A program made the translations under genes and the position numbers. Positions 1 to 64,000 of a stretch of DNA of 64,000 nucleotides are shown here, in pieces (the stretch's first letter is position 1; every line of letters starts with the position of its first letter). The stretch is from contig JANPRD010000002.1 of assembly GCA_024699715.1 (NCBI GenBank), forward strand, positions 219,372 through 283,371, written 5' to 3'. The notes beneath the pieces are model-generated. The model was not told the DNA's origin and did no database searches. It worked only from the letters and a program-made list of their open reading frames with translations. This stretch comes from Candidatus Methanophagales archaeon (lineage in GTDB: Archaea; Halobacteriota; Syntropharchaeia; Alkanophagales; Methanospirareceae).

Positions 1-913
1 GGGAGCGAATCCTTTTGCGTCGCACCCACGCCACCTCTCAAAGTTCTCGTTTTACCCTGCGGGAATGTATGCGCTGCGTGGCGCACAAGACAGGGAGCTC
101 GTTGCGGTGGATGTTGTTGAGACGCCTCTGAAGAAAATTGCGAAGACATTCTTGCGAGTTCCCTGCGGTGAGGACTGGAGGGTTGCGGAAATTCTGCGAA
201 GGCTCGTGAGCGGCGAAACAGCAGGCGTCAGAGAGCTTGCCGAAGGTTTAGATTTCGCAACATTGAGCGCAATCGCAACGAAAATGAAAAATGCGTTCTT
301 CGGCGTCATTTTCGTGGGATTGGGCGTTCTCGCAGGAAGAAACGCAGAGAGAAACATATCCGCTCTGCTCTCGCTTGTTGAGGCGCTGAACGCTCAGCGA
401 TGCAGATTCGTGCTTTTCCCGATGAAAGGGCATTTCAATGTCGCAGGTGCGGTCACGCTTCTGCTCCGTGAGACGGGCTTCCCTTTCAGCGTGGATTTCT
501 CTGAAGAAGCGCATGCCGAAGCAAGGCGTGCCGAAGTGAGAGACGAGGAAGACAAGGAAGAGAGCGAGGAGCGGGGGGAGCGTGTGGCGTGTGTGTTTAA
601 GCCTGGCGTCGCTTTGGAAGTGCTTGAGCGTCGTGAGGTTGACGCTGCTCTGATTTTAGGTGCTGACCCTTTGGCTTCACTGCCGAGAAGCGTGGCGAGC
701 GCACTGCTCAAAATCCCGACGGTTGTCATAGACCCTTTTGAGAGCCTCACAGCACAGTTCGCAACGGTTGTGCTTCCCTCCGCAATCACAGGCGTTGAAG
801 CGGAAGACATCGCTTACCGCATGGACTTCCTCCCTCTCCGTCTTCAGAAGATTGTTGAGAGCGAATTTCCTTCGGATGCGGAGATTTTAAGGGAAATTTA
901 CAGAAATCTATGA
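1..913 (+). CDS. fwdB: Formylmethanofuran dehydrogenase subunit B-like (molybdopterin oxidoreductase family); 5' end lies outside the window
   Basis: Listed ORF 65..913 stays open upstream to nt 2 (GANPFASHPRHLSKFSFYPAG...), so the gene enters from the left edge. Sequence pattern recalled as FwdB/FmdB-like; ftr is in the same window. Contains an acidic insert EEAHAEARRAEVRDEEDKEESEERGER. Confidence 0.6.
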   Translation, partial: GANPFASHPRHLSKFSFYPAGMYALRGAQDRELVAVDVVETPLKKIAKTFLRVPCGEDWRVAEILRRLVSGETAGVRELAEGLDFATLSAIATKMKNAFFGVIFVGLGVLAGRNAERNISALLSLVEALNAQRCRFVLFPMKGHFNVAGAVTLLLRETGFPFSVDFSEEAHAEARRAEVRDEEDKEESEERGERVACVFKPGVALEVLERREVDAALILGADPLASLPRSVASALLKIPTVVIDPFESLTAQFATVVLPSAITGVEAEDIAYRMDFLPLRLQKIVESEFPSDAEILREIYRNL

Positions 914-1029
914 ATTCACCTCCTCAATTCTTCTAAGCTAAATCGCTTCCAGGGGATGAGATGAATGCCAGCACATAAATATATATAAATGAAGGAGAAA
1001 ACTAAAGTAGGGCGGGGTGTTTTTCAGAG

Positions 1030-3573
1030 ATGAATGAAGGGAAGTATCTTATTCTTCTTGATATTTTAGGATTTGAAGCATTGGCTAAAGAGATAGAAGA
1101 AAAAACAGGTGTAGATTCGGATGAGGTCAGAAATAAATTTTTTATTGATGTGATAAATGAGAAAATAGAGGCGATAGAAAGAAAAGGCATAATTATAGGT
1201 AAGATGAGGGAAGTGACCCTGGATTCTCGTTACATTCTCTTGACAATGTGTTTAAAAGTATTTTTGAGATTTTAGAGCATCGCACACCCTATAAAGGCTG
1301 TAGGAAAATACCGCTGGAAATTGCCATTGGAACAGAATATTTCGATAAATGGGCAAGATTTTATGGTAGAGAACTTATTTGTGAAGATTCTACAATACGA
1401 TTTATCAAGAAGTGCTGAAACGCATCATCAATTATTATCATAAATGGTATAAAAAGCGGTATAATGAATCGCCAAAATCCACTTTTATTGTTTTTACAAA
1501 GTCAGCATACAATGATTTAGAACCATTAGACAAGAAAATATGCAAAGAAATTAAATATCAAAATGTCAGATTCTTCGCTGCCGATGTGAATAAATTCTGG
1601 GAACGAGGCAAAGTTCTTGAATTTCTGGAGAAAATAGGTCGGAGTGGCAGCAAACGGTATGGTAGGATTAATGATGTATATGTGCCTCCGATAGAATATG
1701 ATGACATAAAGAGAACACTTGAAGAAAAAAGGATTGTTTTCATCACAGGCACTCCAGAATACGGTAAAACATATACTGCCGTCAGGCTTATGTGGGAATA
1801 TTTTAACAAGGGATATGAGCCGAGATGGATTAGGGGCGGGGAAGAAAGAGAAAGAATTTGGGTTAGAGAAAAGTTAGTGGATATAAAAAGTGAATTGAAG
1901 CCTCGGCATATCGTCTACTTTGAAGACCCTTTTGGGAAAACAAAATATGAGAGTAGAGAAGATTTGGAGAGAGAAATCGGAACTATAATAAATAGCATTC
2001 AACAAGTTGAAGATGTTTATGTAATAATAACCTCAAGAGAGGAGGTTTTTAAGGAGTTTGAAAAAGAGAAATTATCCGCAAGCGAGCTCAGAGCGTTTGA
2101 AAAGAGAATGAACATAAAAAAGCCGTCTTATGATTATGAGAGAAGAAAGGAGATTCTTCTTAAATGGGCTGAAAATGAGAATTGTAGATGGCTCAGAAAT
2201 GAGAGATTAAAAAATTTAGTTTTAGGGGTTATAAAGGATGAAGGAAATCTACCTACACCTCTGGCTATCCATGACTTTGTTATAGCTACCATAGATATAG
2301 AAGAAGGATATGAATTGAGGGAAGAAATAAAAAAGAAATCGGAAGAGACAGAAAAGAACCTCGCAAGAGAAATAAAGAATATGAGTGATGACAAGATATT
2401 ATTCCTATCATTCTTGTTCATTTTTAACTATTTTGATATTGACTTTGCTAAAGCAACATATCAAGAACTTGTAAAGGAATTAGGTTTAAAAGATGCTTGG
2501 GAATTTGATAGGCTTCTTAATTGGTTTAAAGATGATAAAATTGAGATTGTTGATAATAAATATATAAGATTTTCCCACCCTTCATATTCCCAATCTTTAA
2601 AACACATTCTTATTGAAGGAGCTGGATATATCAGCCAAATAAATAAAAAGATTTTTAGTAATTTGCTATTAAAACTCGCTGAGAAGGACGAGGCTGCTTG
2701 GGATGTTGCAAGGATTGTAGGAGATAATTTCAATGAGCTTCCTGAAAAAGTGAGGAACAAATTATTGCTCAAACTCGCTGAAAAGGATGAGGCTGCCCAG
2801 GATGTTGCATGGGCTGTAGCACATAATTTCGACAAGCTTCCTGGAGAAGTGAGGAACGAATTATTACTCAAACTTGCTGAAAAGAAAGAAACTGCTGGGA
2901 CTGTTGTATGGGTTTTAGCACATAACTTAAATGATCTTCCTGAAGAAGCAAGAGACTTGCTATTTAAACTCACGGAAAAGGAAGAAGAACTTCTCGGGAT
3001 GTTATATGGGTTTTAGCACATAATTTCAATAAGCTTCCTGAAGAAGCGAGAGATTTGCTATTTAAACTCACTGAAAAGGAAGAAACTTCTCGGGATGTTA
3101 TATGGGTTTTAGCAGATAGTTTCAATGATCTTCCTGAAGAAGCAAGAGACTTGCTATTTAAACTTGCCGAAAAGGAAGACACTTCTCGGGATGTTGCAAA
3201 TGCTGTGGCATATAATTTCGACAAGCTCCCTGAAGAAGAGAGGAACAAATTATTGCTCAAACTTGCTGAAAAGGAAGAAACTTCTCGGGATGTTGCAGGG
3301 ATTGTAGCATATAATTTCAACAAGCTTCCCGGAGAAGTGAGAGATGAATTATTGCTCAAACTATCCGAAAATGATAAGGCTGCTGGGATTGTTGCATGGA
3401 CTGTAGTAGATATTTTTAATAATCTTCCTGGAGAAGTGAGGAACAAATTATTGCTCAAACTTTCCGAAAAAGAAGAAGCTGTTTGGGATGTTGCAAGGAT
3501 TGTAAGAGATAATTTTGACAAGATTCCTGAAGAAGTAAGGGAGCAGCTTCCTGAAAAAGTGAGGAGGCGCTAG
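1030..3573 (+). pseudogene. Nucleotide-cyclase-like domain + P-loop STAND-type NTPase + nine 33-aa HEAT-like repeats; frame broken at least 3 times (about nt 1240, 1412-1418, 2985)
   Basis: ORF 1030..1275, an unlisted frame 1203..1418 (DNVFKSIFEILEHRTPYKGCRKIPLEIAIGTEYFDKW), ORF 1412..3016 and ORF 3055..3573 read as one protein. LLDILGFEAL, LDSRYIL and IPLEIAIGTEYF resemble class III cyclase core motifs. Walker A GTPEYGKT, Walker B VYFEDPFG. AT-rich versus neighbours (16 GC in nt 1441-1500). Confidence 0.6.
2663..3553 (+). repeat. Nine tandem in-frame 99-bp (33-aa) coding repeats, consensus LLLKLAEKEExxxDVAxxVAxNFxxLPxEVRxx
   Basis: Direct reading of the ORF 1412..3016 and 3055..3573 translations. 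Units 4 and 5 are nearly identical at DNA level. Confidence 0.85.
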
Positions 3574-3655
3574 GACAAATTAAAGAACCTGCTGTGCTGC
3601 ACAATTCAGTGAGGAGGCGCTGGACAAATTAAAGAACCTGCTGTGCTGCACAATT
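3559..3655 (+). repeat. Tandem direct duplication (50 nt + 47 nt) covering the stop codon and 3' flank of the NTPase gene
   Basis: gtgaggaggcgct(a)ggacaaattaaagaacctgctgtgctgcacaatt occurs twice back to back. The copies differ by one inserted A that creates the TAG stop in copy 1. Confidence 0.9.
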
Positions 3656-3772
3656 AAAACTTCTTTAATATCATTCTAAGATCATACCATTTTATTTCGG
3701 GTAACAAAATATAAAAAAGCAGCCAGCAGTAGGTCAGGAATTTGAGATGACATTTCATTTTATAACGAAAAA

Positions 3773-4768
3773 TTAAAATTTAATATTTATTTTCCTACTA
3801 CATTTGCTACAAATAGGCTTTTTTATTCTCAATTTCACATAGTAACCTGTCCTTTTAACGAGCAATTCACCGCAATCTGGGCAATAAGTGTTCTCATATT
3901 CATGCCCGGGGACATTCCCCAAGTAAACGAATTTCAATCCTTCCTCCTTAGCGATGCTCGCAGCACGCTCAAGCGTTGAGACAGGTGTCGGCGGAACTTC
4001 AGTCAAGAGATGCGCAGGATAAAACCTTGAGAAATGCACGGGCGTCTCCTCATTTAAGGCGACGAGCCAACGGGCAAAAGCACGCAACTCTTCATCGCTG
4101 TCGTTGTATTTCGGTATGATTAAGTATGTTATTTCAAGATGAATACCCTTCTCATGCATCCTTTCGCAAGTATCAAGCACAGGTCTCAACTTTGCGTTGC
4201 ATATTTTTCGGTAGAAATCCTCGCTAAATGCCTTGACATCAACATTCGCAGCGTCCAAAAATGGAGAAATCTCGTTCAAAGCATCTTCACTCATGTATCC
4301 ATTTGTGACATAAACGGTGTATAAGCCTGAGCGCTTCGCCGCTTTGAATGTGTCGTATGTGAATTCAAACCAAATTGTAGGCTCGTTGTATGTGAATGCG
4401 ATGCCTTCGCAGTGCGTCGCTCTCGCCTGCGATATGACTTCTTCAGGCGTCATTTCAGTCGTCGGGACTTCTCCCGGTTTAAATGCGGAGATGCTCCAGT
4501 TCTGGCAGTGCTTGCACCTGAAATTGCAAGAGACAGTTCCGAGCGAGAGGACGAAAGAGCCTGGGTGGAAGTGGTAGAGCGGCTTCTTCTCCACAGGGTC
4601 AGCATGCACAGAGGAGACGCTGCCATAAATTAGCGTGTGAAGCTTTCCGCCGATGTTCTTCCTTGTTCCGCACACACCAACATTACCTTCCGCAATTAAG
4701 CACTTGTGAGCGCAGACATTGCATTTGCACTTCTCTCCGCCTGTGTAAAGCATCGCCTCCTTCAGCAT
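3773..4768 (-). CDS. amrS: AmmeMemoRadiSam-system radical SAM enzyme (pyruvate formate-lyase activase-like)
   Basis: Intact 331-aa ORF with N-terminal Cys-rich CNVCAHKC...VCG, radical SAM CNFRCKHCQN and a C-terminal Cys cluster. Family recalled from memory. Confidence 0.75.
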   Translation of the reverse strand: MLKEAMLYTGGEKCKCNVCAHKCLIAEGNVGVCGTRKNIGGKLHTLIYGSVSSVHADPVEKKPLYHFHPGSFVLSLGTVSCNFRCKHCQNWSISAFKPGEVPTTEMTPEEVISQARATHCEGIAFTYNEPTIWFEFTYDTFKAAKRSGLYTVYVTNGYMSEDALNEISPFLDAANVDVKAFSEDFYRKICNAKLRPVLDTCERMHEKGIHLEITYLIIPKYNDSDEELRAFARWLVALNEETPVHFSRFYPAHLLTEVPPTPVSTLERAASIAKEEGLKFVYLGNVPGHEYENTYCPDCGELLVKRTGYYVKLRIKKPICSKCSRKINIKF

Positions 4769-6160
4769 AGGACTGCCTCCGCCGCCTTCCTCACGGCATC
4801 TCGCTCCTCTGGAATTGTGTAAACGCCAACATTATAACTTTCGCTCATCGCCCGCTCAACCATCCGAACAAGCGCAGAAACTTCTCTCAAAGGCTTCAAT
4901 CTTACCGCACCTCTGCTTCTTACTGCTCCGCTTCCACTCTCTTCGCTGCCCTCTTCGCTCCCACTTCGCCCTTCACTTCCACTTCTTTCCGCACTTCTCG
5001 TAAATTCGTCGCTTCCAACGCTTCCTTCATGCCCTTCGCCGATTAGAACTTTCGCAGCGCTCTCTTCCGCAGTCTCACGCCTCTGCACATCCAAAATCAC
5101 AAGACTTCGCTCAACTCTCGCCCTCCTCGCTATTTCAGCCTCAATTTCTTTGCACTTTCGCTCATCTTCAAGCTCTGAAAGAATTCCAGCGTCAATCTCG
5201 CTCATTTTTCGGTAGAACGCCCTTTTGAAGAGCCTCCTTTCGTTTATCCGCTCAATCATCTCTCTCGGAAAACCCTTAGCGTTGCGAAGAAGCACATTCA
5301 CCTCGTAGTCGTCCATTCTTCGTAGCGTGAATGCGAATGCACGGGCATCCTCACACTCTTCCAAATACGCTTCAAGCGCACGAATGAACATCGCCTGCGC
5401 AATCCTCGTCGTGTGGTGATTATATACCGTCGGATACATGAGAAATCTTGAGAAAATGAGGTATTCTGCGGGAATTATTCCCTTCTCGGTGAGAACAATC
5501 TCGCCTTCAAACATGCTAATACCCTGAATGAGTCGTATATTGTCTATGACGCCGTATGCAACACCTGTATAATACGCATCTCTGACCAAATAATCCATCT
5601 TGTCAGCATCTATTTCGCCCTTCAGAATGCCTGAAAGCTTCTCTGTGCCTTTAACGAATGAAAGCACCTTTCGCTTGTCCAAGTCGTGATGCTCAAGAAC
5701 TTCGGTAACAGTCCTCGCATCTCCTTCGCTCTCTTCGCTCTCCCCGCTCTCCCCTTTCCGCTCCCGCTCTCCGCCTCGCATCGTCGTCTTCGGCATCAGC
5801 GGTGGTGGCGTTGCCAAGAACGATGTCTTCAATATCCTCGTGGCTCTTTCCCGTGAATTTCCGAATGAGAGGCTCGGAGACATGCGAGTAAGGACCATGC
5901 CCGATATCGTGAATAAGTGCTGCTGCGAGCAGTTCCTCCGTCTCTTCCCTCACATTCAGATGCTCAAGCAGGACGCTTGTGAGGTGGAAAACGCCGAGAG
6001 AATGCTCAAATCTCGTGTGGTTCGCACCCGGATAAACGAGATAAGAGAAGCCGAGCTGCCTGATTCTGCGAAGTCTTTGCATCTCACGCGTGTCTAAAAT
6101 GTCAATAGCAAGGTCGTCAAGCCGAATGTAGCCGTGAATCGGGTCTCTCACAACCTTCAT
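4762..6160 (-). CDS. HD-domain metal-dependent phosphohydrolase (dNTP triphosphohydrolase-like); one frameshift inside a low-complexity insert (about 5700-5800)
   Basis: ORF 5693..6160 carries RFEHSLGV and HDIGHGPYSH. ORF 4762..5898 continues with DADKMDYLVRDAYYTGV. The two overlap in a GA-rich insert. Confidence 0.75.
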
Positions 6161-6220
6161 TAAACAAAATTACGCTTTCTTTTTTAATTTCTCGCTCTCA
6201 CGCTCCGCTTCAACGGCTGG

Positions 6221-7426
6221 TCATTCAGATGAGAGGACACTTTGCACATCCTCACGCGCTAAATCCAAAATGCGACGCTTCAAACGCTCAAAATCCCGCT
6301 CAATGTCTTCAATTGCGACCTCCTCACGACCGCCGAGAACCTCTCGCTTCACCTTCTCAGCGACGACATCGTCCCGCTCGGGCTTCAGCCGAATAATAAC
6401 GGATTTTCGTGGCAAGAAACTGCTGTATTCTGTGATAGAGCCTGTTTCAATGCCTTTAATAAGCCCATCTGCATCTCCATCGGTGATACCTATGAGGCGG
6501 ATACCCTCAAAACGCTTGAGAATATCCCCTGCAATGCTCGTAGTGTCGTCTCCAACAGTGATTACAATCGCAACATCCCCCTTCTCAAGCCTCGGATAGA
6601 GATTTTCAACGGTGTAGAAGAGGCAAACTTTCTTTTTCTCGCCTTTCACGCTCACGCTCTCAACGCCGACCCTGCGAGGCTTCGTCCTGCGAATGTGCGT
6701 TCCCGTCTTCACAACCGCAGCATTCAAGTCAAGCGGAGGCAACTTCACGAGGTTGTGTTCAATCAGCGTGCCTCCTTCAACGCCCACAATCCTCCCATTT
6801 TTCGCAATAAGCGTGATTTTTCCGCTCTTGTTCTCTGCGGAGACCCTTCCAATGACAACACCGTTCACCAATATCTTCTCGTTTGGAAGCACACCGCTGA
6901 TTTCCCTACGAACAACACCTCTAACATCAGCACGCTCAGCAAAAGCAGCAACATCGGCAACAGCAGAAGAAAAATCTTCTTCATCAAAGCCGAAGGCATC
7001 TTTCAGTTTTCTGAATGCATCCTCATGCTTACTGCTCAAAATCCACTTGAAAAAAGTTCTCACCGCATATTCCGCCTGAACAAATGAGAATTCCTTGCCT
7101 TTAAGACCTTTAAACACATTTCTTAATATTCCTCTGCCTAAGGCGATAGCACTTTCCTTATTTTTCGCATGATTAACAAGAATAATGAAATCAATACCTC
7201 GCTCAATAAAATCTAAAGCGACTTCAGATGGCTTCTTATCCCCGCTTATGTCTATGATGTGCTGCAATCCCGCATCTATTATCGCTGTCTTACCCGTTAT
7301 TCCGCCGAGAACCGCCTCGTATTCAAATCCCGCACTTCTGACCGCTGCGAGAGCTTCTTCCGCCTCGCCCTCGTCCACAACCTCAGGTCCGTGAAAGAGC
7401 AAGCCTACTACCTTCTCTTCCGCCAT
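6221..7426 (-). CDS. Conserved archaeal hypothetical protein (possibly DUF2117-type, with a C-terminal acidic VGDDTT...ITDGDADG motif)
   Basis: Long intact ORF. Start moved to MAEEKVVGLLFHGPEVVDEG (ATG at 7426). The family guess is memory-based only. Confidence 0.4.
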   Translation of the reverse strand: MAEEKVVGLLFHGPEVVDEGEAEEALAAVRSAGFEYEAVLGGITGKTAIIDAGLQHIIDISGDKKPSEVALDFIERGIDFIILVNHAKNKESAIALGRGILRNVFKGLKGKEFSFVQAEYAVRTFFKWILSSKHEDAFRKLKDAFGFDEEDFSSAVADVAAFAERADVRGVVRREISGVLPNEKILVNGVVIGRVSAENKSGKITLIAKNGRIVGVEGGTLIEHNLVKLPPLDLNAAVVKTGTHIRRTKPRRVGVESVSVKGEKKKVCLFYTVENLYPRLEKGDVAIVITVGDDTTSIAGDILKRFEGIRLIGITDGDADGLIKGIETGSITEYSSFLPRKSVIIRLKPERDDVVAEKVKREVLGGREEVAIEDIERDFERLKRRILDLAREDVQSVLSSE

Positions 7427-7584
7427 CGCAATCACCTCCTTAATAATAAAAATAGGAAAAAAATTAAAATATTTCGTTGGAGACTTGAGCATTTGCGGAA
7501 TAATTGCAGGATAGTGAGGAGGAAAAGAGAGGGATTAAAAGCCATTTTTGCCGAAAACAGGAGGCGTGTGAGAAAAATGAGGGG

Positions 7585-8763
7585 ATGAGCGAGGCAAAAC
7601 CGCTTCTGCTTTTCAGCGAGAGCATGCACAACGCAGACATGTTCTACGCAACCCGCTTCCTCTCCGCAGACCCCTTCATTTACCTGAGAACAGAGGCGAA
7701 AGAGATGATTCTTGTCGCAGAAATGGAAGTTGAGCGGGCAAAGAGGGAGGCAAAGGTAAAAGATGTGCGCTCATTGCTTGAATATGGTGATATTGGGGCG
7801 GAAATTGAGGATATTATTGTTGAATTACTGCGAGATGAGGGCATAAATGCAGTGAAAGTCCCAAAATATTTCCCTGTTTCAGTTGCTGATGCGCTCAGAA
7901 ATCAAGGTATTTCTGTTGAAGTTGTTGAAGAAGTGTTCAAGGAGCGTGAAGTGAAGAGCTGGTGGGAGATAGAACTAATAAAAAAGGCACAAAGAGCATG
8001 CGAATATGCGATGAGAACCGCTTTGAACATCATAAAATCCTGTTCTGTTCGGAATGGTGTGCTTATTGACAGCAAAGGAGAGCCTTTAACGGCGGAGAAA
8101 GTGAAAATTTGCATAGAGCATGCGTTAATTGAGCAAAGATGCACAACAGAAGAGCCGATTGTCGCATGCGGAAAGGGCGGTGCGAACCCACACTGGACGG
8201 GAAGCGGCGAAATTAGAGCGGATGAGCCTCTGATTTTGGATATTTTTCCGAGATTGCGTCGTGAGCGCTATTTTGCGGACATGACTCGGACGGTTGTGCG
8301 TGGGGAGCCTGCGAGCGAGGTCGTTGAGATGTTTGAGGCGGTGCTTGATGCTCAAAACGCAGCTCTCTCGCTCGTGAGGGAAGGCGTCTCTTGTGCGGAA
8401 GTGCATAACTGCGTCTGCGACATTTTTGAGGAGCGAGGCTACGAGACACTACGCAAACAGCAGCAGGAGAAAATGCAAAAAGAGAGCGAAGAGAAAGGGA
8501 GACAGCACAGCGAGCGGCATTTCAGGGCGAAGGAGCAAAGAAAGGGCTTTCTGCACCTCACAGGACACGGCGTCGGCTTGTCTCTGCACGAGAAGCCTTC
8601 TCTTGGCTTCAACGAGGATTTGCTCCGCAGAGGCAATGTCGTCACGATTGAGCCAGGGCTTTACGACCCCGCATTCGGAGGCGTCAGGATTGAGGATTTA
8701 GTTGTTGTGCTGCGGAATGGCTGCGAGAACTTGACGAGATTTGAGAAACGGCTCGTTTTGTAA
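7585..8763 (+). CDS. pepQ: M24-family Xaa-Pro dipeptidase/aminopeptidase
   Basis: HLTGHGVGLSLHEKP, VVTIEPGLY and GGVRIEDLVVV motifs. Start moved to the ATG at 7585 (MSEAKPLLLF). Carries a basic/acidic insert LRKQQQEKMQKESEEKGRQHSERHFRAKEQRKG. Confidence 0.8.
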   Translation: MSEAKPLLLFSESMHNADMFYATRFLSADPFIYLRTEAKEMILVAEMEVERAKREAKVKDVRSLLEYGDIGAEIEDIIVELLRDEGINAVKVPKYFPVSVADALRNQGISVEVVEEVFKEREVKSWWEIELIKKAQRACEYAMRTALNIIKSCSVRNGVLIDSKGEPLTAEKVKICIEHALIEQRCTTEEPIVACGKGGANPHWTGSGEIRADEPLILDIFPRLRRERYFADMTRTVVRGEPASEVVEMFEAVLDAQNAALSLVREGVSCAEVHNCVCDIFEERGYETLRKQQQEKMQKESEEKGRQHSERHFRAKEQRKGFLHLTGHGVGLSLHEKPSLGFNEDLLRRGNVVTIEPGLYDPAFGGVRIEDLVVVLRNGCENLTRFEKRLVL

Positions 8764-8775
8764 TTTTAATTCATT

Positions 8776-9918
8776 CTAACTTTGCTCCGCTTCCGCAGCG
8801 ACGCTTCCCTGAAGCCACTTAAATGCAGTCGGGCATACAATACTCGTTATTATTGCGAGTATTATGATTGAGGATGCCATTTTATTATCAATCAAGTGGA
8901 GTTTCAGGAGGATTGTTGCTATTGCAATCATCAAAGAGAGGCGAGAAGAGAGCAATATGCCCGCTGAAATGCTCTTCTTTAGCGAATATCTCGTAAGTAA
9001 TAGTAAGGAGGGCAATATTTTTGCTGTGAAAGCAACGAGCAGAAGCGATGGAAGTATGTAAATACCGTCGCTGATGAGTGTGAGGTTCGCTGAAATGCCC
9101 ACATTTATGAAGAAGATGGGGATGAGGAAGCCGTAGCCGATGCCGTAAAGCTTCTGCTCCAGCAGTGTTCCGCCGCCGAGAAGGGAAATCATTATTCCCG
9201 CAAGGAACGCACCCAAGACCGCTTCAACGCCCACAATCTCAGAAAGGACAACAAAAACAAGAAGAAGGGCGAAAGATGCACGAACTCCAAGCTCTGAATT
9301 GCGACTTGCATCGAACAAAGCGGAAATTGGCTCTGGAAAGCGCCACACCGCCACTTTACCAACAAAATAAAGAACTAAAAAGAGCAAGAAAAGGAGCAGA
9401 ATGAGAAGTAAATCAAATGAAATGCCACGCTCAATCTGCATCGTAAGAACAGTAAGAATCAAAAGTGTGGAAAAATCCGCAATAAATGCATTTATTAGTA
9501 TTACTTGACCGTATTCGCTTGTTGAAATGCCCAATTCTCTCGTTGTTGAGACGGCTAAACCGACTGATGATGTTGAAAATGCGAGAGCAAGGCAGAAAGG
9601 GAGACCGAGAATATGCATTAATGCGGTTGAAATGCCGAGTGTAAGGCTATAAATGAGGGCGGAAAGGAGGAAAAGCCGTGCATTTCGCACACTCGTTTGC
9701 GAGAAATCCATCTGAAGACCTGCGAGAAACATCAGGAAAACGAAGCCGAAATCCGCAAGGAAGGCGACGCCATGCGCCTCGCTCACTGAGAAGCCGAGAA
9801 AGCCGAGAAAAACGCCGCACAAGACCTCGCCGACGACAGCGGGAATCCTCAACTTCTCTGAAAGCATCGGAATGACGAATGCAAGCGCGACGATGATGAA
9901 CAGAGGAATGTAGGACAT
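8776..9918 (-). CDS. Cation:proton antiporter (CPA2/Kef-NapA type membrane protein)
   Basis: 380-aa polytopic hydrophobic ORF. N-terminus LRIPAVVGEVLCGVFLG is typical of Na+/H+ exchanger family proteins. Confidence 0.7.
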   Translation of the reverse strand: MSYIPLFIIVALAFVIPMLSEKLRIPAVVGEVLCGVFLGFLGFSVSEAHGVAFLADFGFVFLMFLAGLQMDFSQTSVRNARLFLLSALIYSLTLGISTALMHILGLPFCLALAFSTSSVGLAVSTTRELGISTSEYGQVILINAFIADFSTLLILTVLTMQIERGISFDLLLILLLFLLFLVLYFVGKVAVWRFPEPISALFDASRNSELGVRASFALLLVFVVLSEIVGVEAVLGAFLAGIMISLLGGGTLLEQKLYGIGYGFLIPIFFINVGISANLTLISDGIYILPSLLLVAFTAKILPSLLLLTRYSLKKSISAGILLSSRLSLMIAIATILLKLHLIDNKMASSIIILAIITSIVCPTAFKWLQGSVAAEAEQS

Positions 9919-10072
9919 GCCCCCCTCTCCTTCTCAACAGTTAATTTAAATTCTCGCAGTGAAATTCTTTGCCCGCATTAGTCCAGCGGTGGTGTGTTAT
10001 TTGAATAAATGAGGCAAATGCGTTTAAGTGTGCTGCTTACGGAGGCGAAGGAAGAGGAGTGAGTAAGGAGAA

Positions 10073-11970
10073 ATGGACTACGAGAGAATTGGACTTAAGG
10101 TGGGATTGGAAATACACCAGCAGTTGAACACGAGACGAAAGCTGTTCTGCGGATGCCCGACGGTGCTTCGTGAGAAAGAAGATGCGACGCTCACATTCAA
10201 ACGCTTCTTGAGGGTTGCGAGGAGCGAGTTAGGTGAAGTGGACGAGGCAGCGTTAGAGGAAGAGAAGAAGCAACGCACATTCATTTACAAGGCTTACGAC
10301 AGCACTTGCCTCGTTGAAAATGACGAGGAGCCGCCGAGCGAGCTGAACGAAGAGGCGTTGGATATTGCCCTTGAGATTGCACTTCTTCTGCACATGAAGC
10401 CCGTTGAGGAGGTTCACACGATGCGGAAGATTGTGATTGACGGAAGCAACACGAGCGGATTTCAGCGGACTGCACTCGTTGCGACTGACGGTTGGATTGA
10501 AAGCGAAGAAGGCATCGTAGGCATAGAAACGCTTTGTCTTGAGGAGGAAGCCGCTCAAAAGATTGAAGAGGGGGAAGACGCTGTTGTTTACTCTTTGGAC
10601 AGGCTCGGAATTCCTCTCGTTGAGATAAGCACCGCTCCTGACATCAAAACGCCGAAGCAGGCGAGGAAGATTGCCGAAAAAATAGGCATGATTCTCCGCT
10701 CAACTGGAAAAGTTAAGCGTGGAATAGGCACTATCAGGCAAGATTTGAACATTTCCATAAAAGATGGTGCGAGGGTAGAGATAAAAGGCGTTCAAGATTT
10801 GAGGTTAATAGAGAAAATAGTTGAGAATGAGGTCAAGAGGCAGTTGAAATTGCTTGAAATAAGGGATGAGTTGAGGCGAAGAGGTGCGAGAGTTGAGAGG
10901 CGTGTTTTGGACCTCTCTGATATTTTTGCAGAGACCCGCTCAAGGGTGGTGAAGAAGCAAGGAAAGGTCTTCGGGGCGTGTTTGCGGGGCTTCGGCGGTA
11001 TTCTCGGCATTGAAATTTCTCCAGAGCGAAGGTTCGGCTCCGAGCTTGCGGACCACGCAAAACGCTTCGGTGTCGGGCTGATGCACACTGACGAGTTGCC
11101 CGCTTACGGAATAAGCGAGGAGAGAGGTGCGAAAGGGTGAAAGAGGCGTTCAACGCCACAGCGGAGGACTGCGTCATTTTGATAGCGAGTGCATCGCAGG
11201 AGAGGGCGGAGAAGGCATTTTCAGCGGTCTTCGCTCGGGCGGAGAAGGCGTTGGAAGGCGTTCCGGAGGAGACGAGGCGTGCGCTCCCTAACGGAAGCAC
11301 GGCTTACTTGCGACCTTTGCCCGGCGCCGCTCGGATGTATCCAGAGACGGATGTTCCGCCTGTTGAAGTGAGCGAAGAAAGGGTGAAGCGGATTGCGAGC
11401 AGCCTTCCCGAGACGATTGAGCAGAAGGAGGAGCGATTTAGGAAGGAATACGGGCTGAGCGGTGAGCTTGCTGCGAAAGTTGCACGCACTTATCCTGAAG
11501 TTTTTGAGCGATTAGTGAATGTTTGCGCTCGCAAAGGGTGGAAAGTGCAACCGAAATTAATTGCAACGCTGCTAACTGACACGCTTACCGAGCTTTCTCG
11601 TGAAGGTTTTGAGATAGATGCGGAGTCTTTTGATTTTGAAGGGATTTTCCGCCTTCTTTCGGAGAATGCCTTCGGTAAGGAAGCGATTCCCGAAATATTG
11701 AAGTTTTTGGCGTCTCACGAGGGTGCGAGTGTGGAGGATGCGGTGGAAGCCCTCGGACTCCGAGCTTCGCTGGATGAAGTTGAGCGTTTCATTGAGAATG
11801 TTGTTCGTGAGCGTGAGGATTTTGTGCGAGAGCGTGGTATTTCAGCAGTCGGACCTCTAATGGGCGTCGTGATGAAAGATTTGCGAGGCAAGGTTGACGG
11901 AAAGGTTGTGAGCGAGATGCTGAAGGCGAAGATTGAAGCGTTCTTGCGAGGAAGCGAAGGCAAAAAATGA
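10073..11970 (+). CDS. gatE: Glu-tRNA(Gln) amidotransferase subunit E; one frameshift at about 11120-11140
   Basis: ORF 10073..11140 starts [31 protein letters not shown] 11137..11970 supplies the C-terminal half. Combined length about 630 aa matches GatE. Confidence 0.85.
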
Positions 11971-12569
11971 GGGGGAGAAGAGGCGTGAGTGAGGAAAGAG
12001 TGAAGGAGGCAGCAGAAGAGAGCAAGGCATCAGTGGCGGAAGAAAAGACAGTTCGCAGTGAGACGATTTACGAGGGTCGTCTTTTAAAAATTCGTCTTGA
12101 GGATGTTGCTCTGCCTGACGGTCGTCGCAAAAAGCGGGAAATTGTCGTTCATCCGGGGGCATCGGCAGTTTTAGCGCTAAGACGCAAGCAGAGTGGCGAA
12201 GAAATTCTCTTTGTTGAGCAGTTCAGGAAGGCGGTTCAGCGTTCAACGCTTGAAATCCCCGCTGGGACGCTTGAAGCGGGAGAGACGCCAGAGTCTTGTG
12301 CAAGGCGAGAACTCTTGGAGGAGACAGGCTACTCCGCAGAGAGATTTGAGAAACTGCTCTCTTTCTTTCCTTCGCCTGGATACAGCACAGAAGTAATTCA
12401 CATATTCAAAGCGGAAGGATTGCGTAAAGTTGAGGAGAGGAGCGAGCTGAAAGTGAGATTTTTAACGCTTGAAGACGCAATTTCACGCATAAAAAGAGGA
12501 GAAATAATGGATGGGAAGACGATTATTGCTTTAATGCTTCTTCAGATTGAAACTGCAAGCGGAAAATGA
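11967..12569 (+). CDS. NUDIX hydrolase (ADP-ribose pyrophosphatase-like)
   Basis: Nudix box GTLEAGETPESCARRELLEETG. ATGA overlap with the gatE stop. Confidence 0.8.
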   Translation: MRGRRGVSEERVKEAAEESKASVAEEKTVRSETIYEGRLLKIRLEDVALPDGRRKKREIVVHPGASAVLALRRKQSGEEILFVEQFRKAVQRSTLEIPAGTLEAGETPESCARRELLEETGYSAERFEKLLSFFPSPGYSTEVIHIFKAEGLRKVEERSELKVRFLTLEDAISRIKRGEIMDGKTIIALMLLQIETASGK

Positions 12570-12590
12570 AAAAGGAAAAGGGGAGAATAG

Positions 12591-13654
<1,064 letters not shown>

Positions 13655-13708
13655 TGTCTGATTTCCAACTGATAGTCTTATATATACTCAAATTATATTA
13701 TCAAATGT

Positions 13709-14275
13709 ATGAATGCGGGAGAGGTAATGAGGGCGCTGAGAATATCTCGGAGCCACGCTGCACAGATATGCGAAGGAAGGCTTAATAAGGAGGAGGAAGC
13801 TCGGAAAGCGTTATGATTATCTTGATGAAGATGTCTTCAGGCTTTTGAATCGAGGTCTTGAACGCAAGACATACATCTATGCGAGAGTTCCCACGCCGAA
13901 GCAGAAGAAGGCTCTTGAAAAGCAAATAGAGATGCTTAAAGCATGGGCTTTTGCGAACGGTCATCAGATAAGCGGCATCTTTGCAGACATAGCATCAGGA
14001 ATTAACTTCGACGACAGGAAAGAGTTCTTCAAGCTTCTTGACGAATGGACTACAAGGTAGATAAAGTGCTCATTGCACATAAAGACAGGCTGAGCAGAGT
14101 TGGCTTCTCATTCTTTGAGAGACTCTTCAAGCGTTTCGGAACTGAAATTGTCGTGGTCTCAGAGGTCGGAAATAAGAAATTAGATGCTGAGGAGGTTTTT
14201 GAATAGTTTCTTTGTTGCATTGCTTCTCGATGATTTACAGCAAGAGAAAGATGAGGGGGCTGGAGGTGAGTTTGG
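13709..14275 (+). pseudogene. tnpA: IS607-type TnpA (MerR-like HTH + serine recombinase), about 3 frameshifts
   Basis: Fragments: MNAGEVMRALRISRSHAAQ / YAKEGLIRRRKLGKRYDYLDEDVFRLLN..TYIYARVPTPKQKKALEKQ / DKVLIAHKDRLSRVGFSFFERLF..EIVVV / IVSLLHCFSMIYSKRKMRG, in different frames. Confidence 0.65.
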
Positions 14276-15491
14276 TTGAAAGTTCTAAGGACCGAACAAA
14301 TATGGATAAATGGTGATGAGAATATTCAAAAACTCTGTCATATATCCAAGAACTTATACAACGAGGCGAATTACATTGTTAGACAAGAGTTTTTCAAAAC
14401 GAAGAGATGGATAAGATACAGCAAGTTAGATAAACGATTGAAGAAGAGCGAGAATTACAGAGCACTTCCAGCTCAGACAGCTCAGCAGATTTTGAGAGCT
14501 TTGGAGAGAAACTGGAAATCATTTTTTCAATGCGATGAAAGAGTGGAGGGAACATCCTGAGAAGTTCAAAGAGAGACCGAGACCACCGAAATATAAGAAG
14601 AAGGACGGCGTCTTTCATGCTCATCTTCACAAATCAACAAGTCAAAGTCAAAGAAGGAGAGCTGATTTTCCCAAAAGTCGTTGGCTTAAAGCTCAAGACA
14701 AGGATAAAGGAAGGAATAAAGGAGGTCAAAATCATCCCAAAAGGTGTAGGTTATGTTGTTGAGATTGTGTATGAGAAGGAAATAGACACCATAGAAAGAG
14801 ATAAAAGCAGAGTCGCGGGCATAGATTTAGGGGTTCGCAACCTCGTAACCATCGCAAACAACATCGGCGAAGAGCCGATTGTTGTTAAGGGCGGGGTTGC
14901 GAAGACCATAAATCAGTTTTTCAATAAGAAAAAAGCAAGATTACAGAGCACATACAGCAAGCAAGGCGTCACGACAAGCAAGAGAATGAAGAGATTATCG
15001 GTGAAGAGGGAGAGGAAGCTCATGAGATTTCTTCCACAAAGTCAGCAAGTTTGTGGCGGAGTGGTGTGCGAAGCGCAACATCGGGAGATTAGTGATCGGT
15101 TATAACAAGGAGTGGAAGCAAGAGGCGAACTTAGGTAAAAGGAATAACCAGAATTTCGTGCAAATCCCTTTCTTGATGTTAATTCAGCAAATAAAATACA
15201 AAGCAGAAGAAAGAGGGATAGAAGTGCTCCTCGTGGAGGAAGACCACACATCAAAGTGCAGTTTCTTAGATAACGAGCCAGTTAGAGCATAGAGATGAAT
15301 ACGCAGGGAGAAGGATGAGGGGGCTGTTCAAGAGTGCGCGAGGAACAATCATAAATGCGGATGTGAACGCCGCATATAACATCATAAGGAAAGCAATCCC
15401 GAAAGCCTTTGAGGCGGACGGGATAGAGGGTGTGGGGTTGCACCCCGTGCGATGGATGAAAGATGAAATCGCACAAAGCATTTTGGGCTGA
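14276..15491 (+). pseudogene. tnpB: TnpB (RuvC-like, IS605 OrfB family), at least 4 frameshifts
   Basis: ORFs 14276..14560, 14535..14762, 14617..15105, 15053..15292 and an unlisted tail chain together. RuvC motifs AGIDLGVRNL, EEDHTSKCS and [11 protein letters not shown]. Confidence 0.7.
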
Positions 15492-15501
15492 AAGGCTCAA
15501 A

Positions 15502-16626
15502 ATGCACAACCTGGAAGAGGTAGTGCTTTCGGGTTTTGTTGTTTATGGTGAAGAATTTGAAGTGTTTCGTGGTTATGTTGTCGTTAAAGATGGCGTTATT
15601 CGTGAAATCAGTGCAGATGAAGGGGGCGTGGACGCTGCATTTGAAGGCATTATTTTGCCTGCTTTCGTGAATGCTCACACACATATCGGCGATTCTGTTG
15701 CGAAAGAGCCTCCAGATATGCCACTTGCGGATTTGGTCGGTCCAAGAGGCTTTAAGCACCGTGTTCTTGCGGAGACGCCTGCTGAAGTGCTTGTGGAAGC
15801 GATGCGTGAAACGATTCAAGAAATGTTCCACACAGGCACGCTTGCTTTCGCAGATTTCAGGGAAGGCGGCGTCGCAGGCGTTCTCGCTCTCAAAGAAGCA
15901 GCGAGGCTTGCTGAAGTTCCCGTGCATGCGAAGATTCTCGGCAGACCTCTCGGCGAGGAAGACGCCTCTTCGGTTTTAGATGTCGCAGATGGCGTTGGAA
16001 TGAGCAGTGTCGCAGACCACCCTCGTGAGCTGCTTGAGTTTCTCGCTGAAGAGGCGAGGAAGCGCCGAAAAATATTTGCGATTCACGCAGGTGAGCGAAG
16101 CGAAGAGGATGTGAGCGCTGCTTTGGATTTGCATCCCACATTTGTGGTGCATCTCGTTCATGCATCCCCCGCACATTTAAAGAGAATGCAAGAAGAGGGC
16201 ATTTCCGCTGTTGTATGTGTGCGTTCAAACCTTGTTACTGGCGTTGGCTTGCCTCCTTTGCGTGAAATGCTCAAAAATTCGCTCAATGTTTGCATCGGCA
16301 CAGACAATGTGATGCTCAACTGCGTTGACATGTTTCGTGAAATGGAGTTCGTTTCAAAGATTTTCAGGATTGAAGAGCGAGAGGTCTTGAGAATGAGCAC
16401 GCTGAACCCCGCATCCGTATTCGGTGCTGGTGAATGGGCGGTTGAAGAAGGAAAAAAGGCAAATATGCTTGTTTTGCGATTCTCGCCGAACTTGCGAGGG
16501 CTAAACGAGAGGAATTTGGTGCGGGGAATTGTGCGAAGAGCATCACGAAACGACATCGCTGCGATTCTCTGCGGCGAATCTGTCTCCGTTTTTCCTCATT
16601 CTACACCTTCCACTTATTCGCATTAA
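15502..16626 (+). CDS. Amidohydrolase-family protein (chlorohydrolase/deaminase-like)
   Basis: PAFVNAHTHIGDS metal-binding motif. Start moved to the ATG at 15502 (MHNLEEVV), because upstream codons lie in the IS end. Confidence 0.7.
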   Translation: MHNLEEVVLSGFVVYGEEFEVFRGYVVVKDGVIREISADEGGVDAAFEGIILPAFVNAHTHIGDSVAKEPPDMPLADLVGPRGFKHRVLAETPAEVLVEAMRETIQEMFHTGTLAFADFREGGVAGVLALKEAARLAEVPVHAKILGRPLGEEDASSVLDVADGVGMSSVADHPRELLEFLAEEARKRRKIFAIHAGERSEEDVSAALDLHPTFVVHLVHASPAHLKRMQEEGISAVVCVRSNLVTGVGLPPLREMLKNSLNVCIGTDNVMLNCVDMFREMEFVSKIFRIEEREVLRMSTLNPASVFGAGEWAVEEGKKANMLVLRFSPNLRGLNERNLVRGIVRRASRNDIAAILCGESVSVFPHSTPSTYSH

Positions 16627-17190
16627 ATCATTTGCAAGCTTCAATTCCGCTTTCGTATTCACATTTACACCCAATAGAGCGTCCTCAAACACTAAAACGG
16701 ATCCTTCATCTTCGTCTTTGGAAACGACATTCAAACCGAAAGCCACATACTTCTTCGCAGAGAGCTCAAAAATGTGGCTCGGCGAGAAGCCCTTCGGAAG
16801 CAAGCTCAAAGGCACAACGCCTGTAATGCTCTTCTTCGTGCGTTTGTAAGCGTCAATTAATGCATTCACATGCTCGCTCCTCAAAAATGGAATGTCGCAA
16901 GAAACCGAAATGAATGCGGGCTGCCCAATGCGTTGCTGAATGAAGCGTAGGTCTTCGTGGTAGCCCCTTCCGGGCGTTTCAATAATTTCGTAACGCTTGC
17001 GCATGCAATACGCCTTCGTCTTCGGTGCATTCTTCTCGCTCGTCGCAACAACAAAATTTATTGTGCCTCTTAACGCATCTATGACCCACTCAATCATCTT
17101 CTTACCGCAGATTTCAGCAAGCGCCTTCTCAAATCCCATTCTGCTGCTCTTTCCACCTGCGAGCAATACCGCCGTTTTCAGCACTTTCAT
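16543..17190 (-). CDS. cobY: Adenosylcobinamide-phosphate guanylyltransferase-like NTP transferase (archaeal CobY/MobA-like)
   Basis: LLAGGKSSRMG, ATSEKNAPKTKAY, GRGYHEDL and VSCDIPFL resemble archaeal CobY as recalled. Confidence 0.6.
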   Translation of the reverse strand: MKVLKTAVLLAGGKSSRMGFEKALAEICGKKMIEWVIDALRGTINFVVATSEKNAPKTKAYCMRKRYEIIETPGRGYHEDLRFIQQRIGQPAFISVSCDIPFLRSEHVNALIDAYKRTKKSITGVVPLSLLPKGFSPSHIFELSAKKYVAFGLNVVSKDEDEGSVLVFEDALLGVNVNTKAELKLANDLMRISGRCRMRKNGDRFAAENRSDVVS

Positions 17191-17283
17191 TAAAATTACA
17201 TTATTCTCACATGCCTCCCTTCACACAGCTCGCAGGTCTCTTAAGCGGAAAGTTTTTTTCAGCTGAGGACAAAACAGTGGAGA

Positions 17284-18432
17284 ATGGACAAGAAGACTTT
17301 GAGTCTTTTCCCTTTCACTCGTGAAGCGTCGTTGAATGTGCAGTCGCTTGGCGTCAGCCTTGACGCACTCGTTGAAGATGATGCGTTTGAGCGGGCTCGC
17401 ATTCGTGGTAAGGAGCGGGTGATTGAGGCGATTGAGCGAGGAGAAGTGAGCAAGCCCCTCATTTTTTCGGATTTGCATGCGGAGATTGAGTTGCTTTCTT
17501 ACCCTTTTGCGAGGATTCTTGTGAGTTGCATCGGCGATTCCGCTCTCATTGAAAGGTTTGCACTTGCGGAGGCAAAAGGGAGCTACGAGAAGCTTAAGAG
17601 GCTCTCATCCTCAAAGGACGACTTCGCTCTCGCACTCGCAGAGGACTTCTCGCTGAATGTCTCTCCTGCGGAGGAGTCGGCGTCGGCGACGAGAAGGACA
17701 GGGGCGTTGGCGGGGCAGTTTAAAATGCATTTCACGGATTTTTTGAGGCTCTCTGCGGGATTGAGCGGATTGCGTTGGAAGCTCGTGAATCGTGATTTGC
17801 GAGACGGATTCGTGCTTTTGAACAGAAGCGAGTTCTTAAGGCTCTTGCAGTCCGCTTTCTACATGAAGGTGAGGGAGCGTTTGCCTTTGGAAGTGCCTGC
17901 GGGCATCCGTCACGCAGTAATGAAATACACGGAAGAAATAAAGCGTGTGTGGGAGCGGGTGAAAAGCGAGGCTTTCAAGCGAGGCTCATGTGGCGGCGAG
18001 GACATGAAAGGCATAATGGATGTTTCATGCTTTCCGCCATGCATTTCACGCATTTTGAGCGGTTTGCTCGCAGGAGAGAACATATCGCATGCTGGAAGGT
18101 TCGCACTGACCGCATTCTTGCTGAACATCGGCATGAAGCCCGAGGAAGTGATGCAACTCTACAAAAACGCACCTGACTTCAACGCATCTCGCACGAAATA
18201 TCAGGTGGAGCATATCGCAGGCTCAAAAGGCACAAAATACATTTCGCCGAGCTGCGACACGCTCCGCACTTACGGTCTCTGCGTCAAAGAGGAAGATGAA
18301 ATTTGCAAAGAAGTCTCGCATCCGCTGAAATATTATGCGAGGAAACTGCATCTGAAGAAGCGTGTGAGAGCGAAGGAAAAAGAGGGACAAGGAAAGCGGG
18401 AAGAGAGGCTCTCCTCAGGAGTGAGGAAGTGA
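17284..18432 (+). CDS. priL: DNA primase large subunit
   Basis: CFPPCI..., GRFALTAFLLNIGM, YQVEHIAG and SPSCDTLRTYGLC (Fe-S cluster cysteines) are typical of archaeal PriL. Confidence 0.8.
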   Translation: MDKKTLSLFPFTREASLNVQSLGVSLDALVEDDAFERARIRGKERVIEAIERGEVSKPLIFSDLHAEIELLSYPFARILVSCIGDSALIERFALAEAKGSYEKLKRLSSSKDDFALALAEDFSLNVSPAEESASATRRTGALAGQFKMHFTDFLRLSAGLSGLRWKLVNRDLRDGFVLLNRSEFLRLLQSAFYMKVRERLPLEVPAGIRHAVMKYTEEIKRVWERVKSEAFKRGSCGGEDMKGIMDVSCFPPCISRILSGLLAGENISHAGRFALTAFLLNIGMKPEEVMQLYKNAPDFNASRTKYQVEHIAGSKGTKYISPSCDTLRTYGLCVKEEDEICKEVSHPLKYYARKLHLKKRVRAKEKEGQGKREERLSSGVRK

Positions 18433-18454
18433 AAAAAGCGTGGTGGTAGCGGTG

Positions 18455-19401
18455 ATGGTGGAGCGTGAAGAGAGAGAAGCGAGGGACGAGCAGCAGATTA
18501 GCGGATTGAGCGGATTGAGCGTCTGAAGCGGAAGAAGAAAGCGATTATTCTCGCCCACAACTACCAGCGTGCGGAAGTGCAAGAAATAGCGGACTTCGTC
18601 GGAGATTCGTTAGAGCTTGCTCGTGCAGCCTCTGAGGTGGATGCGGATGTTTTGGTGTTCTGCGGTGTTGATTTCATGGCGGAGACAGCAAGCATTTTGA
18701 ATCCAGAGAAGAAGGTGCTGATTCCTGACGAAGGTGCAAGATGCCCGATGGCGTGGTTTCTTGATGCGAAGACGCTTGAAAATGCGAAGAAGGAGCATCC
18801 TGATGCTGAAGTCGTGCTTTATGTCAATACAATGGCGGAAGCAAAGGCTCTCGCAGACTGCATATGCACATCCGCAAACGCTCCAGAGGTCGTAAATGCG
18901 ATGTCCTCGCAGAAAATTATATTCGGACCTGACAAGAACCTCGCATATTTCGTGCAAAAGCGAAGCGAGAAGGAGATAATTGTCGTTCCCGAAGGGGGTC
19001 TTTGCCCAACGCACCACCAAATATCGCTTGAAGACCTCTCGGCGGCGAAAGCGAGGCATCCGAATGCTGAAGTCGTTGTGCATCCTGAATGCATTCCGGA
19101 GGTTCAAGAGCATGCGGATTTCATCGCCTCAACGAGCGGGATGCTGCGATACTGCAAGGAATCGCAATCGCAAGCGTTCCTCATCGGCACTGAAATCGGG
19201 CTTCTGCACAGACTACGCAAAGAAATCCCGAAGCAGTTTTTCCCCGTCTCAAAGCATGCTGTCTGCCCGCAGATGAAAATGCACACGCTTCGCAAGATTG
19301 AGGCTGCGCTGGAGCGAGAGAAGCCCGTTGTAAGCGTTCCTAATGAAATCGCTGCGAAAGCGAGAGAGGCAATAGAAAGAATGCTTAAACTTAACAAATA
19401 G
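18455..19401 (+). CDS. nadA: Quinolinate synthase; 5' end out of frame (shift near 18490-18502)
   Basis: The main frame is open only from 18502 (RIERIERLKRKKKAIILAHNYQRAEVQEIADFVGDSLELAR) and has no start codon before the AHNYQ motif. ATG 18455 (MVEREEREARDEQQ) is in another frame. Confidence 0.8.
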
Positions 19402-19541
19402 CCACTTCGCCTCTTTCTTCCGGATGTTTTTCTTAATTTTTCATCCAAACGAATTTGACGCAAGGACGCAGCAGGGCTGGAGGAAAAGCAGAGAGGAAAA
19501 AGAGAAAAGATTTTAAACGGGGGAGCGAGTTTTCCTTTGAG

Positions 19542-20460
19542 GTGAGCGAATTGAAGGAGTTAGAAGGTGTGGAGATAGAGGACACATTTGCGGAGGCGTT
19601 TCCGATAAAGGTTGCTCGTGTGCTGATAACTGCGGTGAATGAGAAGTGGGCGTTGAACGCTGCGAAGGAGGCGACAGGCTTCGGCACTTCCGTGATTATG
19701 TGTCCTGTTGAGGCGGGTATTGAGCGGACGGCATCTCCAGAAGAGACACCTGACGGCAGACCTGGCGTTTTCGTGCTTTTCTGCGCCCCCAGCTACAAGA
19801 CGCTTGAAGAACAACTGCTCGCTCGCTTGGGTCAGTGCGTTCTAACCGCTCCAACCGCAGCGGCTTTCAATGCGTTAAGCGAGGAGGAGAGCGTTAAAAC
19901 TTTCAACACGGGTTTCAAACTGAAATTCTTCGGCGATGGCTTTGAGAAAGTTGGCGAACTTTACGGCAGAAAAGTCTCAATTATTCCTATAATGGGCGGT
20001 GAATTCATCGTGGAGCAGAATTTCGGTGCTAAAGAGGGCGTAGCAGGTGGAAACTTCTTCATTCTTGCGGAGAATCAGGCATCTGCTCTGCTCGCTGCCG
20101 AGAATGCTGTCGCCGAGATTGAGAAAGTTGATGGCGTCATCACGCCATTTCCGGGCGGAATCGTCTCTTCAGGCTCTAAACCCGGCTCTCTGAAATACAA
20201 ATTCATGCACGCAACAACGAACCACAAATTCTGTCCGACGCTGCAGAGGCGTTGTTGAGGACTCTGAGATTCCAGATGGCGTGAATGCGGTGCTTGAAAT
20301 CGTAATTAACGGGTTGAGCGAGGATGCTGTGAAGGAAGCGATGCGAAAAGGCATAAAAGCAGCAGTCAAAGTCAAAGGCGTGAAGAAAATAACCGCTGGA
20401 AACTACGGCGGAACGCTCGGAAAATACCACCTGAAACTGCATGAAATCCTCGGTCTCTAA
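19542..20460 (+). CDS. ftr: Formylmethanofuran--tetrahydromethanopterin N-formyltransferase; +1 frameshift at about 20250-20258
   Basis: GVEIEDTFAEAFPIKVARVLITA... from GTG 19542. After the TGA at 20256 the protein continues in another frame (VEDSEIPDGVNAVLEIVINGL...GKYHLKLHEILGL-stop at 20460). Confidence 0.85.
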
Positions 20461-20575
20461 CTAACCCCTCTTCCCTTCCTCTTTTTTGCTACTCTTTTCC
20501 TTCTTGGGAGCGTGCCGTGTTGCTCGGCGCATGTGGGCGGTAAGACAGGGAGGCGTGAGTGTTAGAGGAGTAAGG

Positions 20576-20585
20576 CTTTAATTTT
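20576..20585 (+). promoter_or_regulatory. Putative TATA-like box for tRNA-Arg
   Basis: CTTTAATTTT is centred about 27 nt upstream of the tRNA 5' end. tRNA-Lys has the same geometry. Confidence 0.4.
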
Positions 20586-20607
20586 CAGGAAGCGAAAGTT
20601 AAGAGGA

Positions 20608-20679
20608 GCCCCAGTGTGGTAGTGGATATCCCTTGGGCCTGCGGAGCCCAAGACCTGGGTTCGATTCCCAGCTGGGGCA
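20608..20679 (+). tRNA. tRNA-Arg (anticodon GCG)
   Basis: Hand fold: acceptor GCCCCAG/CTGGGGC, anticodon stem TGGGC/GCCCA with loop CTGCGGA, T arm CTGGG-TTCGATT-CCCAG, discriminator A. The D stem pairs poorly and the length is 72 nt, so an indel in the D arm is possible. Confidence 0.7.
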
Positions 20680-20733
20680 CTCGCCTCGCACACACGCCTC
20701 TTTAAAAAGCTCACGAGCAGCAGCACACGCACC

Positions 20734-21534
20734 TCACACTACAACGCCGAAGAGAGCGGAAAAGTTCTTTCTTATTTGCTCTTTCAGTTCTTCAACGCTG
20801 ATTTTCCGAACTTTCGCGATTTCTTCGTATGCGAATTTCACATTTTGAGGGACATTTCGCTCTTGATTCTCAACAGGTGAGAGGTAAGGAGCATCCGTTT
20901 CAGTGAGCAATTGAGAAATAGGCATTCTTTTTGCGACATTTTTCATCGTTTTGCTCCTCTTTATCGTTGCAGGCAGCGAAATAAAGTAGCCTTCGTCGCA
21001 TATTTCTGAGGCGAGAGCGGGCTTTCCAGTGAAGCAGTGGAAGACTGCCTTTTGAATGTCTTCGTCCTCAATCGCTTTGAGACCCTCTTCAATCGCCTCC
21101 GCACTTGAGCCTGTCGCACCTCGCAAATGCAGAACGACCGGAAGACGCAAATCACGAGCAATCTCAAGAAAACGCAGGAAAACCTCTTTCACCCGCCGTT
21201 GCTTGAGAGGTTCTTTAATCCAATGGTAGTCCAAGCCGACCTCGCCAATACCAATAATCTCACGACGATGCTCGTAAATGAACTCCTCATACCTCTCCAA
21301 TTCAGCACTGCTGAACTCTTCAACATGAATAGGATGCATTCCGAGCGTAACGAACACGAAATCTTTGTGATTTCTCGCAATCTTCAGCGCTTCTTTTGCG
21401 TCAGAAGGCTCAACTCCACTCGTAACTACCGCTCTAAGCTCCTTCTTCGCCCCCTCAATCACGCTCTCCCTGTCCTCCGCATACTGCTTGAACGAGAGAT
21501 GGCAGTGAATATCTATGATATGAACCACCTCCAT
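20734..21534 (-). CDS. TatD-family metal-dependent hydrolase/DNase
   Basis: IIDIHCHLSF at the N-terminus, GEVGLDYH, and LTETDAPYLSP near the C-terminus. Confidence 0.8.
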   Translation of the reverse strand: MEVVHIIDIHCHLSFKQYAEDRESVIEGAKKELRAVVTSGVEPSDAKEALKIARNHKDFVFVTLGMHPIHVEEFSSAELERYEEFIYEHRREIIGIGEVGLDYHWIKEPLKQRRVKEVFLRFLEIARDLRLPVVLHLRGATGSSAEAIEEGLKAIEDEDIQKAVFHCFTGKPALASEICDEGYFISLPATIKRSKTMKNVAKRMPISQLLTETDAPYLSPVENQERNVPQNVKFAYEEIAKVRKISVEELKEQIRKNFSALFGVVV

Positions 21535-21629
21535 TCTTCCTTAAATGCACGCATGCACTTAAATCTTTACGCCGAGCATCCTAATGAAAATGAGGAGGTT
21601 TAATTAAGATGTGACGAATTCTGGCGTGT

Positions 21630-22286
21630 ATGAAATGCGACATGCACATGCACACGAGATATTCGCATGACAGCAATCTTGAACCCCGCAAGATACTGAA
21701 AATAGCGAAGAAGCGGGGGATTGACGCCGTCGCAATCACCGACCATGGAACGATAAAGGGCGGATTAGCCGTGAAAAAGGAGGCAATCAGCATGAATAAT
21801 GCGGTCAGCGTGATAGTAGGTGCGGAGATTTTGACAGAAAGAGGCGAAATAATCGGATTATTTCTTGAAGAAGAGGTGAAATCAACGAATTTTGAGCGAG
21901 TTATTGATGAAATAAAAGCTCAAAATGGCATAGTTGTAGTTCCGCATCCTTTTGATGATTTAAGAGGGAGTGCTTTACACCCTACAAGCGATGATGCTTC
22001 ACTCTTTGATTGTGTTGAAGTGTTCAATTCAAGATGCATCCTCAGAAAGTTCAACGAGAAAGCGTTGGAATTCGCAAATTCGCATAACTTGGGAATGACC
22101 GCAGGGAGCGACGCTCACACCGCAAATGAAATCGGGAATGCATTCGTTTCTGCGGATGTTGATGATATTTGGGATTTAAGGGAGGCGGTATTGAGGCGAG
22201 AAGTGAGCATCTACGGTAAGAAATCGCTTATTTTCAATCATTTATTTTCAAAAATATTGAAAAGATGGAGGAAATTATTACAATGA
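21630..22286 (+). CDS. PHP-domain metal-dependent phosphoesterase
   Basis: CDMHMHTRYSHDS, AITDHGT, VPHPFD and GSDAHT motifs. Confidence 0.8.
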   Translation: MKCDMHMHTRYSHDSNLEPRKILKIAKKRGIDAVAITDHGTIKGGLAVKKEAISMNNAVSVIVGAEILTERGEIIGLFLEEEVKSTNFERVIDEIKAQNGIVVVPHPFDDLRGSALHPTSDDASLFDCVEVFNSRCILRKFNEKALEFANSHNLGMTAGSDAHTANEIGNAFVSADVDDIWDLREAVLRREVSIYGKKSLIFNHLFSKILKRWRKLLQ

Positions 22287-22324
22287 CTTTTCGCAGTTCG
22301 TTTTCACGATTTCCGTCTTTTCGC

Positions 22325-22828
22325 CTATTCGCCTTTTCGCTTCTCTGTCTGCGGTGAGAAATCCACTTCGCATGTCTGGACGAGCATGCCTTTGCTTTGC
22401 TCCCAGGGTTCGCCGACCTTTTTGAAGCCGTATTTTTGAATGACCCGCTCGCAGACCTTGTGTCCTACGAGGATATTCACGATGCCTTTGCACTTGAGCT
22501 TTTTTGCGAGAGCGATGAAGTGTTCGTAAAGGGCGTTTGCGACGCCTTGATTTCTGTGTTCAGGAAGGACAGCGAGCTGCTCGCCGAAGATGTTGCCTTC
22601 GGGCGTGAAAGAGAGCTTGTAGACGCCGACGAGTTTTCCAGCGATGCGAACGCCGAAGAAGGAATAGCCAGCGTCCATCTCACGCAAGACTTCCTCCTCG
22701 CTCATCGCACGCTTACGACGCCACTCCTCAGGATACTCGTATGCCCTCGGCCAGACCTCACAGTAGACACGGGAAATCTCCGCAGCGTCCTTCCTGCTGA
22801 GCTTCTCAACTTTATGCACATGCACCAC
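22325..22828 (-). CDS. GNAT-family N-acetyltransferase
   Basis: QLAVLPEHRNQGVANALYEHF acetyl-CoA binding motif (Q/RxxGxA). Confidence 0.75.
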   Translation of the reverse strand: MVHVHKVEKLSRKDAAEISRVYCEVWPRAYEYPEEWRRKRAMSEEEVLREMDAGYSFFGVRIAGKLVGVYKLSFTPEGNIFGEQLAVLPEHRNQGVANALYEHFIALAKKLKCKGIVNILVGHKVCERVIQKYGFKKVGEPWEQSKGMLVQTCEVDFSPQTEKRKGE

Positions 22829-22982
22829 CTCTTCCCAGCACCACCCTCCACAAACTCACACGCCTCTACTTACTCTCACTTTTACTTTTACACCCCAACC
22901 TCTCTCTCGCACCTTTTTCTGCGCTTGCACCGCTCTCGCCTTAAGGAAAAGTGTTTTAATTTCTGTGCTAAAATAAAATAAG

Positions 22983-24734
22983 ATGAGGTATTCGGAGCTT
23001 GTGGAAGTCTGCGAGGAGATAGAAGCGACGACGAAGCGTCTGGAGATGACGGATTCGCTTGTGAAACTATTCAAGAAGACGCCTGCTGAGCTCATAGACA
23101 AGGTAATTTATCTGATTCAAGGGAAAATTTATCCCGATTTTGTCGGAATAAAGCTCGGAATAGCGGAGAAATTGGCGATAAAAGCGATTTCGCAGGCTTA
23201 CGGCGTTGATAAGAACGAAGTGCTTCGTGATTTCAAGCGACTCGGCGACTTGGGGACGGTTGCGAAAGAGCTTGCAGCGAAAAGAACGCAAGCAGTTTTG
23301 GCATCCGCTCCGCTGACGGTTGAGCGAGTGCATGAGACGCTTGATGAAATAGCGAGGGCTTCAGGCGCAAGGAGTCAAGAGGCGAAAATAGGGTTGCTTG
23401 CGGGCTTACTCGCAGACGCCACTCCAAAAGAGGCGAAGTTCATCGTCAGAACAGTAACAGGAAAAATGCGGCTCGGAATTGCGGATATGACAATCCTTGA
23501 TGCGCTCGCAATCGCATACACAGGTGAAAAGGAAAACAGAAAACACATAGAGCGAGCATACAACACGAGTTCAGATTTGGGAGATGTTGCGAAAACCCTT
23601 GCAACTTCAGGCTTAGAAGGCATAAAAAACTACAAAATACGGGTGGGAAGACCGATAAGGATGATGCTCGCACAACGATTGGCATCTGCGGATGAAATTT
23701 TGAATAAATTGGGTGGCGAGGCTGCTTGCGAGTGGAAGTATGACGGGGAACGCATTCAGATTCACAAGAAAGGGAAAGAGGTCATTCTATTCTCAAGGCG
23801 GCTTGAAAACATAACTGAGCAATATCCTGATGTTTGTGCTACCGTGAGGGAGCATGTGCAGTGCAACGAGGCGATTATTGAGGGCGAGTGCGTCGCAGTG
23901 CATCCCGACACTGGCGAGCTGCTTCCATTTCAAGAACTAATGCATCGCCGTCGCAAGTATGGCGTTGAGGACGCTGCCAAAAAATTTCCCGTGAGTTTGT
24001 TCCTTTTTGATGTCCTTTACATAGACGGAGAAGACCTTACGCAGCAAGAATACATCGTTAGAAGGAAGAAACTTGAGGAAATAGTGCGTTGCGACGAAAG
24101 AATAAGGCTCACTGAAATGCTTCGCACATCAGATTTGAGCGAAGTAGAGCGATTTTTTGAGCATGCGATAGAAGCGGGATGCGAAGGTCTCATCCTGAAG
24201 GCGTTGAACGGTGTCTACCAAGCGGGAGCTCGTGGCTGGCTCTGGATAAAGTTGAAGCGAAGTTACCAGTCAAAGATGGTTGAGCCGATAGATGTTGTTG
24301 TCGTCGGCGCTTTTCACGGCAGAGGTCGCCGCTCAGGCAGTTACGGTGCTTTACTTGCTGCCGTTTACGACAAAGAGAACGATGTTTTCACGACAATTTC
24401 AAAGGTGGGCAGCGGTTTCAAGGACGAGGATTTGGAGAATCTGCCGAAAATGCTTTCACCTTACGAGATTGAGCATGTGCATCCGAGAGTGAAGAGCGAA
24501 ATAGAGGCGGATGTTTGGTTCACGCCGAGTGTAGTGATGGAAATAATAGGCGACGAGCTGACATTGAGTCCTGTTCACACGACTGCATTCGGTAAAATAC
24601 GAGAAGGTGCGGGCATCGCAGTCAGATTTCCGAGATTCACGGGCAGATGGAGGTTTGATAAGTCGCCTGAAGACGCTACTACCGTTGAGGAAATCGTTGA
24701 AATGTATAAATCTCAATTGAAAAAGGTTGAATGA
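22983..24734 (+). CDS. lig: ATP-dependent DNA ligase
   Basis: 583-aa intact ORF. Adenylation motif EWKYDGERIQIH, EGLILK, LWIKLK and a C-terminal OB-fold region. Confidence 0.9.
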   Translation: MRYSELVEVCEEIEATTKRLEMTDSLVKLFKKTPAELIDKVIYLIQGKIYPDFVGIKLGIAEKLAIKAISQAYGVDKNEVLRDFKRLGDLGTVAKELAAKRTQAVLASAPLTVERVHETLDEIARASGARSQEAKIGLLAGLLADATPKEAKFIVRTVTGKMRLGIADMTILDALAIAYTGEKENRKHIERAYNTSSDLGDVAKTLATSGLEGIKNYKIRVGRPIRMMLAQRLASADEILNKLGGEAACEWKYDGERIQIHKKGKEVILFSRRLENITEQYPDVCATVREHVQCNEAIIEGECVAVHPDTGELLPFQELMHRRRKYGVEDAAKKFPVSLFLFDVLYIDGEDLTQQEYIVRRKKLEEIVRCDERIRLTEMLRTSDLSEVERFFEHAIEAGCEGLILKALNGVYQAGARGWLWIKLKRSYQSKMVEPIDVVVVGAFHGRGRRSGSYGALLAAVYDKENDVFTTISKVGSGFKDEDLENLPKMLSPYEIEHVHPRVKSEIEADVWFTPSVVMEIIGDELTLSPVHTTAFGKIREGAGIAVRFPRFTGRWRFDKSPEDATTVEEIVEMYKSQLKKVE

Positions 24735-24895
24735 ACGCTTCTACTCTCGCATTCACATTCTCACCGCTCTCATTTGCCTTTTCCCCAATTTACTACCGAC
24801 AGGCGCTTCTTTACGCTCTCCCTTTCCTGCACTGGCTATTCCGCACCGACTTCCTTTTTATACTCATGCATCCAACTTAAGGATGGTGAGGAGGA

Positions 24896-25048
24896 ATGTG
24901 CAGCGTCGGGGGAGGAGACTTCAATTTGGAGGTTGAGGAGTTAGAGGCGGTGAAATACAAGTGCAAGGACTGCGGGAATGTGTTTGAGGCGATAGGCGAG
25001 GCTTTCAAGTGCCCCGCATGCAAGTCCTCGAATGTGGTGCGAGCGTGA
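24896..25048 (+). CDS. Small zinc-ribbon protein (50 aa), below the ORF-track size cutoff
   Basis: ATG at 24896 preceded by ggtgaggagg. MCSVGGGDFNLEVEELEAVKYKCKDCGNVFEAIGEAFKCPACKSSNVVRA has a CxxC..CxxC pattern. AT-rich box ttttatac about 35 nt upstream. Confidence 0.5.
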   Translation: MCSVGGGDFNLEVEELEAVKYKCKDCGNVFEAIGEAFKCPACKSSNVVRA

Positions 25049-25118
25049 GCATGAGTGAGCAAAAAGCGGGAGAGAGCAAGCAAGAGGAGGCGAGTGAGGT
25101 GAAACGACGGCGAAAACA

Positions 25119-25676
25119 GTGAGGAAAATTCCTCTCGGTGCGGATGAGATTTTGTTTGTGAAGGGGAAAGCGGGTGTGCTTGCAATTGCGAAGGTCGGCA
25201 CGCAACGGGAATTTCTGGTAGAGACGCCTGAAAAGGAGATTTTTCTCTTCGCCTCTCCAGAGGACTTGATTGTTGCCTCTGGCTTCTACGCCTCTTTGAA
25301 CGCAAGCGATAGTAAAAGCAGTAACAATAGCAGCGAAAACGGTGGAAACAGCGGTGAGAGTGAGGTAAAGAAGCGTGCAGCGGAGAATGCATTACTGCGG
25401 GGTCTGAAATGCGTTATTTTCATGCTTCGTGAGTTGAATTCGCCGTTAATTGTGCTTCCGAAGGGGCATCCCGCAACGAAACGCCTCAGAACAGTTGTAT
25501 CTGTTGGAAAGCGAATTGTTTTAAGCTGCGAAATCACGCCAGGGACGCATCCCGAACAGCACTTGCTCTGCTCCCCTTCAGAGTTCAACGGCGTTGAAAT
25601 CCTCGCTTACAAAGGCGGTGTGTTGTTCAAAGGTCTCAGCGACGCCGTGAGTTTGGAAAGGGTTTCACTGAATTGA
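25119..25676 (+). CDS. Hypothetical protein with a Ser/Asn/Gly-rich insert
   Basis: 185-aa ORF from GTG 25119. A 23-codon GA-rich ORF (ATG 25051, MSEQKAGESKQEEASEVKRRRKQ) abuts it in another frame, so the true N-terminus is uncertain. No recognisable family. Confidence 0.4.
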   Translation: MRKIPLGADEILFVKGKAGVLAIAKVGTQREFLVETPEKEIFLFASPEDLIVASGFYASLNASDSKSSNNSSENGGNSGESEVKKRAAENALLRGLKCVIFMLRELNSPLIVLPKGHPATKRLRTVVSVGKRIVLSCEITPGTHPEQHLLCSPSEFNGVEILAYKGGVLFKGLSDAVSLERVSLN

Positions 25677-25677
25677 A

Positions 25678-26226
25678 TTATTCTTCCTCCAATCGTGTGT
25701 TACCGATGTCAGCATAACGCAAACGCTTCTTTTCTCTTCCGACCTCGTATTCCATTTCTTCCATGTGAGCATATCTTAAGACGCTTCCCACCCTCTGGGC
25801 TTGCCCCAGGAGGTGTTCAGGCACGAAAACAAGCGCTTTCGTCGGGCAAACTTCCACACATTTCGGATACTGCTGACCGCATAAATCACACTTTATCGGC
25901 TCATCCACCTCAGGATGCACGAAAATCGCACCAAAAGGACACGATACTACACAATTGTAGCAGGCGGAACATCTCTCCTTGTCTATAATGACAACGCCAC
26001 TACCGTCATTAATACGAATCGCCTCTGAAGGGCAGTTCGCCATGCATTTCGGCGATTTGCACTGCCTGCAGAACACGGGCATCCTCACGACAGGCTGCGG
26101 GTATATTGAAATCACCCTCAGCGCCGCCTTCTTCGGATTCAGCACGCCAAACTTCTCCAAAGAGCATGCAAGCTCGCAGAGACGGCAGCCTGAACACCGC
26201 TCCGGAATCACCGCAAGCCGCCTCAT
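25678..26226 (-). CDS. 4Fe-4S dicluster (ferredoxin-type) electron-transfer protein
   Basis: Four Cys clusters: CSGCRLCELAC, CRQCKSPKCMANCP, CSACYNCVVSCP and CDLCGQQYPKCVEVCP. Confidence 0.8.
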   Translation of the reverse strand: MRRLAVIPERCSGCRLCELACSLEKFGVLNPKKAALRVISIYPQPVVRMPVFCRQCKSPKCMANCPSEAIRINDGSGVVIIDKERCSACYNCVVSCPFGAIFVHPEVDEPIKCDLCGQQYPKCVEVCPTKALVFVPEHLLGQAQRVGSVLRYAHMEEMEYEVGREKKRLRYADIGNTRLEEE

Positions 26227-26375
26227 CCTTCGCCACCTTCTCCTTTTACCGCTTTTGCATTTGCCCCTTAGCTATCTCCAGCAAGCCGACCTTCGCTCCT
26301 CTACTTCGCAAGACTTAAAAAGATTTTCCATGCAGGGAAATTAACTAAATAACCGTTATTCAAAAATATTTCACA

Positions 26376-27041
26376 CTATCTACTACCTTTTGACATACTC
26401 ATCATATATCTAATGCCCCTTTTCGTGAGTCTTTTACCTCCATTCGCATCTTCAAGCATTCCTATCTCGCTCAAATGCTCCAAATAACGCCTCATCTCTT
26501 CCTCGCTTATGCCGAAGGATGATGCCATTTTCTCCATTTCCGTGAAGTCAAACGCACCCGCATAAATGAGTGCGAGAATCTGATTTTCAATGTCTGAAAT
26601 GTCCTTCTCAACGCTGTATTTGCTCAATATTTCACTAATTTGCTTTTTCAAAGTGCTTATTATGTCTCCTTTTGATATGATTAGTGAGGATTTAACCTTT
26701 GAGTCCTCGTCAATATATTCTATTGAAATAGCGGCATATTCTACTCCCTTATATTTGCCCCTCTTCTTCTCCTCAACATTCACAACAACATCCCATTCTA
26801 TTCGCTTTTGACCCTCTCTGTCTATGAGCCATAGTGCGAAAGGCGAGAGCTTCAGTATGCCCTTACGCAGTCTCATTTCCTTTGTGAGCGTTTGTGCGAA
26901 GAAAACGCTGAATTCCCGTGCATTCATTCGCATGAGTATCTCACGCTCCAAGTCATTTATCGCTTCAGCTCGCATCCGAACTTGAACATAAGCAAGCTGA
27001 GAGCCTTCTTCACCTGAAAACTCACCTTCATAACCCAACAT
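26376..27041 (-). CDS. Hypothetical protein, possible C-terminal winged-helix
   Basis: Intact 221-aa ORF in an AT-richer patch. The C-terminal EEEMRRYLEHLSEIGMLEDANGGKRLTKRGIRYM looks wHTH-like. No family recognised. Confidence 0.35.
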   Translation of the reverse strand: MLGYEGEFSGEEGSQLAYVQVRMRAEAINDLEREILMRMNAREFSVFFAQTLTKEMRLRKGILKLSPFALWLIDREGQKRIEWDVVVNVEEKKRGKYKGVEYAAISIEYIDEDSKVKSSLIISKGDIISTLKKQISEILSKYSVEKDISDIENQILALIYAGAFDFTEMEKMASSFGISEEEMRRYLEHLSEIGMLEDANGGKRLTKRGIRYMMSMSKGSR

Positions 27042-27273
27042 TAACTCCTCTTCATCTCACTCTTTTCACATCTTTTATACTGCTTATATTGATTTTTAAG
27101 ACTTCCTCCCCTTTCTCTTTCACCTCTAATCCGCCAAAATACTCCTTTCTTTTGCTTTGATTACATTTCATAGAAAATTAATGTATTATTTTCAAGAACA
27201 AGCTTTCCTTCTCTCCAAATGTCCTCACCGACGATGCGAAATCTCATTTATCCATTTCCTCCTCCAACACGGA

Positions 27274-28884
27274 TTAAATCCATTCCTTCCTAACACCGCC
27301 TCCTCTACCTTCTGCACCTTCCGCAACGCCTTCTTTAGCCTCTCTCGCTTCCGCTTCCGAGCCTCGCCGACGACGAATGAAAAATACCGCAGCGGCGGCA
27401 CAGCAAACGGCGACGAGCAGAAAGAGAAAGAAGAAGTTGAGAGCGGAAAACCCCTCCGCAGTGGCTTGCGTAGATGCGTTTTCGGCGGGAGAGGACGCTT
27501 GAGAGGCATTTGAGGGGGATGGCGAGCGAGAGATTGATGTGGAGGCGTTAGAGGTGGGGGAAGAGGCGGTTTGATTCGGTGGATTTGGCGAGGGAGACGG
27601 GGAGACGAGGAGACGGGAAGGCGAAGTAGGCGAGGGAGTCGGAGGAGGCGAAGGAGAAGGGGAGGGAGAGGAGGATGCGAATGCTCGCATCACTTTCACA
27701 TAATCTCTGGAGGGTTGCCAGCGTTCCATCATCTCTTCAGGCGAAAGCACCAAGTAGATTGCACCTTCACTGCCGACGAAAATCTCACGAATGCCTCCTC
27801 GCAAGGGTTTTGCAACACCAACGACGAAAATCGTATCGCCTTCTCTGAGAGCGAGGTGAAAACGGTCATCTACATGCACGAAATCGTGATATATGTCATA
27901 ATGCCACGGACTTTCAACCCTCACAATCACCTTTTTCACCACACCTAATTCAAATGTCTCGTTGGGAGATTTGAGCAGAATTGAGTAATTATCAAGCCCA
28001 CTATTATGCAGAATCTTCTCTATTTTACCCTTCAATGTGATTGTTTCGTTTGTGTAAGCACTGCTACTGAGGAACTCTTCAAAAGAAAGAGCGTATCTGC
28101 TCGGCGGAATCGGCGCATTTTCAAAACCGAGAACCTCCTCTTTGTCAGGGATGCCGTCTCCGTCGGTGTCTGCTTTCGTAGGGTCTGTGCGAACGCCGTA
28201 AGTGCCGTAAATTTCTTCAGCGTCCAAGAGACCGTCGCCGTCGCTGTCTGCTTCCGCAGGGTTTGTTCCGTAGATACTGACCTCTTCGCCGTCGCTCAGA
28301 CCGTCGCCGTCGCTGTCCTTCACAGTGGGATTTGTCTCCGCTGAAATCTCGTCGCCGTCGCTCAGACCGTCGCCGTCTGTGTCTGAATTCGTGGGGTCAA
28401 GCCTGTAAAGCGAGGGTATTTTCCCGCTCCGCTCAACAATTTCGCTGCGAACTTTATCCCTGTCGTTCTCTTCAGGTTTAATTTCGCTCATTTGCGTCTC
28501 ATTTCCAGTGTCAATGTATGCAATAATCTCGTCAAGGTCGCTCAAGCCGTCACCATCGGTGTCATCAGAGAGCGGGTCGGTGCGAAAGCCGAACATTCCC
28601 GTCGTTTCAGCAAGATTTGAGATGCCGTCGTCGTCAGTGTCAGGGTCAAAAGGGTCATATTCCCGCTTGTATTCCTCCAAGTTCGTCAAGCCGTTGTAGT
28701 TGTAATCCTTTGAGGCATCTGAGGCGTCGTTGGGGTCAAGTCCATGCTCAAGTTCCCAGCCGTCGGGGATGCCGTCGCCATCAGAGTCCTTCTTCAGTGG
28801 ATGCTGTCCCGAAGAAACTGTGAAAATAACGCTCAATACCAGTAGCACAGCACAGAATAATAACAAGAATGAACGCCCCACCAT
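27274..28884 (-). CDS. Secreted surface protein with thrombospondin type-3-like Ca-binding repeats, Pro/Ser/Thr linker and C-terminal TM anchor
   Basis: Signal-like MVGRSFLLLFCAVLLVLSV (start moved to 28884). At least 7 DxDxDGxxDxxE units (DSDGDGIPDGWE, DTDGDGLSDLDE...). SPSPSPSPPPTPSPTSPS linker. EGFSALNFFFLFLLVAVCCAAAAVFFIRRRR tail. Confidence 0.7.
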   Translation of the reverse strand: MVGRSFLLLFCAVLLVLSVIFTVSSGQHPLKKDSDGDGIPDGWELEHGLDPNDASDASKDYNYNGLTNLEEYKREYDPFDPDTDDDGISNLAETTGMFGFRTDPLSDDTDGDGLSDLDEIIAYIDTGNETQMSEIKPEENDRDKVRSEIVERSGKIPSLYRLDPTNSDTDGDGLSDGDEISAETNPTVKDSDGDGLSDGEEVSIYGTNPAEADSDGDGLLDAEEIYGTYGVRTDPTKADTDGDGIPDKEEVLGFENAPIPPSRYALSFEEFLSSSAYTNETITLKGKIEKILHNSGLDNYSILLKSPNETFELGVVKKVIVRVESPWHYDIYHDFVHVDDRFHLALREGDTIFVVGVAKPLRGGIREIFVGSEGAIYLVLSPEEMMERWQPSRDYVKVMRAFASSSPSPSPSPPPTPSPTSPSRLLVSPSPSPNPPNQTASSPTSNASTSISRSPSPSNASQASSPAENASTQATAEGFSALNFFFLFLLVAVCCAAAAVFFIRRRRGSEAEAREAKEGVAEGAEGRGGGVRKEWI

Positions 28885-29030
28885 CCCCCTCACATCCTCA
28901 TTCTCACGAAAATTTATAAAATTACCCGATTTGAAAATCAAATTGAAGACATTTGAAAAATTTTTGCCCCTCTTCACATCACTTTAAACACACATCTGCT
29001 TTTCCTCGCTTTTCTACCCTTTGGAGACAC

Positions 29031-29396
29031 TCATTTTTTCATTGCGAGCCACCATTGACACAAATTATTGATGCAAATAATGAAATATAAGAATGATAAA
29101 GCCATTAAGCATCGCAAACTGCTCTCTCCTATCGCCTTTTTACCCTCTTCCGTTCTGCTAAATATGTATAAGAGGACATACAAAGAGAACAGAATGAGGG
29201 GTGCAAATATCTTAAAATGCTCCGCAAACGGAAATAAGTGGTAAAATGGATTTAGTTCCCTCACGCCCGCTGTCGCTAACGCAATTTTCGTCGTGACCAA
29301 ATCAAGCATATTAAATACGAAATACGGGATGAAAAAGAGGAGCATTCTGCTGATGTAGTAATCTTCTTCCCCCTTTAACCTTATCTCCTCCCTCAT
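29031..29396 (-). CDS. Small integral membrane protein (possibly DUF5658-like)
   Basis: 121-aa ORF with 3-4 hydrophobic segments. MLDLVTTKIALATAGVRELNP resembles the D..T....G..E.NP pattern as I recall it. Confidence 0.35.
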   Translation of the reverse strand: MREEIRLKGEEDYYISRMLLFFIPYFVFNMLDLVTTKIALATAGVRELNPFYHLFPFAEHFKIFAPLILFSLYVLLYIFSRTEEGKKAIGESSLRCLMALSFLYFIICINNLCQWWLAMKK

Positions 29397-29781
29397 CCAT
29401 AAGGAAATCCCGAAACAAAATTATATAAATACTATTGTTTTTCTTTCTTTTTGCTTTCCCTTCGCATCAAATAATCTAAAAATTGCAATAATATGCTGAT
29501 TTCATTAAGTTAAGTGTCAAATATTCTTGCAGTCTATCTGAATAACTTTCAAAAACATTTTAAATTTGCCCGCCTTTGCCCACCTTTGCCACTACTTACC
29601 CTCTCCCTTCTTCCTTGACGCCCTTCTCTTTTTCGCCCCTTCCACTCACCACACGACGCCCTTACGGCTTCTTTGCATTGAAGCATAGGAGATGAAAACA
29701 ACGAAACGGTGAGGGAGCGTGAGGAGAGAGAAGGAAAGCTGTGAAGAACGGAAGCAACGAAAAATGCTGCGAGCGCAAAAT

Positions 29782-31551
29782 TCAAATTTTCTTTTTGTGA
29801 ATGTGGAGCAATTTTCCCACTTTTCTTCGCCTCTCTTCTTTCAAGAAATCGGCAATTACCCTATGAGGAATGCCCATTTTCTTCGCTATATCTTCTTCTG
29901 TGAAGCCTTTTGCCAGCAAATTCCTCAACATTCGCACTTGAGATGGATTCAATTTCTTGTCCTTTTCCTCTCTCATTTTATTCTTTAATGCCAAACCACC
30001 ACTCATTAGCGTTGTGCACTCCTTCTGTTGCATCCTCTTCCTAACCTCCTCAGCAAGACGCTTTGCATACGGAATACTCTCCGCATCCTCCTTTTTCTTC
30101 CTCTTAAGCTCCTCTAACGCCTCCTCAAAAGCGTGTTGCACCTCAATATCCTCTTCGGATGCGAGTGCCTTTGATATTGCGGACTCTGCACCCTCTTCTC
30201 CTCGCTTTGCGAGAGCAAGAGCGGCGCCGATGCGAATTTTCTTGTTTTTATCGCTTAAAGCACGAATAAGATGCTCCTTAACTCCCTCTCCCTCAATCTT
30301 AGAAAGTATTTCCACCACTTTTCTCTGCAATTTATCCTCCTTCAACGCTTTTATTAAGTGAGGAACAGCTGAAATTCCGATTTTAAGAAGAGCTTCTTTC
30401 GCACTCTCAACAACAAAACGAGATGCGTCTCCGAGTGCTTTTATGAGTTTTTCAACTGCACTTGCATCTCCTATCTCGCCGAGCGCCCATGCAGCACTCG
30501 CACGAACCTTCTCCGAAGGGTCGTCAAGCAGTGAAATGAGATGCTTAACGGCACGCTCGTCCTTCAATTTTCCGAGAGCGGAGACCGCACACCAGCGCAC
30601 TTCTTCGTCCTCTTCTTTTGACGCTTCAAGTAGCGGCTCAAATGCTCCTATATTTGCGAGAGCTTGTGCGGCACACCAGCGCACCTCAAAATTCTTGTCG
30701 TGCAGTGCTTTTGTGAGAGGTTCTATTGCATCCTTCATGCGTAGATTTCCGAGAGCGAGAGCAGCACCCTTCCTCACTCTCGCCTTCTTAGCGCTTAACG
30801 CTTGAACAAGCGGCTCAAAAGCATCCTTCCCCATCTTTCCGAGAGCGGCGACAGCCTTCTCACGCACGCCCCTGTCCTCATCGTTCAGTGCTTTTATGAG
30901 CTTTTCAACCGCCTTCGCATCTCCTATCTCGCCGAGCGCCTGAGCAGCACTCGCACGGACATCCGCATCCCCATCTTTGAGCAAAACTTCGGAAAGAGGT
31001 TCTACCGCCTGAGTGTCTTTCAATTTTCCGAGAGCATCCGCAGCGCACTTCCGCAAGCGCCAGTCGTCATCGTAAAGTGCAACAATGAAAGGATGCCCTT
31101 CCTTGAATCTGCGCAGCTCACGCTCCTTCTCTTCTTCCCTCCTTTTCTCCTCCGCTAATTCAACAATGTAGCGAGCAAGCTCCTCAAACACCACGGATGG
31201 CTTCCTGTCCTTTCGCACATATCTGTTCGCTCCTTTGTTCAGTGCTTCCATCGCAACTCGCTCTTCCCCTCTTCCCGTGAATATAATGAATGGTGTTTTT
31301 ATGCCTCTCCTTCTGACTTCTTGCAAAAACTCTATTCCACTCATATCAGGCATCATATAATCAGAAATAATCACATCAAAATCACAATCCTTTAGCAACT
31401 CTAAGCCCTGCTTCGCCGATAGTGCAGGTGTTATTTCTATGTTGTCGTATCCCATTCGCTTCAAAAATATGTTCGTCACATGTATTGCCCCCTCCTCATC
31501 ATCCACATATAACACCTTTATCTTCCTCTCCTTCCCCTCTTCATCCTCCAT
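29782..31551 (-). CDS. Response-regulator receiver + about 9 HEAT_PBS-type repeats + C-terminal helix-turn-helix
   Basis: REC: KVLYVDDEEG...VIISDYMMPDMSG...FTGRG...KGANRYVRK. Repeats of D.DVR..AA.ALG.IGD..AVE.LI.AL. C-terminal LLAKGFTEEDIAKKMGIPHRVIADFLKE. Confidence 0.8.
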   Translation of the reverse strand: MEDEEGKERKIKVLYVDDEEGAIHVTNIFLKRMGYDNIEITPALSAKQGLELLKDCDFDVIISDYMMPDMSGIEFLQEVRRRGIKTPFIIFTGRGEERVAMEALNKGANRYVRKDRKPSVVFEELARYIVELAEEKRREEEKERELRRFKEGHPFIVALYDDDWRLRKCAADALGKLKDTQAVEPLSEVLLKDGDADVRASAAQALGEIGDAKAVEKLIKALNDEDRGVREKAVAALGKMGKDAFEPLVQALSAKKARVRKGAALALGNLRMKDAIEPLTKALHDKNFEVRWCAAQALANIGAFEPLLEASKEEDEEVRWCAVSALGKLKDERAVKHLISLLDDPSEKVRASAAWALGEIGDASAVEKLIKALGDASRFVVESAKEALLKIGISAVPHLIKALKEDKLQRKVVEILSKIEGEGVKEHLIRALSDKNKKIRIGAALALAKRGEEGAESAISKALASEEDIEVQHAFEEALEELKRKKKEDAESIPYAKRLAEEVRKRMQQKECTTLMSGGLALKNKMREEKDKKLNPSQVRMLRNLLAKGFTEEDIAKKMGIPHRVIADFLKEERRRKVGKLLHIHKKKI

Positions 31552-31804
31552 TTCTACTCACTTCTTCTATTTCTGAAATCCAAACTCAAATCCTCTAATT
31601 CCCTCCTCCTCTTTTTAAGACTCCTCTTTTTAGCACTCAATTAATTTCATCTTCAGATGATTTTCCATTATTTTAAAATTTATTAAGGATATTGCAAAGG
31701 GAAATTTCAACAAAACAAAGAAAGTAGTTCGTTTTTTGCTTATGATGAAAATACTCGGAACTTTGAAAATACTCAAAACTTGGAAACCTCATCAGAGCTT
31801 TTCT

Positions 31805-32341
31805 TCACAGCTCTTCCTCTGACACTTCGTTTCTATCTCCTACAGATTCGCTTCCTTTCACATCTGTTATCTTCCGCTCTTCCTTTATCCTCTCTATATC
31901 TTCTCGTATTTCTTTCGCAAGAAGCAGCAAATCTTCCACGCTTAAATTTCCCAGCTCTTCCATCTCATGCATCAGCAGTGATTCCTCCTCCTCTTCCTCC
32001 GACCCTATCTCCTTCAAACGACTCAGCAATTCGTCCGTGCTTGAGTCTCCTTCTCCTTCCTCTCCACTCACGACCTTCTCCTTTTCCGACTCCTCTTCCT
32101 CTCCTTCCTCTTCCTTTTGCGACCACCAATCTTCAATCGCTCTTATCTCATCCTCAGAAGCGCTGAACGGGTCTCCTTTCACAGGTGACGACAACGATGC
32201 ATCAATCTCACCGCTCTCCTCATCCACGCCTTCTCGCATAACTTCTTCCATCATTCCCCTTTCTTCCCCCTGCTCTCCTTCATCCTCTCTCCTACTACCA
32301 CCACTACTACCGCTACCTTCCCGTCTCCATATCCTAAACAT
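31805..32341 (-). CDS. Highly acidic hypothetical protein immediately downstream of flaJ
   Basis: 178-aa ORF, Glu/Asp/Ser-rich with a short coiled-coil-like C-terminus, 23 nt after the flaJ stop. Coding status uncertain because of low complexity. Confidence 0.35.
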   Translation of the reverse strand: MFRIWRREGSGSSGGSRREDEGEQGEERGMMEEVMREGVDEESGEIDASLSSPVKGDPFSASEDEIRAIEDWWSQKEEEGEEEESEKEKVVSGEEGEGDSSTDELLSRLKEIGSEEEEEESLLMHEMEELGNLSVEDLLLLAKEIREDIERIKEERKITDVKGSESVGDRNEVSEEEL

Positions 32342-32364
32342 TTCTCATCACCTCTCCAGCACAC

Positions 32365-33970
32365 TCACGGCGTCGCCGACGACAAGAAAGGCATCGTGAA
32401 TATTTTTGAAGCGAGAAGAGGCATCACAAACGATATTAGAGCAGAGAGGGCGAAGAGAACGGAAGCGTATGCACATAATTTGTAATTGCTTCCCCCGGAT
32501 GCGTATTTTGAAGCGAGAGAGTTCGCAATAGTGAGGACAAATATGGCAAACATCACATATTTTGAGATGAAAGAAATGTCTACACCGCTTATATTATATC
32601 CAAAACCTGAAGGTATTCCACCAATCACCTCTGGTGATACCTTTTTTAAATATTCCCGATAACCATTTATTGAAGTGCAAAACGATTTCATAAATGAACA
32701 TTAGAATACCGCATGTGCTAACATGCAGCGGAATCATGAGGTTAATGAAGCCATTTGCCACTAATTTCCTGCGAGCTCGCAGCAGAGTTATGCCCAAAAC
32801 GGAGTGAGATGTCACTTTCCCTATCTCAACGGGGTCGCCTCCGAGATTTATTGCATCAAGAAATACCCTCACATATTTGTTCACGAGTTCAGAACCCGTT
32901 TCGCCCATGAAATAATACCAGCAGACACTCGGATTTATGCCATTTACAAGCCTTTTATACAATCTGTTGACAAATTCTTCAAGAGAACCTACCGCTTTCT
33001 TGTCAAGTCTGCTTATCGCAACTGCGAGCGTCGTGCCTGTTATTCCTGCGGTCGCTCCCAAACTCTTCAAAAAAGGCGAGAGGTCTCTGTCCCTTCGCTC
33101 TATGTTGCGAGCATCTTTCATCGCAAAAAATCCCATCGGTGCAAGCAAAATTGAAATAGTGAGAAATATTATCCACTCATCCGCACCACTTATCAGCAAT
33201 ATAATGGGAAAAATGAAAGCAGAAGGAATCAAAAATATGCCCATTCTCCTTAATAATTCCTGCTCTCTTGACTTCACATCCAAAGAATGCACAACTTTCT
33301 CATATGGCGCCACCCTATATATGATATAAACGCCGAAAAATGCGACAAAACAGAGAATAATTCCGCCTAAGGTTGCGAGAAATTGCAAATTTCCGATCTT
33401 GAACATCTGGAACATTGAACTCGTGAGGAATACAGCGATGACCGTCGTGACAGAGACGAGAAGGGCGGAATAGCCATCCGTCCATTTCCTGAGCGATTCC
33501 ACATCGCTTGAGTATTTGTTCGTGTATTTCTCAACCATGTGCTCCGCCTCTGTGCGTAGGAATTTCTCTTCGTCCTCTCCTGTTGAGAATGCATTTGATA
33601 AACGAATGAGAAAATCTTTCAATGCAGGATGAGTTGCAGTTTCAGCAACTACTTTGCATGCTTCAGCGTAATCATAACCGTAATTCCTCACTAATAAATG
33701 CACTCTTCTCAAATATACCGCAGTTATTCCCTCTTGTTGCGACGCTAATTCTATTATTTTATCCCTTCCTATGTCAGCAGTCGCAATAGAAGACATGTAA
33801 GTAATTATGTTAAGGAGGTCAAGCATCATCGCTTGGTCCTCTTTTATCTTCGAACTGAAATCAAACCACTTAATACGCTTCTCATTCTTCCTTACCTTTT
33901 CCGCTTCTTCCTCATGTCCTTCCATTACTTCCACTCCTACTTTCCCCTTTTCCACAGCATTTTCACTCAT
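32365..33970 (-). CDS. flaJ: Archaellum membrane platform protein FlaJ/ArlJ; one frameshift at about 32655-32691
   Basis: ORFs 32594..33970 and 32365..32691 join to about 535 aa of polytopic membrane protein. It sits directly after flaI with an ATGA-type overlap. Confidence 0.8.
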
Positions 33971-35796
33971 ATCATACCCTCTTTCTCTATTTTTGCTATC
34001 ACATTAAAGAGTTCATAGAAGTTAGTTATGCCGGATTCGTGTATTTTCTTGAGTATATTCGCCCTCTTCTCCAATTCCTTGTATATTTTACGCTTTTTAT
34101 TGTGAGGAATTCCCCGCTTAACCGCTATTTTCTCCTCCAACATGTATGAATTCATGTTTCCAGTGAACTCAAAAGTGTCTGTGGCGGGATTCCACCTGAA
34201 CACTTCAATGTATGAGAATGTGTCTGAAGGAGGGTCATAACCGATAATTTCACTCACGCTCGTCACACGCCTGACCAATTTCCCTTTCAAGCGCACCGCA
34301 TTCTGAATAATCACAAAATTCAGGTTGTCTATGTATGTCTTAGGCACTCTTATCGGGTCGCCTGTGAGCCTTTGAATCAACTTCTCAACACTCGCAGCAT
34401 GAAATGTCGACATAACAGCATGCCCTGTCTGCATTGCTTGAAACGCAATGTTCCCTTCAACTCCTCTTATCTCACCGACAATAATCAGGTTGGGTCGCTG
34501 TCTCAACGCCGCTTTAAGCAAATCAAACATCTCTACGCTTGAAGTCTCGCTTCCTTTCCGCTCTCCTGCCGAGCGAGTCACCTCTCTCAACCAGTTCTTA
34601 TGTGGTATTTGAACCTCTGGCGTGTCTTCAATTGAAATGATTTTAGCATTAGGAGGCACGAAAGTTGTGATTGCGTTAAGTGTTGTCGTTTTACCTGAAG
34701 CGGTCTCGCCTGATACGAAGCAATTCATGCCATCACGAAGAGCAATCCAGAAATAAGCAGCCATCAAGTAGTTGAAAGTGCCGAATTCAATAAGCTGAAG
34801 GACGCTTAAAGGCGTCTTACTGAACTTTCTTATCGTGAAGTTTGAGCCTTTCTTTGATATGTCCCTGCCATATACAATATTTATACGAGAACCGTCTGGC
34901 AGTGTTGCATCCACAATCGGATTCCTGAAGGAAACAGGCTTCCCTATCTTTTCAGAAAGCTTCAGAACGAAATCGTCAAGCTCCTCTTCACTCTCAAATA
35001 CAATCGGAGCCTTCAAAGATTCAAATATCTTATGCTCTATAAATATATTTCCGAGACCCGAACAGGAAATATCTTCAATATAAGGGTCATGAATAAAAGG
35101 CTCTAATACTCCCAATCCGACCTTATCTCGCACCATCAGATATTTAATTGCACGCAGTTCAAATGGAGTTACAGGAATTTTACCATGTCCATCCAAGAAT
35201 AATGAGCGTAATGCGTTGAAAATACGAGAAAATTTTGAGCCGTTGTTCGGCTCTCTCAATCTCAAGCTCGCAGCTCGCAGAAGCATTCCTCTCCTACCGA
35301 CATATTCACCACCGTTCAAATGAACGACCTCACAAACTTCATCTATGCACTTCTCAAGAATTTTTCTTTGCTCCTCCTTACTGCGAGGCTCTTCATATTT
35401 ATCAACGAGAAGTGCTATCCTCTTCTCAACCTCCGCAATCAAATCGCTTAAATCTTGAAATAAATGCGGCTCTATCGGTATGTAATAATTGCGAGCATCA
35501 TTCTTGTCAGGGCATATATGCACCGCTATCTCATCACTCACAGGATAAATAACATTCGGATCCTTCATTTCTTTGAGCTTTCTTGATAATTCCTTGTAAA
35601 ATTTAGGTGTTCCTATTCTCTCTAAAGGAATCATGTGAAGATATTGCAACACATATTTGTTCTTTTTTACTATCTCCTTCCCCTCCGGAGGCAGTATGCG
35701 ATATAATCCACACTTCATTAAATCGTGCTCTGCAGATACTTTCACCTTGTTCAATGAAAAAGGCGCCTCCATTCGGGGCATCCTTTCCCATCTCAC
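33967..35796 (-). CDS. flaI: Archaellum assembly/motor ATPase FlaI/ArlI (type II/IV secretion ATPase family)
   Basis: Walker A GETASGKTTTLNA, Walker B LIIVGEIRG, His box MSTFHA. The true start may be an internal Met. Confidence 0.9.
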   Translation of the reverse strand: MRWERMPRMEAPFSLNKVKVSAEHDLMKCGLYRILPPEGKEIVKKNKYVLQYLHMIPLERIGTPKFYKELSRKLKEMKDPNVIYPVSDEIAVHICPDKNDARNYYIPIEPHLFQDLSDLIAEVEKRIALLVDKYEEPRSKEEQRKILEKCIDEVCEVVHLNGGEYVGRRGMLLRAASLRLREPNNGSKFSRIFNALRSLFLDGHGKIPVTPFELRAIKYLMVRDKVGLGVLEPFIHDPYIEDISCSGLGNIFIEHKIFESLKAPIVFESEEELDDFVLKLSEKIGKPVSFRNPIVDATLPDGSRINIVYGRDISKKGSNFTIRKFSKTPLSVLQLIEFGTFNYLMAAYFWIALRDGMNCFVSGETASGKTTTLNAITTFVPPNAKIISIEDTPEVQIPHKNWLREVTRSAGERKGSETSSVEMFDLLKAALRQRPNLIIVGEIRGVEGNIAFQAMQTGHAVMSTFHAASVEKLIQRLTGDPIRVPKTYIDNLNFVIIQNAVRLKGKLVRRVTSVSEIIGYDPPSDTFSYIEVFRWNPATDTFEFTGNMNSYMLEEKIAVKRGIPHNKKRKIYKELEKRANILKKIHESGITNFYELFNVIAKIEKEGMI

Positions 35797-35884
35797 CCCC
35801 TTCAGACGCTCTACTCTCGTTCAGCCCGACATGCCAGCTGACTCCTCACATCACACCACGCAACAACACGCATCTCACTGCGAC

Positions 35885-36646
35885 TTATGCACGAGCCTTT
35901 GAGATGGGCAGTATGCGCAAGCCAATCTCAGGCTCAACCTCAAAAGCGACGATGTTTCCCGTTGTTTTCTGCGCTCCTCTTATCTTCGCAACTTCCAATG
36001 TCCTCACGAGCTTATCACCGACCTCTTCCTTGTGCAAGCTGAGATGGGCATCGCATATTGAGCGCACTCTTGTGAGCAATTCCTCGCCGAAAGCGTATGT
36101 ATGCACCGTTACAAAGATAGTTTTACCCTCATCACATAAATGTTTACAGGCAGTAAAGAAATTTAATATATCTGATTCTGCTGTATTTGTCACAAAAACA
36201 GTGAGAGAATCTATTACTATGGCTTCCGTATTCTTTATTTCCATGTCAGCAACGATATAATCAAGGAAAGGAATATCTGAAGCCCATTCTAAACCCTCCA
36301 CATGAATCGGATATATTTTCAATTTGCCAGAGATGAAGTAATCAGTTACATCAAAAGAGAGGCTTTTCATCTGCTTAAGCAGGCTTTTAATCGTGTTTTC
36401 TGTGGTATAAGTGGCGAAGCAGAAGCCTTGTTGGAGACCTCCCCACATTAATTGCTGCGTTAATACACTCTTTCCAGTGTCATTCGCACCCTCAATGAGC
36501 GTTAAACTTCCCGCAGGAATGCCTCCTCCCATCTTTTTATCTATTTCCGTGTTCCCAGATGTGATTATCTCCTTCTTTTCGTATGCTGAAGTCAGCTTTA
36601 TCTCTTCCTCATCCATCTCTTCCTCCACTTCCTCCTCTTCTACCAT
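35885..36646 (-). CDS. flaH: Archaellum KaiC/RecA-like ATP-binding protein FlaH/ArlH
   Basis: LIEGANDTGKSVLTQQL Walker A-like motif; size and operon position. Confidence 0.8.
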   Translation of the reverse strand: MVEEEEVEEEMDEEEIKLTSAYEKKEIITSGNTEIDKKMGGGIPAGSLTLIEGANDTGKSVLTQQLMWGGLQQGFCFATYTTENTIKSLLKQMKSLSFDVTDYFISGKLKIYPIHVEGLEWASDIPFLDYIVADMEIKNTEAIVIDSLTVFVTNTAESDILNFFTACKHLCDEGKTIFVTVHTYAFGEELLTRVRSICDAHLSLHKEEVGDKLVRTLEVAKIRGAQKTTGNIVAFEVEPEIGLRILPISKARA

Positions 36647-36911
36647 GCTATCCTCACCTCCTACCCCCCTTTTACAATTCTCTTATGTAAAATCTCATTC
36701 AAAAATACCGCTCTTACTTTTAAAATTTTTGAAAAATATTGCTAAATATGCTGAAATTATGGGAAAGAAAATTATATTTTAGTTTTAAATGCAATAATTA
36801 TTGAACTAATTAGTGAATAGCCAAAGCATTCTGAGGCGAAAATAGAGCGAAAGTGTTAGTAGAGGAAGAGGAGCGTAATAATATGAAATATTTGGTGTTG
36901 CATCGCTGCAT

Positions 36912-37442
36912 TTAAGTGAAGAAGTAAGAAGAGGCGGATATACCATTCGGCGTGACGACTTTAATCCAACCAGTGGTGCCACTTTCTATCCTCGGCAGCA
37001 CACGAATCCATATTTTCATCTGCTCGTCAGGGTCAAAATTGCGAGGATTCACGGAATCCGGTGAAATACTCACGACAGTCCAGTGGTCATTCTCAGGTGG
37101 ATACTTCTCTGTGTATGGAATCCACTTGAATGTATATCCCTTTGCCGCACCTACAATGTCATAATACACGAAAACATCAATATACTTGAAGTCATCATTC
37201 AATATTTTCGTTTTCCCTGTGTTATTAATTACGACAGTAATGTTCTGTGCGTCGCTAACACTCACATTCACTATCTCTATTTCCGTCTTCAATTTCCCAT
37301 TTTGCATGTCATTCGCCTTCTTAAATGATTGAGAGAGCGTGTTCATCGTGAATATCGTGCTTGTAGCAAGCAAATAAGAAGAAAAAATGAGAATTGCAAC
37401 GAAAACAATTGTCGCAAATATCGTCCCGAAGCTCATTTCCAC
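36912..37442 (-). CDS. flaG: Archaellum stator-associated protein, FlaG/ArlG by position
   Basis: N-terminal TM helix followed by a beta-rich domain. Second of two FlaF/FlaG-family ORFs upstream of flaH. The F versus G assignment rests on gene order only. Confidence 0.55.
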   Translation of the reverse strand: MEMSFGTIFATIVFVAILIFSSYLLATSTIFTMNTLSQSFKKANDMQNGKLKTEIEIVNVSVSDAQNITVVINNTGKTKILNDDFKYIDVFVYYDIVGAAKGYTFKWIPYTEKYPPENDHWTVVSISPDSVNPRNFDPDEQMKIWIRVLPRIESGTTGWIKVVTPNGISASSYFFT

Positions 37443-37552
37443 CCTCTTTTACCCTTCTCTACCCTCTTCCCGCTACCTTCCCTCCATTTTTCTCATTCTC
37501 TCCTAATTATTCTCATCTATTCCCAATTTTCCATTATTTTTTCATTTTTTAA

Positions 37553-38026
37553 TCATATGGAGAACTCATCTTCGTCGGATACGGCATTATAAAGGACGAT
37601 TTTCACATAATAATCGCCTGATGAGGGCGTCTGGTTTATTGTAATTTTGAGAGTTTCTTTGGTATCCCACCTTCCATCGCCGTCATCGTTCTCTATGCTG
37701 TAATTCCAAGAAGGGCTTGTGGAAAGCGCAGCGTCATAAGGTATCCGCCTGAAATTATTTGTCTCTCCGAAGAACACATCTGTGTTTTCTATCGCAGCGA
37801 TGGATGTAGAGCCTGTGTTTTTCACCCAAATATAGAAATAAGTGGTGTCATTTGCTTCAGCAATAATTTCAATAGAAGTTTCAATTCTCTCGCTAAGCTC
37901 GCTACTGCTCATTACAAATGATGAAATTGCTCTTGAAACCGCAGGATATATCGCAGAAATCACCATAGCAGCACAAATCACGCATGCAATCGTTATTATT
38001 GACACTGATATTGCACTCTCACTCAT
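37553..38026 (-). CDS. flaF: Archaellum stator-associated protein, FlaF/ArlF by position
   Basis: N-terminal TM helix (SIITIACVICAAMVISAIYPAV) and a beta-rich domain. First of the FlaF/FlaG pair. Confidence 0.55.
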   Translation of the reverse strand: MSESAISVSIITIACVICAAMVISAIYPAVSRAISSFVMSSSELSERIETSIEIIAEANDTTYFYIWVKNTGSTSIAAIENTDVFFGETNNFRRIPYDAALSTSPSWNYSIENDDGDGRWDTKETLKITINQTPSSGDYYVKIVLYNAVSDEDEFSI

Positions 38027-38107
38027 TTCCTCTCCCCCTTCCGCTCGCTCTCCCGCTCCTACTCCTCTCTCCTTCCGCTTCCTACTGTTCTCGCAGCACG
38101 CAGCGTG

Positions 38108-39379
38108 TCAGAAGAAATCTTTCAAAAGCGTGAAAACCTCCTCATTTCTGCCTGTTAGTATTCTGTCAAGGTCATAGAGGGCGAGAACGCAGAATTTCGT
38201 CTCCACTTGCTCCTTATTAAAGGCATGTGGAATTTCCGCAATTTTAAGCAAAATGTCCTTTTCTCTTGCTGAAAGATTACCTATCATGCCATACAATTCT
38301 ATAATTTGAAGCATTTTATCCTTACCTATCATCTTAACTGTTCGGTCTGCCCATTGAATCAGGCGAGAAATCGTGAGAATGTCCATCACACGCTCACCGC
38401 CCTTCCTACTTACATCTGAAATTTTGAGCGCTGCTTCCTTTGTTTTTGTCTCTTTTTGCTCGCTCCACGCTTGCACGCCTCCCATCTCGGTCACGAAACT
38501 CTCGCCACTCTCGCTCTCTGCACGCTCTTCACTCCTGACCTCTTCCGCTTCTCTTGAAGCTTCACCAGTTTGCTCGTGCTCCAGCATGCCATACGCAAGC
38601 TCACTCGCTCCTTCCGCTGCCTCGCTCGCTTGAAGTGCAGGAGACGCCTCCTCAAACATACCTTCCGCTTCGGCATGCTGTTTTTCAAGTTTCTTTTTCA
38701 GCTCTTCCAACCCCTCATGCAGACTTTCAAGGCGATTGCTCAAATCTTCCTCCAAAAATCGCTTCATCCTCTCTAAATCCTCCTTCAAAGCGGACTCCTC
38801 TCCTTCCTTCTCCCCTTCCTCCTGCAGAGAACGCAGAGAACCGTGCAACGCCTCCACCAGTTTGAGCATCTCCTTCAGGTTCTCCATCCCTTCCTGCAGA
38901 TTTTCAATGCGATTGCTCAAATCTTCCTCCAGAAAGCGACGCAGTGCATCAAAATCCTCTTTTAAAGTCATCTTCTCTCCCTCCTCCTCTCCTCTCAACA
39001 TCTCCACCATCTCCTTCAATTCTTCCAGTTCCCTCTCTAAATCCTCTATTCTCTCCTCATCCACACCTCCTATTTGCTCTTTACCTTCTATTATGCTTCT
39101 CAATTGCTCTATCTCCTCCTCTAATTCCTTTATTTTTCCTCCATCTTGCATCATCTTCTTCAAATGCTCAACTGAATCTTCCAAATATCTCAATCTTTCT
39201 TCGTCAATCCTCGCTCCTTTACCGCTCACCGCCTTCAAATGTTCAATAGATGCAAATGGATTCTCAAGCAAGTTCATTGACTCTCTCAAATCAACAAGAA
39301 TGCTCTTTATCTCTCCCTTCAGCACCTTTATCTCCTTCTCCAACGAGTTTATTCGCTCTATCAACTCCATTTCCTTCAC
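38108..39379 (-). CDS. Archaellum FlaC/FlaD/FlaE-type protein (coiled-coil N-terminus, FlaD/E C-terminal domain)
   Basis: Long Glu/Leu coiled coil with an internal duplication (RRFLEEDLSNRIENLQEG / KRFLEEDLSNRLESLHEG). C-terminal ISRLIQWADRTVKMIGKDKMLQIIELYGMIGNLS is typical of FlaD/E as recalled. Confidence 0.65.
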   Translation of the reverse strand: MKEMELIERINSLEKEIKVLKGEIKSILVDLRESMNLLENPFASIEHLKAVSGKGARIDEERLRYLEDSVEHLKKMMQDGGKIKELEEEIEQLRSIIEGKEQIGGVDEERIEDLERELEELKEMVEMLRGEEEGEKMTLKEDFDALRRFLEEDLSNRIENLQEGMENLKEMLKLVEALHGSLRSLQEEGEKEGEESALKEDLERMKRFLEEDLSNRLESLHEGLEELKKKLEKQHAEAEGMFEEASPALQASEAAEGASELAYGMLEHEQTGEASREAEEVRSEERAESESGESFVTEMGGVQAWSEQKETKTKEAALKISDVSRKGGERVMDILTISRLIQWADRTVKMIGKDKMLQIIELYGMIGNLSAREKDILLKIAEIPHAFNKEQVETKFCVLALYDLDRILTGRNEEVFTLLKDFF

Positions 39380-39446
39380 CCTTAAAAGAGAAGGAAAAAG
39401 GAGAAAAAAGAATTAAAAATTTTCCCTCTCTTTGTGTGTTGTTGAG

Positions 39447-40426
39447 TCAGTGTAAGGTCATAACATAGTCTATCGCTGAAGGTGCCTTTCTTTTTACTGT
39501 CAGCGTAGCACCTGATGCCGGCTTCACTTCCACTTGGAACTCTTCATTAGTACTGACTCCGCCCTCAGGAACAACCAATGTTACCTCCGCCTTCTCTCCA
39601 AGTTCAAGTAGATTATCGGAATCTCCGTATCCCTCAGATCCAACTATGTAATATGTCCATTCACCTTCCTGCATCGGGAGCTTTTTGGTATCATCCATAT
39701 TATGTGCATCACCGCCTTTGTCTACATATTCAAGTGAACCAACGTATGTGTCTGAATCTGCGTATGAGAGTGTGATGCCATCCATATCCATCGGATGTTC
39801 TCCCGCTGTCAGTTGCAGGTAGAATTTCACTATCGTGAGTTTGTCACTCTTCTGTGTTCCATCATATTGCCACGTATAAGTGCCATTAGATTGCACATAG
39901 ATTTCGTATGATGTGACGTTATGCCAATTTACCTACTCCATGTTAGTAATATCTATCGCTGGTTTATTATTAAATATGCTGGTAGTGACATCTGTCCAAT
40001 CAGCGTAAGAATTTGTATTTGTGACGTTAATGTAAGTGGTGTATGTGTTTGTGTCATTCTTATATGTTACACTGACATTAACCCACCAGGGGGCGTTCCA
40101 TTACTTACAACTGCTTTAATGTATGTCTTTGATGCACTTGTCAGTGAGAGCAAATCATAGAAAGTGCCATCATCTATGAATCCTAATGTTCTATTACCAC
40201 TGTCACTCCCTGGCGACTTTTTCCAGCCATAACCGATGACATCACCTGCCAACTCAACGGAAGAAGTTGCTTGCTCAACGCCTGTATGAACGACCTCTTT
40301 TGATTTCTGTGTGGTGAAGAAACCTGCGTTAAGGACGACATAGCTGAATACCGCTGCAACTACGACGAAAGCGGTCAGAACAATAGCAGCTTCAAGACCC
40401 GTGAATCCCTTTCTTTTCCGAGACAC
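39447..40426 (-). pseudogene. flaB: Archaellin FlaB/ArlB, the only archaellin gene here, interrupted by one frameshift (C5 run, plus-strand G run 40089-40093) and one in-frame TAG (39933-39935)
   Basis: Class III signal/N-terminus [32 protein letters not shown]. The middle segment reads [27 protein letters not shown]... (many N-x-S/T sequons) in the frame of ORF 39447..39896. Confidence 0.75.
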
Positions 40427-40480
40427 TTCTCCTTTTCCTCCTCATTCTATCACCTCCCACCTGAAAGTTCTCTGCAGACG

Positions 40481-40490
40481 CTTTAAAAAG
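40481..40490 (-). promoter_or_regulatory. Putative TATA box of the archaellum operon
   Basis: ctttttaaag (minus-strand sense) lies 55-64 nt upstream of the flaB ATG in an AT-rich divergent intergenic region. Confidence 0.3.
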
Positions 40491-40575
40491 TTCGCATGAA
40501 CTCAATTTTTCCGTCAAATTCTTGAAGTAATTAAATTAAAATTATAAAATTTTTTTATTGTTGGGAAAAATATAA

Positions 40576-40926
40576 ATGGAGAATATTAGAAATGGAGAGT
40601 GGATGGAGACACTTCGGCGGATATTCGGGAACAGCACGCACCTCAAACTGCTGCTCTTATTCTACAACGACAATGCATATTTTGACAACATCACGGGTCT
40701 GACGAAGCAGTTGGGGAAGAGCCATGTGACCGTTCGCAAGGTTGTGAACGACCTTGTCCGTGCGGGCGTCCTCAAGGAGCTTGACATCGGGAAGTCAAGG
40801 GTCGTGATGCTCAACACAGACTCCCCATGCACGAAGGCTGTCTTTCAATTCCTGGGCGAAATTAAGAAGATAGAGGAGGAGAAGCGTAAAGAGACACCTA
40901 AGGAGCGGTTATTCAAGATGTATTAG
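40576..40926 (+). CDS. Winged-helix transcriptional regulator, divergent from flaB
   Basis: 116-aa ORF. LTKQLGKSHVTVRKVVNDLVRAGVLKE recognition-helix pattern. AT-rich box attataaaat about 30 nt upstream of the ATG. Confidence 0.6.
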   Translation: MENIRNGEWMETLRRIFGNSTHLKLLLLFYNDNAYFDNITGLTKQLGKSHVTVRKVVNDLVRAGVLKELDIGKSRVVMLNTDSPCTKAVFQFLGEIKKIEEEKRKETPKERLFKMY

Positions 40927-40964
40927 CTTGCGTTAGTTGCGAGAGATGCAAGTGACCCTCAGCC

Positions 40965-41105
40965 TCAACCCCCACCACTCGCCTCGCCAGTCATATCCAC
41001 GCCTGCTGATTCCATTTCTTCAAAATAGCAGTCCTCGCAGAGAATCCGTCCCTCTATCTCTATGTAGTCTTTCACTTCCCGACCGCACCGTGAACACTTC
41101 ACCAT
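40965..41105 (-). CDS. Small zinc-ribbon protein (46 aa), below the ORF-track cutoff
   Basis: MVKCSRCGREVKDYIEIEGRILCEDCYFEEMESAGVDMTGEASGGG, with a CxxC...CxxC pattern. No clear ribosome-binding site checked. Confidence 0.35.
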   Translation of the reverse strand: MVKCSRCGREVKDYIEIEGRILCEDCYFEEMESAGVDMTGEASGGG

Positions 41106-41537
41106 TCACATTTTAAATTCCCCCTGCTAAATAAAAACCTTTCACATTTCCATCGGCAGTGACTTTTCTACCCCCATCTCCACTCCACGCTCCCGCCTCC
41201 TTTTCCCTTTTCCGCCTCTCTCTCCCTTGCCCTTACCCTCGCCGTCGGCGCCTCGCAGCAACAGCTCGGTCGTTAGATGAATGCGTTATGACTGAGATGG
41301 AAGAGCAAACAGGAAAATGATACGAACAAATTATAAGCATTAAAGAAAAATTTGAGGGGGAGTAAATGAGGGTTGGCGGGCTTGAGCACTCTGCAGTGCT
41401 TCGCACCTTGCCCTTCAGGTCACTTGACAGGTGTGTATCCGTCTTCGCTCCGCTTTGCCCAAATCCCCGCTTCGCTCGGACTTCAAATACCCGTAGGACG
41501 CTAAGTGAAATGAACAATAGTAGTAGGAGGTGGAGTT

Positions 41538-44330
41538 ATGGTCAGAGAAAAAATAATAAATTGGCTTAAAAAGCTGGAACAAATAAAAGATTACATTGAA
41601 ACCTTTGAAATTGCCCCAGCCATTAGTATTCTTGGCATAATCGACATTTCATTTGCTAAAGGTAAAATCAAGTTAAACCCTGAAGAATGGGATGATGAGG
41701 ATAAAGAAAACATCGCTAATTTTCTACGCACTCATATAGATATAACTTTAAAGGAGTTTGAAGAACTACTTAAAAAGGAAATTAGGGAAGTTTCAGAAGA
41801 AAAGCAAAAATCAATCCGAGAGCAACTTGATCAGTTTAGTAAATTACTCACACGGTTGCTCGTTGAAAACCCATTAATTCCGTTAGAAGAATTTGAAAGA
41901 AGGGCTGAAATTGAGCCGTTACTGAAATATGAATTCGTCGGTAGAGAATCAGAACTTGAAGGACTTCGTAAGTTTTTGGAGAGCGATAAAAAAGTATTTC
42001 TGCTTACAGGAGATGGTGGTGTGGGTAAAACGAGATTAGCCATAGAATTTGCGAGAGAAGTGGCAAAGAGGAAAGTATCAAATGGTAATTGGGATGTTTA
42101 TTTTATAGATCAAGATAGAGAATTCAAATATCCTGTGGTCTCTAATGTGCTGGGCAATAGGAATACTTTACTCATTTTAGATGATACATCAAGATATCGT
42201 AATAGAGATCGTGTTATTGGATTTATACAGAATCCGCCTGAGGGTAGAAACATAAAACTTTTGCTCATTGACAGACCTATCTTTAAGGGATTTATTATAA
42301 ACGAAGTAAAAGAAAGGGGTATATCTGTGGAAGAACTCCAAATTGGAGGAGGAAACATCTCTTCCTTTATTGAAAGAAATTTTGAAATAAGAAGAGAGGA
42401 TGCGGAGCGGATACAAGAGGAGTCTGGAGGCAATTTCGTAATCGCCATATTTCTCGCAGAATATTACAGAGATAAGGGAAGGATTGGAAAACAGAAAGAA
42501 GCCGTAGATTACAGAATAGAGAAATATAAGAAAGATATTAAGGAGCATACGGGTATTCCCATCGACGATATTGAGAATACTCTTTTCCTGTTATCACTTC
42601 TTACTCCTATTGAGTGGAAAAAAGACTCCAAATATATTCAAGAGGTTTTAAATCATCTGCCAGCGTATGAGTTCCACTATTTGAAAAAGGTTATAGGTTT
42701 GGCGGGTAGAGATTTCTTTATATTGAAATCTGGTGAAAAGTATGTTTTCAAATATGACCTCATTGCCGAGTATTTTTTATCTCAGTTTATGGAAAGAGAG
42801 GATTTTGATGAAATTGTGAAGGAATTCCTTCCTTACATGCCTTCTAGAATATCCTACAATATTCTTATGACTCTAAGATTTTTTATTCCAAGATATCTTA
42901 TAGAAAAAGCAGAGGAAATTGCTCAAACACTGAGATTTTTTGGAGAAGAAGCAGAAGAAACGGTTCAAACACTGAGATTTTTTAGAGAAGAAGCAAGAAA
43001 AGCGGTTCAAAATGAAAAAGTGAAAAAAGCATTTCAAATACTTGGTGAAATATGGGAAGAATTAAATAAGATTGAAGGTCAGACACCTGAATATTTTTCA
43101 GCGTTGGTGTTACTTACAGGTAATCCTTTTCTTGATGCTCCTGATATAGAAAAAATAAACATAAATCATTGGATTCAGTGCTATGAGAAGGTCTCCAAAG
43201 ACTATCCAGAAGAGATAAAAGAGGTAAGAGAAAACCTCGCCAAAGCTTTGGTTAATGCAGCGAACCATTTCGGGAAGGCAGGTAAGATTGAGGATATGGA
43301 AAATTGCTTGGAAAAATTGGAGGAACTTCACAAAGAATATCAAGAGAAAGAATTAAGGGAAGAACTTGCCAAAGCTTTGCTTAATGCAACAGCTGATTAC
43401 GGGAGGGCAGAAAGGTTTAACGAGATGGAGGCTTGTCTTGAAGAGCTAAGAGAACTTCACAAAAAGCATCCAGAGAAAGAGGTGCGAGAAAAACTTGCCA
43501 TGGGCTTGTATAATGCGGCAAACAATTATGTTAAGGTGGGTAAGTTAGAAAAGATGGAATCCTATCTTAAAGAGTTGAGAGAGCTTCACATGAAGTATGA
43601 AGAGAAAGAGATAAGGGAAGAACTTGCCAAAGCTTTGTTTAATGCAACAGGATATTACGGTGAAGCAGGTAAGTTAGAGAAAATGGAAGCATGCCTGGGA
43701 GAATTGAGAGAGCTTCACCTCAGGTATCCAGAAAAGGGGGTAAGAGTAGGACTTGCCATAGGCTTGTTTAATGCAACGAACTATTACGGCAGGAGAAATA
43801 AGCTTAACAAGATGGAAGATTGTCTTAAAGAGCTGAGAGAGCTTCACATGGAGTATAAGGAAAGAGAGGTAAGAGAAGAACTTGCTGGAGGCTTGTTTAA
43901 TGCAGCGCACTATTACGGTGTGGCGGGTAGGTTAGAAGAGATGGAGGCTTTTCTTAAAGAGTTGAGAGAACTTCACAAAGAATATCCAGAGAGGGTGATA
44001 AGAGAAGAACTTGCCAAAGCTTTGGTTAATGCAACGAGTTATTACGGTAAGAGAGATAAGCTTGTCGAGATGGAAGTTTGCCTGAGAGACCTGAGGGCAC
44101 TTCACATAGAGCATCCAGAGAAAGAGGTAAGAGAAGAACTCGCCAAAGGTTTGTTTAATGCAATTTACCATTATGGTAGGAGAGGTATGATAGTCAAGAT
44201 GGAAGCTTGCTTGAGAGCACTAAGGGAACTCTACCTAAATCATCCAGAGGAAGAAGTGAGAAAAGAGCTTGCTAAGGGTTTGTCTTATATGCGGATGTAT
44301 AGGAGGAGGTTATTACAGTTGGGCGGATAG
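41538..44330 (+). CDS. STAND-type P-loop NTPase with an unknown N-terminal domain and eight 43-aa TPR-like helical repeats
   Basis: 930-aa intact ORF. FVGRESELEGLRKFL, Walker A GDGGVGKT, Walker B LLILDD. AT-rich (19 GC in nt 41581-41640 versus 31 GC in nt 45001-45060). Confidence 0.75.
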   Translation: MVREKIINWLKKLEQIKDYIETFEIAPAISILGIIDISFAKGKIKLNPEEWDDEDKENIANFLRTHIDITLKEFEELLKKEIREVSEEKQKSIREQLDQFSKLLTRLLVENPLIPLEEFERRAEIEPLLKYEFVGRESELEGLRKFLESDKKVFLLTGDGGVGKTRLAIEFAREVAKRKVSNGNWDVYFIDQDREFKYPVVSNVLGNRNTLLILDDTSRYRNRDRVIGFIQNPPEGRNIKLLLIDRPIFKGFIINEVKERGISVEELQIGGGNISSFIERNFEIRREDAERIQEESGGNFVIAIFLAEYYRDKGRIGKQKEAVDYRIEKYKKDIKEHTGIPIDDIENTLFLLSLLTPIEWKKDSKYIQEVLNHLPAYEFHYLKKVIGLAGRDFFILKSGEKYVFKYDLIAEYFLSQFMEREDFDEIVKEFLPYMPSRISYNILMTLRFFIPRYLIEKAEEIAQTLRFFGEEAEETVQTLRFFREEARKAVQNEKVKKAFQILGEIWEELNKIEGQTPEYFSALVLLTGNPFLDAPDIEKININHWIQCYEKVSKDYPEEIKEVRENLAKALVNAANHFGKAGKIEDMENCLEKLEELHKEYQEKELREELAKALLNATADYGRAERFNEMEACLEELRELHKKHPEKEVREKLAMGLYNAANNYVKVGKLEKMESYLKELRELHMKYEEKEIREELAKALFNATGYYGEAGKLEKMEACLGELRELHLRYPEKGVRVGLAIGLFNATNYYGRRNKLNKMEDCLKELRELHMEYKEREVREELAGGLFNAAHYYGVAGRLEEMEAFLKELRELHKEYPERVIREELAKALVNATSYYGKRDKLVEMEVCLRDLRALHIEHPEKEVREELAKGLFNAIYHYGRRGMIVKMEACLRALRELYLNHPEEEVRKELAKGLSYMRMYRRRLLQLGG

Positions 44331-44440
44331 ATTTGATGAGATGTGGAAGCTTGCTTGAAGAACTGAGGGAACCAAAGTCTGGGAGAAAGAAATAGGAGAG
44401 AAACTTGCTATGGGCGTGCTTAATGCAAATTTTTGAACAT
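43230..44440 (+). repeat. Tandem 129-bp (43-aa) coding repeats: 8 intact units plus about 2 frameshifted, decayed units beyond the current stop
   Basis: Units of the form ELAKALxNAxxYYGxxGKLxxMExCLxELRELHxxYPEKEVRE. After 44330 the same motif continues in other frames (YYSWADRFDEMWKLA, EKLAMGVLNANF). Confidence 0.85.
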
Positions 44441-44638
44441 GCTGACATCAAAAAAGACTGTGGAAGCATCTGAGATGCCGTTCCACGAATGAAGAGAGGG
44501 GTGCTGTTTAAGTGCCGAAAATGCGGGAGGTGCATAGGCAGTAAGCGCTGTAAGGGCCCCGTGGAGTCCATACGGGAGTCACTGCGCCCGTCGCTCTTGC
44601 AAGGTGAGAGTATGCACGGCTTCGGTCGTGGGAGGACT

Positions 44639-45850
44639 TCAGCTATTGCGGCGTCTCCTCTCCCGCAGTGCTTTGAAGAAGCGTTTTCCTTTTCGTGAGG
44701 CATCCACGCTGAACTGTTCCAAGCCCGGGACGATGACACGCACAACAGGCACGCCAAGCTCTTCTCTTGTGAGTTCAACGAAGAGAGCGAGTTTGAAATT
44801 ACGCCTTCGCAGCGCCTCAAGTGTTATTTGAATGTCCTCAGAGATGTCTTTCGCAGAGATGTCCTCAATCGCTTCAAATGATTTCATCGCAGCGGGGGAG
44901 AACCAGTGCTTGTTTATTTCTTTCATTCGCTCGTAGCCAACGGAACGCATCGCTTTCACCTGTGCTGCGATGTCTTCCCTTGCTCCTTGTATTTGAACGA
45001 CACGATTTTGAGCGACCTCTGTTAATGCTCGTGCTACTGCAACAGAAGGGTCAAGGTGCGTGCCGACGCCGAAAGTAAGAAAAGCAGCATCACACAGCTC
45101 AACATCGTCAGCAACCGCTGCGACCGTCGGGATGCCTATATCTGAAGTGATGTCATGCAAATGAATTTTGATGTTTGCACGCTCAAAACGCTCAACCAAC
45201 GCTGCGAGCCTCTCAGGAACAGAATCGCATGCTATTCCCGTTGTTTTTCGTGATGCTTCCGCCAAGCTCCACGCATCACGCTCTATGACCTCAAGCAAGC
45301 CGTGAAGAATCGCCTCCTCAAGCGTGTTTCCTGATGCGAGACCGTTCGTGTTGCTTCTGAAAATGTGCATCGCACTCGCATCGGAAGGGTTGTAAGGGTG
45401 AAAAACCGCATTCGCAGGCACTAAATACTCCTCGCCGTCAAAAAGATTCTTTGCTGAAATCCATTCTAAAACGAGACTGCGAGCATCCATATTCGCAGGC
45501 AAGATAAGCGAGTTGGGGTCTATTGCACCTTCACCTTCAAGCTCGTAAAAAGAGCCTCTCACCAAATCTTCAGAATGCATCTCCGCCGAATACCTCTCAA
45601 ATGATTCCATCATCGCCGAAACTTTCGCCTCTACCGCTGTTGTCCCTTTCCCTGAATGCACGCTGACCGCACCTTGCCTCGCACTCGGTCTCATCGCAGA
45701 GAATACTGGAATTCCGACCCTGTCCAAGCCCGTGATGTCTGCTATTCTCGTGACGCCTGCAACGCTCAATTTCGGTGAAAAGCGGCGCAGCGTCTCCTCC
45801 GGCGGAACAACCCTGTGCGAAGTCCCTACATACCTGCAGAGCGACTGCAA
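44639..45850 (-). CDS. ycaO: YcaO-domain protein (methanogen marker-1 / thioamidation-type)
   Basis: 403-aa intact ORF. ITGLDRVGIPVFSAMRP, GKGTTAVEAKVSAMMESFERYSA and SNTNGLASGNTLEEAILHGLLEVIERDA are typical YcaO motifs. Confidence 0.8.
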   Translation of the reverse strand: MQSLCRYVGTSHRVVPPEETLRRFSPKLSVAGVTRIADITGLDRVGIPVFSAMRPSARQGAVSVHSGKGTTAVEAKVSAMMESFERYSAEMHSEDLVRGSFYELEGEGAIDPNSLILPANMDARSLVLEWISAKNLFDGEEYLVPANAVFHPYNPSDASAMHIFRSNTNGLASGNTLEEAILHGLLEVIERDAWSLAEASRKTTGIACDSVPERLAALVERFERANIKIHLHDITSDIGIPTVAAVADDVELCDAAFLTFGVGTHLDPSVAVARALTEVAQNRVVQIQGAREDIAAQVKAMRSVGYERMKEINKHWFSPAAMKSFEAIEDISAKDISEDIQITLEALRRRNFKLALFVELTREELGVPVVRVIVPGLEQFSVDASRKGKRFFKALRERRRRNS

Positions 45851-45983
45851 CGCCCCCCCTCACCCTCCGAAGCCTCTTAAGCAACAAAAGACACTACGAG
45901 AAGTGAGCCCTGAAGTGCAAAATGGAAATCTCAGCAGTCAAGCGGCGAAAAGCCGATGCCTGATTTTGCTGCAGAATCAGATG

Positions 45984-47292
45984 TCATCCCCCGCTTATCA
46001 CAGACAGTATTATTATTTCGTCTCCTCCCCGCACCTCCACATCTAAATCATCAATCAAGCGACCATTCAGCGAGATATTCACGAATTCATTCACCGCAGA
46101 GCCGTCAAACACACGCTTCTTGAACGCTTCTCCGTAAATCTCGGCGAGACGCCTCAAAACTTCACGAAGGGTCGCTGAACTACGAGCCTTCGCTCCTCCC
46201 TCCGCAGCATCCGCAGGCGCAGAAGAAGCTCCGACGCCGTCGCTCAATTTCAGGACGAGCTCCCTCTTCTTCGTGAGCGGAAGCAGTGCAGAGGAGAACT
46301 TCACCTTTACGGTGTGGTCGCCGCCACTCGCACCTTCGCCTTTTTTCGCTTCTCCGGTTGCTACGGCGGAGTTTCCAGCACTTAGAATTTGCTCCCTCAG
46401 CTTGAAATCCCACGCTAACTCTCGCTCAAAGTCTGCGAGAACTCTGCTCTTTGGTCGGCGAAGCCACTGCAATCGCTCTTCGTTCTGGTCTTTCATGCTC
46501 CTTCGCTTAACTGTGAGGTCTGGGTAGACAGTGAGCCATGTGCGCTGAGGCGGAGGCGTCGGGAACTCTCTGAAGCAACTCCTGCTCACAATCACATTCT
46601 TCAGGTGCTTCTTCGCCGCCTCGTAAGCACGCTCCATCTCTTCAATCGTCGGAGCCCTTGAGACACGCTCAAATGCGAATGTCGGTGCGAATGGGTTAAT
46701 CCGATATTTAATGTTCTCATCTATTGATGCAAGGAACGACTGCAATTCGCTCAATTTCATCCGCTTGAACAATCCCTGGAATGTAAATTGTTTGCGCAAG
46801 CAGTTCAATGCCTTCATCGTAAAGCATCTTCACAGCGGAAAGCACAGGTTTGTTTGACTTTCCAGTATACCAGCGGTGAATTTCATCAGAAAACGCTTTA
46901 ATGTCAATGTGAACTTCCGTGAGTCCTGCGGATTTCAATGCGTGAGCGTAACTGCCACTCGCATCCTCGCCTATCGCATAGCCATTCGTCATAAGCACAA
47001 TCTCCTCAAATCCTCGCTCCCTCAAACCTGAAATGAGCGAAAGTAAGAAATCTCTGCTGATTGTCGGTTCTCCGCCCGTAATCATCGCCTTCTTCGGCAA
47101 GAAACCGTAGCACTTCTCACACGCCTTCTCAGCGAGAGAAAGCGCCTCCTCCGCAGTTAAAAGAACGCCTCCTCCGTCACGAGCAGGTCTGAAGCATCCC
47201 CTGCATCTGAAATTGCAACCCGTGAGCATGAACCAGATGCGTGGCTCAATCTCGGAGAGCGTGAAATACTGAACGCCTCTTCGCTCCGCCAT
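45984..47292 (-). CDS. Radical SAM enzyme fused to a C-terminal ThiS/MoaD-like beta-grasp domain ending Gly-Gly; one frameshift at about 46735-46760
   Basis: ORF 46717..47292 has CNFRCRGC, GGEPT and MTNG. ORF 45984..46817 continues (SFLASIDENIKYRINPF...) and ends VKVKFSSALLPL...VNISLNGRLIDDLDVEVRGGDEIIILSVISGG-stop. Confidence 0.7.
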
Positions 47293-47392
47293 CTCCTTCC
47301 TTATTTCCTCATCCGCTTATAAAAATTTGAGCGTTTTTTGAGAGAATTCCACCTCCGCCTGCTCCATGCATCGGCTTATGAGCATGAGCGCC

Positions 47393-47406
47393 TTTTATTT
47401 AAAAAA
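47393..47406 (+). promoter_or_regulatory. Putative TATA-like box for tRNA-Lys
   Basis: TTTTATTTAAAAAA is centred about 27 nt upstream of the tRNA 5' end. Confidence 0.4.
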
Positions 47407-47425
47407 GTGAATTAATGAGTAGTGG

Positions 47426-47499
47426 GGGCCGGTAGCTCAGCACGGTAGAGCAGCAGGCTCTTAACCTGCCCGTCGGGGGTTCAAATCCCTCCCGGCCCG
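47426..47499 (+). tRNA. tRNA-Lys (anticodon CUU)
   Basis: Hand fold with all four arms canonical: acceptor GGGCCGG/CCGGCCC, D arm GCTC-AGCACGGTA-GAGC, anticodon arm GCAGG-CTCTTAA-CCTGC, T arm GGGGG-TTCAAAT-CCCTC. 74 nt. Confidence 0.9.
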
Positions 47500-47586
47500 T
47501 AGCTCTCTGTGCGGGGAAGAGAGAGCGGAGGAGAGGGGAGCAAGAAAATTAGGAAGCGTTAATTTGAGTGTAGAGGAGTAGGGAAA

Positions 47587-49006
47587 ATGGGCAAGGCTTA
47601 CGATGTTGTCATTGTGGGTGCGGGTCCTGCGGGGCTTTTCGCCGCTTTTGAGCTCTGCGGAAAATTTGACAGGATTCTCGTCGTGGACAAGGGAAAGGAT
47701 GTGGGCGAGAGGCACTGCCCGATGAACTCCGCTTTGAATTGCTTGAACTGCAAGAACTGCGATATAATGTGCGGTTTGGGCGGTGCAGGCACTTTCTCAG
47801 ACGGAACGCTTAACCTTCGTCCTGACATCGGTGGCGATTTGACGGAGTTCTGCGACGCAGAGACCGCTTGGTCGCTCGTGAGATATGTTGACAAAATATT
47901 CCTCGCTCACGGCATGCCTGACAAAATTTACAGGGGCGATAAGGATGAAATTGAGAATTTGAAGCGAAGAGCGGCGGCAGTAGGCGCAAGTTTCATAGAG
48001 ATTGAGCAAAGACATATAGGCTCTGACAGAACGAAGGAAATTATTGAGAACTTCAAGCGAGATTTGGAGCAGAATGGCGTTGAATTCATGCTCAAAACTT
48101 GCATTTCCGACTTAATTATTGAAGATGGTAAGGATGAAAGCGGAGGGGATGAAAGCACTGAGGTCAAAATTTGCAGAGGCGTAATTACAGAGCGGGGAGA
48201 GAAAATAAGGAGCAGATTCACAATCCTTGCACCTGGGCGAGTGGGAGCCTCTTGGGTTGAAAGTTTGATTGAGAAATATGGCATTGAGAGCCAATATGCG
48301 GGTATTGATGTCGGAGTTCGTGTTGAAGTTCCCGCAATTACGATGGATCCAGTGACAAGAATAAACAGAGACCCGAAATTTCACATAAGAACGGACACTT
48401 ACGAGGACTTCACGAGGACTTTCTGCACAAATGAGCGGGGATTCGTTGTCAAAGAGGTTTATGATGAATTCATTGGAGTGAACGGACACTCATTTAAAGA
48501 ATAAGAAATCAGAGAACACGAACTTCGCATTTCTCGTGAGGGTTGAGCTTACGGAGCCTGTTGAGAACACCACAGAATACGGTAAGTCAATAGCGAAACT
48601 CGCAACGACAATAGGCGGAGGAAAACCCATTATTCAGCGCATGGGCGACTTGAAAAGGGGAAGAAGGTCAACTCCAGAGCGAATAAGGAGGTCTTTGGTG
48701 AAAAATACGCTCAAAGATGTTACTCCTGGGGACATATCAATGGCACTACCGCACAGAATAGTCATGGATATTGTTGAAGGGTTGGAGAAACTTGACAAGA
48801 TAATACCTGGGGTTGCTGCGGACTCAACGCTTCTCTACGCACCTGAGATAAAATTCTATGCGATGCGGCTTTGCGTGAGCGATAAAATGGAGACTTCCGT
48901 GAGAAATCTATTTGCGGCTGGGGACGGTGCGGGACTCTCAAGAGACATCGTGAATGCCGCTGCAACAGGAATACTCGCTGCGAGAGGCATCATTCAAAAA
49001 TCTTAG
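47587..49006 (+). CDS. FAD-dependent oxidoreductase (COG2509-like uncharacterised dehydrogenase); one frameshift at about 48493-48500
   Basis: [16 protein letters not shown] dinucleotide-binding motif. ORF 48536..49006 continues the protein ([21 protein letters not shown] in the second frame). The break is at an A run. Confidence 0.7.
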
Positions 49007-49079
49007 CGCCTACGCCATTAGCCTCTCACATTTGTCAGCAAAAACCGAAAGGCTTTTTAATGGATAAGTAGCCATAAGT

Positions 49080-50184
49080 ATGAAAATGCGTAAATGATGT
49101 ATTTACAGTAATTATCCTTGCTGATGCACCGCAAGTGTTACCGATGTCGTAATCGTAAACATTCTGGACGGCAATGAAAGCAATACCGCCTGAAGAAGAT
49201 TGGAACAAGACATTCGGTGGAACTGACGATGATTCATAGTCTGTCACAGCATGACTTCCGATGCTGGTATATCATCCAGGGAAGCCAAGCTCTTATGGAG
49301 TTCGAAGCGAAGATATCGCTTTGAAAAAGATAGCGAGGGAAACGAGGAATGGAAAAGACATTCGGTAGAGAACTTACTCCGATGGGGCACGATCAGTCAA
49401 GAAGAATTCCGATGGGGATACATCATCCAGGAACAAAGGTAATACGGTGCAGGGTGGCGATGAATTATCTGGCTTGTGAAAGTATAAGGAAGAGCAGGTT
49501 GAAAACCTAGCCTCCAAGCGTACAGGCGATTATTCACCGCTGAGATCGGTATGAAATCAACCTGTAACATTTGACGCATCCTCTTCTTACGACCCTGATG
49601 GTGGCAACATAACAAATTACAAATGGGACTTTGGTGATGGAAACATCACGAGCACAACAGCAGCGATAATAACGCATTTTTATTCAAAAGCAGGCAGTTA
49701 TGTTGTCAAATTGACAGTGAAAGATGACGAGGGAGCAAAGAACACCACTTCTAAAACAATAACAGTTTCTCTTGAAAAGCTTGTCTTCGATACTGGTGAG
49801 CCAGCGAATCCTTATCCAAGCATCATGGGAACACACTATGGAACTATTAAGCCAAATGTGACAATTGAGGTGTCCAGACTTTACACATATCCATGCGAAG
49901 GCACCGGCGGGCATACTGAATATGCGAGAATTTGGAACAATACTTTTAATGCAACTGCGAAGTGGGGAGGCTATGAAGGCGACTGGAAAAATATCACTTT
50001 CGATAAAACATTCACGCTTTTCGCCAACGAAACATATTTCTATGAAATCCGCACAGGCTCTTATCCGCAGATAATACATGCAAGGGAATTCGATGCAACA
50101 GGTGGAACTATTACTTGCGATAAATTCATTGATGAAAATGGGAATGTTTACTATGACTGGATACCAGCGATTAGATTATGGTAA
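49080..50184 (+). pseudogene. Decayed cell-surface protein: signal-like start, degenerate WNKTFGG/TSDGGY-type repeats, PKD domain, C-terminal beta domain
   Basis: Fragments in three frames: EEDWNKTFGGTDDD, TSDAGI..KDSEGNEEWKRH, then VTFDASSSYDPDGGNITNYKWDFGDGN...YVVKLTVKDDEGAKNT (PKD) running into ORF 49711..50184. Confidence 0.6.
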
Positions 50185-50383
50185 GAATAGTAAAGATTGA
50201 GTGTGCTTTTGCTCTGCGTTCTATCCCTCGAGGTGCATCTTATTGACTTGAATGAATTTCAGCGATTTATTCCCATCTCCTACTTTTAAGTCTAATGCAT
50301 CTGCATCGGAATAATATTTTATCCTTGCAGTTGCCTGCGGTCGGATGAGTTGAGAGGAGTGAGGGGTAGAATAAATAATACAA

Positions 50384-51226
50384 TCACCATCTTGTCGCTT
50401 CCTTAAGGCTTCTCGCAAAATCTTTCAGTTCGTTGAGCATGTCCTTATTCTCCTCGTGAGTTTCGTGCAGCATGTCTGCTCGCTCGGGTGCGTAAATGTG
50501 CTTCTCTATGATTTTAATGAATGCACTGCCGACGATTGCACCGTCAGCGATTTCGCATACCGCTCTCACATGTGAAGGCTTTGAGATGCCGAAGCCCACT
50601 GCGAGTGGCGTTTCTATGCGAACATTTGCCTGAATCTCCCTTATGCGTGAGAGCGTTGGCATCAAAACTTCAGAAAGACGCTCCCTTGCACCTGTCACAC
50701 CGAGAAGAGAAACGACATAGACAAAACCGGAGGATGCTCGCAGAATCTTCGCAATTCTTCGCTCTGTTGTCGTCGGAGAAACGAGGAAAATCGCATCAAA
50801 ATCGTGCTTTCTGCATGCTTTCAGCAGTGGAGAAGCCTCCTCAACAGGCAAATCAGGCACTATTATGCCGTTTATGCCTGCGGATTTGCATTCTTCTACG
50901 AATCTTTCATGCCCTCTTTGAAGCACGAGATTGTAGTATGTGAGGCATACCTTCTCAACGCCCTTTATTCGTGATGCGACATCAAAATACAAATCGGTGT
51001 TCATTCCCAAGCGTAAGCTATGCTCGTTTGCTCGCTGAATCGTTACGCCGTCCGCAATCGGGTCTGAGAATGGCAATCCGAGCTCAAGAATGTCAACGCC
51101 TCCCTCAACTAAAGCAGATGCAACCGAAGGCGTTGCTTCTGCGGATGGGTAGCCTGCCGTGATGAAACCGATTAACGCCCTTTCGCCTCGCTTACGAAGC
51201 TCCTCAAACTTCCGCTCAAGCACCAC
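50384..51226 (-). CDS. trpA: Tryptophan synthase alpha chain
   Basis: ALIGFITAGYP, ILELGLPFSDPIADG and VGFGIS motifs. No trpB adjacent. Confidence 0.85.
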   Translation of the reverse strand: MVLERKFEELRKRGERALIGFITAGYPSAEATPSVASALVEGGVDILELGLPFSDPIADGVTIQRANEHSLRLGMNTDLYFDVASRIKGVEKVCLTYYNLVLQRGHERFVEECKSAGINGIIVPDLPVEEASPLLKACRKHDFDAIFLVSPTTTERRIAKILRASSGFVYVVSLLGVTGARERLSEVLMPTLSRIREIQANVRIETPLAVGFGISKPSHVRAVCEIADGAIVGSAFIKIIEKHIYAPERADMLHETHEENKDMLNELKDFARSLKEATRW

Positions 51227-51369
51227 TCTTCACCCTCTCTCCCCTCCCTGCTCGTTCATTTTAAACATGCTCTAAAGCTCCTTTTCAGCTCTTCATTCGT
51301 TGGCAACGGCTCTTGCTCAATCCACGTCGCCGCACACCGCACACGCACGGCGCACATGCAAAATCTTTA

Positions 51370-51684
51370 CTATTTCAACTTCACCGCAGTGCCGTAAGCG
51401 AGGATTTCTGCAGCGCCCTGCATCACCATTGAAGTCATAAATCGCACATTAATGACCGCATCTGCTCCGAGTTCTTCAGCCTTCTGAATCATTCTTCGCA
51501 GTGCAATTTCCCTCGCTTCGCTCATCATTTCCGTGTATTCCTTTATTTCACCGCCTACGAGCTGACGGAATCCCGCAAGAATGTCCTTTCCGATGTGCTT
51601 CGCCCAGATTACATTCCCCTTCACAAGCCCAAGCACTTCAGAAATTTCCTTTCCAGGCACAAAATCCGTGCTTACAACAATCAT
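51370..51684 (-). CDS. YbjQ/UPF0145-family protein
   Basis: 104-aa ORF. GGEIKEYTEMMSEAREIALRRMIQKAEELGADAVINVRF is typical of the family. Confidence 0.8.
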   Translation of the reverse strand: MIVVSTDFVPGKEISEVLGLVKGNVIWAKHIGKDILAGFRQLVGGEIKEYTEMMSEAREIALRRMIQKAEELGADAVINVRFMTSMVMQGAAEILAYGTAVKLK

Positions 51685-51911
51685 GGTCGCAAATCCTCCT
51701 CTGAAAACTCCTCACGCATCCTCTTCCATTCGCAATACCGCTCATAAATCAGCACAGAAAAAATGAGAACGACACCGAGAACTATTGCGAATATGCTCAA
51801 AAATGCGAAAGCTGGCGAAAAAATGGAAAGTAAGGGTGTGAGTGCCACTCCCGCTGCTCCCGCAACGAAAATGAGAACGCCGAGCCACTTCAGCATGCTT
51901 AATGCTCCCAT
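51681..51911 (-). CDS. Small two-TM membrane protein
   Basis: Start moved to an internal Met (MGALSMLKWLGVLIFVAG...). ATGA overlap with the downstream ybjQ start. Confidence 0.4.
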   Translation of the reverse strand: MGALSMLKWLGVLIFVAGAAGVALTPLLSIFSPAFAFLSIFAIVLGVVLIFSVLIYERYCEWKRMREEFSEEDLRP

Positions 51912-52540
51912 GCCAGCACCACGACCTCCGTTTCTGCGGGAAGCGTGTCTTTTGAGAGAGAGAGCGTTGAGGCTTTGCGCACTTTCCAACCCCTTTTCTC
52001 CGCTTCTTTCAGGAATGCCTGCTCTGATGCGATGTTCAAGTTCAAAGGCGGTATTTTGAAGTGCATCGGAATCGCAACTTTCGGCGACAACTGCTCAACA
52101 ACTCTCGCAGCGTCGCCAGCGTCAACGGTGTAAGTGCCTCCAACAGGCACGAAAAGCACATCTACTCCATTAATCGCAGTGATTTGCTCCTCTTGAAGCA
52201 CATGCCCCAAATCGCCCAGGTGGCATAAACGGATGCCCTCAAGCTCAAATACAAAAACCGTGTTCTCGCCCCGCTCCGCACCCTTGCGAGTGTCGTGGAA
52301 TGTTCTTACGCCGAGAAATCGGATGCCCTTCACAAGATGCTCTCCCGCTCCTCTCACGACTTCTGCACCTTCTACCGCTGCGACATAATTGTGGTCGTAA
52401 TGCTCGTGGCTCACCGTCACGACATCCGCTCGGATGCTCGGCAGTCTCATGCCTATGCTCGGCTCGTAAGGGTCAGTAACGACAGTAGCCTCTTCGGCGG
52501 AAATCTCAAAACAGGCATGCCCATGCCATTTTATCTGCAT
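51899..52540 (-). CDS. Metallo-beta-lactamase-fold hydrolase (UPF0173-like)
   Basis: MQIKWHGHACFEI and VTVSHEHYDHN motifs. Start moved to the ATG at 52540. Confidence 0.75.
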   Translation of the reverse strand: MQIKWHGHACFEISAEEATVVTDPYEPSIGMRLPSIRADVVTVSHEHYDHNYVAAVEGAEVVRGAGEHLVKGIRFLGVRTFHDTRKGAERGENTVFVFELEGIRLCHLGDLGHVLQEEQITAINGVDVLFVPVGGTYTVDAGDAARVVEQLSPKVAIPMHFKIPPLNLNIASEQAFLKEAEKRGWKVRKASTLSLSKDTLPAETEVVVLAWEH

Positions 52541-52730
52541 ACGCTCACCCCAAATGTCCGCTTCCACTCGCTTCCTGTTAAACTTTTCGCACCTCCGCTC
52601 AAGCTCCGCTTTCGCACACGCCGACACACCCATCTCAAATCTGATAAACAAAATAATACCGAAAGTTTTTTATATAGCACATAATTAGAGCAAGGCGTCA
52701 GGGAATAAGAAGCAGGAGAGGAGGTGAAAA

Positions 52731-53366
52731 ATGCACATACCGGATGGTTTTCTGGACCTGTGGATATGCGCCCTCATGTATGTTATCTCGGCGGTGGTCA
52801 TCGGTTATTCGGCGGTGAAGCTGAAAGGGACGCTGGAGAGCAAGCAAGTTCCGCTGATTGGAGTGGTCGCTGCTGGCATATTCGCAGCGCAGATGTTGAA
52901 CTGGCCGATTCCAGGTGGGACTTCCGCACATCTCGTCGGTGGTGCGATTGCAGGAATCCTTCTCGGACCTTATGCGGGATGCCTTTCCATGGCTTCCGTC
53001 CTGACAATACAATGCTTGGTCTTCGGCGACGGCGGCATCACCGCACTCGGAGCAAATATATTCAACATGGGCATCGTTGATGTTTTCGTTGGCTACGCAG
53101 TTTTCAGGGCACTGCGAAATTTCAATCAAGATGCCGCAACATTCCTCGCAGGTTGGCTCGGAATATGGCTCGCCGCTATCGCTTGTGGCATAGAAATCGG
53201 TGTTTCCTCAATATTCAAATACGAAATCGGTGTAACAGTGCCTACAATGGGCATCTGGCACGGCATTCTCGGCATCGTTGAAGGCATCATCACCATGCTC
53301 GTCATCAGATACATCGCATTGAGGCAGCCTGATATAATTTATGCTGCGAAGGAGGTGGTTGCCTAA
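52731..53366 (+). CDS. cbiM: ECF transporter substrate-capture component CbiM (Co/Ni)
   Basis: The MHIPDGFL N-terminus and polytopic membrane profile are typical of CbiM. Confidence 0.85.
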   Translation: MHIPDGFLDLWICALMYVISAVVIGYSAVKLKGTLESKQVPLIGVVAAGIFAAQMLNWPIPGGTSAHLVGGAIAGILLGPYAGCLSMASVLTIQCLVFGDGGITALGANIFNMGIVDVFVGYAVFRALRNFNQDAATFLAGWLGIWLAAIACGIEIGVSSIFKYEIGVTVPTMGIWHGILGIVEGIITMLVIRYIALRQPDIIYAAKEVVA

Positions 53367-53659
53367 TGCTTGAAAGTCTGAAAGAGTGGAAAGGTGCGCT
53401 AATCGTCATCGGCATCCTCTTGCTGCTTACGCCGCTATTCGCATGGGCAGCAGACCTCGTCGGATATGCCGAACCGCTTGAGAATGCCGCTGAACATCTC
53501 GGAGCGATGGAACATGAAACCGCAATCATCTCAGGAATTCTGCCAGATTACACGATTCCCGGAGCGAATCCGTATGCATCTGCAATCGTCGCTGGGATTG
53601 TCGGCTGCGTAATTGTTCTCGTTATAGGCATCCTCGTAGGTAAAGCACTCGCAAGATAG
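53366..53659 (+). CDS. PDGLE-domain small membrane protein occupying the CbiN position
   Basis: 97 aa with two TM segments flanking GYAEPLENAAEHLG (PDGLE-like). Start overlaps the cbiM stop. Confidence 0.55.
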   Translation: MLESLKEWKGALIVIGILLLLTPLFAWAADLVGYAEPLENAAEHLGAMEHETAIISGILPDYTIPGANPYASAIVAGIVGCVIVLVIGILVGKALAR

Positions 53660-53672
53660 CTTTTCGGCTGAA

Positions 53673-54470
53673 ATGGCGGACTTCACAAGGACTCTCAGGG
53701 AAATCTCGGGACTCCTTCGGGACTTCTTGGCTGCTGAAGAATATGCATCACGAAAAGGCTTCCTGCAAGCAGTGAATCAGAAGGCGAAGCTGACGGGCAT
53801 TCTCCTCCTTATTGCTCTCGCAATATCCACGCAAAACCCTTTTTACCTTTTTTTCCTCCTCTTATTCTCGCTCTCTGTTGTTATTCTCTCAAAAATTCCG
53901 TTGAGGGCTTATCTTCCAAGATTCGGCTTCATTCCGCTATTCGCATTCATTATTGTCATCCCTTGGCTCTTCCTCACGGAAGGTGAGCCCGTATTCTCAC
54001 TTCTCGGTGTTGAAATAACGAAAGAAGGCATCATGTATGTGCTTACTTTTGGACTTCGTGTGACCGCATGTGTCGCCGCAATTTCTCTTCTTTTGTTCAC
54101 AACGAGGGTTTCCGACTTGCTTTACACTTTGCGTTCGCTGAAAATTCCTGAAATGTTCGTTGAAATTCTCGGCATTACTTACCGTTACCTGTTCTCGCTC
54201 CTTTCAGAACTGCAGAAGATGCTTCTCGGAAAAGAGAGCAGGGTCGTCTCGGCGAAAGGGAACTCTTGGCGGACAGGTGCTAAAATAGCGGCGAATTTCA
54301 TGCTGAGAACGCTCTCAAAGGGCGAGAAAGTGCATAAGGCGATGCTCGCAAGGGGATACAGCGGAAAATTTAAAACATATCCGAGAAATCAAGGATGGAA
54401 TGCAAACAGCAGTGCATTCGTCGCTATCGTCGCAGCGATGGTGGTTCTATGGCTTCTGACAAGATTATAG
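53673..54470 (+). CDS. cbiQ: ECF transporter transmembrane T component CbiQ
   Basis: 265-aa membrane ORF between cbiM and the ATPase; typical size and position. Confidence 0.75.
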   Translation: MADFTRTLREISGLLRDFLAAEEYASRKGFLQAVNQKAKLTGILLLIALAISTQNPFYLFFLLLFSLSVVILSKIPLRAYLPRFGFIPLFAFIIVIPWLFLTEGEPVFSLLGVEITKEGIMYVLTFGLRVTACVAAISLLLFTTRVSDLLYTLRSLKIPEMFVEILGITYRYLFSLLSELQKMLLGKESRVVSAKGNSWRTGAKIAANFMLRTLSKGEKVHKAMLARGYSGKFKTYPRNQGWNANSSAFVAIVAAMVVLWLLTRL

Positions 54471-55300
54471 AGGCGAGGAATTTGAAATATCGCTATCCTG
54501 ATGGGACAATAGGCGTTGAGAATGTTGATTTTGAGCTCTGGCGTGGCGAAAGGGTCGTTATTATAGGACCAAACGGCTCTGGAAAAAGCACACTGCTCCT
54601 GATTATTGGCGGCTTAATCTCACCAACAGAGGGCAGTATAAAATTTTTTGGCAAGGAAAAGATAGAGCCTTACGAGTTGAGGCGGAAGGTGGGCATCCTT
54701 CTTCAGAATCCTGACGATGTGCTTTTCAATCCGACGGTGAGAGAGGATTTGGAGTTCGGACCTGCGCAGATTGAGATGCCCGAAGAGGAGTTCAAGCAAA
54801 TTCTTCACGCTGTGACGCAAATGCTTCACATTGAACATCTCTTGGACAAGCCCCCTTTCAGACTCAGTGAAGGACAGAAGCAGAAAGCCGCTTTCGGATG
54901 CGTCCTCACGATGAAACCTGAGGTTCTGCTGCTTGACGAGCCTTTCTCCGCCGTTGATATTGAGACAAAACTTTCAATGATAAGGCATCTGAACGAATTG
55001 AACAGGCAAGGCGTAACAATTGTCGTGACTGCACACGACATTTCTGTTGTTCCGCTGATTGCAGACAGGGTTTATCTGCTTAACAAGCATGTCGTCGCAG
55101 TGGGAAAGACGAGAGAAATCCTGACGAATGTTGAACTGCTCCGCAAGAATGGGCTTGATGCCCCTCCATTTGTTGAATTCGCACTGAAACTCGGTTTGAA
55201 TCCTCTTCCGCTTACTGTTGATGAGGCGGTAAGAAGCGTTCGGAAATTGATTGAGAGCGGTGGGAAGGAAAAGGAAGAAGAAGCAAACGAAAGCGACTGA
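54449..55300 (+). CDS. cbiO: ECF transporter ATPase CbiO
   Basis: GPNGSGKST, LSEGQKQK and LLLDEP motifs. Start moved to MASDKIIEARNL. Confidence 0.85.
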   Translation: MASDKIIEARNLKYRYPDGTIGVENVDFELWRGERVVIIGPNGSGKSTLLLIIGGLISPTEGSIKFFGKEKIEPYELRRKVGILLQNPDDVLFNPTVREDLEFGPAQIEMPEEEFKQILHAVTQMLHIEHLLDKPPFRLSEGQKQKAAFGCVLTMKPEVLLLDEPFSAVDIETKLSMIRHLNELNRQGVTIVVTAHDISVVPLIADRVYLLNKHVVAVGKTREILTNVELLRKNGLDAPPFVEFALKLGLNPLPLTVDEAVRSVRKLIESGGKEKEEEANESD

Positions 55301-55515
55301 TTTATTTGCTTAACCGCCAGCTTAACCGCCACCGAAGCGGAAGAGCAAGGCGTATGCGAGCGAGGAGCGAGAGAAGGAAAAATGAACAGATTTATGTGAG
55401 CGGTGCAGAGATTAGAGAGGAGATGCCTGCCACAACCGTCAATGCTCCTTCCGCTGAGAAGCAAACGGGAAACAGCGGTTCGGAGAAGGGCAAAAAGAAG
55501 AAAGGAAGGGTCGGA

Positions 55516-56667
55516 ATGGAAGACTTCTGGATAGTTCCTTCGGATGAAATACTCGCAGGCAACACCACAGATGTTTATTTTCTGCGGACAGAGGAGGTTC
55601 TTCGCAAGAAGGGAATAAATCCGAGAGTTGTTGCGGAGGTAACCGCTTCTTCGCTTGAGCACGGCTGGGGCGTCCTCGCAGGCGTTTCAGATGTCGCAAC
55701 GCTCCTCGCAGGTAAGGATTTAGATGTGTATGCGATGCCAGAAGGCACGATATTTTTTGAAGATGAGCCTGTTCTTCGCATTGAAGGACGCTATTTGGAG
55801 TTTGCCCGCTTTGAGACGCCGATTCTCGGATTTCTCTGCCACGAATCTGGGATTGCAACGAAGGCAGCACGCATCAAAAAGAAAGCGGGAGATGTTCCTG
55901 TGATTTCATTCGGCACGAGAAGACAGCACCCCGCACTCGCAGCAGTGATTGAGAAATGCGCTTACATGGGCGGAATGGACGGCGTCAGCAATGTCGCAGG
56001 CGCATCTCGCATCGGCATTCAACCGATGGGGACGATGCCTCACTCGCTCATCATATGCTTCCGCTCGCAGCAGGACGCTTGGAAAGCTTTTGACGAAATT
56101 ATGCCTGAAGATGTGCCACGCATCTGCCTCTGCGACACTTACTACGACGAGAAGACAGAAGCGGTCATGGCAGCGGAGACGCTCAAGAGACTGAACGCAG
56201 TTCGCTTGGACACTCCTTCCTCAAGAAGAGGGAACTTCCGAAGAATTGTTGAGGAGGTTCGCTGGGAGCTTGACATCAGAGGCTTCAAAAATGTCGGAAT
56301 TTTCGTCAGCGGAGGCATAGACGAGGCGGAAATTGAGGAATTGCGAGACATTGTTTCGGGATTTGGCGTCGGAACAAGCGTGGCGAATGCGAAATGCATA
56401 GATTTTGCGCTTGATATTGTTGAGATTGAGGGCGAGCCGTGTGCGAAGCGAGGGAAAAAGGGTGGGAAGAAGCAGGTTTATCGTAAGAAGACGGAGAAGG
56501 GGTTTGAGGATTTCGTTGCAATTGAGGACTCAAAGCAGCATTTTGAAGGAGAGCCTCTGCTAAAACCGCTCATTCTCGGCGGAAAGATTGTTGAAGATTT
56601 TCCACTCTCGTTGGAATCTGCAAGGAAGAGGGTGCTGGAGCAGTTGAAAGTGGTTGAAATGGATTGA
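55516..56667 (+). CDS. Nicotinate phosphoribosyltransferase (archaeal type)
   Basis: GNTTDVYFLRT, FGTRRQHP, MPHSLII and GVGTS motifs. Start moved to ATG 55516; the upstream 70 codons are GA-rich low complexity. Confidence 0.75.
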   Translation: MEDFWIVPSDEILAGNTTDVYFLRTEEVLRKKGINPRVVAEVTASSLEHGWGVLAGVSDVATLLAGKDLDVYAMPEGTIFFEDEPVLRIEGRYLEFARFETPILGFLCHESGIATKAARIKKKAGDVPVISFGTRRQHPALAAVIEKCAYMGGMDGVSNVAGASRIGIQPMGTMPHSLIICFRSQQDAWKAFDEIMPEDVPRICLCDTYYDEKTEAVMAAETLKRLNAVRLDTPSSRRGNFRRIVEEVRWELDIRGFKNVGIFVSGGIDEAEIEELRDIVSGFGVGTSVANAKCIDFALDIVEIEGEPCAKRGKKGGKKQVYRKKTEKGFEDFVAIEDSKQHFEGEPLLKPLILGGKIVEDFPLSLESARKRVLEQLKVVEMD

Positions 56668-56837
56668 AATAGAAATAGAAGAGGGACGATAAAAATGAAA
56701 AATTGAAGGCTCTGCTCTGTTTTTATTGACTATGCAAGGCATTTGGCGGTAATGCAATATTGTGAAAACGGAGATTTGGAACAGGATGGCGGAGAAGTGG
56801 AGGAGTGAGAGATTTTGAGAGAAAGGAAATGAGGAAG

Positions 56838-57884
56838 ATGGGTTTTCATGACAGGGAAAGAGAAATAAAGGAGATAATGAACATCTTAAATACCGAGCCT
56901 ACTTTGATTACTTTCATATATGGTCCTATAAATTCAGGTAAAACCGAACTTATTAACCACTTAGCTAAGCAATTACCTGAGAATTATGTTGTATTCAATG
57001 TGAATTTGCGCGGTAAATTCATATCAGATTACAGAGATTTTGTGCGTGCTTTATTCAAAATAGAAAGAGAGAAGACATACAAAGACATAATCAGGAAAAT
57101 ATCCGAAGTTTCTGTGAAGGCATTGAACTTTGTAGGCATTCCAGTAACGGAGGATATATTGAATTTACTGTTTAAGGAGCGGACTTATGAGGATGTTTTT
57201 GAGTTTCTTGAGGATTATTTTATGAAAATAGGTGAGAATAAGAATTCCGTATTGATTTTGGATGAGTTACAGGTGATAAAGGATGTAAAAGTGGATGAAC
57301 TGCTGATATACAAGCTTTTTAATTTCTTCATTCGCCTGACGAAGGAGTTGCATTTGTGTCATGTGTTCGCAATAACATCTGATTCGCTCTTCGTTGAGCG
57401 CATTTACAAAGAGGCGATGTTGCAAGGGCGCTGTAGATACTTATTTGTGGATGATTTTGACTACGAAACGGCGATTGCCTTCTTGAATAAATATAAATTC
57501 GGAGAAAAGGAGAAGGAAATGGTATGGGAGTATGTGGGCGGTAAGCCCGTTTATTTGGTTGAGCTTGCGAATGCGAAAATGAATGGGAAGGACATAGAAG
57601 AGGAAGTGAAGAAGTTGTTGAAGATTAGAACGAATCAAATACTTTCAATATTTGACGAAATATCGCTTCGTAAGGTAGAATATTCAGAGGAGGCAATAAT
57701 AGAGGAATTCAAGAGATTTGAGAATGAGGAGATAATACAATATGATAGGATGAACAAGGAAAAAATATTTCTTGTTGAAAGGAACATTCTGTTCATTGAC
57801 CCGATACAAAGAACAGTAAAACCACAATCAAAATTGGACTTGCTTGCCATAAGGAATGTGTTGAAGTGCGAGAGGAAAAAGTGA
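56838..57884 (+). CDS. Archaeal ATPase-family (PF01637-like) P-loop protein
   Basis: FHDREREIKEI, Walker A GPINSGKT, Walker B VLILDELQ. AT-rich (20 GC in nt 57001-57060). Confidence 0.7.
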   Translation: MGFHDREREIKEIMNILNTEPTLITFIYGPINSGKTELINHLAKQLPENYVVFNVNLRGKFISDYRDFVRALFKIEREKTYKDIIRKISEVSVKALNFVGIPVTEDILNLLFKERTYEDVFEFLEDYFMKIGENKNSVLILDELQVIKDVKVDELLIYKLFNFFIRLTKELHLCHVFAITSDSLFVERIYKEAMLQGRCRYLFVDDFDYETAIAFLNKYKFGEKEKEMVWEYVGGKPVYLVELANAKMNGKDIEEEVKKLLKIRTNQILSIFDEISLRKVEYSEEAIIEEFKRFENEEIIQYDRMNKEKIFLVERNILFIDPIQRTVKPQSKLDLLAIRNVLKCERKK

Positions 57885-57983
57885 AAGAATTCTGCCCTTT
57901 CAGGCGTAGAAAGCACTCAAATGAGAAGAGAAATTAGAACAGGAAACAATTTTGATTTTGACTGCGGTATTGATCATGAGGGA

Positions 57984-58325
57984 TTAATCATGAGATATTA
58001 ATTCCAGGATTTCAACAATTCTCCGCCCAAAATCTGTGAGATAGTATATCAGGAATTTCCCTTTCCGCTCAAAATCTATCAAATTCGCATCTTTCAGCAG
58101 TTTCAGATGGTAAGAGAGCGCTGAGTATTGAATATTTGAGAGTTCAATGAGGACGCAAACGCACACACTCTCTTCCTTCAACACTCTTAATATCTTCAGA
58201 CGGAGCGGGTCGGAAAGCGCCTTGAATATTGAAGCCTCCTGCGACACATCTTTGCTGAAAATCCTTCTCAGTTTCTCCAGCGTCTCCGCAGGAATCTCGT
58301 ATGATGGCGGAATTTCTGACGGCAT
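57984..58325 (-). CDS. ArsR/SmtB-family transcriptional regulator
   Basis: LSDPLRLKILRVLKEESVCVCVLIELSNIQYSALSYHLKLLKDANLI. Confidence 0.8.
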   Translation of the reverse strand: MPSEIPPSYEIPAETLEKLRRIFSKDVSQEASIFKALSDPLRLKILRVLKEESVCVCVLIELSNIQYSALSYHLKLLKDANLIDFERKGKFLIYYLTDFGRRIVEILELISHD

Positions 58326-58563
58326 TTTTCATTCATTATGCAAGGAAACTTTCAATTTTAGGGGAGAGGTGGAGAAAGAGCAGCATAATCGGCATTTGAA
58401 GCAGAGGTGCGACAGCAGCGGGCAAGACAGCGAGCGTTCCGTGGAATGCGGTGACTGCAATGCCGATGGCGTGGTTCCTCCTCTACCTCTTCCTTCCTCG
58501 CTTCTCCACGCTTTTGCCCCTCACTTTTGGGCGTTCTCGTGTTCTACTGCTCTTTCCCTGCGT

Positions 58564-59412
58564 TCATATCGGCAGTTTTATTCCAAGACCCGCCTCAATC
58601 ATTTTCCAGCCCATGTAGAGCATCACTATAATGAACACATACCTGAGCTGCTTTGCTGGCAATTTATGTGCAGTTTTGGCGCCTACTTGAGCCATTAATA
58701 CGCTTGTTGAAGCGAGAAGTAGCCAAGATTCAAGATTCCAGTAGCCAATTAGATGTCCTATTTCCGATACGGAGGGCATTCCAGCTCTCAACCCGTTATA
58801 GATGTAGCCGAGCAGTCCGCCAATTGATGTGAAAATCATCAAAGCGGTGGAAGTGCCGACTGCGAGATGTATTCCGAATGAAAGAGCAACGACCATCACA
58901 GGAACCATGAGGACACCGCCGCCGATGCCGATGATGCCTGTGACGATGCCGAGCGGGAAGCCCCACGCCGCCCAAACAAGCGGATTCTCAACGGGCTTCT
59001 TCCCTGTCTCTTCAGGTGGCTTCGCAGTGAGCATTCTGACCGCACCCAGAATGATTGCGCAGCCGAAGGCGATGCTTAAATACTTTCCGGGCGTTATTGA
59101 TGCGATTGTTGAGCCTATTACCGCGCCTATTGCACCTGTTATGCCGAGAACTACCGCCGCTTTCCACATTACCGCACCTTTCTTTGAGTGTCTGTAAGCA
59201 CCACTCATAGCAGTAGGAAGAACAACAGCGAGATTCGTGCCGAAAGCAACCTTGACCGCCGTGTTCAAGTCCATTCCCATCGCCGTATATACCCATACCT
59301 GAACAGGAATCATGATGAAGCAGCCGCCGACGCCGAGAAGACCGCTTGCGAAGCCCACGCCGAGTCCCGCCAAGAGCAGAACAACCGCAGCTGTCAAAAA
59401 ATTGATTGGCAT
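58564..59412 (-). CDS. TauE/SafE-family (DUF81) anion exporter membrane protein
   Basis: 282-aa polytopic ORF with a two-fold internal repeat of G-rich helices (GLLGVGGCFIMIP / GIIGIGGGVLMVP). Confidence 0.75.
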   Translation of the reverse strand: MPINFLTAAVVLLLAGLGVGFASGLLGVGGCFIMIPVQVWVYTAMGMDLNTAVKVAFGTNLAVVLPTAMSGAYRHSKKGAVMWKAAVVLGITGAIGAVIGSTIASITPGKYLSIAFGCAIILGAVRMLTAKPPEETGKKPVENPLVWAAWGFPLGIVTGIIGIGGGVLMVPVMVVALSFGIHLAVGTSTALMIFTSIGGLLGYIYNGLRAGMPSVSEIGHLIGYWNLESWLLLASTSVLMAQVGAKTAHKLPAKQLRYVFIIVMLYMGWKMIEAGLGIKLPI

Positions 59413-59581
59413 TCGCTCACCTCCCTCTCACACCTCTTACTCCGCTCCGCTCACCCCTCACGCTCCCACGCCGCTCACGCCTTTCACACAGACACCGAGA
59501 CACATAATTTCAAAAATTTTTGAAATATATAAAAAGGCTTTCGTTTTCTCATTTCTTTCAGCTAAAAAGGAAGCGGGAAGA

Positions 59582-60739
59582 TCAGAGCAGATTGTAAAGC
59601 GTGTCTCGCCTGCGAGGTTTTCTACCTGCGTCTTCAATCAGCCTTTCAAGCGCATCAGGCGGCATGTATTCGCCTGAAGAAGCGCCTGCGAGCCTTGAAA
59701 TGTTCTCCTCCATTAGTGTTCCTCCCAAATCATTTGCACCGAAGAAAAGCATCTGCTGCGCACCGAAGGGCGTCAATTTCACCCATGATGCCTGTATATT
59801 CTTGCAATAAGGATGCAAAATCACCCTTGCGAGAGCATGAACAACCGCATCTTCAAACAGATTCACTTCCCTTTTCACAATTTTACCGAGTTCATTGTTC
59901 CCTCTCATGAATTTAAGAGGGACAAATTCCGTAAATCCACCTGTCTCTTTCTGTATTTCCCTTATTTTGAACATATGTTCTATCCTATCCTCAATACTTT
60001 CAATATGACCATACATTATTGTTGCGGTAGTGGGTATTTTCAAGCGATGAGCCGTCTTTATGATGCTTTCCCACTCTTTTGTTCGCAACTTCTTCGGGCA
60101 TATTACCCTTCTTATATCGTCATTCAGTATTTCTGCTGCTGTTCCGGGCATTGAATCCAGACCTGATGCCCTCAATTCCCTCAAAACTTCCTCACAACTC
60201 ATGCCAGAGTTGCGTGCAATATGGAAAATTTCCATCGGCGAGAATGCGTGAATATGCACATCAAATTCGGACTTTATCCGTTCAAGCATTTCACAGTAGA
60301 AATCTATCTTTAAGTCGGGATGAAGACCTCCTTGAATGCATATTTCCGTCGCTTCAAGCGAAACAGCCTCCTGAACTTTGCTCAAAATCTCTTCAATTCG
60401 CAGTAAATATGCATCATTTGAGTGCTTTCTACGCCTGAAAGCGCAGAATTTGCATTCTCCAACGCATATATTCGTGAAATTTATGTTCCTGTTCACGACA
60501 TAAGTAACGATTTCACCTTTCTCTTGCTCACGAAGAGCATCTGCAATTTTGAAAAGGATGTGCGGGTGCCTCGCAAGGAAAAGAGCGTCCTCCTTTCCGA
60601 TTTCGCCTCGCAGAGCCTTCTCATAGATTTCCATTCCCTTCGCCTCTTTCGCAGCCTCTTTCAGCGTAAGTGTCGTGTCAGCGGTTGCGGGTCTGCCACT
60701 TCCTACTGCGTTTGCTTGTGTGTTTGTTCGTGTGTTCAT
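59582..60739 (-). CDS. cofH: CofH/MqnC/MqnE-family radical SAM enzyme (probably FO synthase subunit CofH)
   Basis: VNRNINFTNICVGECKFCAFRR, PGTAAEIL and GANDLGGTLMEENISRLAGA. CofH versus futalosine-pathway paralogues cannot be separated by eye. Confidence 0.55.
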   Translation of the reverse strand: MNTRTNTQANAVGSGRPATADTTLTLKEAAKEAKGMEIYEKALRGEIGKEDALFLARHPHILFKIADALREQEKGEIVTYVVNRNINFTNICVGECKFCAFRRRKHSNDAYLLRIEEILSKVQEAVSLEATEICIQGGLHPDLKIDFYCEMLERIKSEFDVHIHAFSPMEIFHIARNSGMSCEEVLRELRASGLDSMPGTAAEILNDDIRRVICPKKLRTKEWESIIKTAHRLKIPTTATIMYGHIESIEDRIEHMFKIREIQKETGGFTEFVPLKFMRGNNELGKIVKREVNLFEDAVVHALARVILHPYCKNIQASWVKLTPFGAQQMLFFGANDLGGTLMEENISRLAGASSGEYMPPDALERLIEDAGRKPRRRDTLYNLL

Positions 60740-61881
60740 TTCTTAATGCCCGTGAGAAACTCACGCTCAAAGTCAAAGACAACGGTGGAATTCCCACCTT
60801 TAGTTATTTTAAGTTTCCTCGTAGCGTCAATTTCTCCAACAATATTCGCATCAATACCAGCATCTTCAAATATATTTATGCATTCCTTGCCATCTTCCAC
60901 ATCTTTAACAGTCAAAATGAAGCCCATTCCGGGATAAATTTTCAGCCATCGCTCCATCGTCATTTCATTTTCAGGCGGCTTCGGTATTTTAGGAATCTCA
61001 ACAGTTGCGCCGACGCCTGAAGTTTCGAGGAGCATCGCAAGAGTTCCGATGACACCGGGATTTGAGATGTCTTTTCCTGCGGTTGCGAGATGTCTTTCGC
61101 CGATTTCAACCATGGTGGAGAGGCGTTTCTTTATTTCTGAATGCGTTTTTTCCGTTGTAGAATCCCAACCCATGCGGAATTTTGAGCGGGTTTTCCCATC
61201 TGTGTCTATTGCAACAATCACCTTATCGCCTGGTCTCGCACCGTTTGAGAAAATAACGCAATTTTTACGCACAGTCCCGACGATTGCGACATCAACAGCG
61301 TCGTAATGCGTGTCAGGATGGACATGCCCGCCTACCATGGGGACGCCGAACTTCATGACGCCTGCGTGTAAGCCTTCCGCAATCCTTTCCCTGACTTCTT
61401 CCTTTGCAGAGGCAATCACATTCACCATCGCAAGAGGCTTTCCGCCCATCGCAGCGATGTCATTCACATTCACGAGGACTGCGCAATATCCCGCCCACCA
61501 AGGGTCTGCTTCAAGCAGGCGACCCCAGATGCCATCTATTGCTACGAGCACATACTCTTCGCTGCCGACATCAATGACCGCAGCGTCCTCACCGAATCCC
61601 GCAACAGTCCTACCGCCGACGGCGTCTATGCCTCCGAACAACCGCATTAAATCGCTTATCGCTCGCTTACGCTGAACGCCCTCGTATTTCCTGACAGATT
61701 CCGCAATCCTCTTCAAATCCGCTTCATAACTGCTCTTCTCGCTCCCTCTCCCCTCGTCTATCATCGCTTTCACCACCACTACCACACTTCTCAATTCCAT
61801 CTCGTAATGCGAAGCCTCCCCTTCTTTCTCCTTTCCTTCCGCTGTCCTTCTTCGGAACGCCATCTGAAGAAGAGAGAGCAT
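60736..61881 (-). CDS. AIR-synthase-related (PurM/ThiL/HypE superfamily) protein, possibly methanogenesis-marker-2-like
   Basis: GEDAAVIDVG, NVNDIAAMGGKP and VGGHVH motifs. The true start may be the internal Met at 61800. The marker-2 link is memory-based. Confidence 0.55.
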   Translation of the reverse strand: MLSLLQMAFRRRTAEGKEKEGEASHYEMELRSVVVVVKAMIDEGRGSEKSSYEADLKRIAESVRKYEGVQRKRAISDLMRLFGGIDAVGGRTVAGFGEDAAVIDVGSEEYVLVAIDGIWGRLLEADPWWAGYCAVLVNVNDIAAMGGKPLAMVNVIASAKEEVRERIAEGLHAGVMKFGVPMVGGHVHPDTHYDAVDVAIVGTVRKNCVIFSNGARPGDKVIVAIDTDGKTRSKFRMGWDSTTEKTHSEIKKRLSTMVEIGERHLATAGKDISNPGVIGTLAMLLETSGVGATVEIPKIPKPPENEMTMERWLKIYPGMGFILTVKDVEDGKECINIFEDAGIDANIVGEIDATRKLKITKGGNSTVVFDFEREFLTGIKK

Positions 61882-62797
61882 TATTCACGATTCCCTCAAC
61901 CTCCTGCACATCCCTCACGACAAAATCCGCAACATCAAATAACTCTTTGGGGCGTTCCGCCTCTATTTGAAGCGAAAGCACCGCTATATCCGCCGCACAC
62001 ATCGCATAATAGTCATTCTTGTCGTCGCCTACCATTATCACTTTCTCGTATCTCTGCCTCAATCTCTTCACAAGCCTGCATTTATCCCCAGGCTTCAGCA
62101 TGCCAAAAATATTCTCAGGCGGAACTCCTCTGAAGAAAGGAGCTACTTCCTCCCCTTCTATCCTGTCACCAGAGGCGATGAAGACTGCCACATCCCTGCG
62201 ACGAAGCTCTTCAAGCAACCGAACAGCACCCTGAAACAGGTTCAATCCGCCTGAAATCACATATTTTATGCCCTCTCCCTCTTTCAACGCCGGCGTAGAC
62301 GCAGCAGACGAAGAAGAGGACGCAGACGAAGACAAGGACAAGGGAGGGGAAGGATGAGATACAACGCTCACGACGAGACCCGTGCCGATGACGGGAAGAA
62401 TATCACAATTCAGCAGAATTGATATTGTTTCATGCACATCGCCCAACTTCACTCGCTTATCAGAGAGGACTACTCGCTCCACTTCTTCATCGCTGAAATG
62501 CCTGCTCTTGTAAACGACAACAATCGGAACCCTCTTCTTCTTTAAGAAATCCGAGAGCGGTTCAAGACATTCTTCTCCTCGCATCAATTCACGAATTTCT
62601 GCACGAAGCATGACAAATGCACCGCCGACCTTGTCTGCGAGGTGTATGCCTGAAAGCTTGCTCTGCCTCACCTCTCCTCGTTCAATATCCTTAACGATGC
62701 GAACAGGCTCATAAATAACTCCCGCACCGTCAAATACAACCGCTAAACGATTTCTTCGCTCCATTCCTCCACATCCTTCATATCCTGCTCCTCTCAC
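61724..62797 (-). CDS. HAD-superfamily hydrolase (soluble P-type-ATPase-like) with a Ser-rich insert
   Basis: VVFDGAGVIY (motif I-like) and IMVGDDKNDYYAM (motif IV). The low-complexity C-terminal tail overlaps the next ORF by 158 nt. Confidence 0.6.
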   Translation of the reverse strand: MRGAGYEGCGGMERRNRLAVVFDGAGVIYEPVRIVKDIERGEVRQSKLSGIHLADKVGGAFVMLRAEIRELMRGEECLEPLSDFLKKKRVPIVVVYKSRHFSDEEVERVVLSDKRVKLGDVHETISILLNCDILPVIGTGLVVSVVSHPSPPLSLSSSASSSSSAASTPALKEGEGIKYVISGGLNLFQGAVRLLEELRRRDVAVFIASGDRIEGEEVAPFFRGVPPENIFGMLKPGDKCRLVKRLRQRYEKVIMVGDDKNDYYAMCAADIAVLSLQIEAERPKELFDVADFVVRDVQEVEGIVNNALSSSDGVPKKDSGRKGERRGGFALRDGIEKCGSGGESDDRRGEREREEQL

Positions 62798-62913
62798 ACG
62801 CTCTACGCTATCCCTTCACGCTTTTCGTTACCCGCTACCTTTAATTCATTCCGCTTAAAAAGTTAGAAGGAATCTCGTTTGTGTGATGAGGTGCGGGGTG
62901 AGCGAGGGGGGAA

Positions 62914-64000
62914 ATGAGTGAGGAGCTGACTGAGCGATGGGAGGAATTTTTAAGGAAGTATTACTGGGATGAAGTAGTTGCGCTTTCGCTTTCAGATGTG
63001 AAGTCGCTGCGTGTGAAATTTTCGGATGTGCTGAAGTTTGACGGAAGTCTTGCGGACATGATTCTTGAGCATCCTGAAATTGCACTTGAATGTGCGAAGG
63101 ATGCACTAAGGAGAATAGACGAGACGCTTGAGGATGCACATGTGCGCATTTATGGTATTCCTGTGCGAAAGAAGATTCGTGAAATAAGGAGCGAAGACAT
63201 CGGAAGGTTAATTTGTGTTGAAGGTTTAGTGCTGAAAGCGACGGAAGTTCGCCCAAAAGTTGTAGTTGCGAGGTTTGAATGCCCGCTCTGCCACAATGTT
63301 TTTGAAATTTCGCAATCTGAGAGTGGAGATGCGCCGAACAGGTTTAAAGAGCCTGAATTGTGTGAGAGTTGCGGTCGTAAGGCGAAGCGTTTCAAACTGC
63401 TCACTGCGGAGAGCATATTCGTGAATGCTCAAAAGATAAGAGTTCAAGAGGCACCAGAGGAGTTGCGAGGCGGTGAGCTTCCGCAGATAATAGATGTGAA
63501 TTTGGAGGATGATTTGGCAGGAATAGTGTCTCCCGGCGACAGAGTAGAGGTCATAGGCATTCTTAAATCGTTTCAAAGGCGAACACACATGGGTGCGACG
63601 CCGTTTTTTGATGTCTATTTGGAGGGTGTGTGGATAGAGAGGAAGGAAGGGGAGTTTGAAGAGATTGAGATTTCTGATGAAGATGAGCGTTCAATAAAGG
63701 AATTGGCATCACAGCCCGACATTTACGAGAAGTTGCGTGAAAGTATAGCGCCATTCATATACGGATACGACGAGATAAAGGAGGCGTTGCTTCTTCAGCT
63801 CTTCGGAGGCGTGCCGAAAGAGCTTCCAGACGGGACGAGAATAAGAGGGGACATTCACATTCTTTTAGTTGGCGACCCTGGCGTTGCGAAGTCGCAGATG
63901 CTCTCTCACATCGTTGAGCTTGCGCCTCGTGGCATTTACACGGGGGGAAAAAGTTCAACAGGCGCAGGACTTACTGCCGTTGCTGTTCGTGATGAGTTCG
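62914..64000 (+). CDS. mcm: MCM replicative helicase; 3' end outside the window. Not in the supplied ORF track because no stop occurs before nt 64000
   Basis: My own translation from ATG 62914: MSEELTERWEEFLRKYYWDE..., zinc motif CPLCHN...CESCG, IYGYDEIKEALLLQLFGG, Walker A ILLVGDPGVAKSQ. Confidence 0.9.
   Translation, partial: MSEELTERWEEFLRKYYWDEVVALSLSDVKSLRVKFSDVLKFDGSLADMILEHPEIALECAKDALRRIDETLEDAHVRIYGIPVRKKIREIRSEDIGRLICVEGLVLKATEVRPKVVVARFECPLCHNVFEISQSESGDAPNRFKEPELCESCGRKAKRFKLLTAESIFVNAQKIRVQEAPEELRGGELPQIIDVNLEDDLAGIVSPGDRVEVIGILKSFQRRTHMGATPFFDVYLEGVWIERKEGEFEEIEISDEDERSIKELASQPDIYEKLRESIAPFIYGYDEIKEALLLQLFGGVPKELPDGTRIRGDIHILLVGDPGVAKSQMLSHIVELAPRGIYTGGKSSTGAGLTAVAVRDEF

Follow-up and report, generated by a model that had tools for sequence, protein, structure and literature searches.

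What does a YcaO enzyme of the type that modifies methyl-coenzyme M reductase (MCR) do beside a radical-SAM enzyme that ends in a putative sulfur carrier of its own, with no TfuA encoded next to it? MCR is the enzyme of biological methanogenesis as well as of the anaerobic oxidation of methane, and heterologous production of the ANME-1 enzyme is held back by unknown maturation factors. The sulfur route to YcaO without TfuA and the maker of the methylthio-F430 of ANME-1 are two open questions (PMC10702137, PMC11411713, PMC13063428). The locus analyzed here lies in a 64-kb window (the whole stretch of DNA under study), and its ANME-1-restricted radical-SAM/carrier fusion is a cloneable candidate for either question since it brings its own carrier, adjoins ycaO and, in several lineages, lies a few kb from mcr and methyltransferase genes. 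The explanation that we favor, to which we give about an even chance of being right, is that the two genes form an ANME-1c operon for sulfur-dependent MCR maturation in which the tethered carrier would feed YcaO. The pairing of ycaO with the radical-SAM gene, conserved across ANME-1, points to an undescribed step of MCR or nickel-cofactor maturation.

The description of the first gene as a full-length YcaO is borne out by a Pfam YcaO score of 316.7 bits and by a match to NCBIfam TIGR03266 of 479.2 bits (cutoff 365) that covers model positions 2–375 of 376; the coordinates of all features are collected in Table 1. Judged from these sequence profiles, the window YcaO is an orthologue of the enzyme that makes the McrA thioglycine, with predicted thioamidation activity. 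The YcaOs of all three recurrent ANME-1 cluster types discussed below also exceed the TIGR03266 cutoff, and no exact match to the window protein is present in the contig collection. There are no mcr genes within the 64-kb window; mcrABG(D) is present in ANME-1c (PMC9894754). The start codon of ycaO is TTG, with the purine-rich stretch GGAGGGTGAGGGG directly 5' of it, and the gap to the radical-SAM gene upstream on the same strand, previously given as 134 nt, measures 133 nt. Since this spacer has no evident TATA-like box and the purine-rich stretch precedes the start, co-transcription of the two genes is likely and a two-gene operon probable, and the A/T-rich box upstream of the radical-SAM gene is a candidate archaeal promoter. 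On the other side, the convergent STAND gene (41538..44330) lies ~308 nt from ycaO, in agreement with the ~310 nt reported earlier.

Table 1. Features of the ycaO and radical-SAM/carrier locus (positions in the window).
Feature	Position	Strand	Description and basis
ycaO	44639..45850	(-)	403 aa; methanogenesis marker 1 / McrA-glycine thioamidation type YcaO; Pfam and NCBIfam profiles
Spacer, radical-SAM/carrier gene stop to ycaO TTG	45851..45983	(-)	133 nt; sequence read
Radical-SAM / MoaD-ThiS-like fusion gene	45984..47292	(-)	~435 aa after removal of one base
C-terminal beta-grasp sulfur-carrier-like domain	45987..46313	(-)	TVKVKF...ILSVISGG-stop; Pfam, PDB profile, Foldseek
Single extra base	46739	(-)	T on coding strand, GCAG[T]CG; alignment to L005, outside any homopolymer
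Radical-SAM core	46760..47226	(-)	Residues ~23-178; CNFRCRGC (CX3CX2C), GGEPT
A/T-rich TATA-like box AAATTTTTATAAG	47314..47330	(-)	Sequence read; ~30 nt upstream of radical-SAM ATG

The second gene is a fusion of two recognizable domains joined by a conserved linker of ~90 residues (SRSCYREYPTPPPQKTW...WDFxLR). Both motifs named in the preliminary description are present in its N-terminal part, which matches Pfam PF04055 Radical_SAM with 80.6 bits over residues 23–176 (cutoff 29.5). The domain is modeled as a partial TIM barrel, and its closest solved fold is that of the pyruvate formate-lyase (PFL) activating enzyme (Foldseek 3c8f, target-normalized TM-score 0.78, E 5.6e-10, 20% identity). 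In the alignment of homologues only two cysteines beyond the CX3CX2C motif are invariant (C61 and C242), and the fusion has no auxiliary-cluster motif. The last ~105 residues form a MoaD/ThiS/SAMP beta-grasp with a Gly-Gly end, as had been proposed for the last ~90: the domain scores 32.7 bits against Pfam ThiS PF02597 (cutoff 22.5), and the family profile searched against the PDB finds the MoaD-like protein Ta0895 (E 1e-9) and SAMP1. The AlphaFold model of the domain (pLDDT 77) predicts a beta-grasp resembling SAMP1, CysO, MoaD and Urm1 in Foldseek, with target-normalized TM-scores up to 0.85 (rmsd 1.9 Å), the value of 0.85 being reached with SAMP1 (3po0). The C-terminal SGG is kept in 26 of the 26 aligned fusions, with the Gly-Gly invariant and directly before the stop codon; a disordered insert within the carrier domain, SDGVGASSAPADAAEGGAKARSS, is specific to the ANME-1c lineage.

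In the window this gene is broken. Where the preliminary description counted a single radical-SAM gene, there are two open reading frames in different frames, 46717..47292(-) (191 aa) and 45984..46817(-) (277 aa), and the 1-nt insertion that separates them, overlooked at the time, was identified by comparison with locus L005, whose contig is 95.6% identical. The fusion is unbroken in L005 (98% protein identity) and in P0001 (438 aa, 99% identical), a cluster of 31 member sequences. The window as a whole is 95.6–97.4% identical to contig JAOQIN010000025.1 of Ca. Methanoxibalbensis ujae (ANME-1c), on which the two genes recur with an unbroken fusion, and the probable host of the operon is this species or a close strain; a PacBio/Flye MAG exists for the species (PMC9539880). 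The essential gene gatE (junction near 11137) and a neighboring FAD gene are likewise split in the window, which indicates assembly indels. As the closest relatives have an unbroken gene and the window splits further essential genes, the frameshift is most likely an assembly error. If it were real, the window copy of the fusion would be dead, and the gene might be a true pseudogene of the source strain, a decaying copy whose function a second fused paralogue covers. The position of the extra base outside a homopolymer would fit such decay, as would the presence in the species of that second paralogue (L006, 69–70% identical), but the gene carries no further disabling changes and the protein is 98–99% identical on either side of the shift, which together with the unbroken relatives and the split neighbors makes a pseudogene quite unlikely. 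We rejected programmed frameshifting, as the sequence at the site is non-slippery and close relatives have a continuous frame there.

Among 185,579 species representatives, the fused proteins and their 317-aa paralogues were found only in ANME-1-type MAGs, and the fusion is thus one member of an ANME-1-specific paralogue set. Recurrent neighbors of this set are ycaO, rhodanese, thiF, nifU and a small methyltransferase gene that adjoins the mcr operon. The co-conservation of ycaO and the fusion, which the survey of neighborhoods was meant to reveal, holds up: of the 26 fused loci, many of which are on short contigs, 11 have ycaO at a distance of at most 10 kb, where a given single-copy gene is expected by chance in ~1% of loci, and a divergently transcribed rhodanese accompanies the fusion in 18 of the 26. 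Three arrangements recur. The first reads TfuA-YcaO-ThiF-NifU-...-Rhodanese on one side of the fusion; the second has DUF2284-YcaO-membrane protein-Rhodanese on one side and the fusion followed by MoaE-IscS-like-FdhD-methyltransferase-McrB on the other; and the third places McrB-methyltransferase-U32-Rhodanese-PNPOx before an unfused radical-SAM gene and YcaO. In one subclade, the L036 type, the radical-SAM enzyme next to ycaO has no carrier domain, from which it follows that the conserved link to ycaO is with the radical-SAM domain and not only with the carrier. A "90-aa" reading frame behind tandem radical-SAM paralogues was considered as a free carrier and rejected, since the gene encodes a GNAT acetyltransferase and is truncated at contig ends.

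The nearest described system is the YcaO-TfuA-ThiS thioamidation system for the McrA thioglycine, known from Methanosarcinales (Nayak et al., 2017, PMC5589413), which has a YcaO of the same orthologous family with a Gly-Gly carrier encoded alongside, and in which the linkage of ycaO-tfuA with thiF, moaD, moaE and sufS is already known (PMC5589413). Its tfuA, ThiF/MoeB-type E1, moaE, fdhD and IscS-like genes are clustered in ANME-1 relatives of the window as well. There, however, the carrier is a free protein of ~90 aa, whereas here it forms the C-terminal part of a radical-SAM enzyme; tfuA is absent from the window, and ANME-1 have a gene order of their own and, as specific partners, rhodanese, membrane-protein, DUF2284 and PNPOx-like genes. 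MoaD, ThiS, CysO, SAMP1 and Urm1 share with the fused domain the beta-grasp, the free Gly-Gly end and the association with ThiF/MoeB-type E1 genes (in relatives), but they are free proteins, while the putative carrier here follows an enzyme in cis, on one polypeptide, and in ANME-1c holds the disordered insert. In the literature examined we found no description of a fusion of a radical-SAM enzyme with a sulfur carrier.

Which of the known carriers does the fused domain stand for? Directly behind tfuA, ANME-2 and Methanothrix encode a ThiS/MoaD protein of 91 aa, and the fused domains score 26–45 bits against these tfuA-adjacent proteins vs. only 16–26 bits against the MoaE-adjacent MoaD of ANME-1. 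A free ThiS is generally missing from the tfuA clusters of ANME-1. According to a passage of PMC13063428 that cites Liu et al. (2021), thioamide-forming YcaOs obtain sulfide from TfuA and a thiocarboxylated ThiS homologue. In the explanation that we favor, the tethered carrier would be the ANME-1 counterpart of the free ThiS behind tfuA in Methanosarcinales. The free C-terminal Gly-Gly of the beta-grasp would be open to adenylation and thiocarboxylation; a ThiF/MoeB-type E1 would charge it, and sulfide equivalents would then pass to YcaO, which would use ATP to activate the backbone carbonyl of the McrA glycine and so turn this residue into thioglycine. Delivery might run via TfuA where TfuA is present, and in lineages like that of the window it might be direct, or environmental sulfide might be used instead. 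The radical-SAM domain may add a further, radical-based reaction to the maturation of MCR or F430, for which it would either use the same tethered thiocarboxylate or act on the same substrate.

Several parts of this scheme call for caution. A ThiF/MoeB/UbaA-like E1 gene is clustered with the fusion in relatives and none is found in the window; more broadly, since thiF, rhodanese, nifU and tfuA are all absent from the window, the sulfur relay is read from relatives. The clustered rhodanese has a surface anchor of the PGF-CTERM type, and its partner, a 372-aa protein, appears to sit in the membrane, so this pair may not feed a cytoplasmic carrier. Thioamidation has no need of radical chemistry, so the proposed sulfur delivery leaves the radical-SAM domain itself unexplained. 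We also counted against it the L036-type enzymes without a carrier and the second fused paralogue of Ca. M. ujae (L006), which lies directly after moeA and not beside ycaO.

This last location raises the alternative that the fusion serves biosynthesis or maturation of a molybdenum- or tungsten-pterin cofactor and that its proximity to ycaO reflects a general clustering of sulfur-transfer genes. The carrier is indeed MoaD/SAMP1-like (TIGR01687 31 bits, with MoaD among the PDB matches), moaE, an IscS-like gene and fdhD lie downstream of the fusion in several loci, and MoaA is among its structural and sequence neighbors. There is also TIGR04317, a family of radical-SAM maturases whose name refers to tungsten-cofactor oxidoreductases; its members are often encoded beside a MoaD-family protein. 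Yet the fusion scores 31.5 bits against this model (cutoff 380), and no aldehyde:ferredoxin oxidoreductase gene was seen in fusion neighborhoods. An identity as MoaA was rejected (TIGR02668 56 bits vs. 325; TIGR02666 46.9 vs. 284) with a cysteine pattern that does not fit: MoaA has a C-terminal three-cysteine cluster motif that is not among the invariant cysteines of the fusion. Likewise rejected was the fused domain as small subunit of molybdopterin synthase, as ANME-1 own a separate MoaE-adjacent MoaD to which it is less similar than to the tfuA-adjacent ThiS. Moreover, moaE-fdhD-thiF also flank ycaO-tfuA in ANME-2 and Methanothrix, where no radical-SAM gene of this kind is present. A pterin-cofactor role is therefore very improbable in our estimation.

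The resemblance to the PFL activating enzyme is one of fold alone, and an identity as a PflA-family activase was rejected (TIGR02493 46.5 bits vs. 231.75; TIGR04041 63.3 vs. 250.2), its scores being far below the family cutoffs, as with MoaA and TIGR04317. Activases of glycyl-radical enzymes are also small, single-cluster radical-SAM proteins with no auxiliary cluster domain, but they do not have the ~90-aa extension and the beta-grasp domain of the fusion, and no glycyl-radical enzyme was seen near it.

The preliminary description had seen no tfuA beside ycaO and took the pair as a TfuA-independent cassette. The first part is confirmed and extended, as tblastn with ANME-1 queries finds no match to TfuA, ThiF, rhodanese, NifU or MoaE in the 64 kb, and immediately 3' of ycaO, in the window and in L005, there is only spacer followed by unrelated genes. 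The second part fails as a description of the family: the fusion shares a cluster with tfuA-ycaO-thiF-nifU in at least eight loci, in full in L001, L009, L013, L014, L019 and L027 and cut by contig ends or degraded in L012 and L065, and in other fusion-bearing genomes tfuA is on a separate contig. No JAOQIN01 MAG entry is among the best 80 of 246 matches to ANME-1 TfuA, a range below which divergent copies could rank.

The absence of tfuA from the window allows the alternative that the radical-SAM protein replaces TfuA as partner of YcaO in tfuA-less ANME-1, supplying or positioning sulfur or preparing the McrA substrate, which is the strong form of what the preliminary description proposed. 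Where a ycaO gene of ANME-1 has no tfuA next to it (in the window and in four L036-type loci), the radical-SAM gene is 52–133 nt away, a spacing that fits a YcaO-radical-SAM partnership, and these ycaO genes form deep, divergent branches of the YcaO tree. In JBNGDK01 there are two copies of ycaO, one followed by tfuA and the other clustered with the fusion, and the nearest structural relative, the PFL activase, targets a loop glycine of its protein substrate. However, the clade-A genomes hold the fusion and tfuA in one cluster, and such a radical-SAM neighbor is found in none of at least 25 ycaO loci outside ANME-1 without adjacent tfuA, among the matches listed. TfuA is absent from some methanogens that contain thioglycine and is thus not obligatory for it (PMC5589413), and the YcaOs of M. 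kandleri and M. jannaschii, both tfuA-less, were employed to reconstitute thioamidation in vitro, with sulfide supplied externally (PMC7581889). Nor is a radical known to play any chemical part in thioamidation, and the missing tfuA is a finding on the window, the scan of genomes covering the best 80 of 246 matches. Taken together, we consider such a replacement unlikely.

The neighborhoods that contain mcr bear on another possibility, in which the fusion inserts the sulfur of 17²-methylthio-F430, a form of the MCR cofactor that is specific to ANME-1. Its radical-SAM domain would abstract a hydrogen at C17², the tethered thiocarboxylate would donate the sulfur, and the small SAM methyltransferase encoded beside mcrB would then methylate the thiol; ycaO would be nearby since both enzymes share one sulfur relay for MCR maturation. 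We know of no precedent for radical-SAM sulfur insertion with a protein thiocarboxylate as the sulfur source, and this reading, if true, would describe the first radical-SAM C-S bond formed in this way and not at the expense of an auxiliary iron-sulfur cluster. No enzyme has been assigned to methylthio-F430 formation: ANME-1 have a single canonical methylthiotransferase, and it acts on tRNA and not on F430 (PMC10702137; still open in PMC11411713). The restriction of the fused and 317-aa paralogues to ANME-1-type MAGs is in line with a role specific to these archaea, as is the distance of only 3–6 kb from the fusion to the small methyltransferase and mcrB in several lineages. In Methanothermus fervidus, CobN, a TP_methylase and an McrC-like gene are neighbors of more distant homologues, which in another case belong to a corrinoid salvage operon, and several fusion clusters include an HbpS-like protein, a family that binds haem or tetrapyrroles.

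Against this, the tetrapyrrole links of distant homologues are not conserved, and relatives occur in methanogens not known to make methylthio-F430. Many ANME-1 genomes hold two to four paralogues, some of them far from mcr or ycaO, and production of methylthio-F430 by ANME-1c was not found reported in the literature examined. An auxiliary-cluster motif is lacking, with only the two extra invariant cysteines present. The methylthiotransferases MiaB, RimO and MtaB and the sulfur-inserting BioB and LipA resemble the fusion as radical-SAM enzymes linked to sulfur supply, and BioB and LipA are among its weaker structural matches, but MiaB, RimO and MtaB have UPF0004 and TRAM domains and an auxiliary cluster, all missing from the fusion by Pfam and NCBIfam. 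Sulfur insertion into F430 is an attractive but tentative proposal that we regard as doubtful, and operation as a sulfur-dependent MCR-maturation operon with a carrier feeding YcaO is the reading that we retain.

Two smaller observations concern the surroundings of the fusion. The radical-SAM enzyme has weak similarity to the selenoprotein radical-SAM TrsS, and its neighbors to TsoB, MbdU and DVU_1556-type methyltransferases, resemblances that trace to a catalogue in which no function is assigned. Arsenic-resistance genes behind the fusion in L001 and L009 were taken as coincidental, being limited to closely related genomes.

The product of the window ycaO gene scores 316.7 bits against Pfam YcaO and 479.2 bits against TIGR03266, the "YcaO-related McrA-glycine thioamidation protein" (methanogenesis marker 1), covering the whole model against a curated cutoff of 365, which bears out the preliminary description of a full-length YcaO. 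The distances given there are also correct, with 133 nt between ycaO and the upstream gene for a radical-SAM enzyme carrying a C-terminal ThiS/MoaD/SAMP-like carrier domain (hereafter the fusion), and about 308 nt from ycaO to the convergent STAND gene. The segment holding this STAND gene is absent from the otherwise collinear contig L005 of Ca. Methanoxibalbensis ujae (JAOQIN010000025.1), so we read it as an insertion specific to this strain, immediately 3' of ycaO. A further MCR-associated marker gene of the window, for the methanogenesis marker 2 protein, lies directly upstream of a CofH/MqnC-like gene.

Features of the window and gene arrangements around the fusion family in ANME-1
Feature	Position or loci	Strand	Remarks
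STAND/archaeal ATPase_2-type NTPase gene	1412-3573	+	KLAEKDEAAxDVA-type repeats; appears split
HD-domain gene	4762-6160		may likewise be split
gatE	10073-11970		split; ORFs cover model positions 4-358 and 364-628 of 630
Low-GC segment (3.5 kb)	41121-44654		GC ~37% vs ~48% in flanks
STAND-type NTPase gene	41538..44330	+	930 aa, long helical repeats; within low-GC segment
ycaO	44639..45850	-	403 aa; Pfam YcaO and TIGR03266
Fusion, second frame	45984..46817	-	runs on with ...FLASIDENIKYRINPF...; ends ...ILSVISGG-stop
Surplus base in fusion	46739		GCAG[T]CG
Fusion, first frame	47292 to 46717	-	MAERRG...CNFRCRGC...GGEPT; stop after 191 aa
tRNA-Lys (CTT)	47426-47499	+	between divergent FAD-dependent gene and fusion
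FAD-dependent gene	47587-49006		two ORFs; one 473-codon frame in L005
CbiM-CbiQ-ABC ATPase set (cobalt/nickel ECF-type transporter), then quinolinate phosphoribosyltransferase-like gene	52731-55300	+	
STAND/archaeal ATPase_2-type NTPase gene	56805-57884	+	
CofH/MqnC-like radical-SAM gene	59582..60739	-	
Methanogenesis marker 2 gene	60736..61881	-	TIGR03267 437 bits, cutoff 365
Arrangement (a)	full: L001, L009, L013, L014, L019, L027; partial/degraded: L012, L065		TfuA-YcaO-ThiF-NifU-(PNPOx-like)-(372-aa membrane protein)-(HbpS-like)-Rhodanese, divergent from fusion
Arrangement (b)	L002/L003, L022, L023, L026; related: L016, L021, L064		DUF2284-YcaO-372-aa protein-Rhodanese / fusion-OrnDC...MoaE-IscS-like-FdhD-small methyltransferase-McrB
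Arrangement (c)	L032, L036, L041, L060, also L046		McrB-methyltransferase-U32-family protein-double rhodanese-PNPOx-like / unfused radical-SAM gene, ycaO convergent; radical-SAM-ycaO gap only 52-132 nt
Arrangement (d)	window, L005		fusion then ycaO, co-directional, 133 nt between

The gene pair is real, but the preliminary description had overlooked a frameshift that splits the radical-SAM gene, where alignment to the nearest public contig reveals one surplus base. With this base deleted the fusion becomes a continuous protein of ~435 aa. It shares 99% identity with P0001 (an intact homologue of 438 aa representing a 31-sequence cluster) and 98% with the intact L005 gene. Contig 25 of the Ca. 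M. ujae MAG NA091.008_2 matches the window at 95.6-97.4% identity; the species belongs to ANME-1c, a deep-branching thermophilic ANME-1 family (PMC9894754, PMC9539880). Single-base indels relative to L005 occur in both the radical-SAM gene and the adjoining FAD-dependent gene, and several genes of the window look split by single-base frameshifts, which suggests indel errors in the assembly. Since the FAD-dependent gene and the essential gatE are also split, and a PacBio/Flye MAG of the species has been published (PMC9539880), the frameshift is probably an assembly error. A real frameshift, making the fusion a true pseudogene in the window strain, would be compatible with the other readings given below and seems very unlikely.

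The C-terminal part of the repaired fusion reaches 32.7 bits against Pfam ThiS (cutoff 22.5), and a profile of 26 homologues matches the MoaD-like protein Ta0895 among PDB sequences (E 1.2e-9), as well as the SAMP1 homologue of M. acetivorans, a MoaD-type entry (molybdopterin converting factor subunit 1; 2m19) and CysO. Modelled with AlphaFold, the window residues TVKVKF...SGG (pLDDT 77) agree with SAMP1 (3po0) at a target-normalised TM-score of 0.85 and an rmsd of 1.9 Å, and also resemble CysO, MoaD, Urm1 and TtuB. All three comparisons confirm the C-terminal beta-grasp of sulfur-carrier type that had been proposed. The terminal Gly-Gly is kept in 26/26 aligned fusions, and in the ANME-1c proteins a disordered insert of ~20 residues separates the second strand from the main helix.

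The fold nearest to the Radical_SAM domain (80.6 bits, residues 23-176 of the repaired protein) is that of pyruvate formate-lyase activating enzyme (target-normalised TM-score 0.78 with 3c8f), with NifB, MoaA, SkfB, LipA, HydE and BioB next; the full-length model has a pLDDT of 71, with a core above 85. The preliminary description had raised the question of a characterised cofactor-maturation family, and the domain falls below every NCBIfam cutoff: the best match is a YjjW-type activase (63 bits vs 250), while archaeal MoaA gives 56 bits (cutoff 325) and tungsten-cofactor maturase 31.5 bits (cutoff 380). Beyond CX3CX2C the only invariant cysteines are C61 and C242 (the latter in an SRSC motif), and no auxiliary cluster is obvious from the invariant cysteines of the alignment.

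Of 208 matches at E 1e-5 or better among 5.8 billion proteins, the best 120 are all full-length fusions (~410-440 aa) or unfused forms lacking the carrier domain (~317 aa), with every named protein among them from an ANME-1-type MAG. Scanning 185,579 species, one genome each, returned 67 loci from essentially only ANME-1/Methanophagales MAGs, a few of them under implausible bin names. In a quick neighbour-joining tree of the radical-SAM domain (midpoint rooting, as for YcaO), there are two clades, fused A and unfused B; the base of B holds the two fused copies of ANME-1c (window/L005, L006), and many genomes have one gene from each clade. In L006 (1746-4449), the other fused copy of Ca. M. ujae directly follows moeA (molybdopterin molybdotransferase), and this 6.9-kb contig has no ycaO.

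In the ANME-1 neighbourhoods, which we mapped by tblastn and Pfam, 11 of the 26 fused loci, many on short contigs, have ycaO no more than 10 kb away, and 18 have a divergent rhodanese, relative to roughly 1% of loci expected by chance for a given single-copy gene; the co-occurrence that the preliminary description had proposed to survey is thus evident. This linkage comes from MAG contigs of related, phylogenetically non-independent organisms in at least four distinct arrangements. The YcaOs of the surveyed clusters all exceed the TIGR03266 cutoff (406-488 bits).

It is also important to consider TfuA. Outside high-sulfide settings, thioamide-forming YcaOs rely on the hydrolase TfuA and a ThiS homologue in thiocarboxylated form (PMC13063428), and ycaO-tfuA is frequently linked with thiF, sufS, moaD, moaE and moeB (PMC5589413). 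ANME-2 and Methanothrix have the order YcaO-TfuA-[91-aa ThiS/MoaD]-MoaE-CutA-like-FdhD-ThiF; free ThiS lies directly 3' of tfuA in more than 30 loci and is absent from the ANME-1 tfuA clusters examined, except L009. The fused carrier domain scores 26-45 bits against tfuA-adjacent ThiS proteins and only 16-26 bits against the MoaE-adjacent MoaD of ANME-1, and mainly for this reason we favour a carrier role in the thioamidation pathway over one in molybdopterin synthase; that the fusion acts in Mo/W-pterin cofactor formation seems highly improbable.

Given the domain identities, conservation and linkage that we observe, the reading with the most support, to which we give about even chances, is that the pair serves MCR maturation as a sulfur module, made up of a thioglycine YcaO and a radical-SAM enzyme carrying the pathway's ThiS-type carrier in cis. 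The carrier would be charged by a ThiF-type E1 and would hand its sulfur to YcaO. Relative to the known YcaO/TfuA/ThiS system, the window pair is a variant with an uncharacterised radical-SAM component, which makes two open questions of MCR biology directly testable; the fusion was not described in the literature searched, which covered few subscription journals.

The preliminary interpretation, a TfuA-independent cassette, was right in part: ANME-1 ycaO genes of the window and L036 type, with no tfuA next to them, directly adjoin a radical-SAM gene, but the fusion and tfuA coexist in many relatives, and it seems quite unlikely that the fusion replaces TfuA as the partner of YcaO. Some thioglycine-containing methanogens are already known without TfuA (PMC5589413; see PMC7581889 for a summary of in-vitro work), so its absence is not new in itself. 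Neither tfuA nor thiF was found within 10 kb in L002/L003, L022, L023 and L026. In the YcaO tree, the ANME-1 proteins whose genes have no tfuA beside them (window; L036 type) branch deeply and are divergent, at 43-52% identity to the TfuA-linked ANME-1 YcaOs, which group beside those of ANME-2 and Methanothrix (~64% similarity; loci L001-L145). Either a ycaO-tfuA unit was transferred or the copies without adjacent tfuA evolve faster. The ANME-1-type genome JBNGDK01 has two marker-1-type ycaO genes (L022 and L094), one in NifU-ThiF-YcaO-TfuA and the other beside rhodanese and the fusion; the L094 gene and the 88%-identical L002 copy both exceed the TIGR03266 cutoff. Outside ANME-1, among the matches listed, 52/77 sampled ycaO loci have adjacent tfuA; the other 25 are all or nearly all from Methanobacterium/Methanobacteriaceae-type MAGs, and no radical-SAM gene of the fusion's family was found near them.

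Since thioamidation needs no radical, the radical-SAM domain of the proposed sulfur module probably puts the same sulfur to another use. Of most interest here, possible if unlikely, is that it inserts sulfur at C17² of F430 (toward 17²-methylthio-F430). The enzyme for this step is still to be found and the only canonical ANME-1 methylthiotransferase modifies tRNA rather than F430 (PMC10702137), the paralogues recovered here are confined to ANME-1, and a small methyltransferase gene lies directly upstream of mcrB in several clusters. Distant relatives weakly hint at a tetrapyrrole substrate through neighbours that are not conserved. In an exhaustive HMMER search, the ANME-1 family appears as one full-length representative, followed by ~275-295-aa proteins, including a Methanothermus fervidus relative (44% identity, sharing the SxSC...WITV[YF]PD motif) that adjoins a CobN-type chelatase, with an McrC-like gene and TP_methylase close by, and others from Methanomethylicia and Baldrarchaeota. 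The gene for a more distant homologue of 284 aa and two other small radical-SAM genes (L156/L157, 2972-13053) belong to an operon for corrinoid salvage/assembly (BtuFCD-like transporter, CbiZ, CobS, CobD). ANME-1 genomes additionally hold two short paralogues of the ~275-295-aa kind in tandem.

The rhodanese conserved beside the fusion (L001 3674-4537) starts with a hydrophobic N-terminal stretch and bears a PGF-CTERM signal for anchoring at the archaeal surface, so it is probably extracytoplasmic; its 372-aa partner looks membrane-bound, and the two may handle extracellular sulfur instead of loading the carrier. Arsenic-resistance genes (ArsM, ACR3, ArsR, ArsP, thioredoxin/DsbD-like) follow the fusion in a few closely related ANME-1 genomes (L009 11131-13665, L001 8111-11903). 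In ANME-1 clusters, a peptidase-U32-family gene lies between the mcr-adjacent methyltransferase and rhodanese genes (L036 6926-7984; also L032, L041, L042, L060, L035, L021). U32 proteins include oxygen-independent hydroxylases, and if the clustered protein is one, it would be a candidate for the 7-hydroxytryptophan of ANME-1 McrA.
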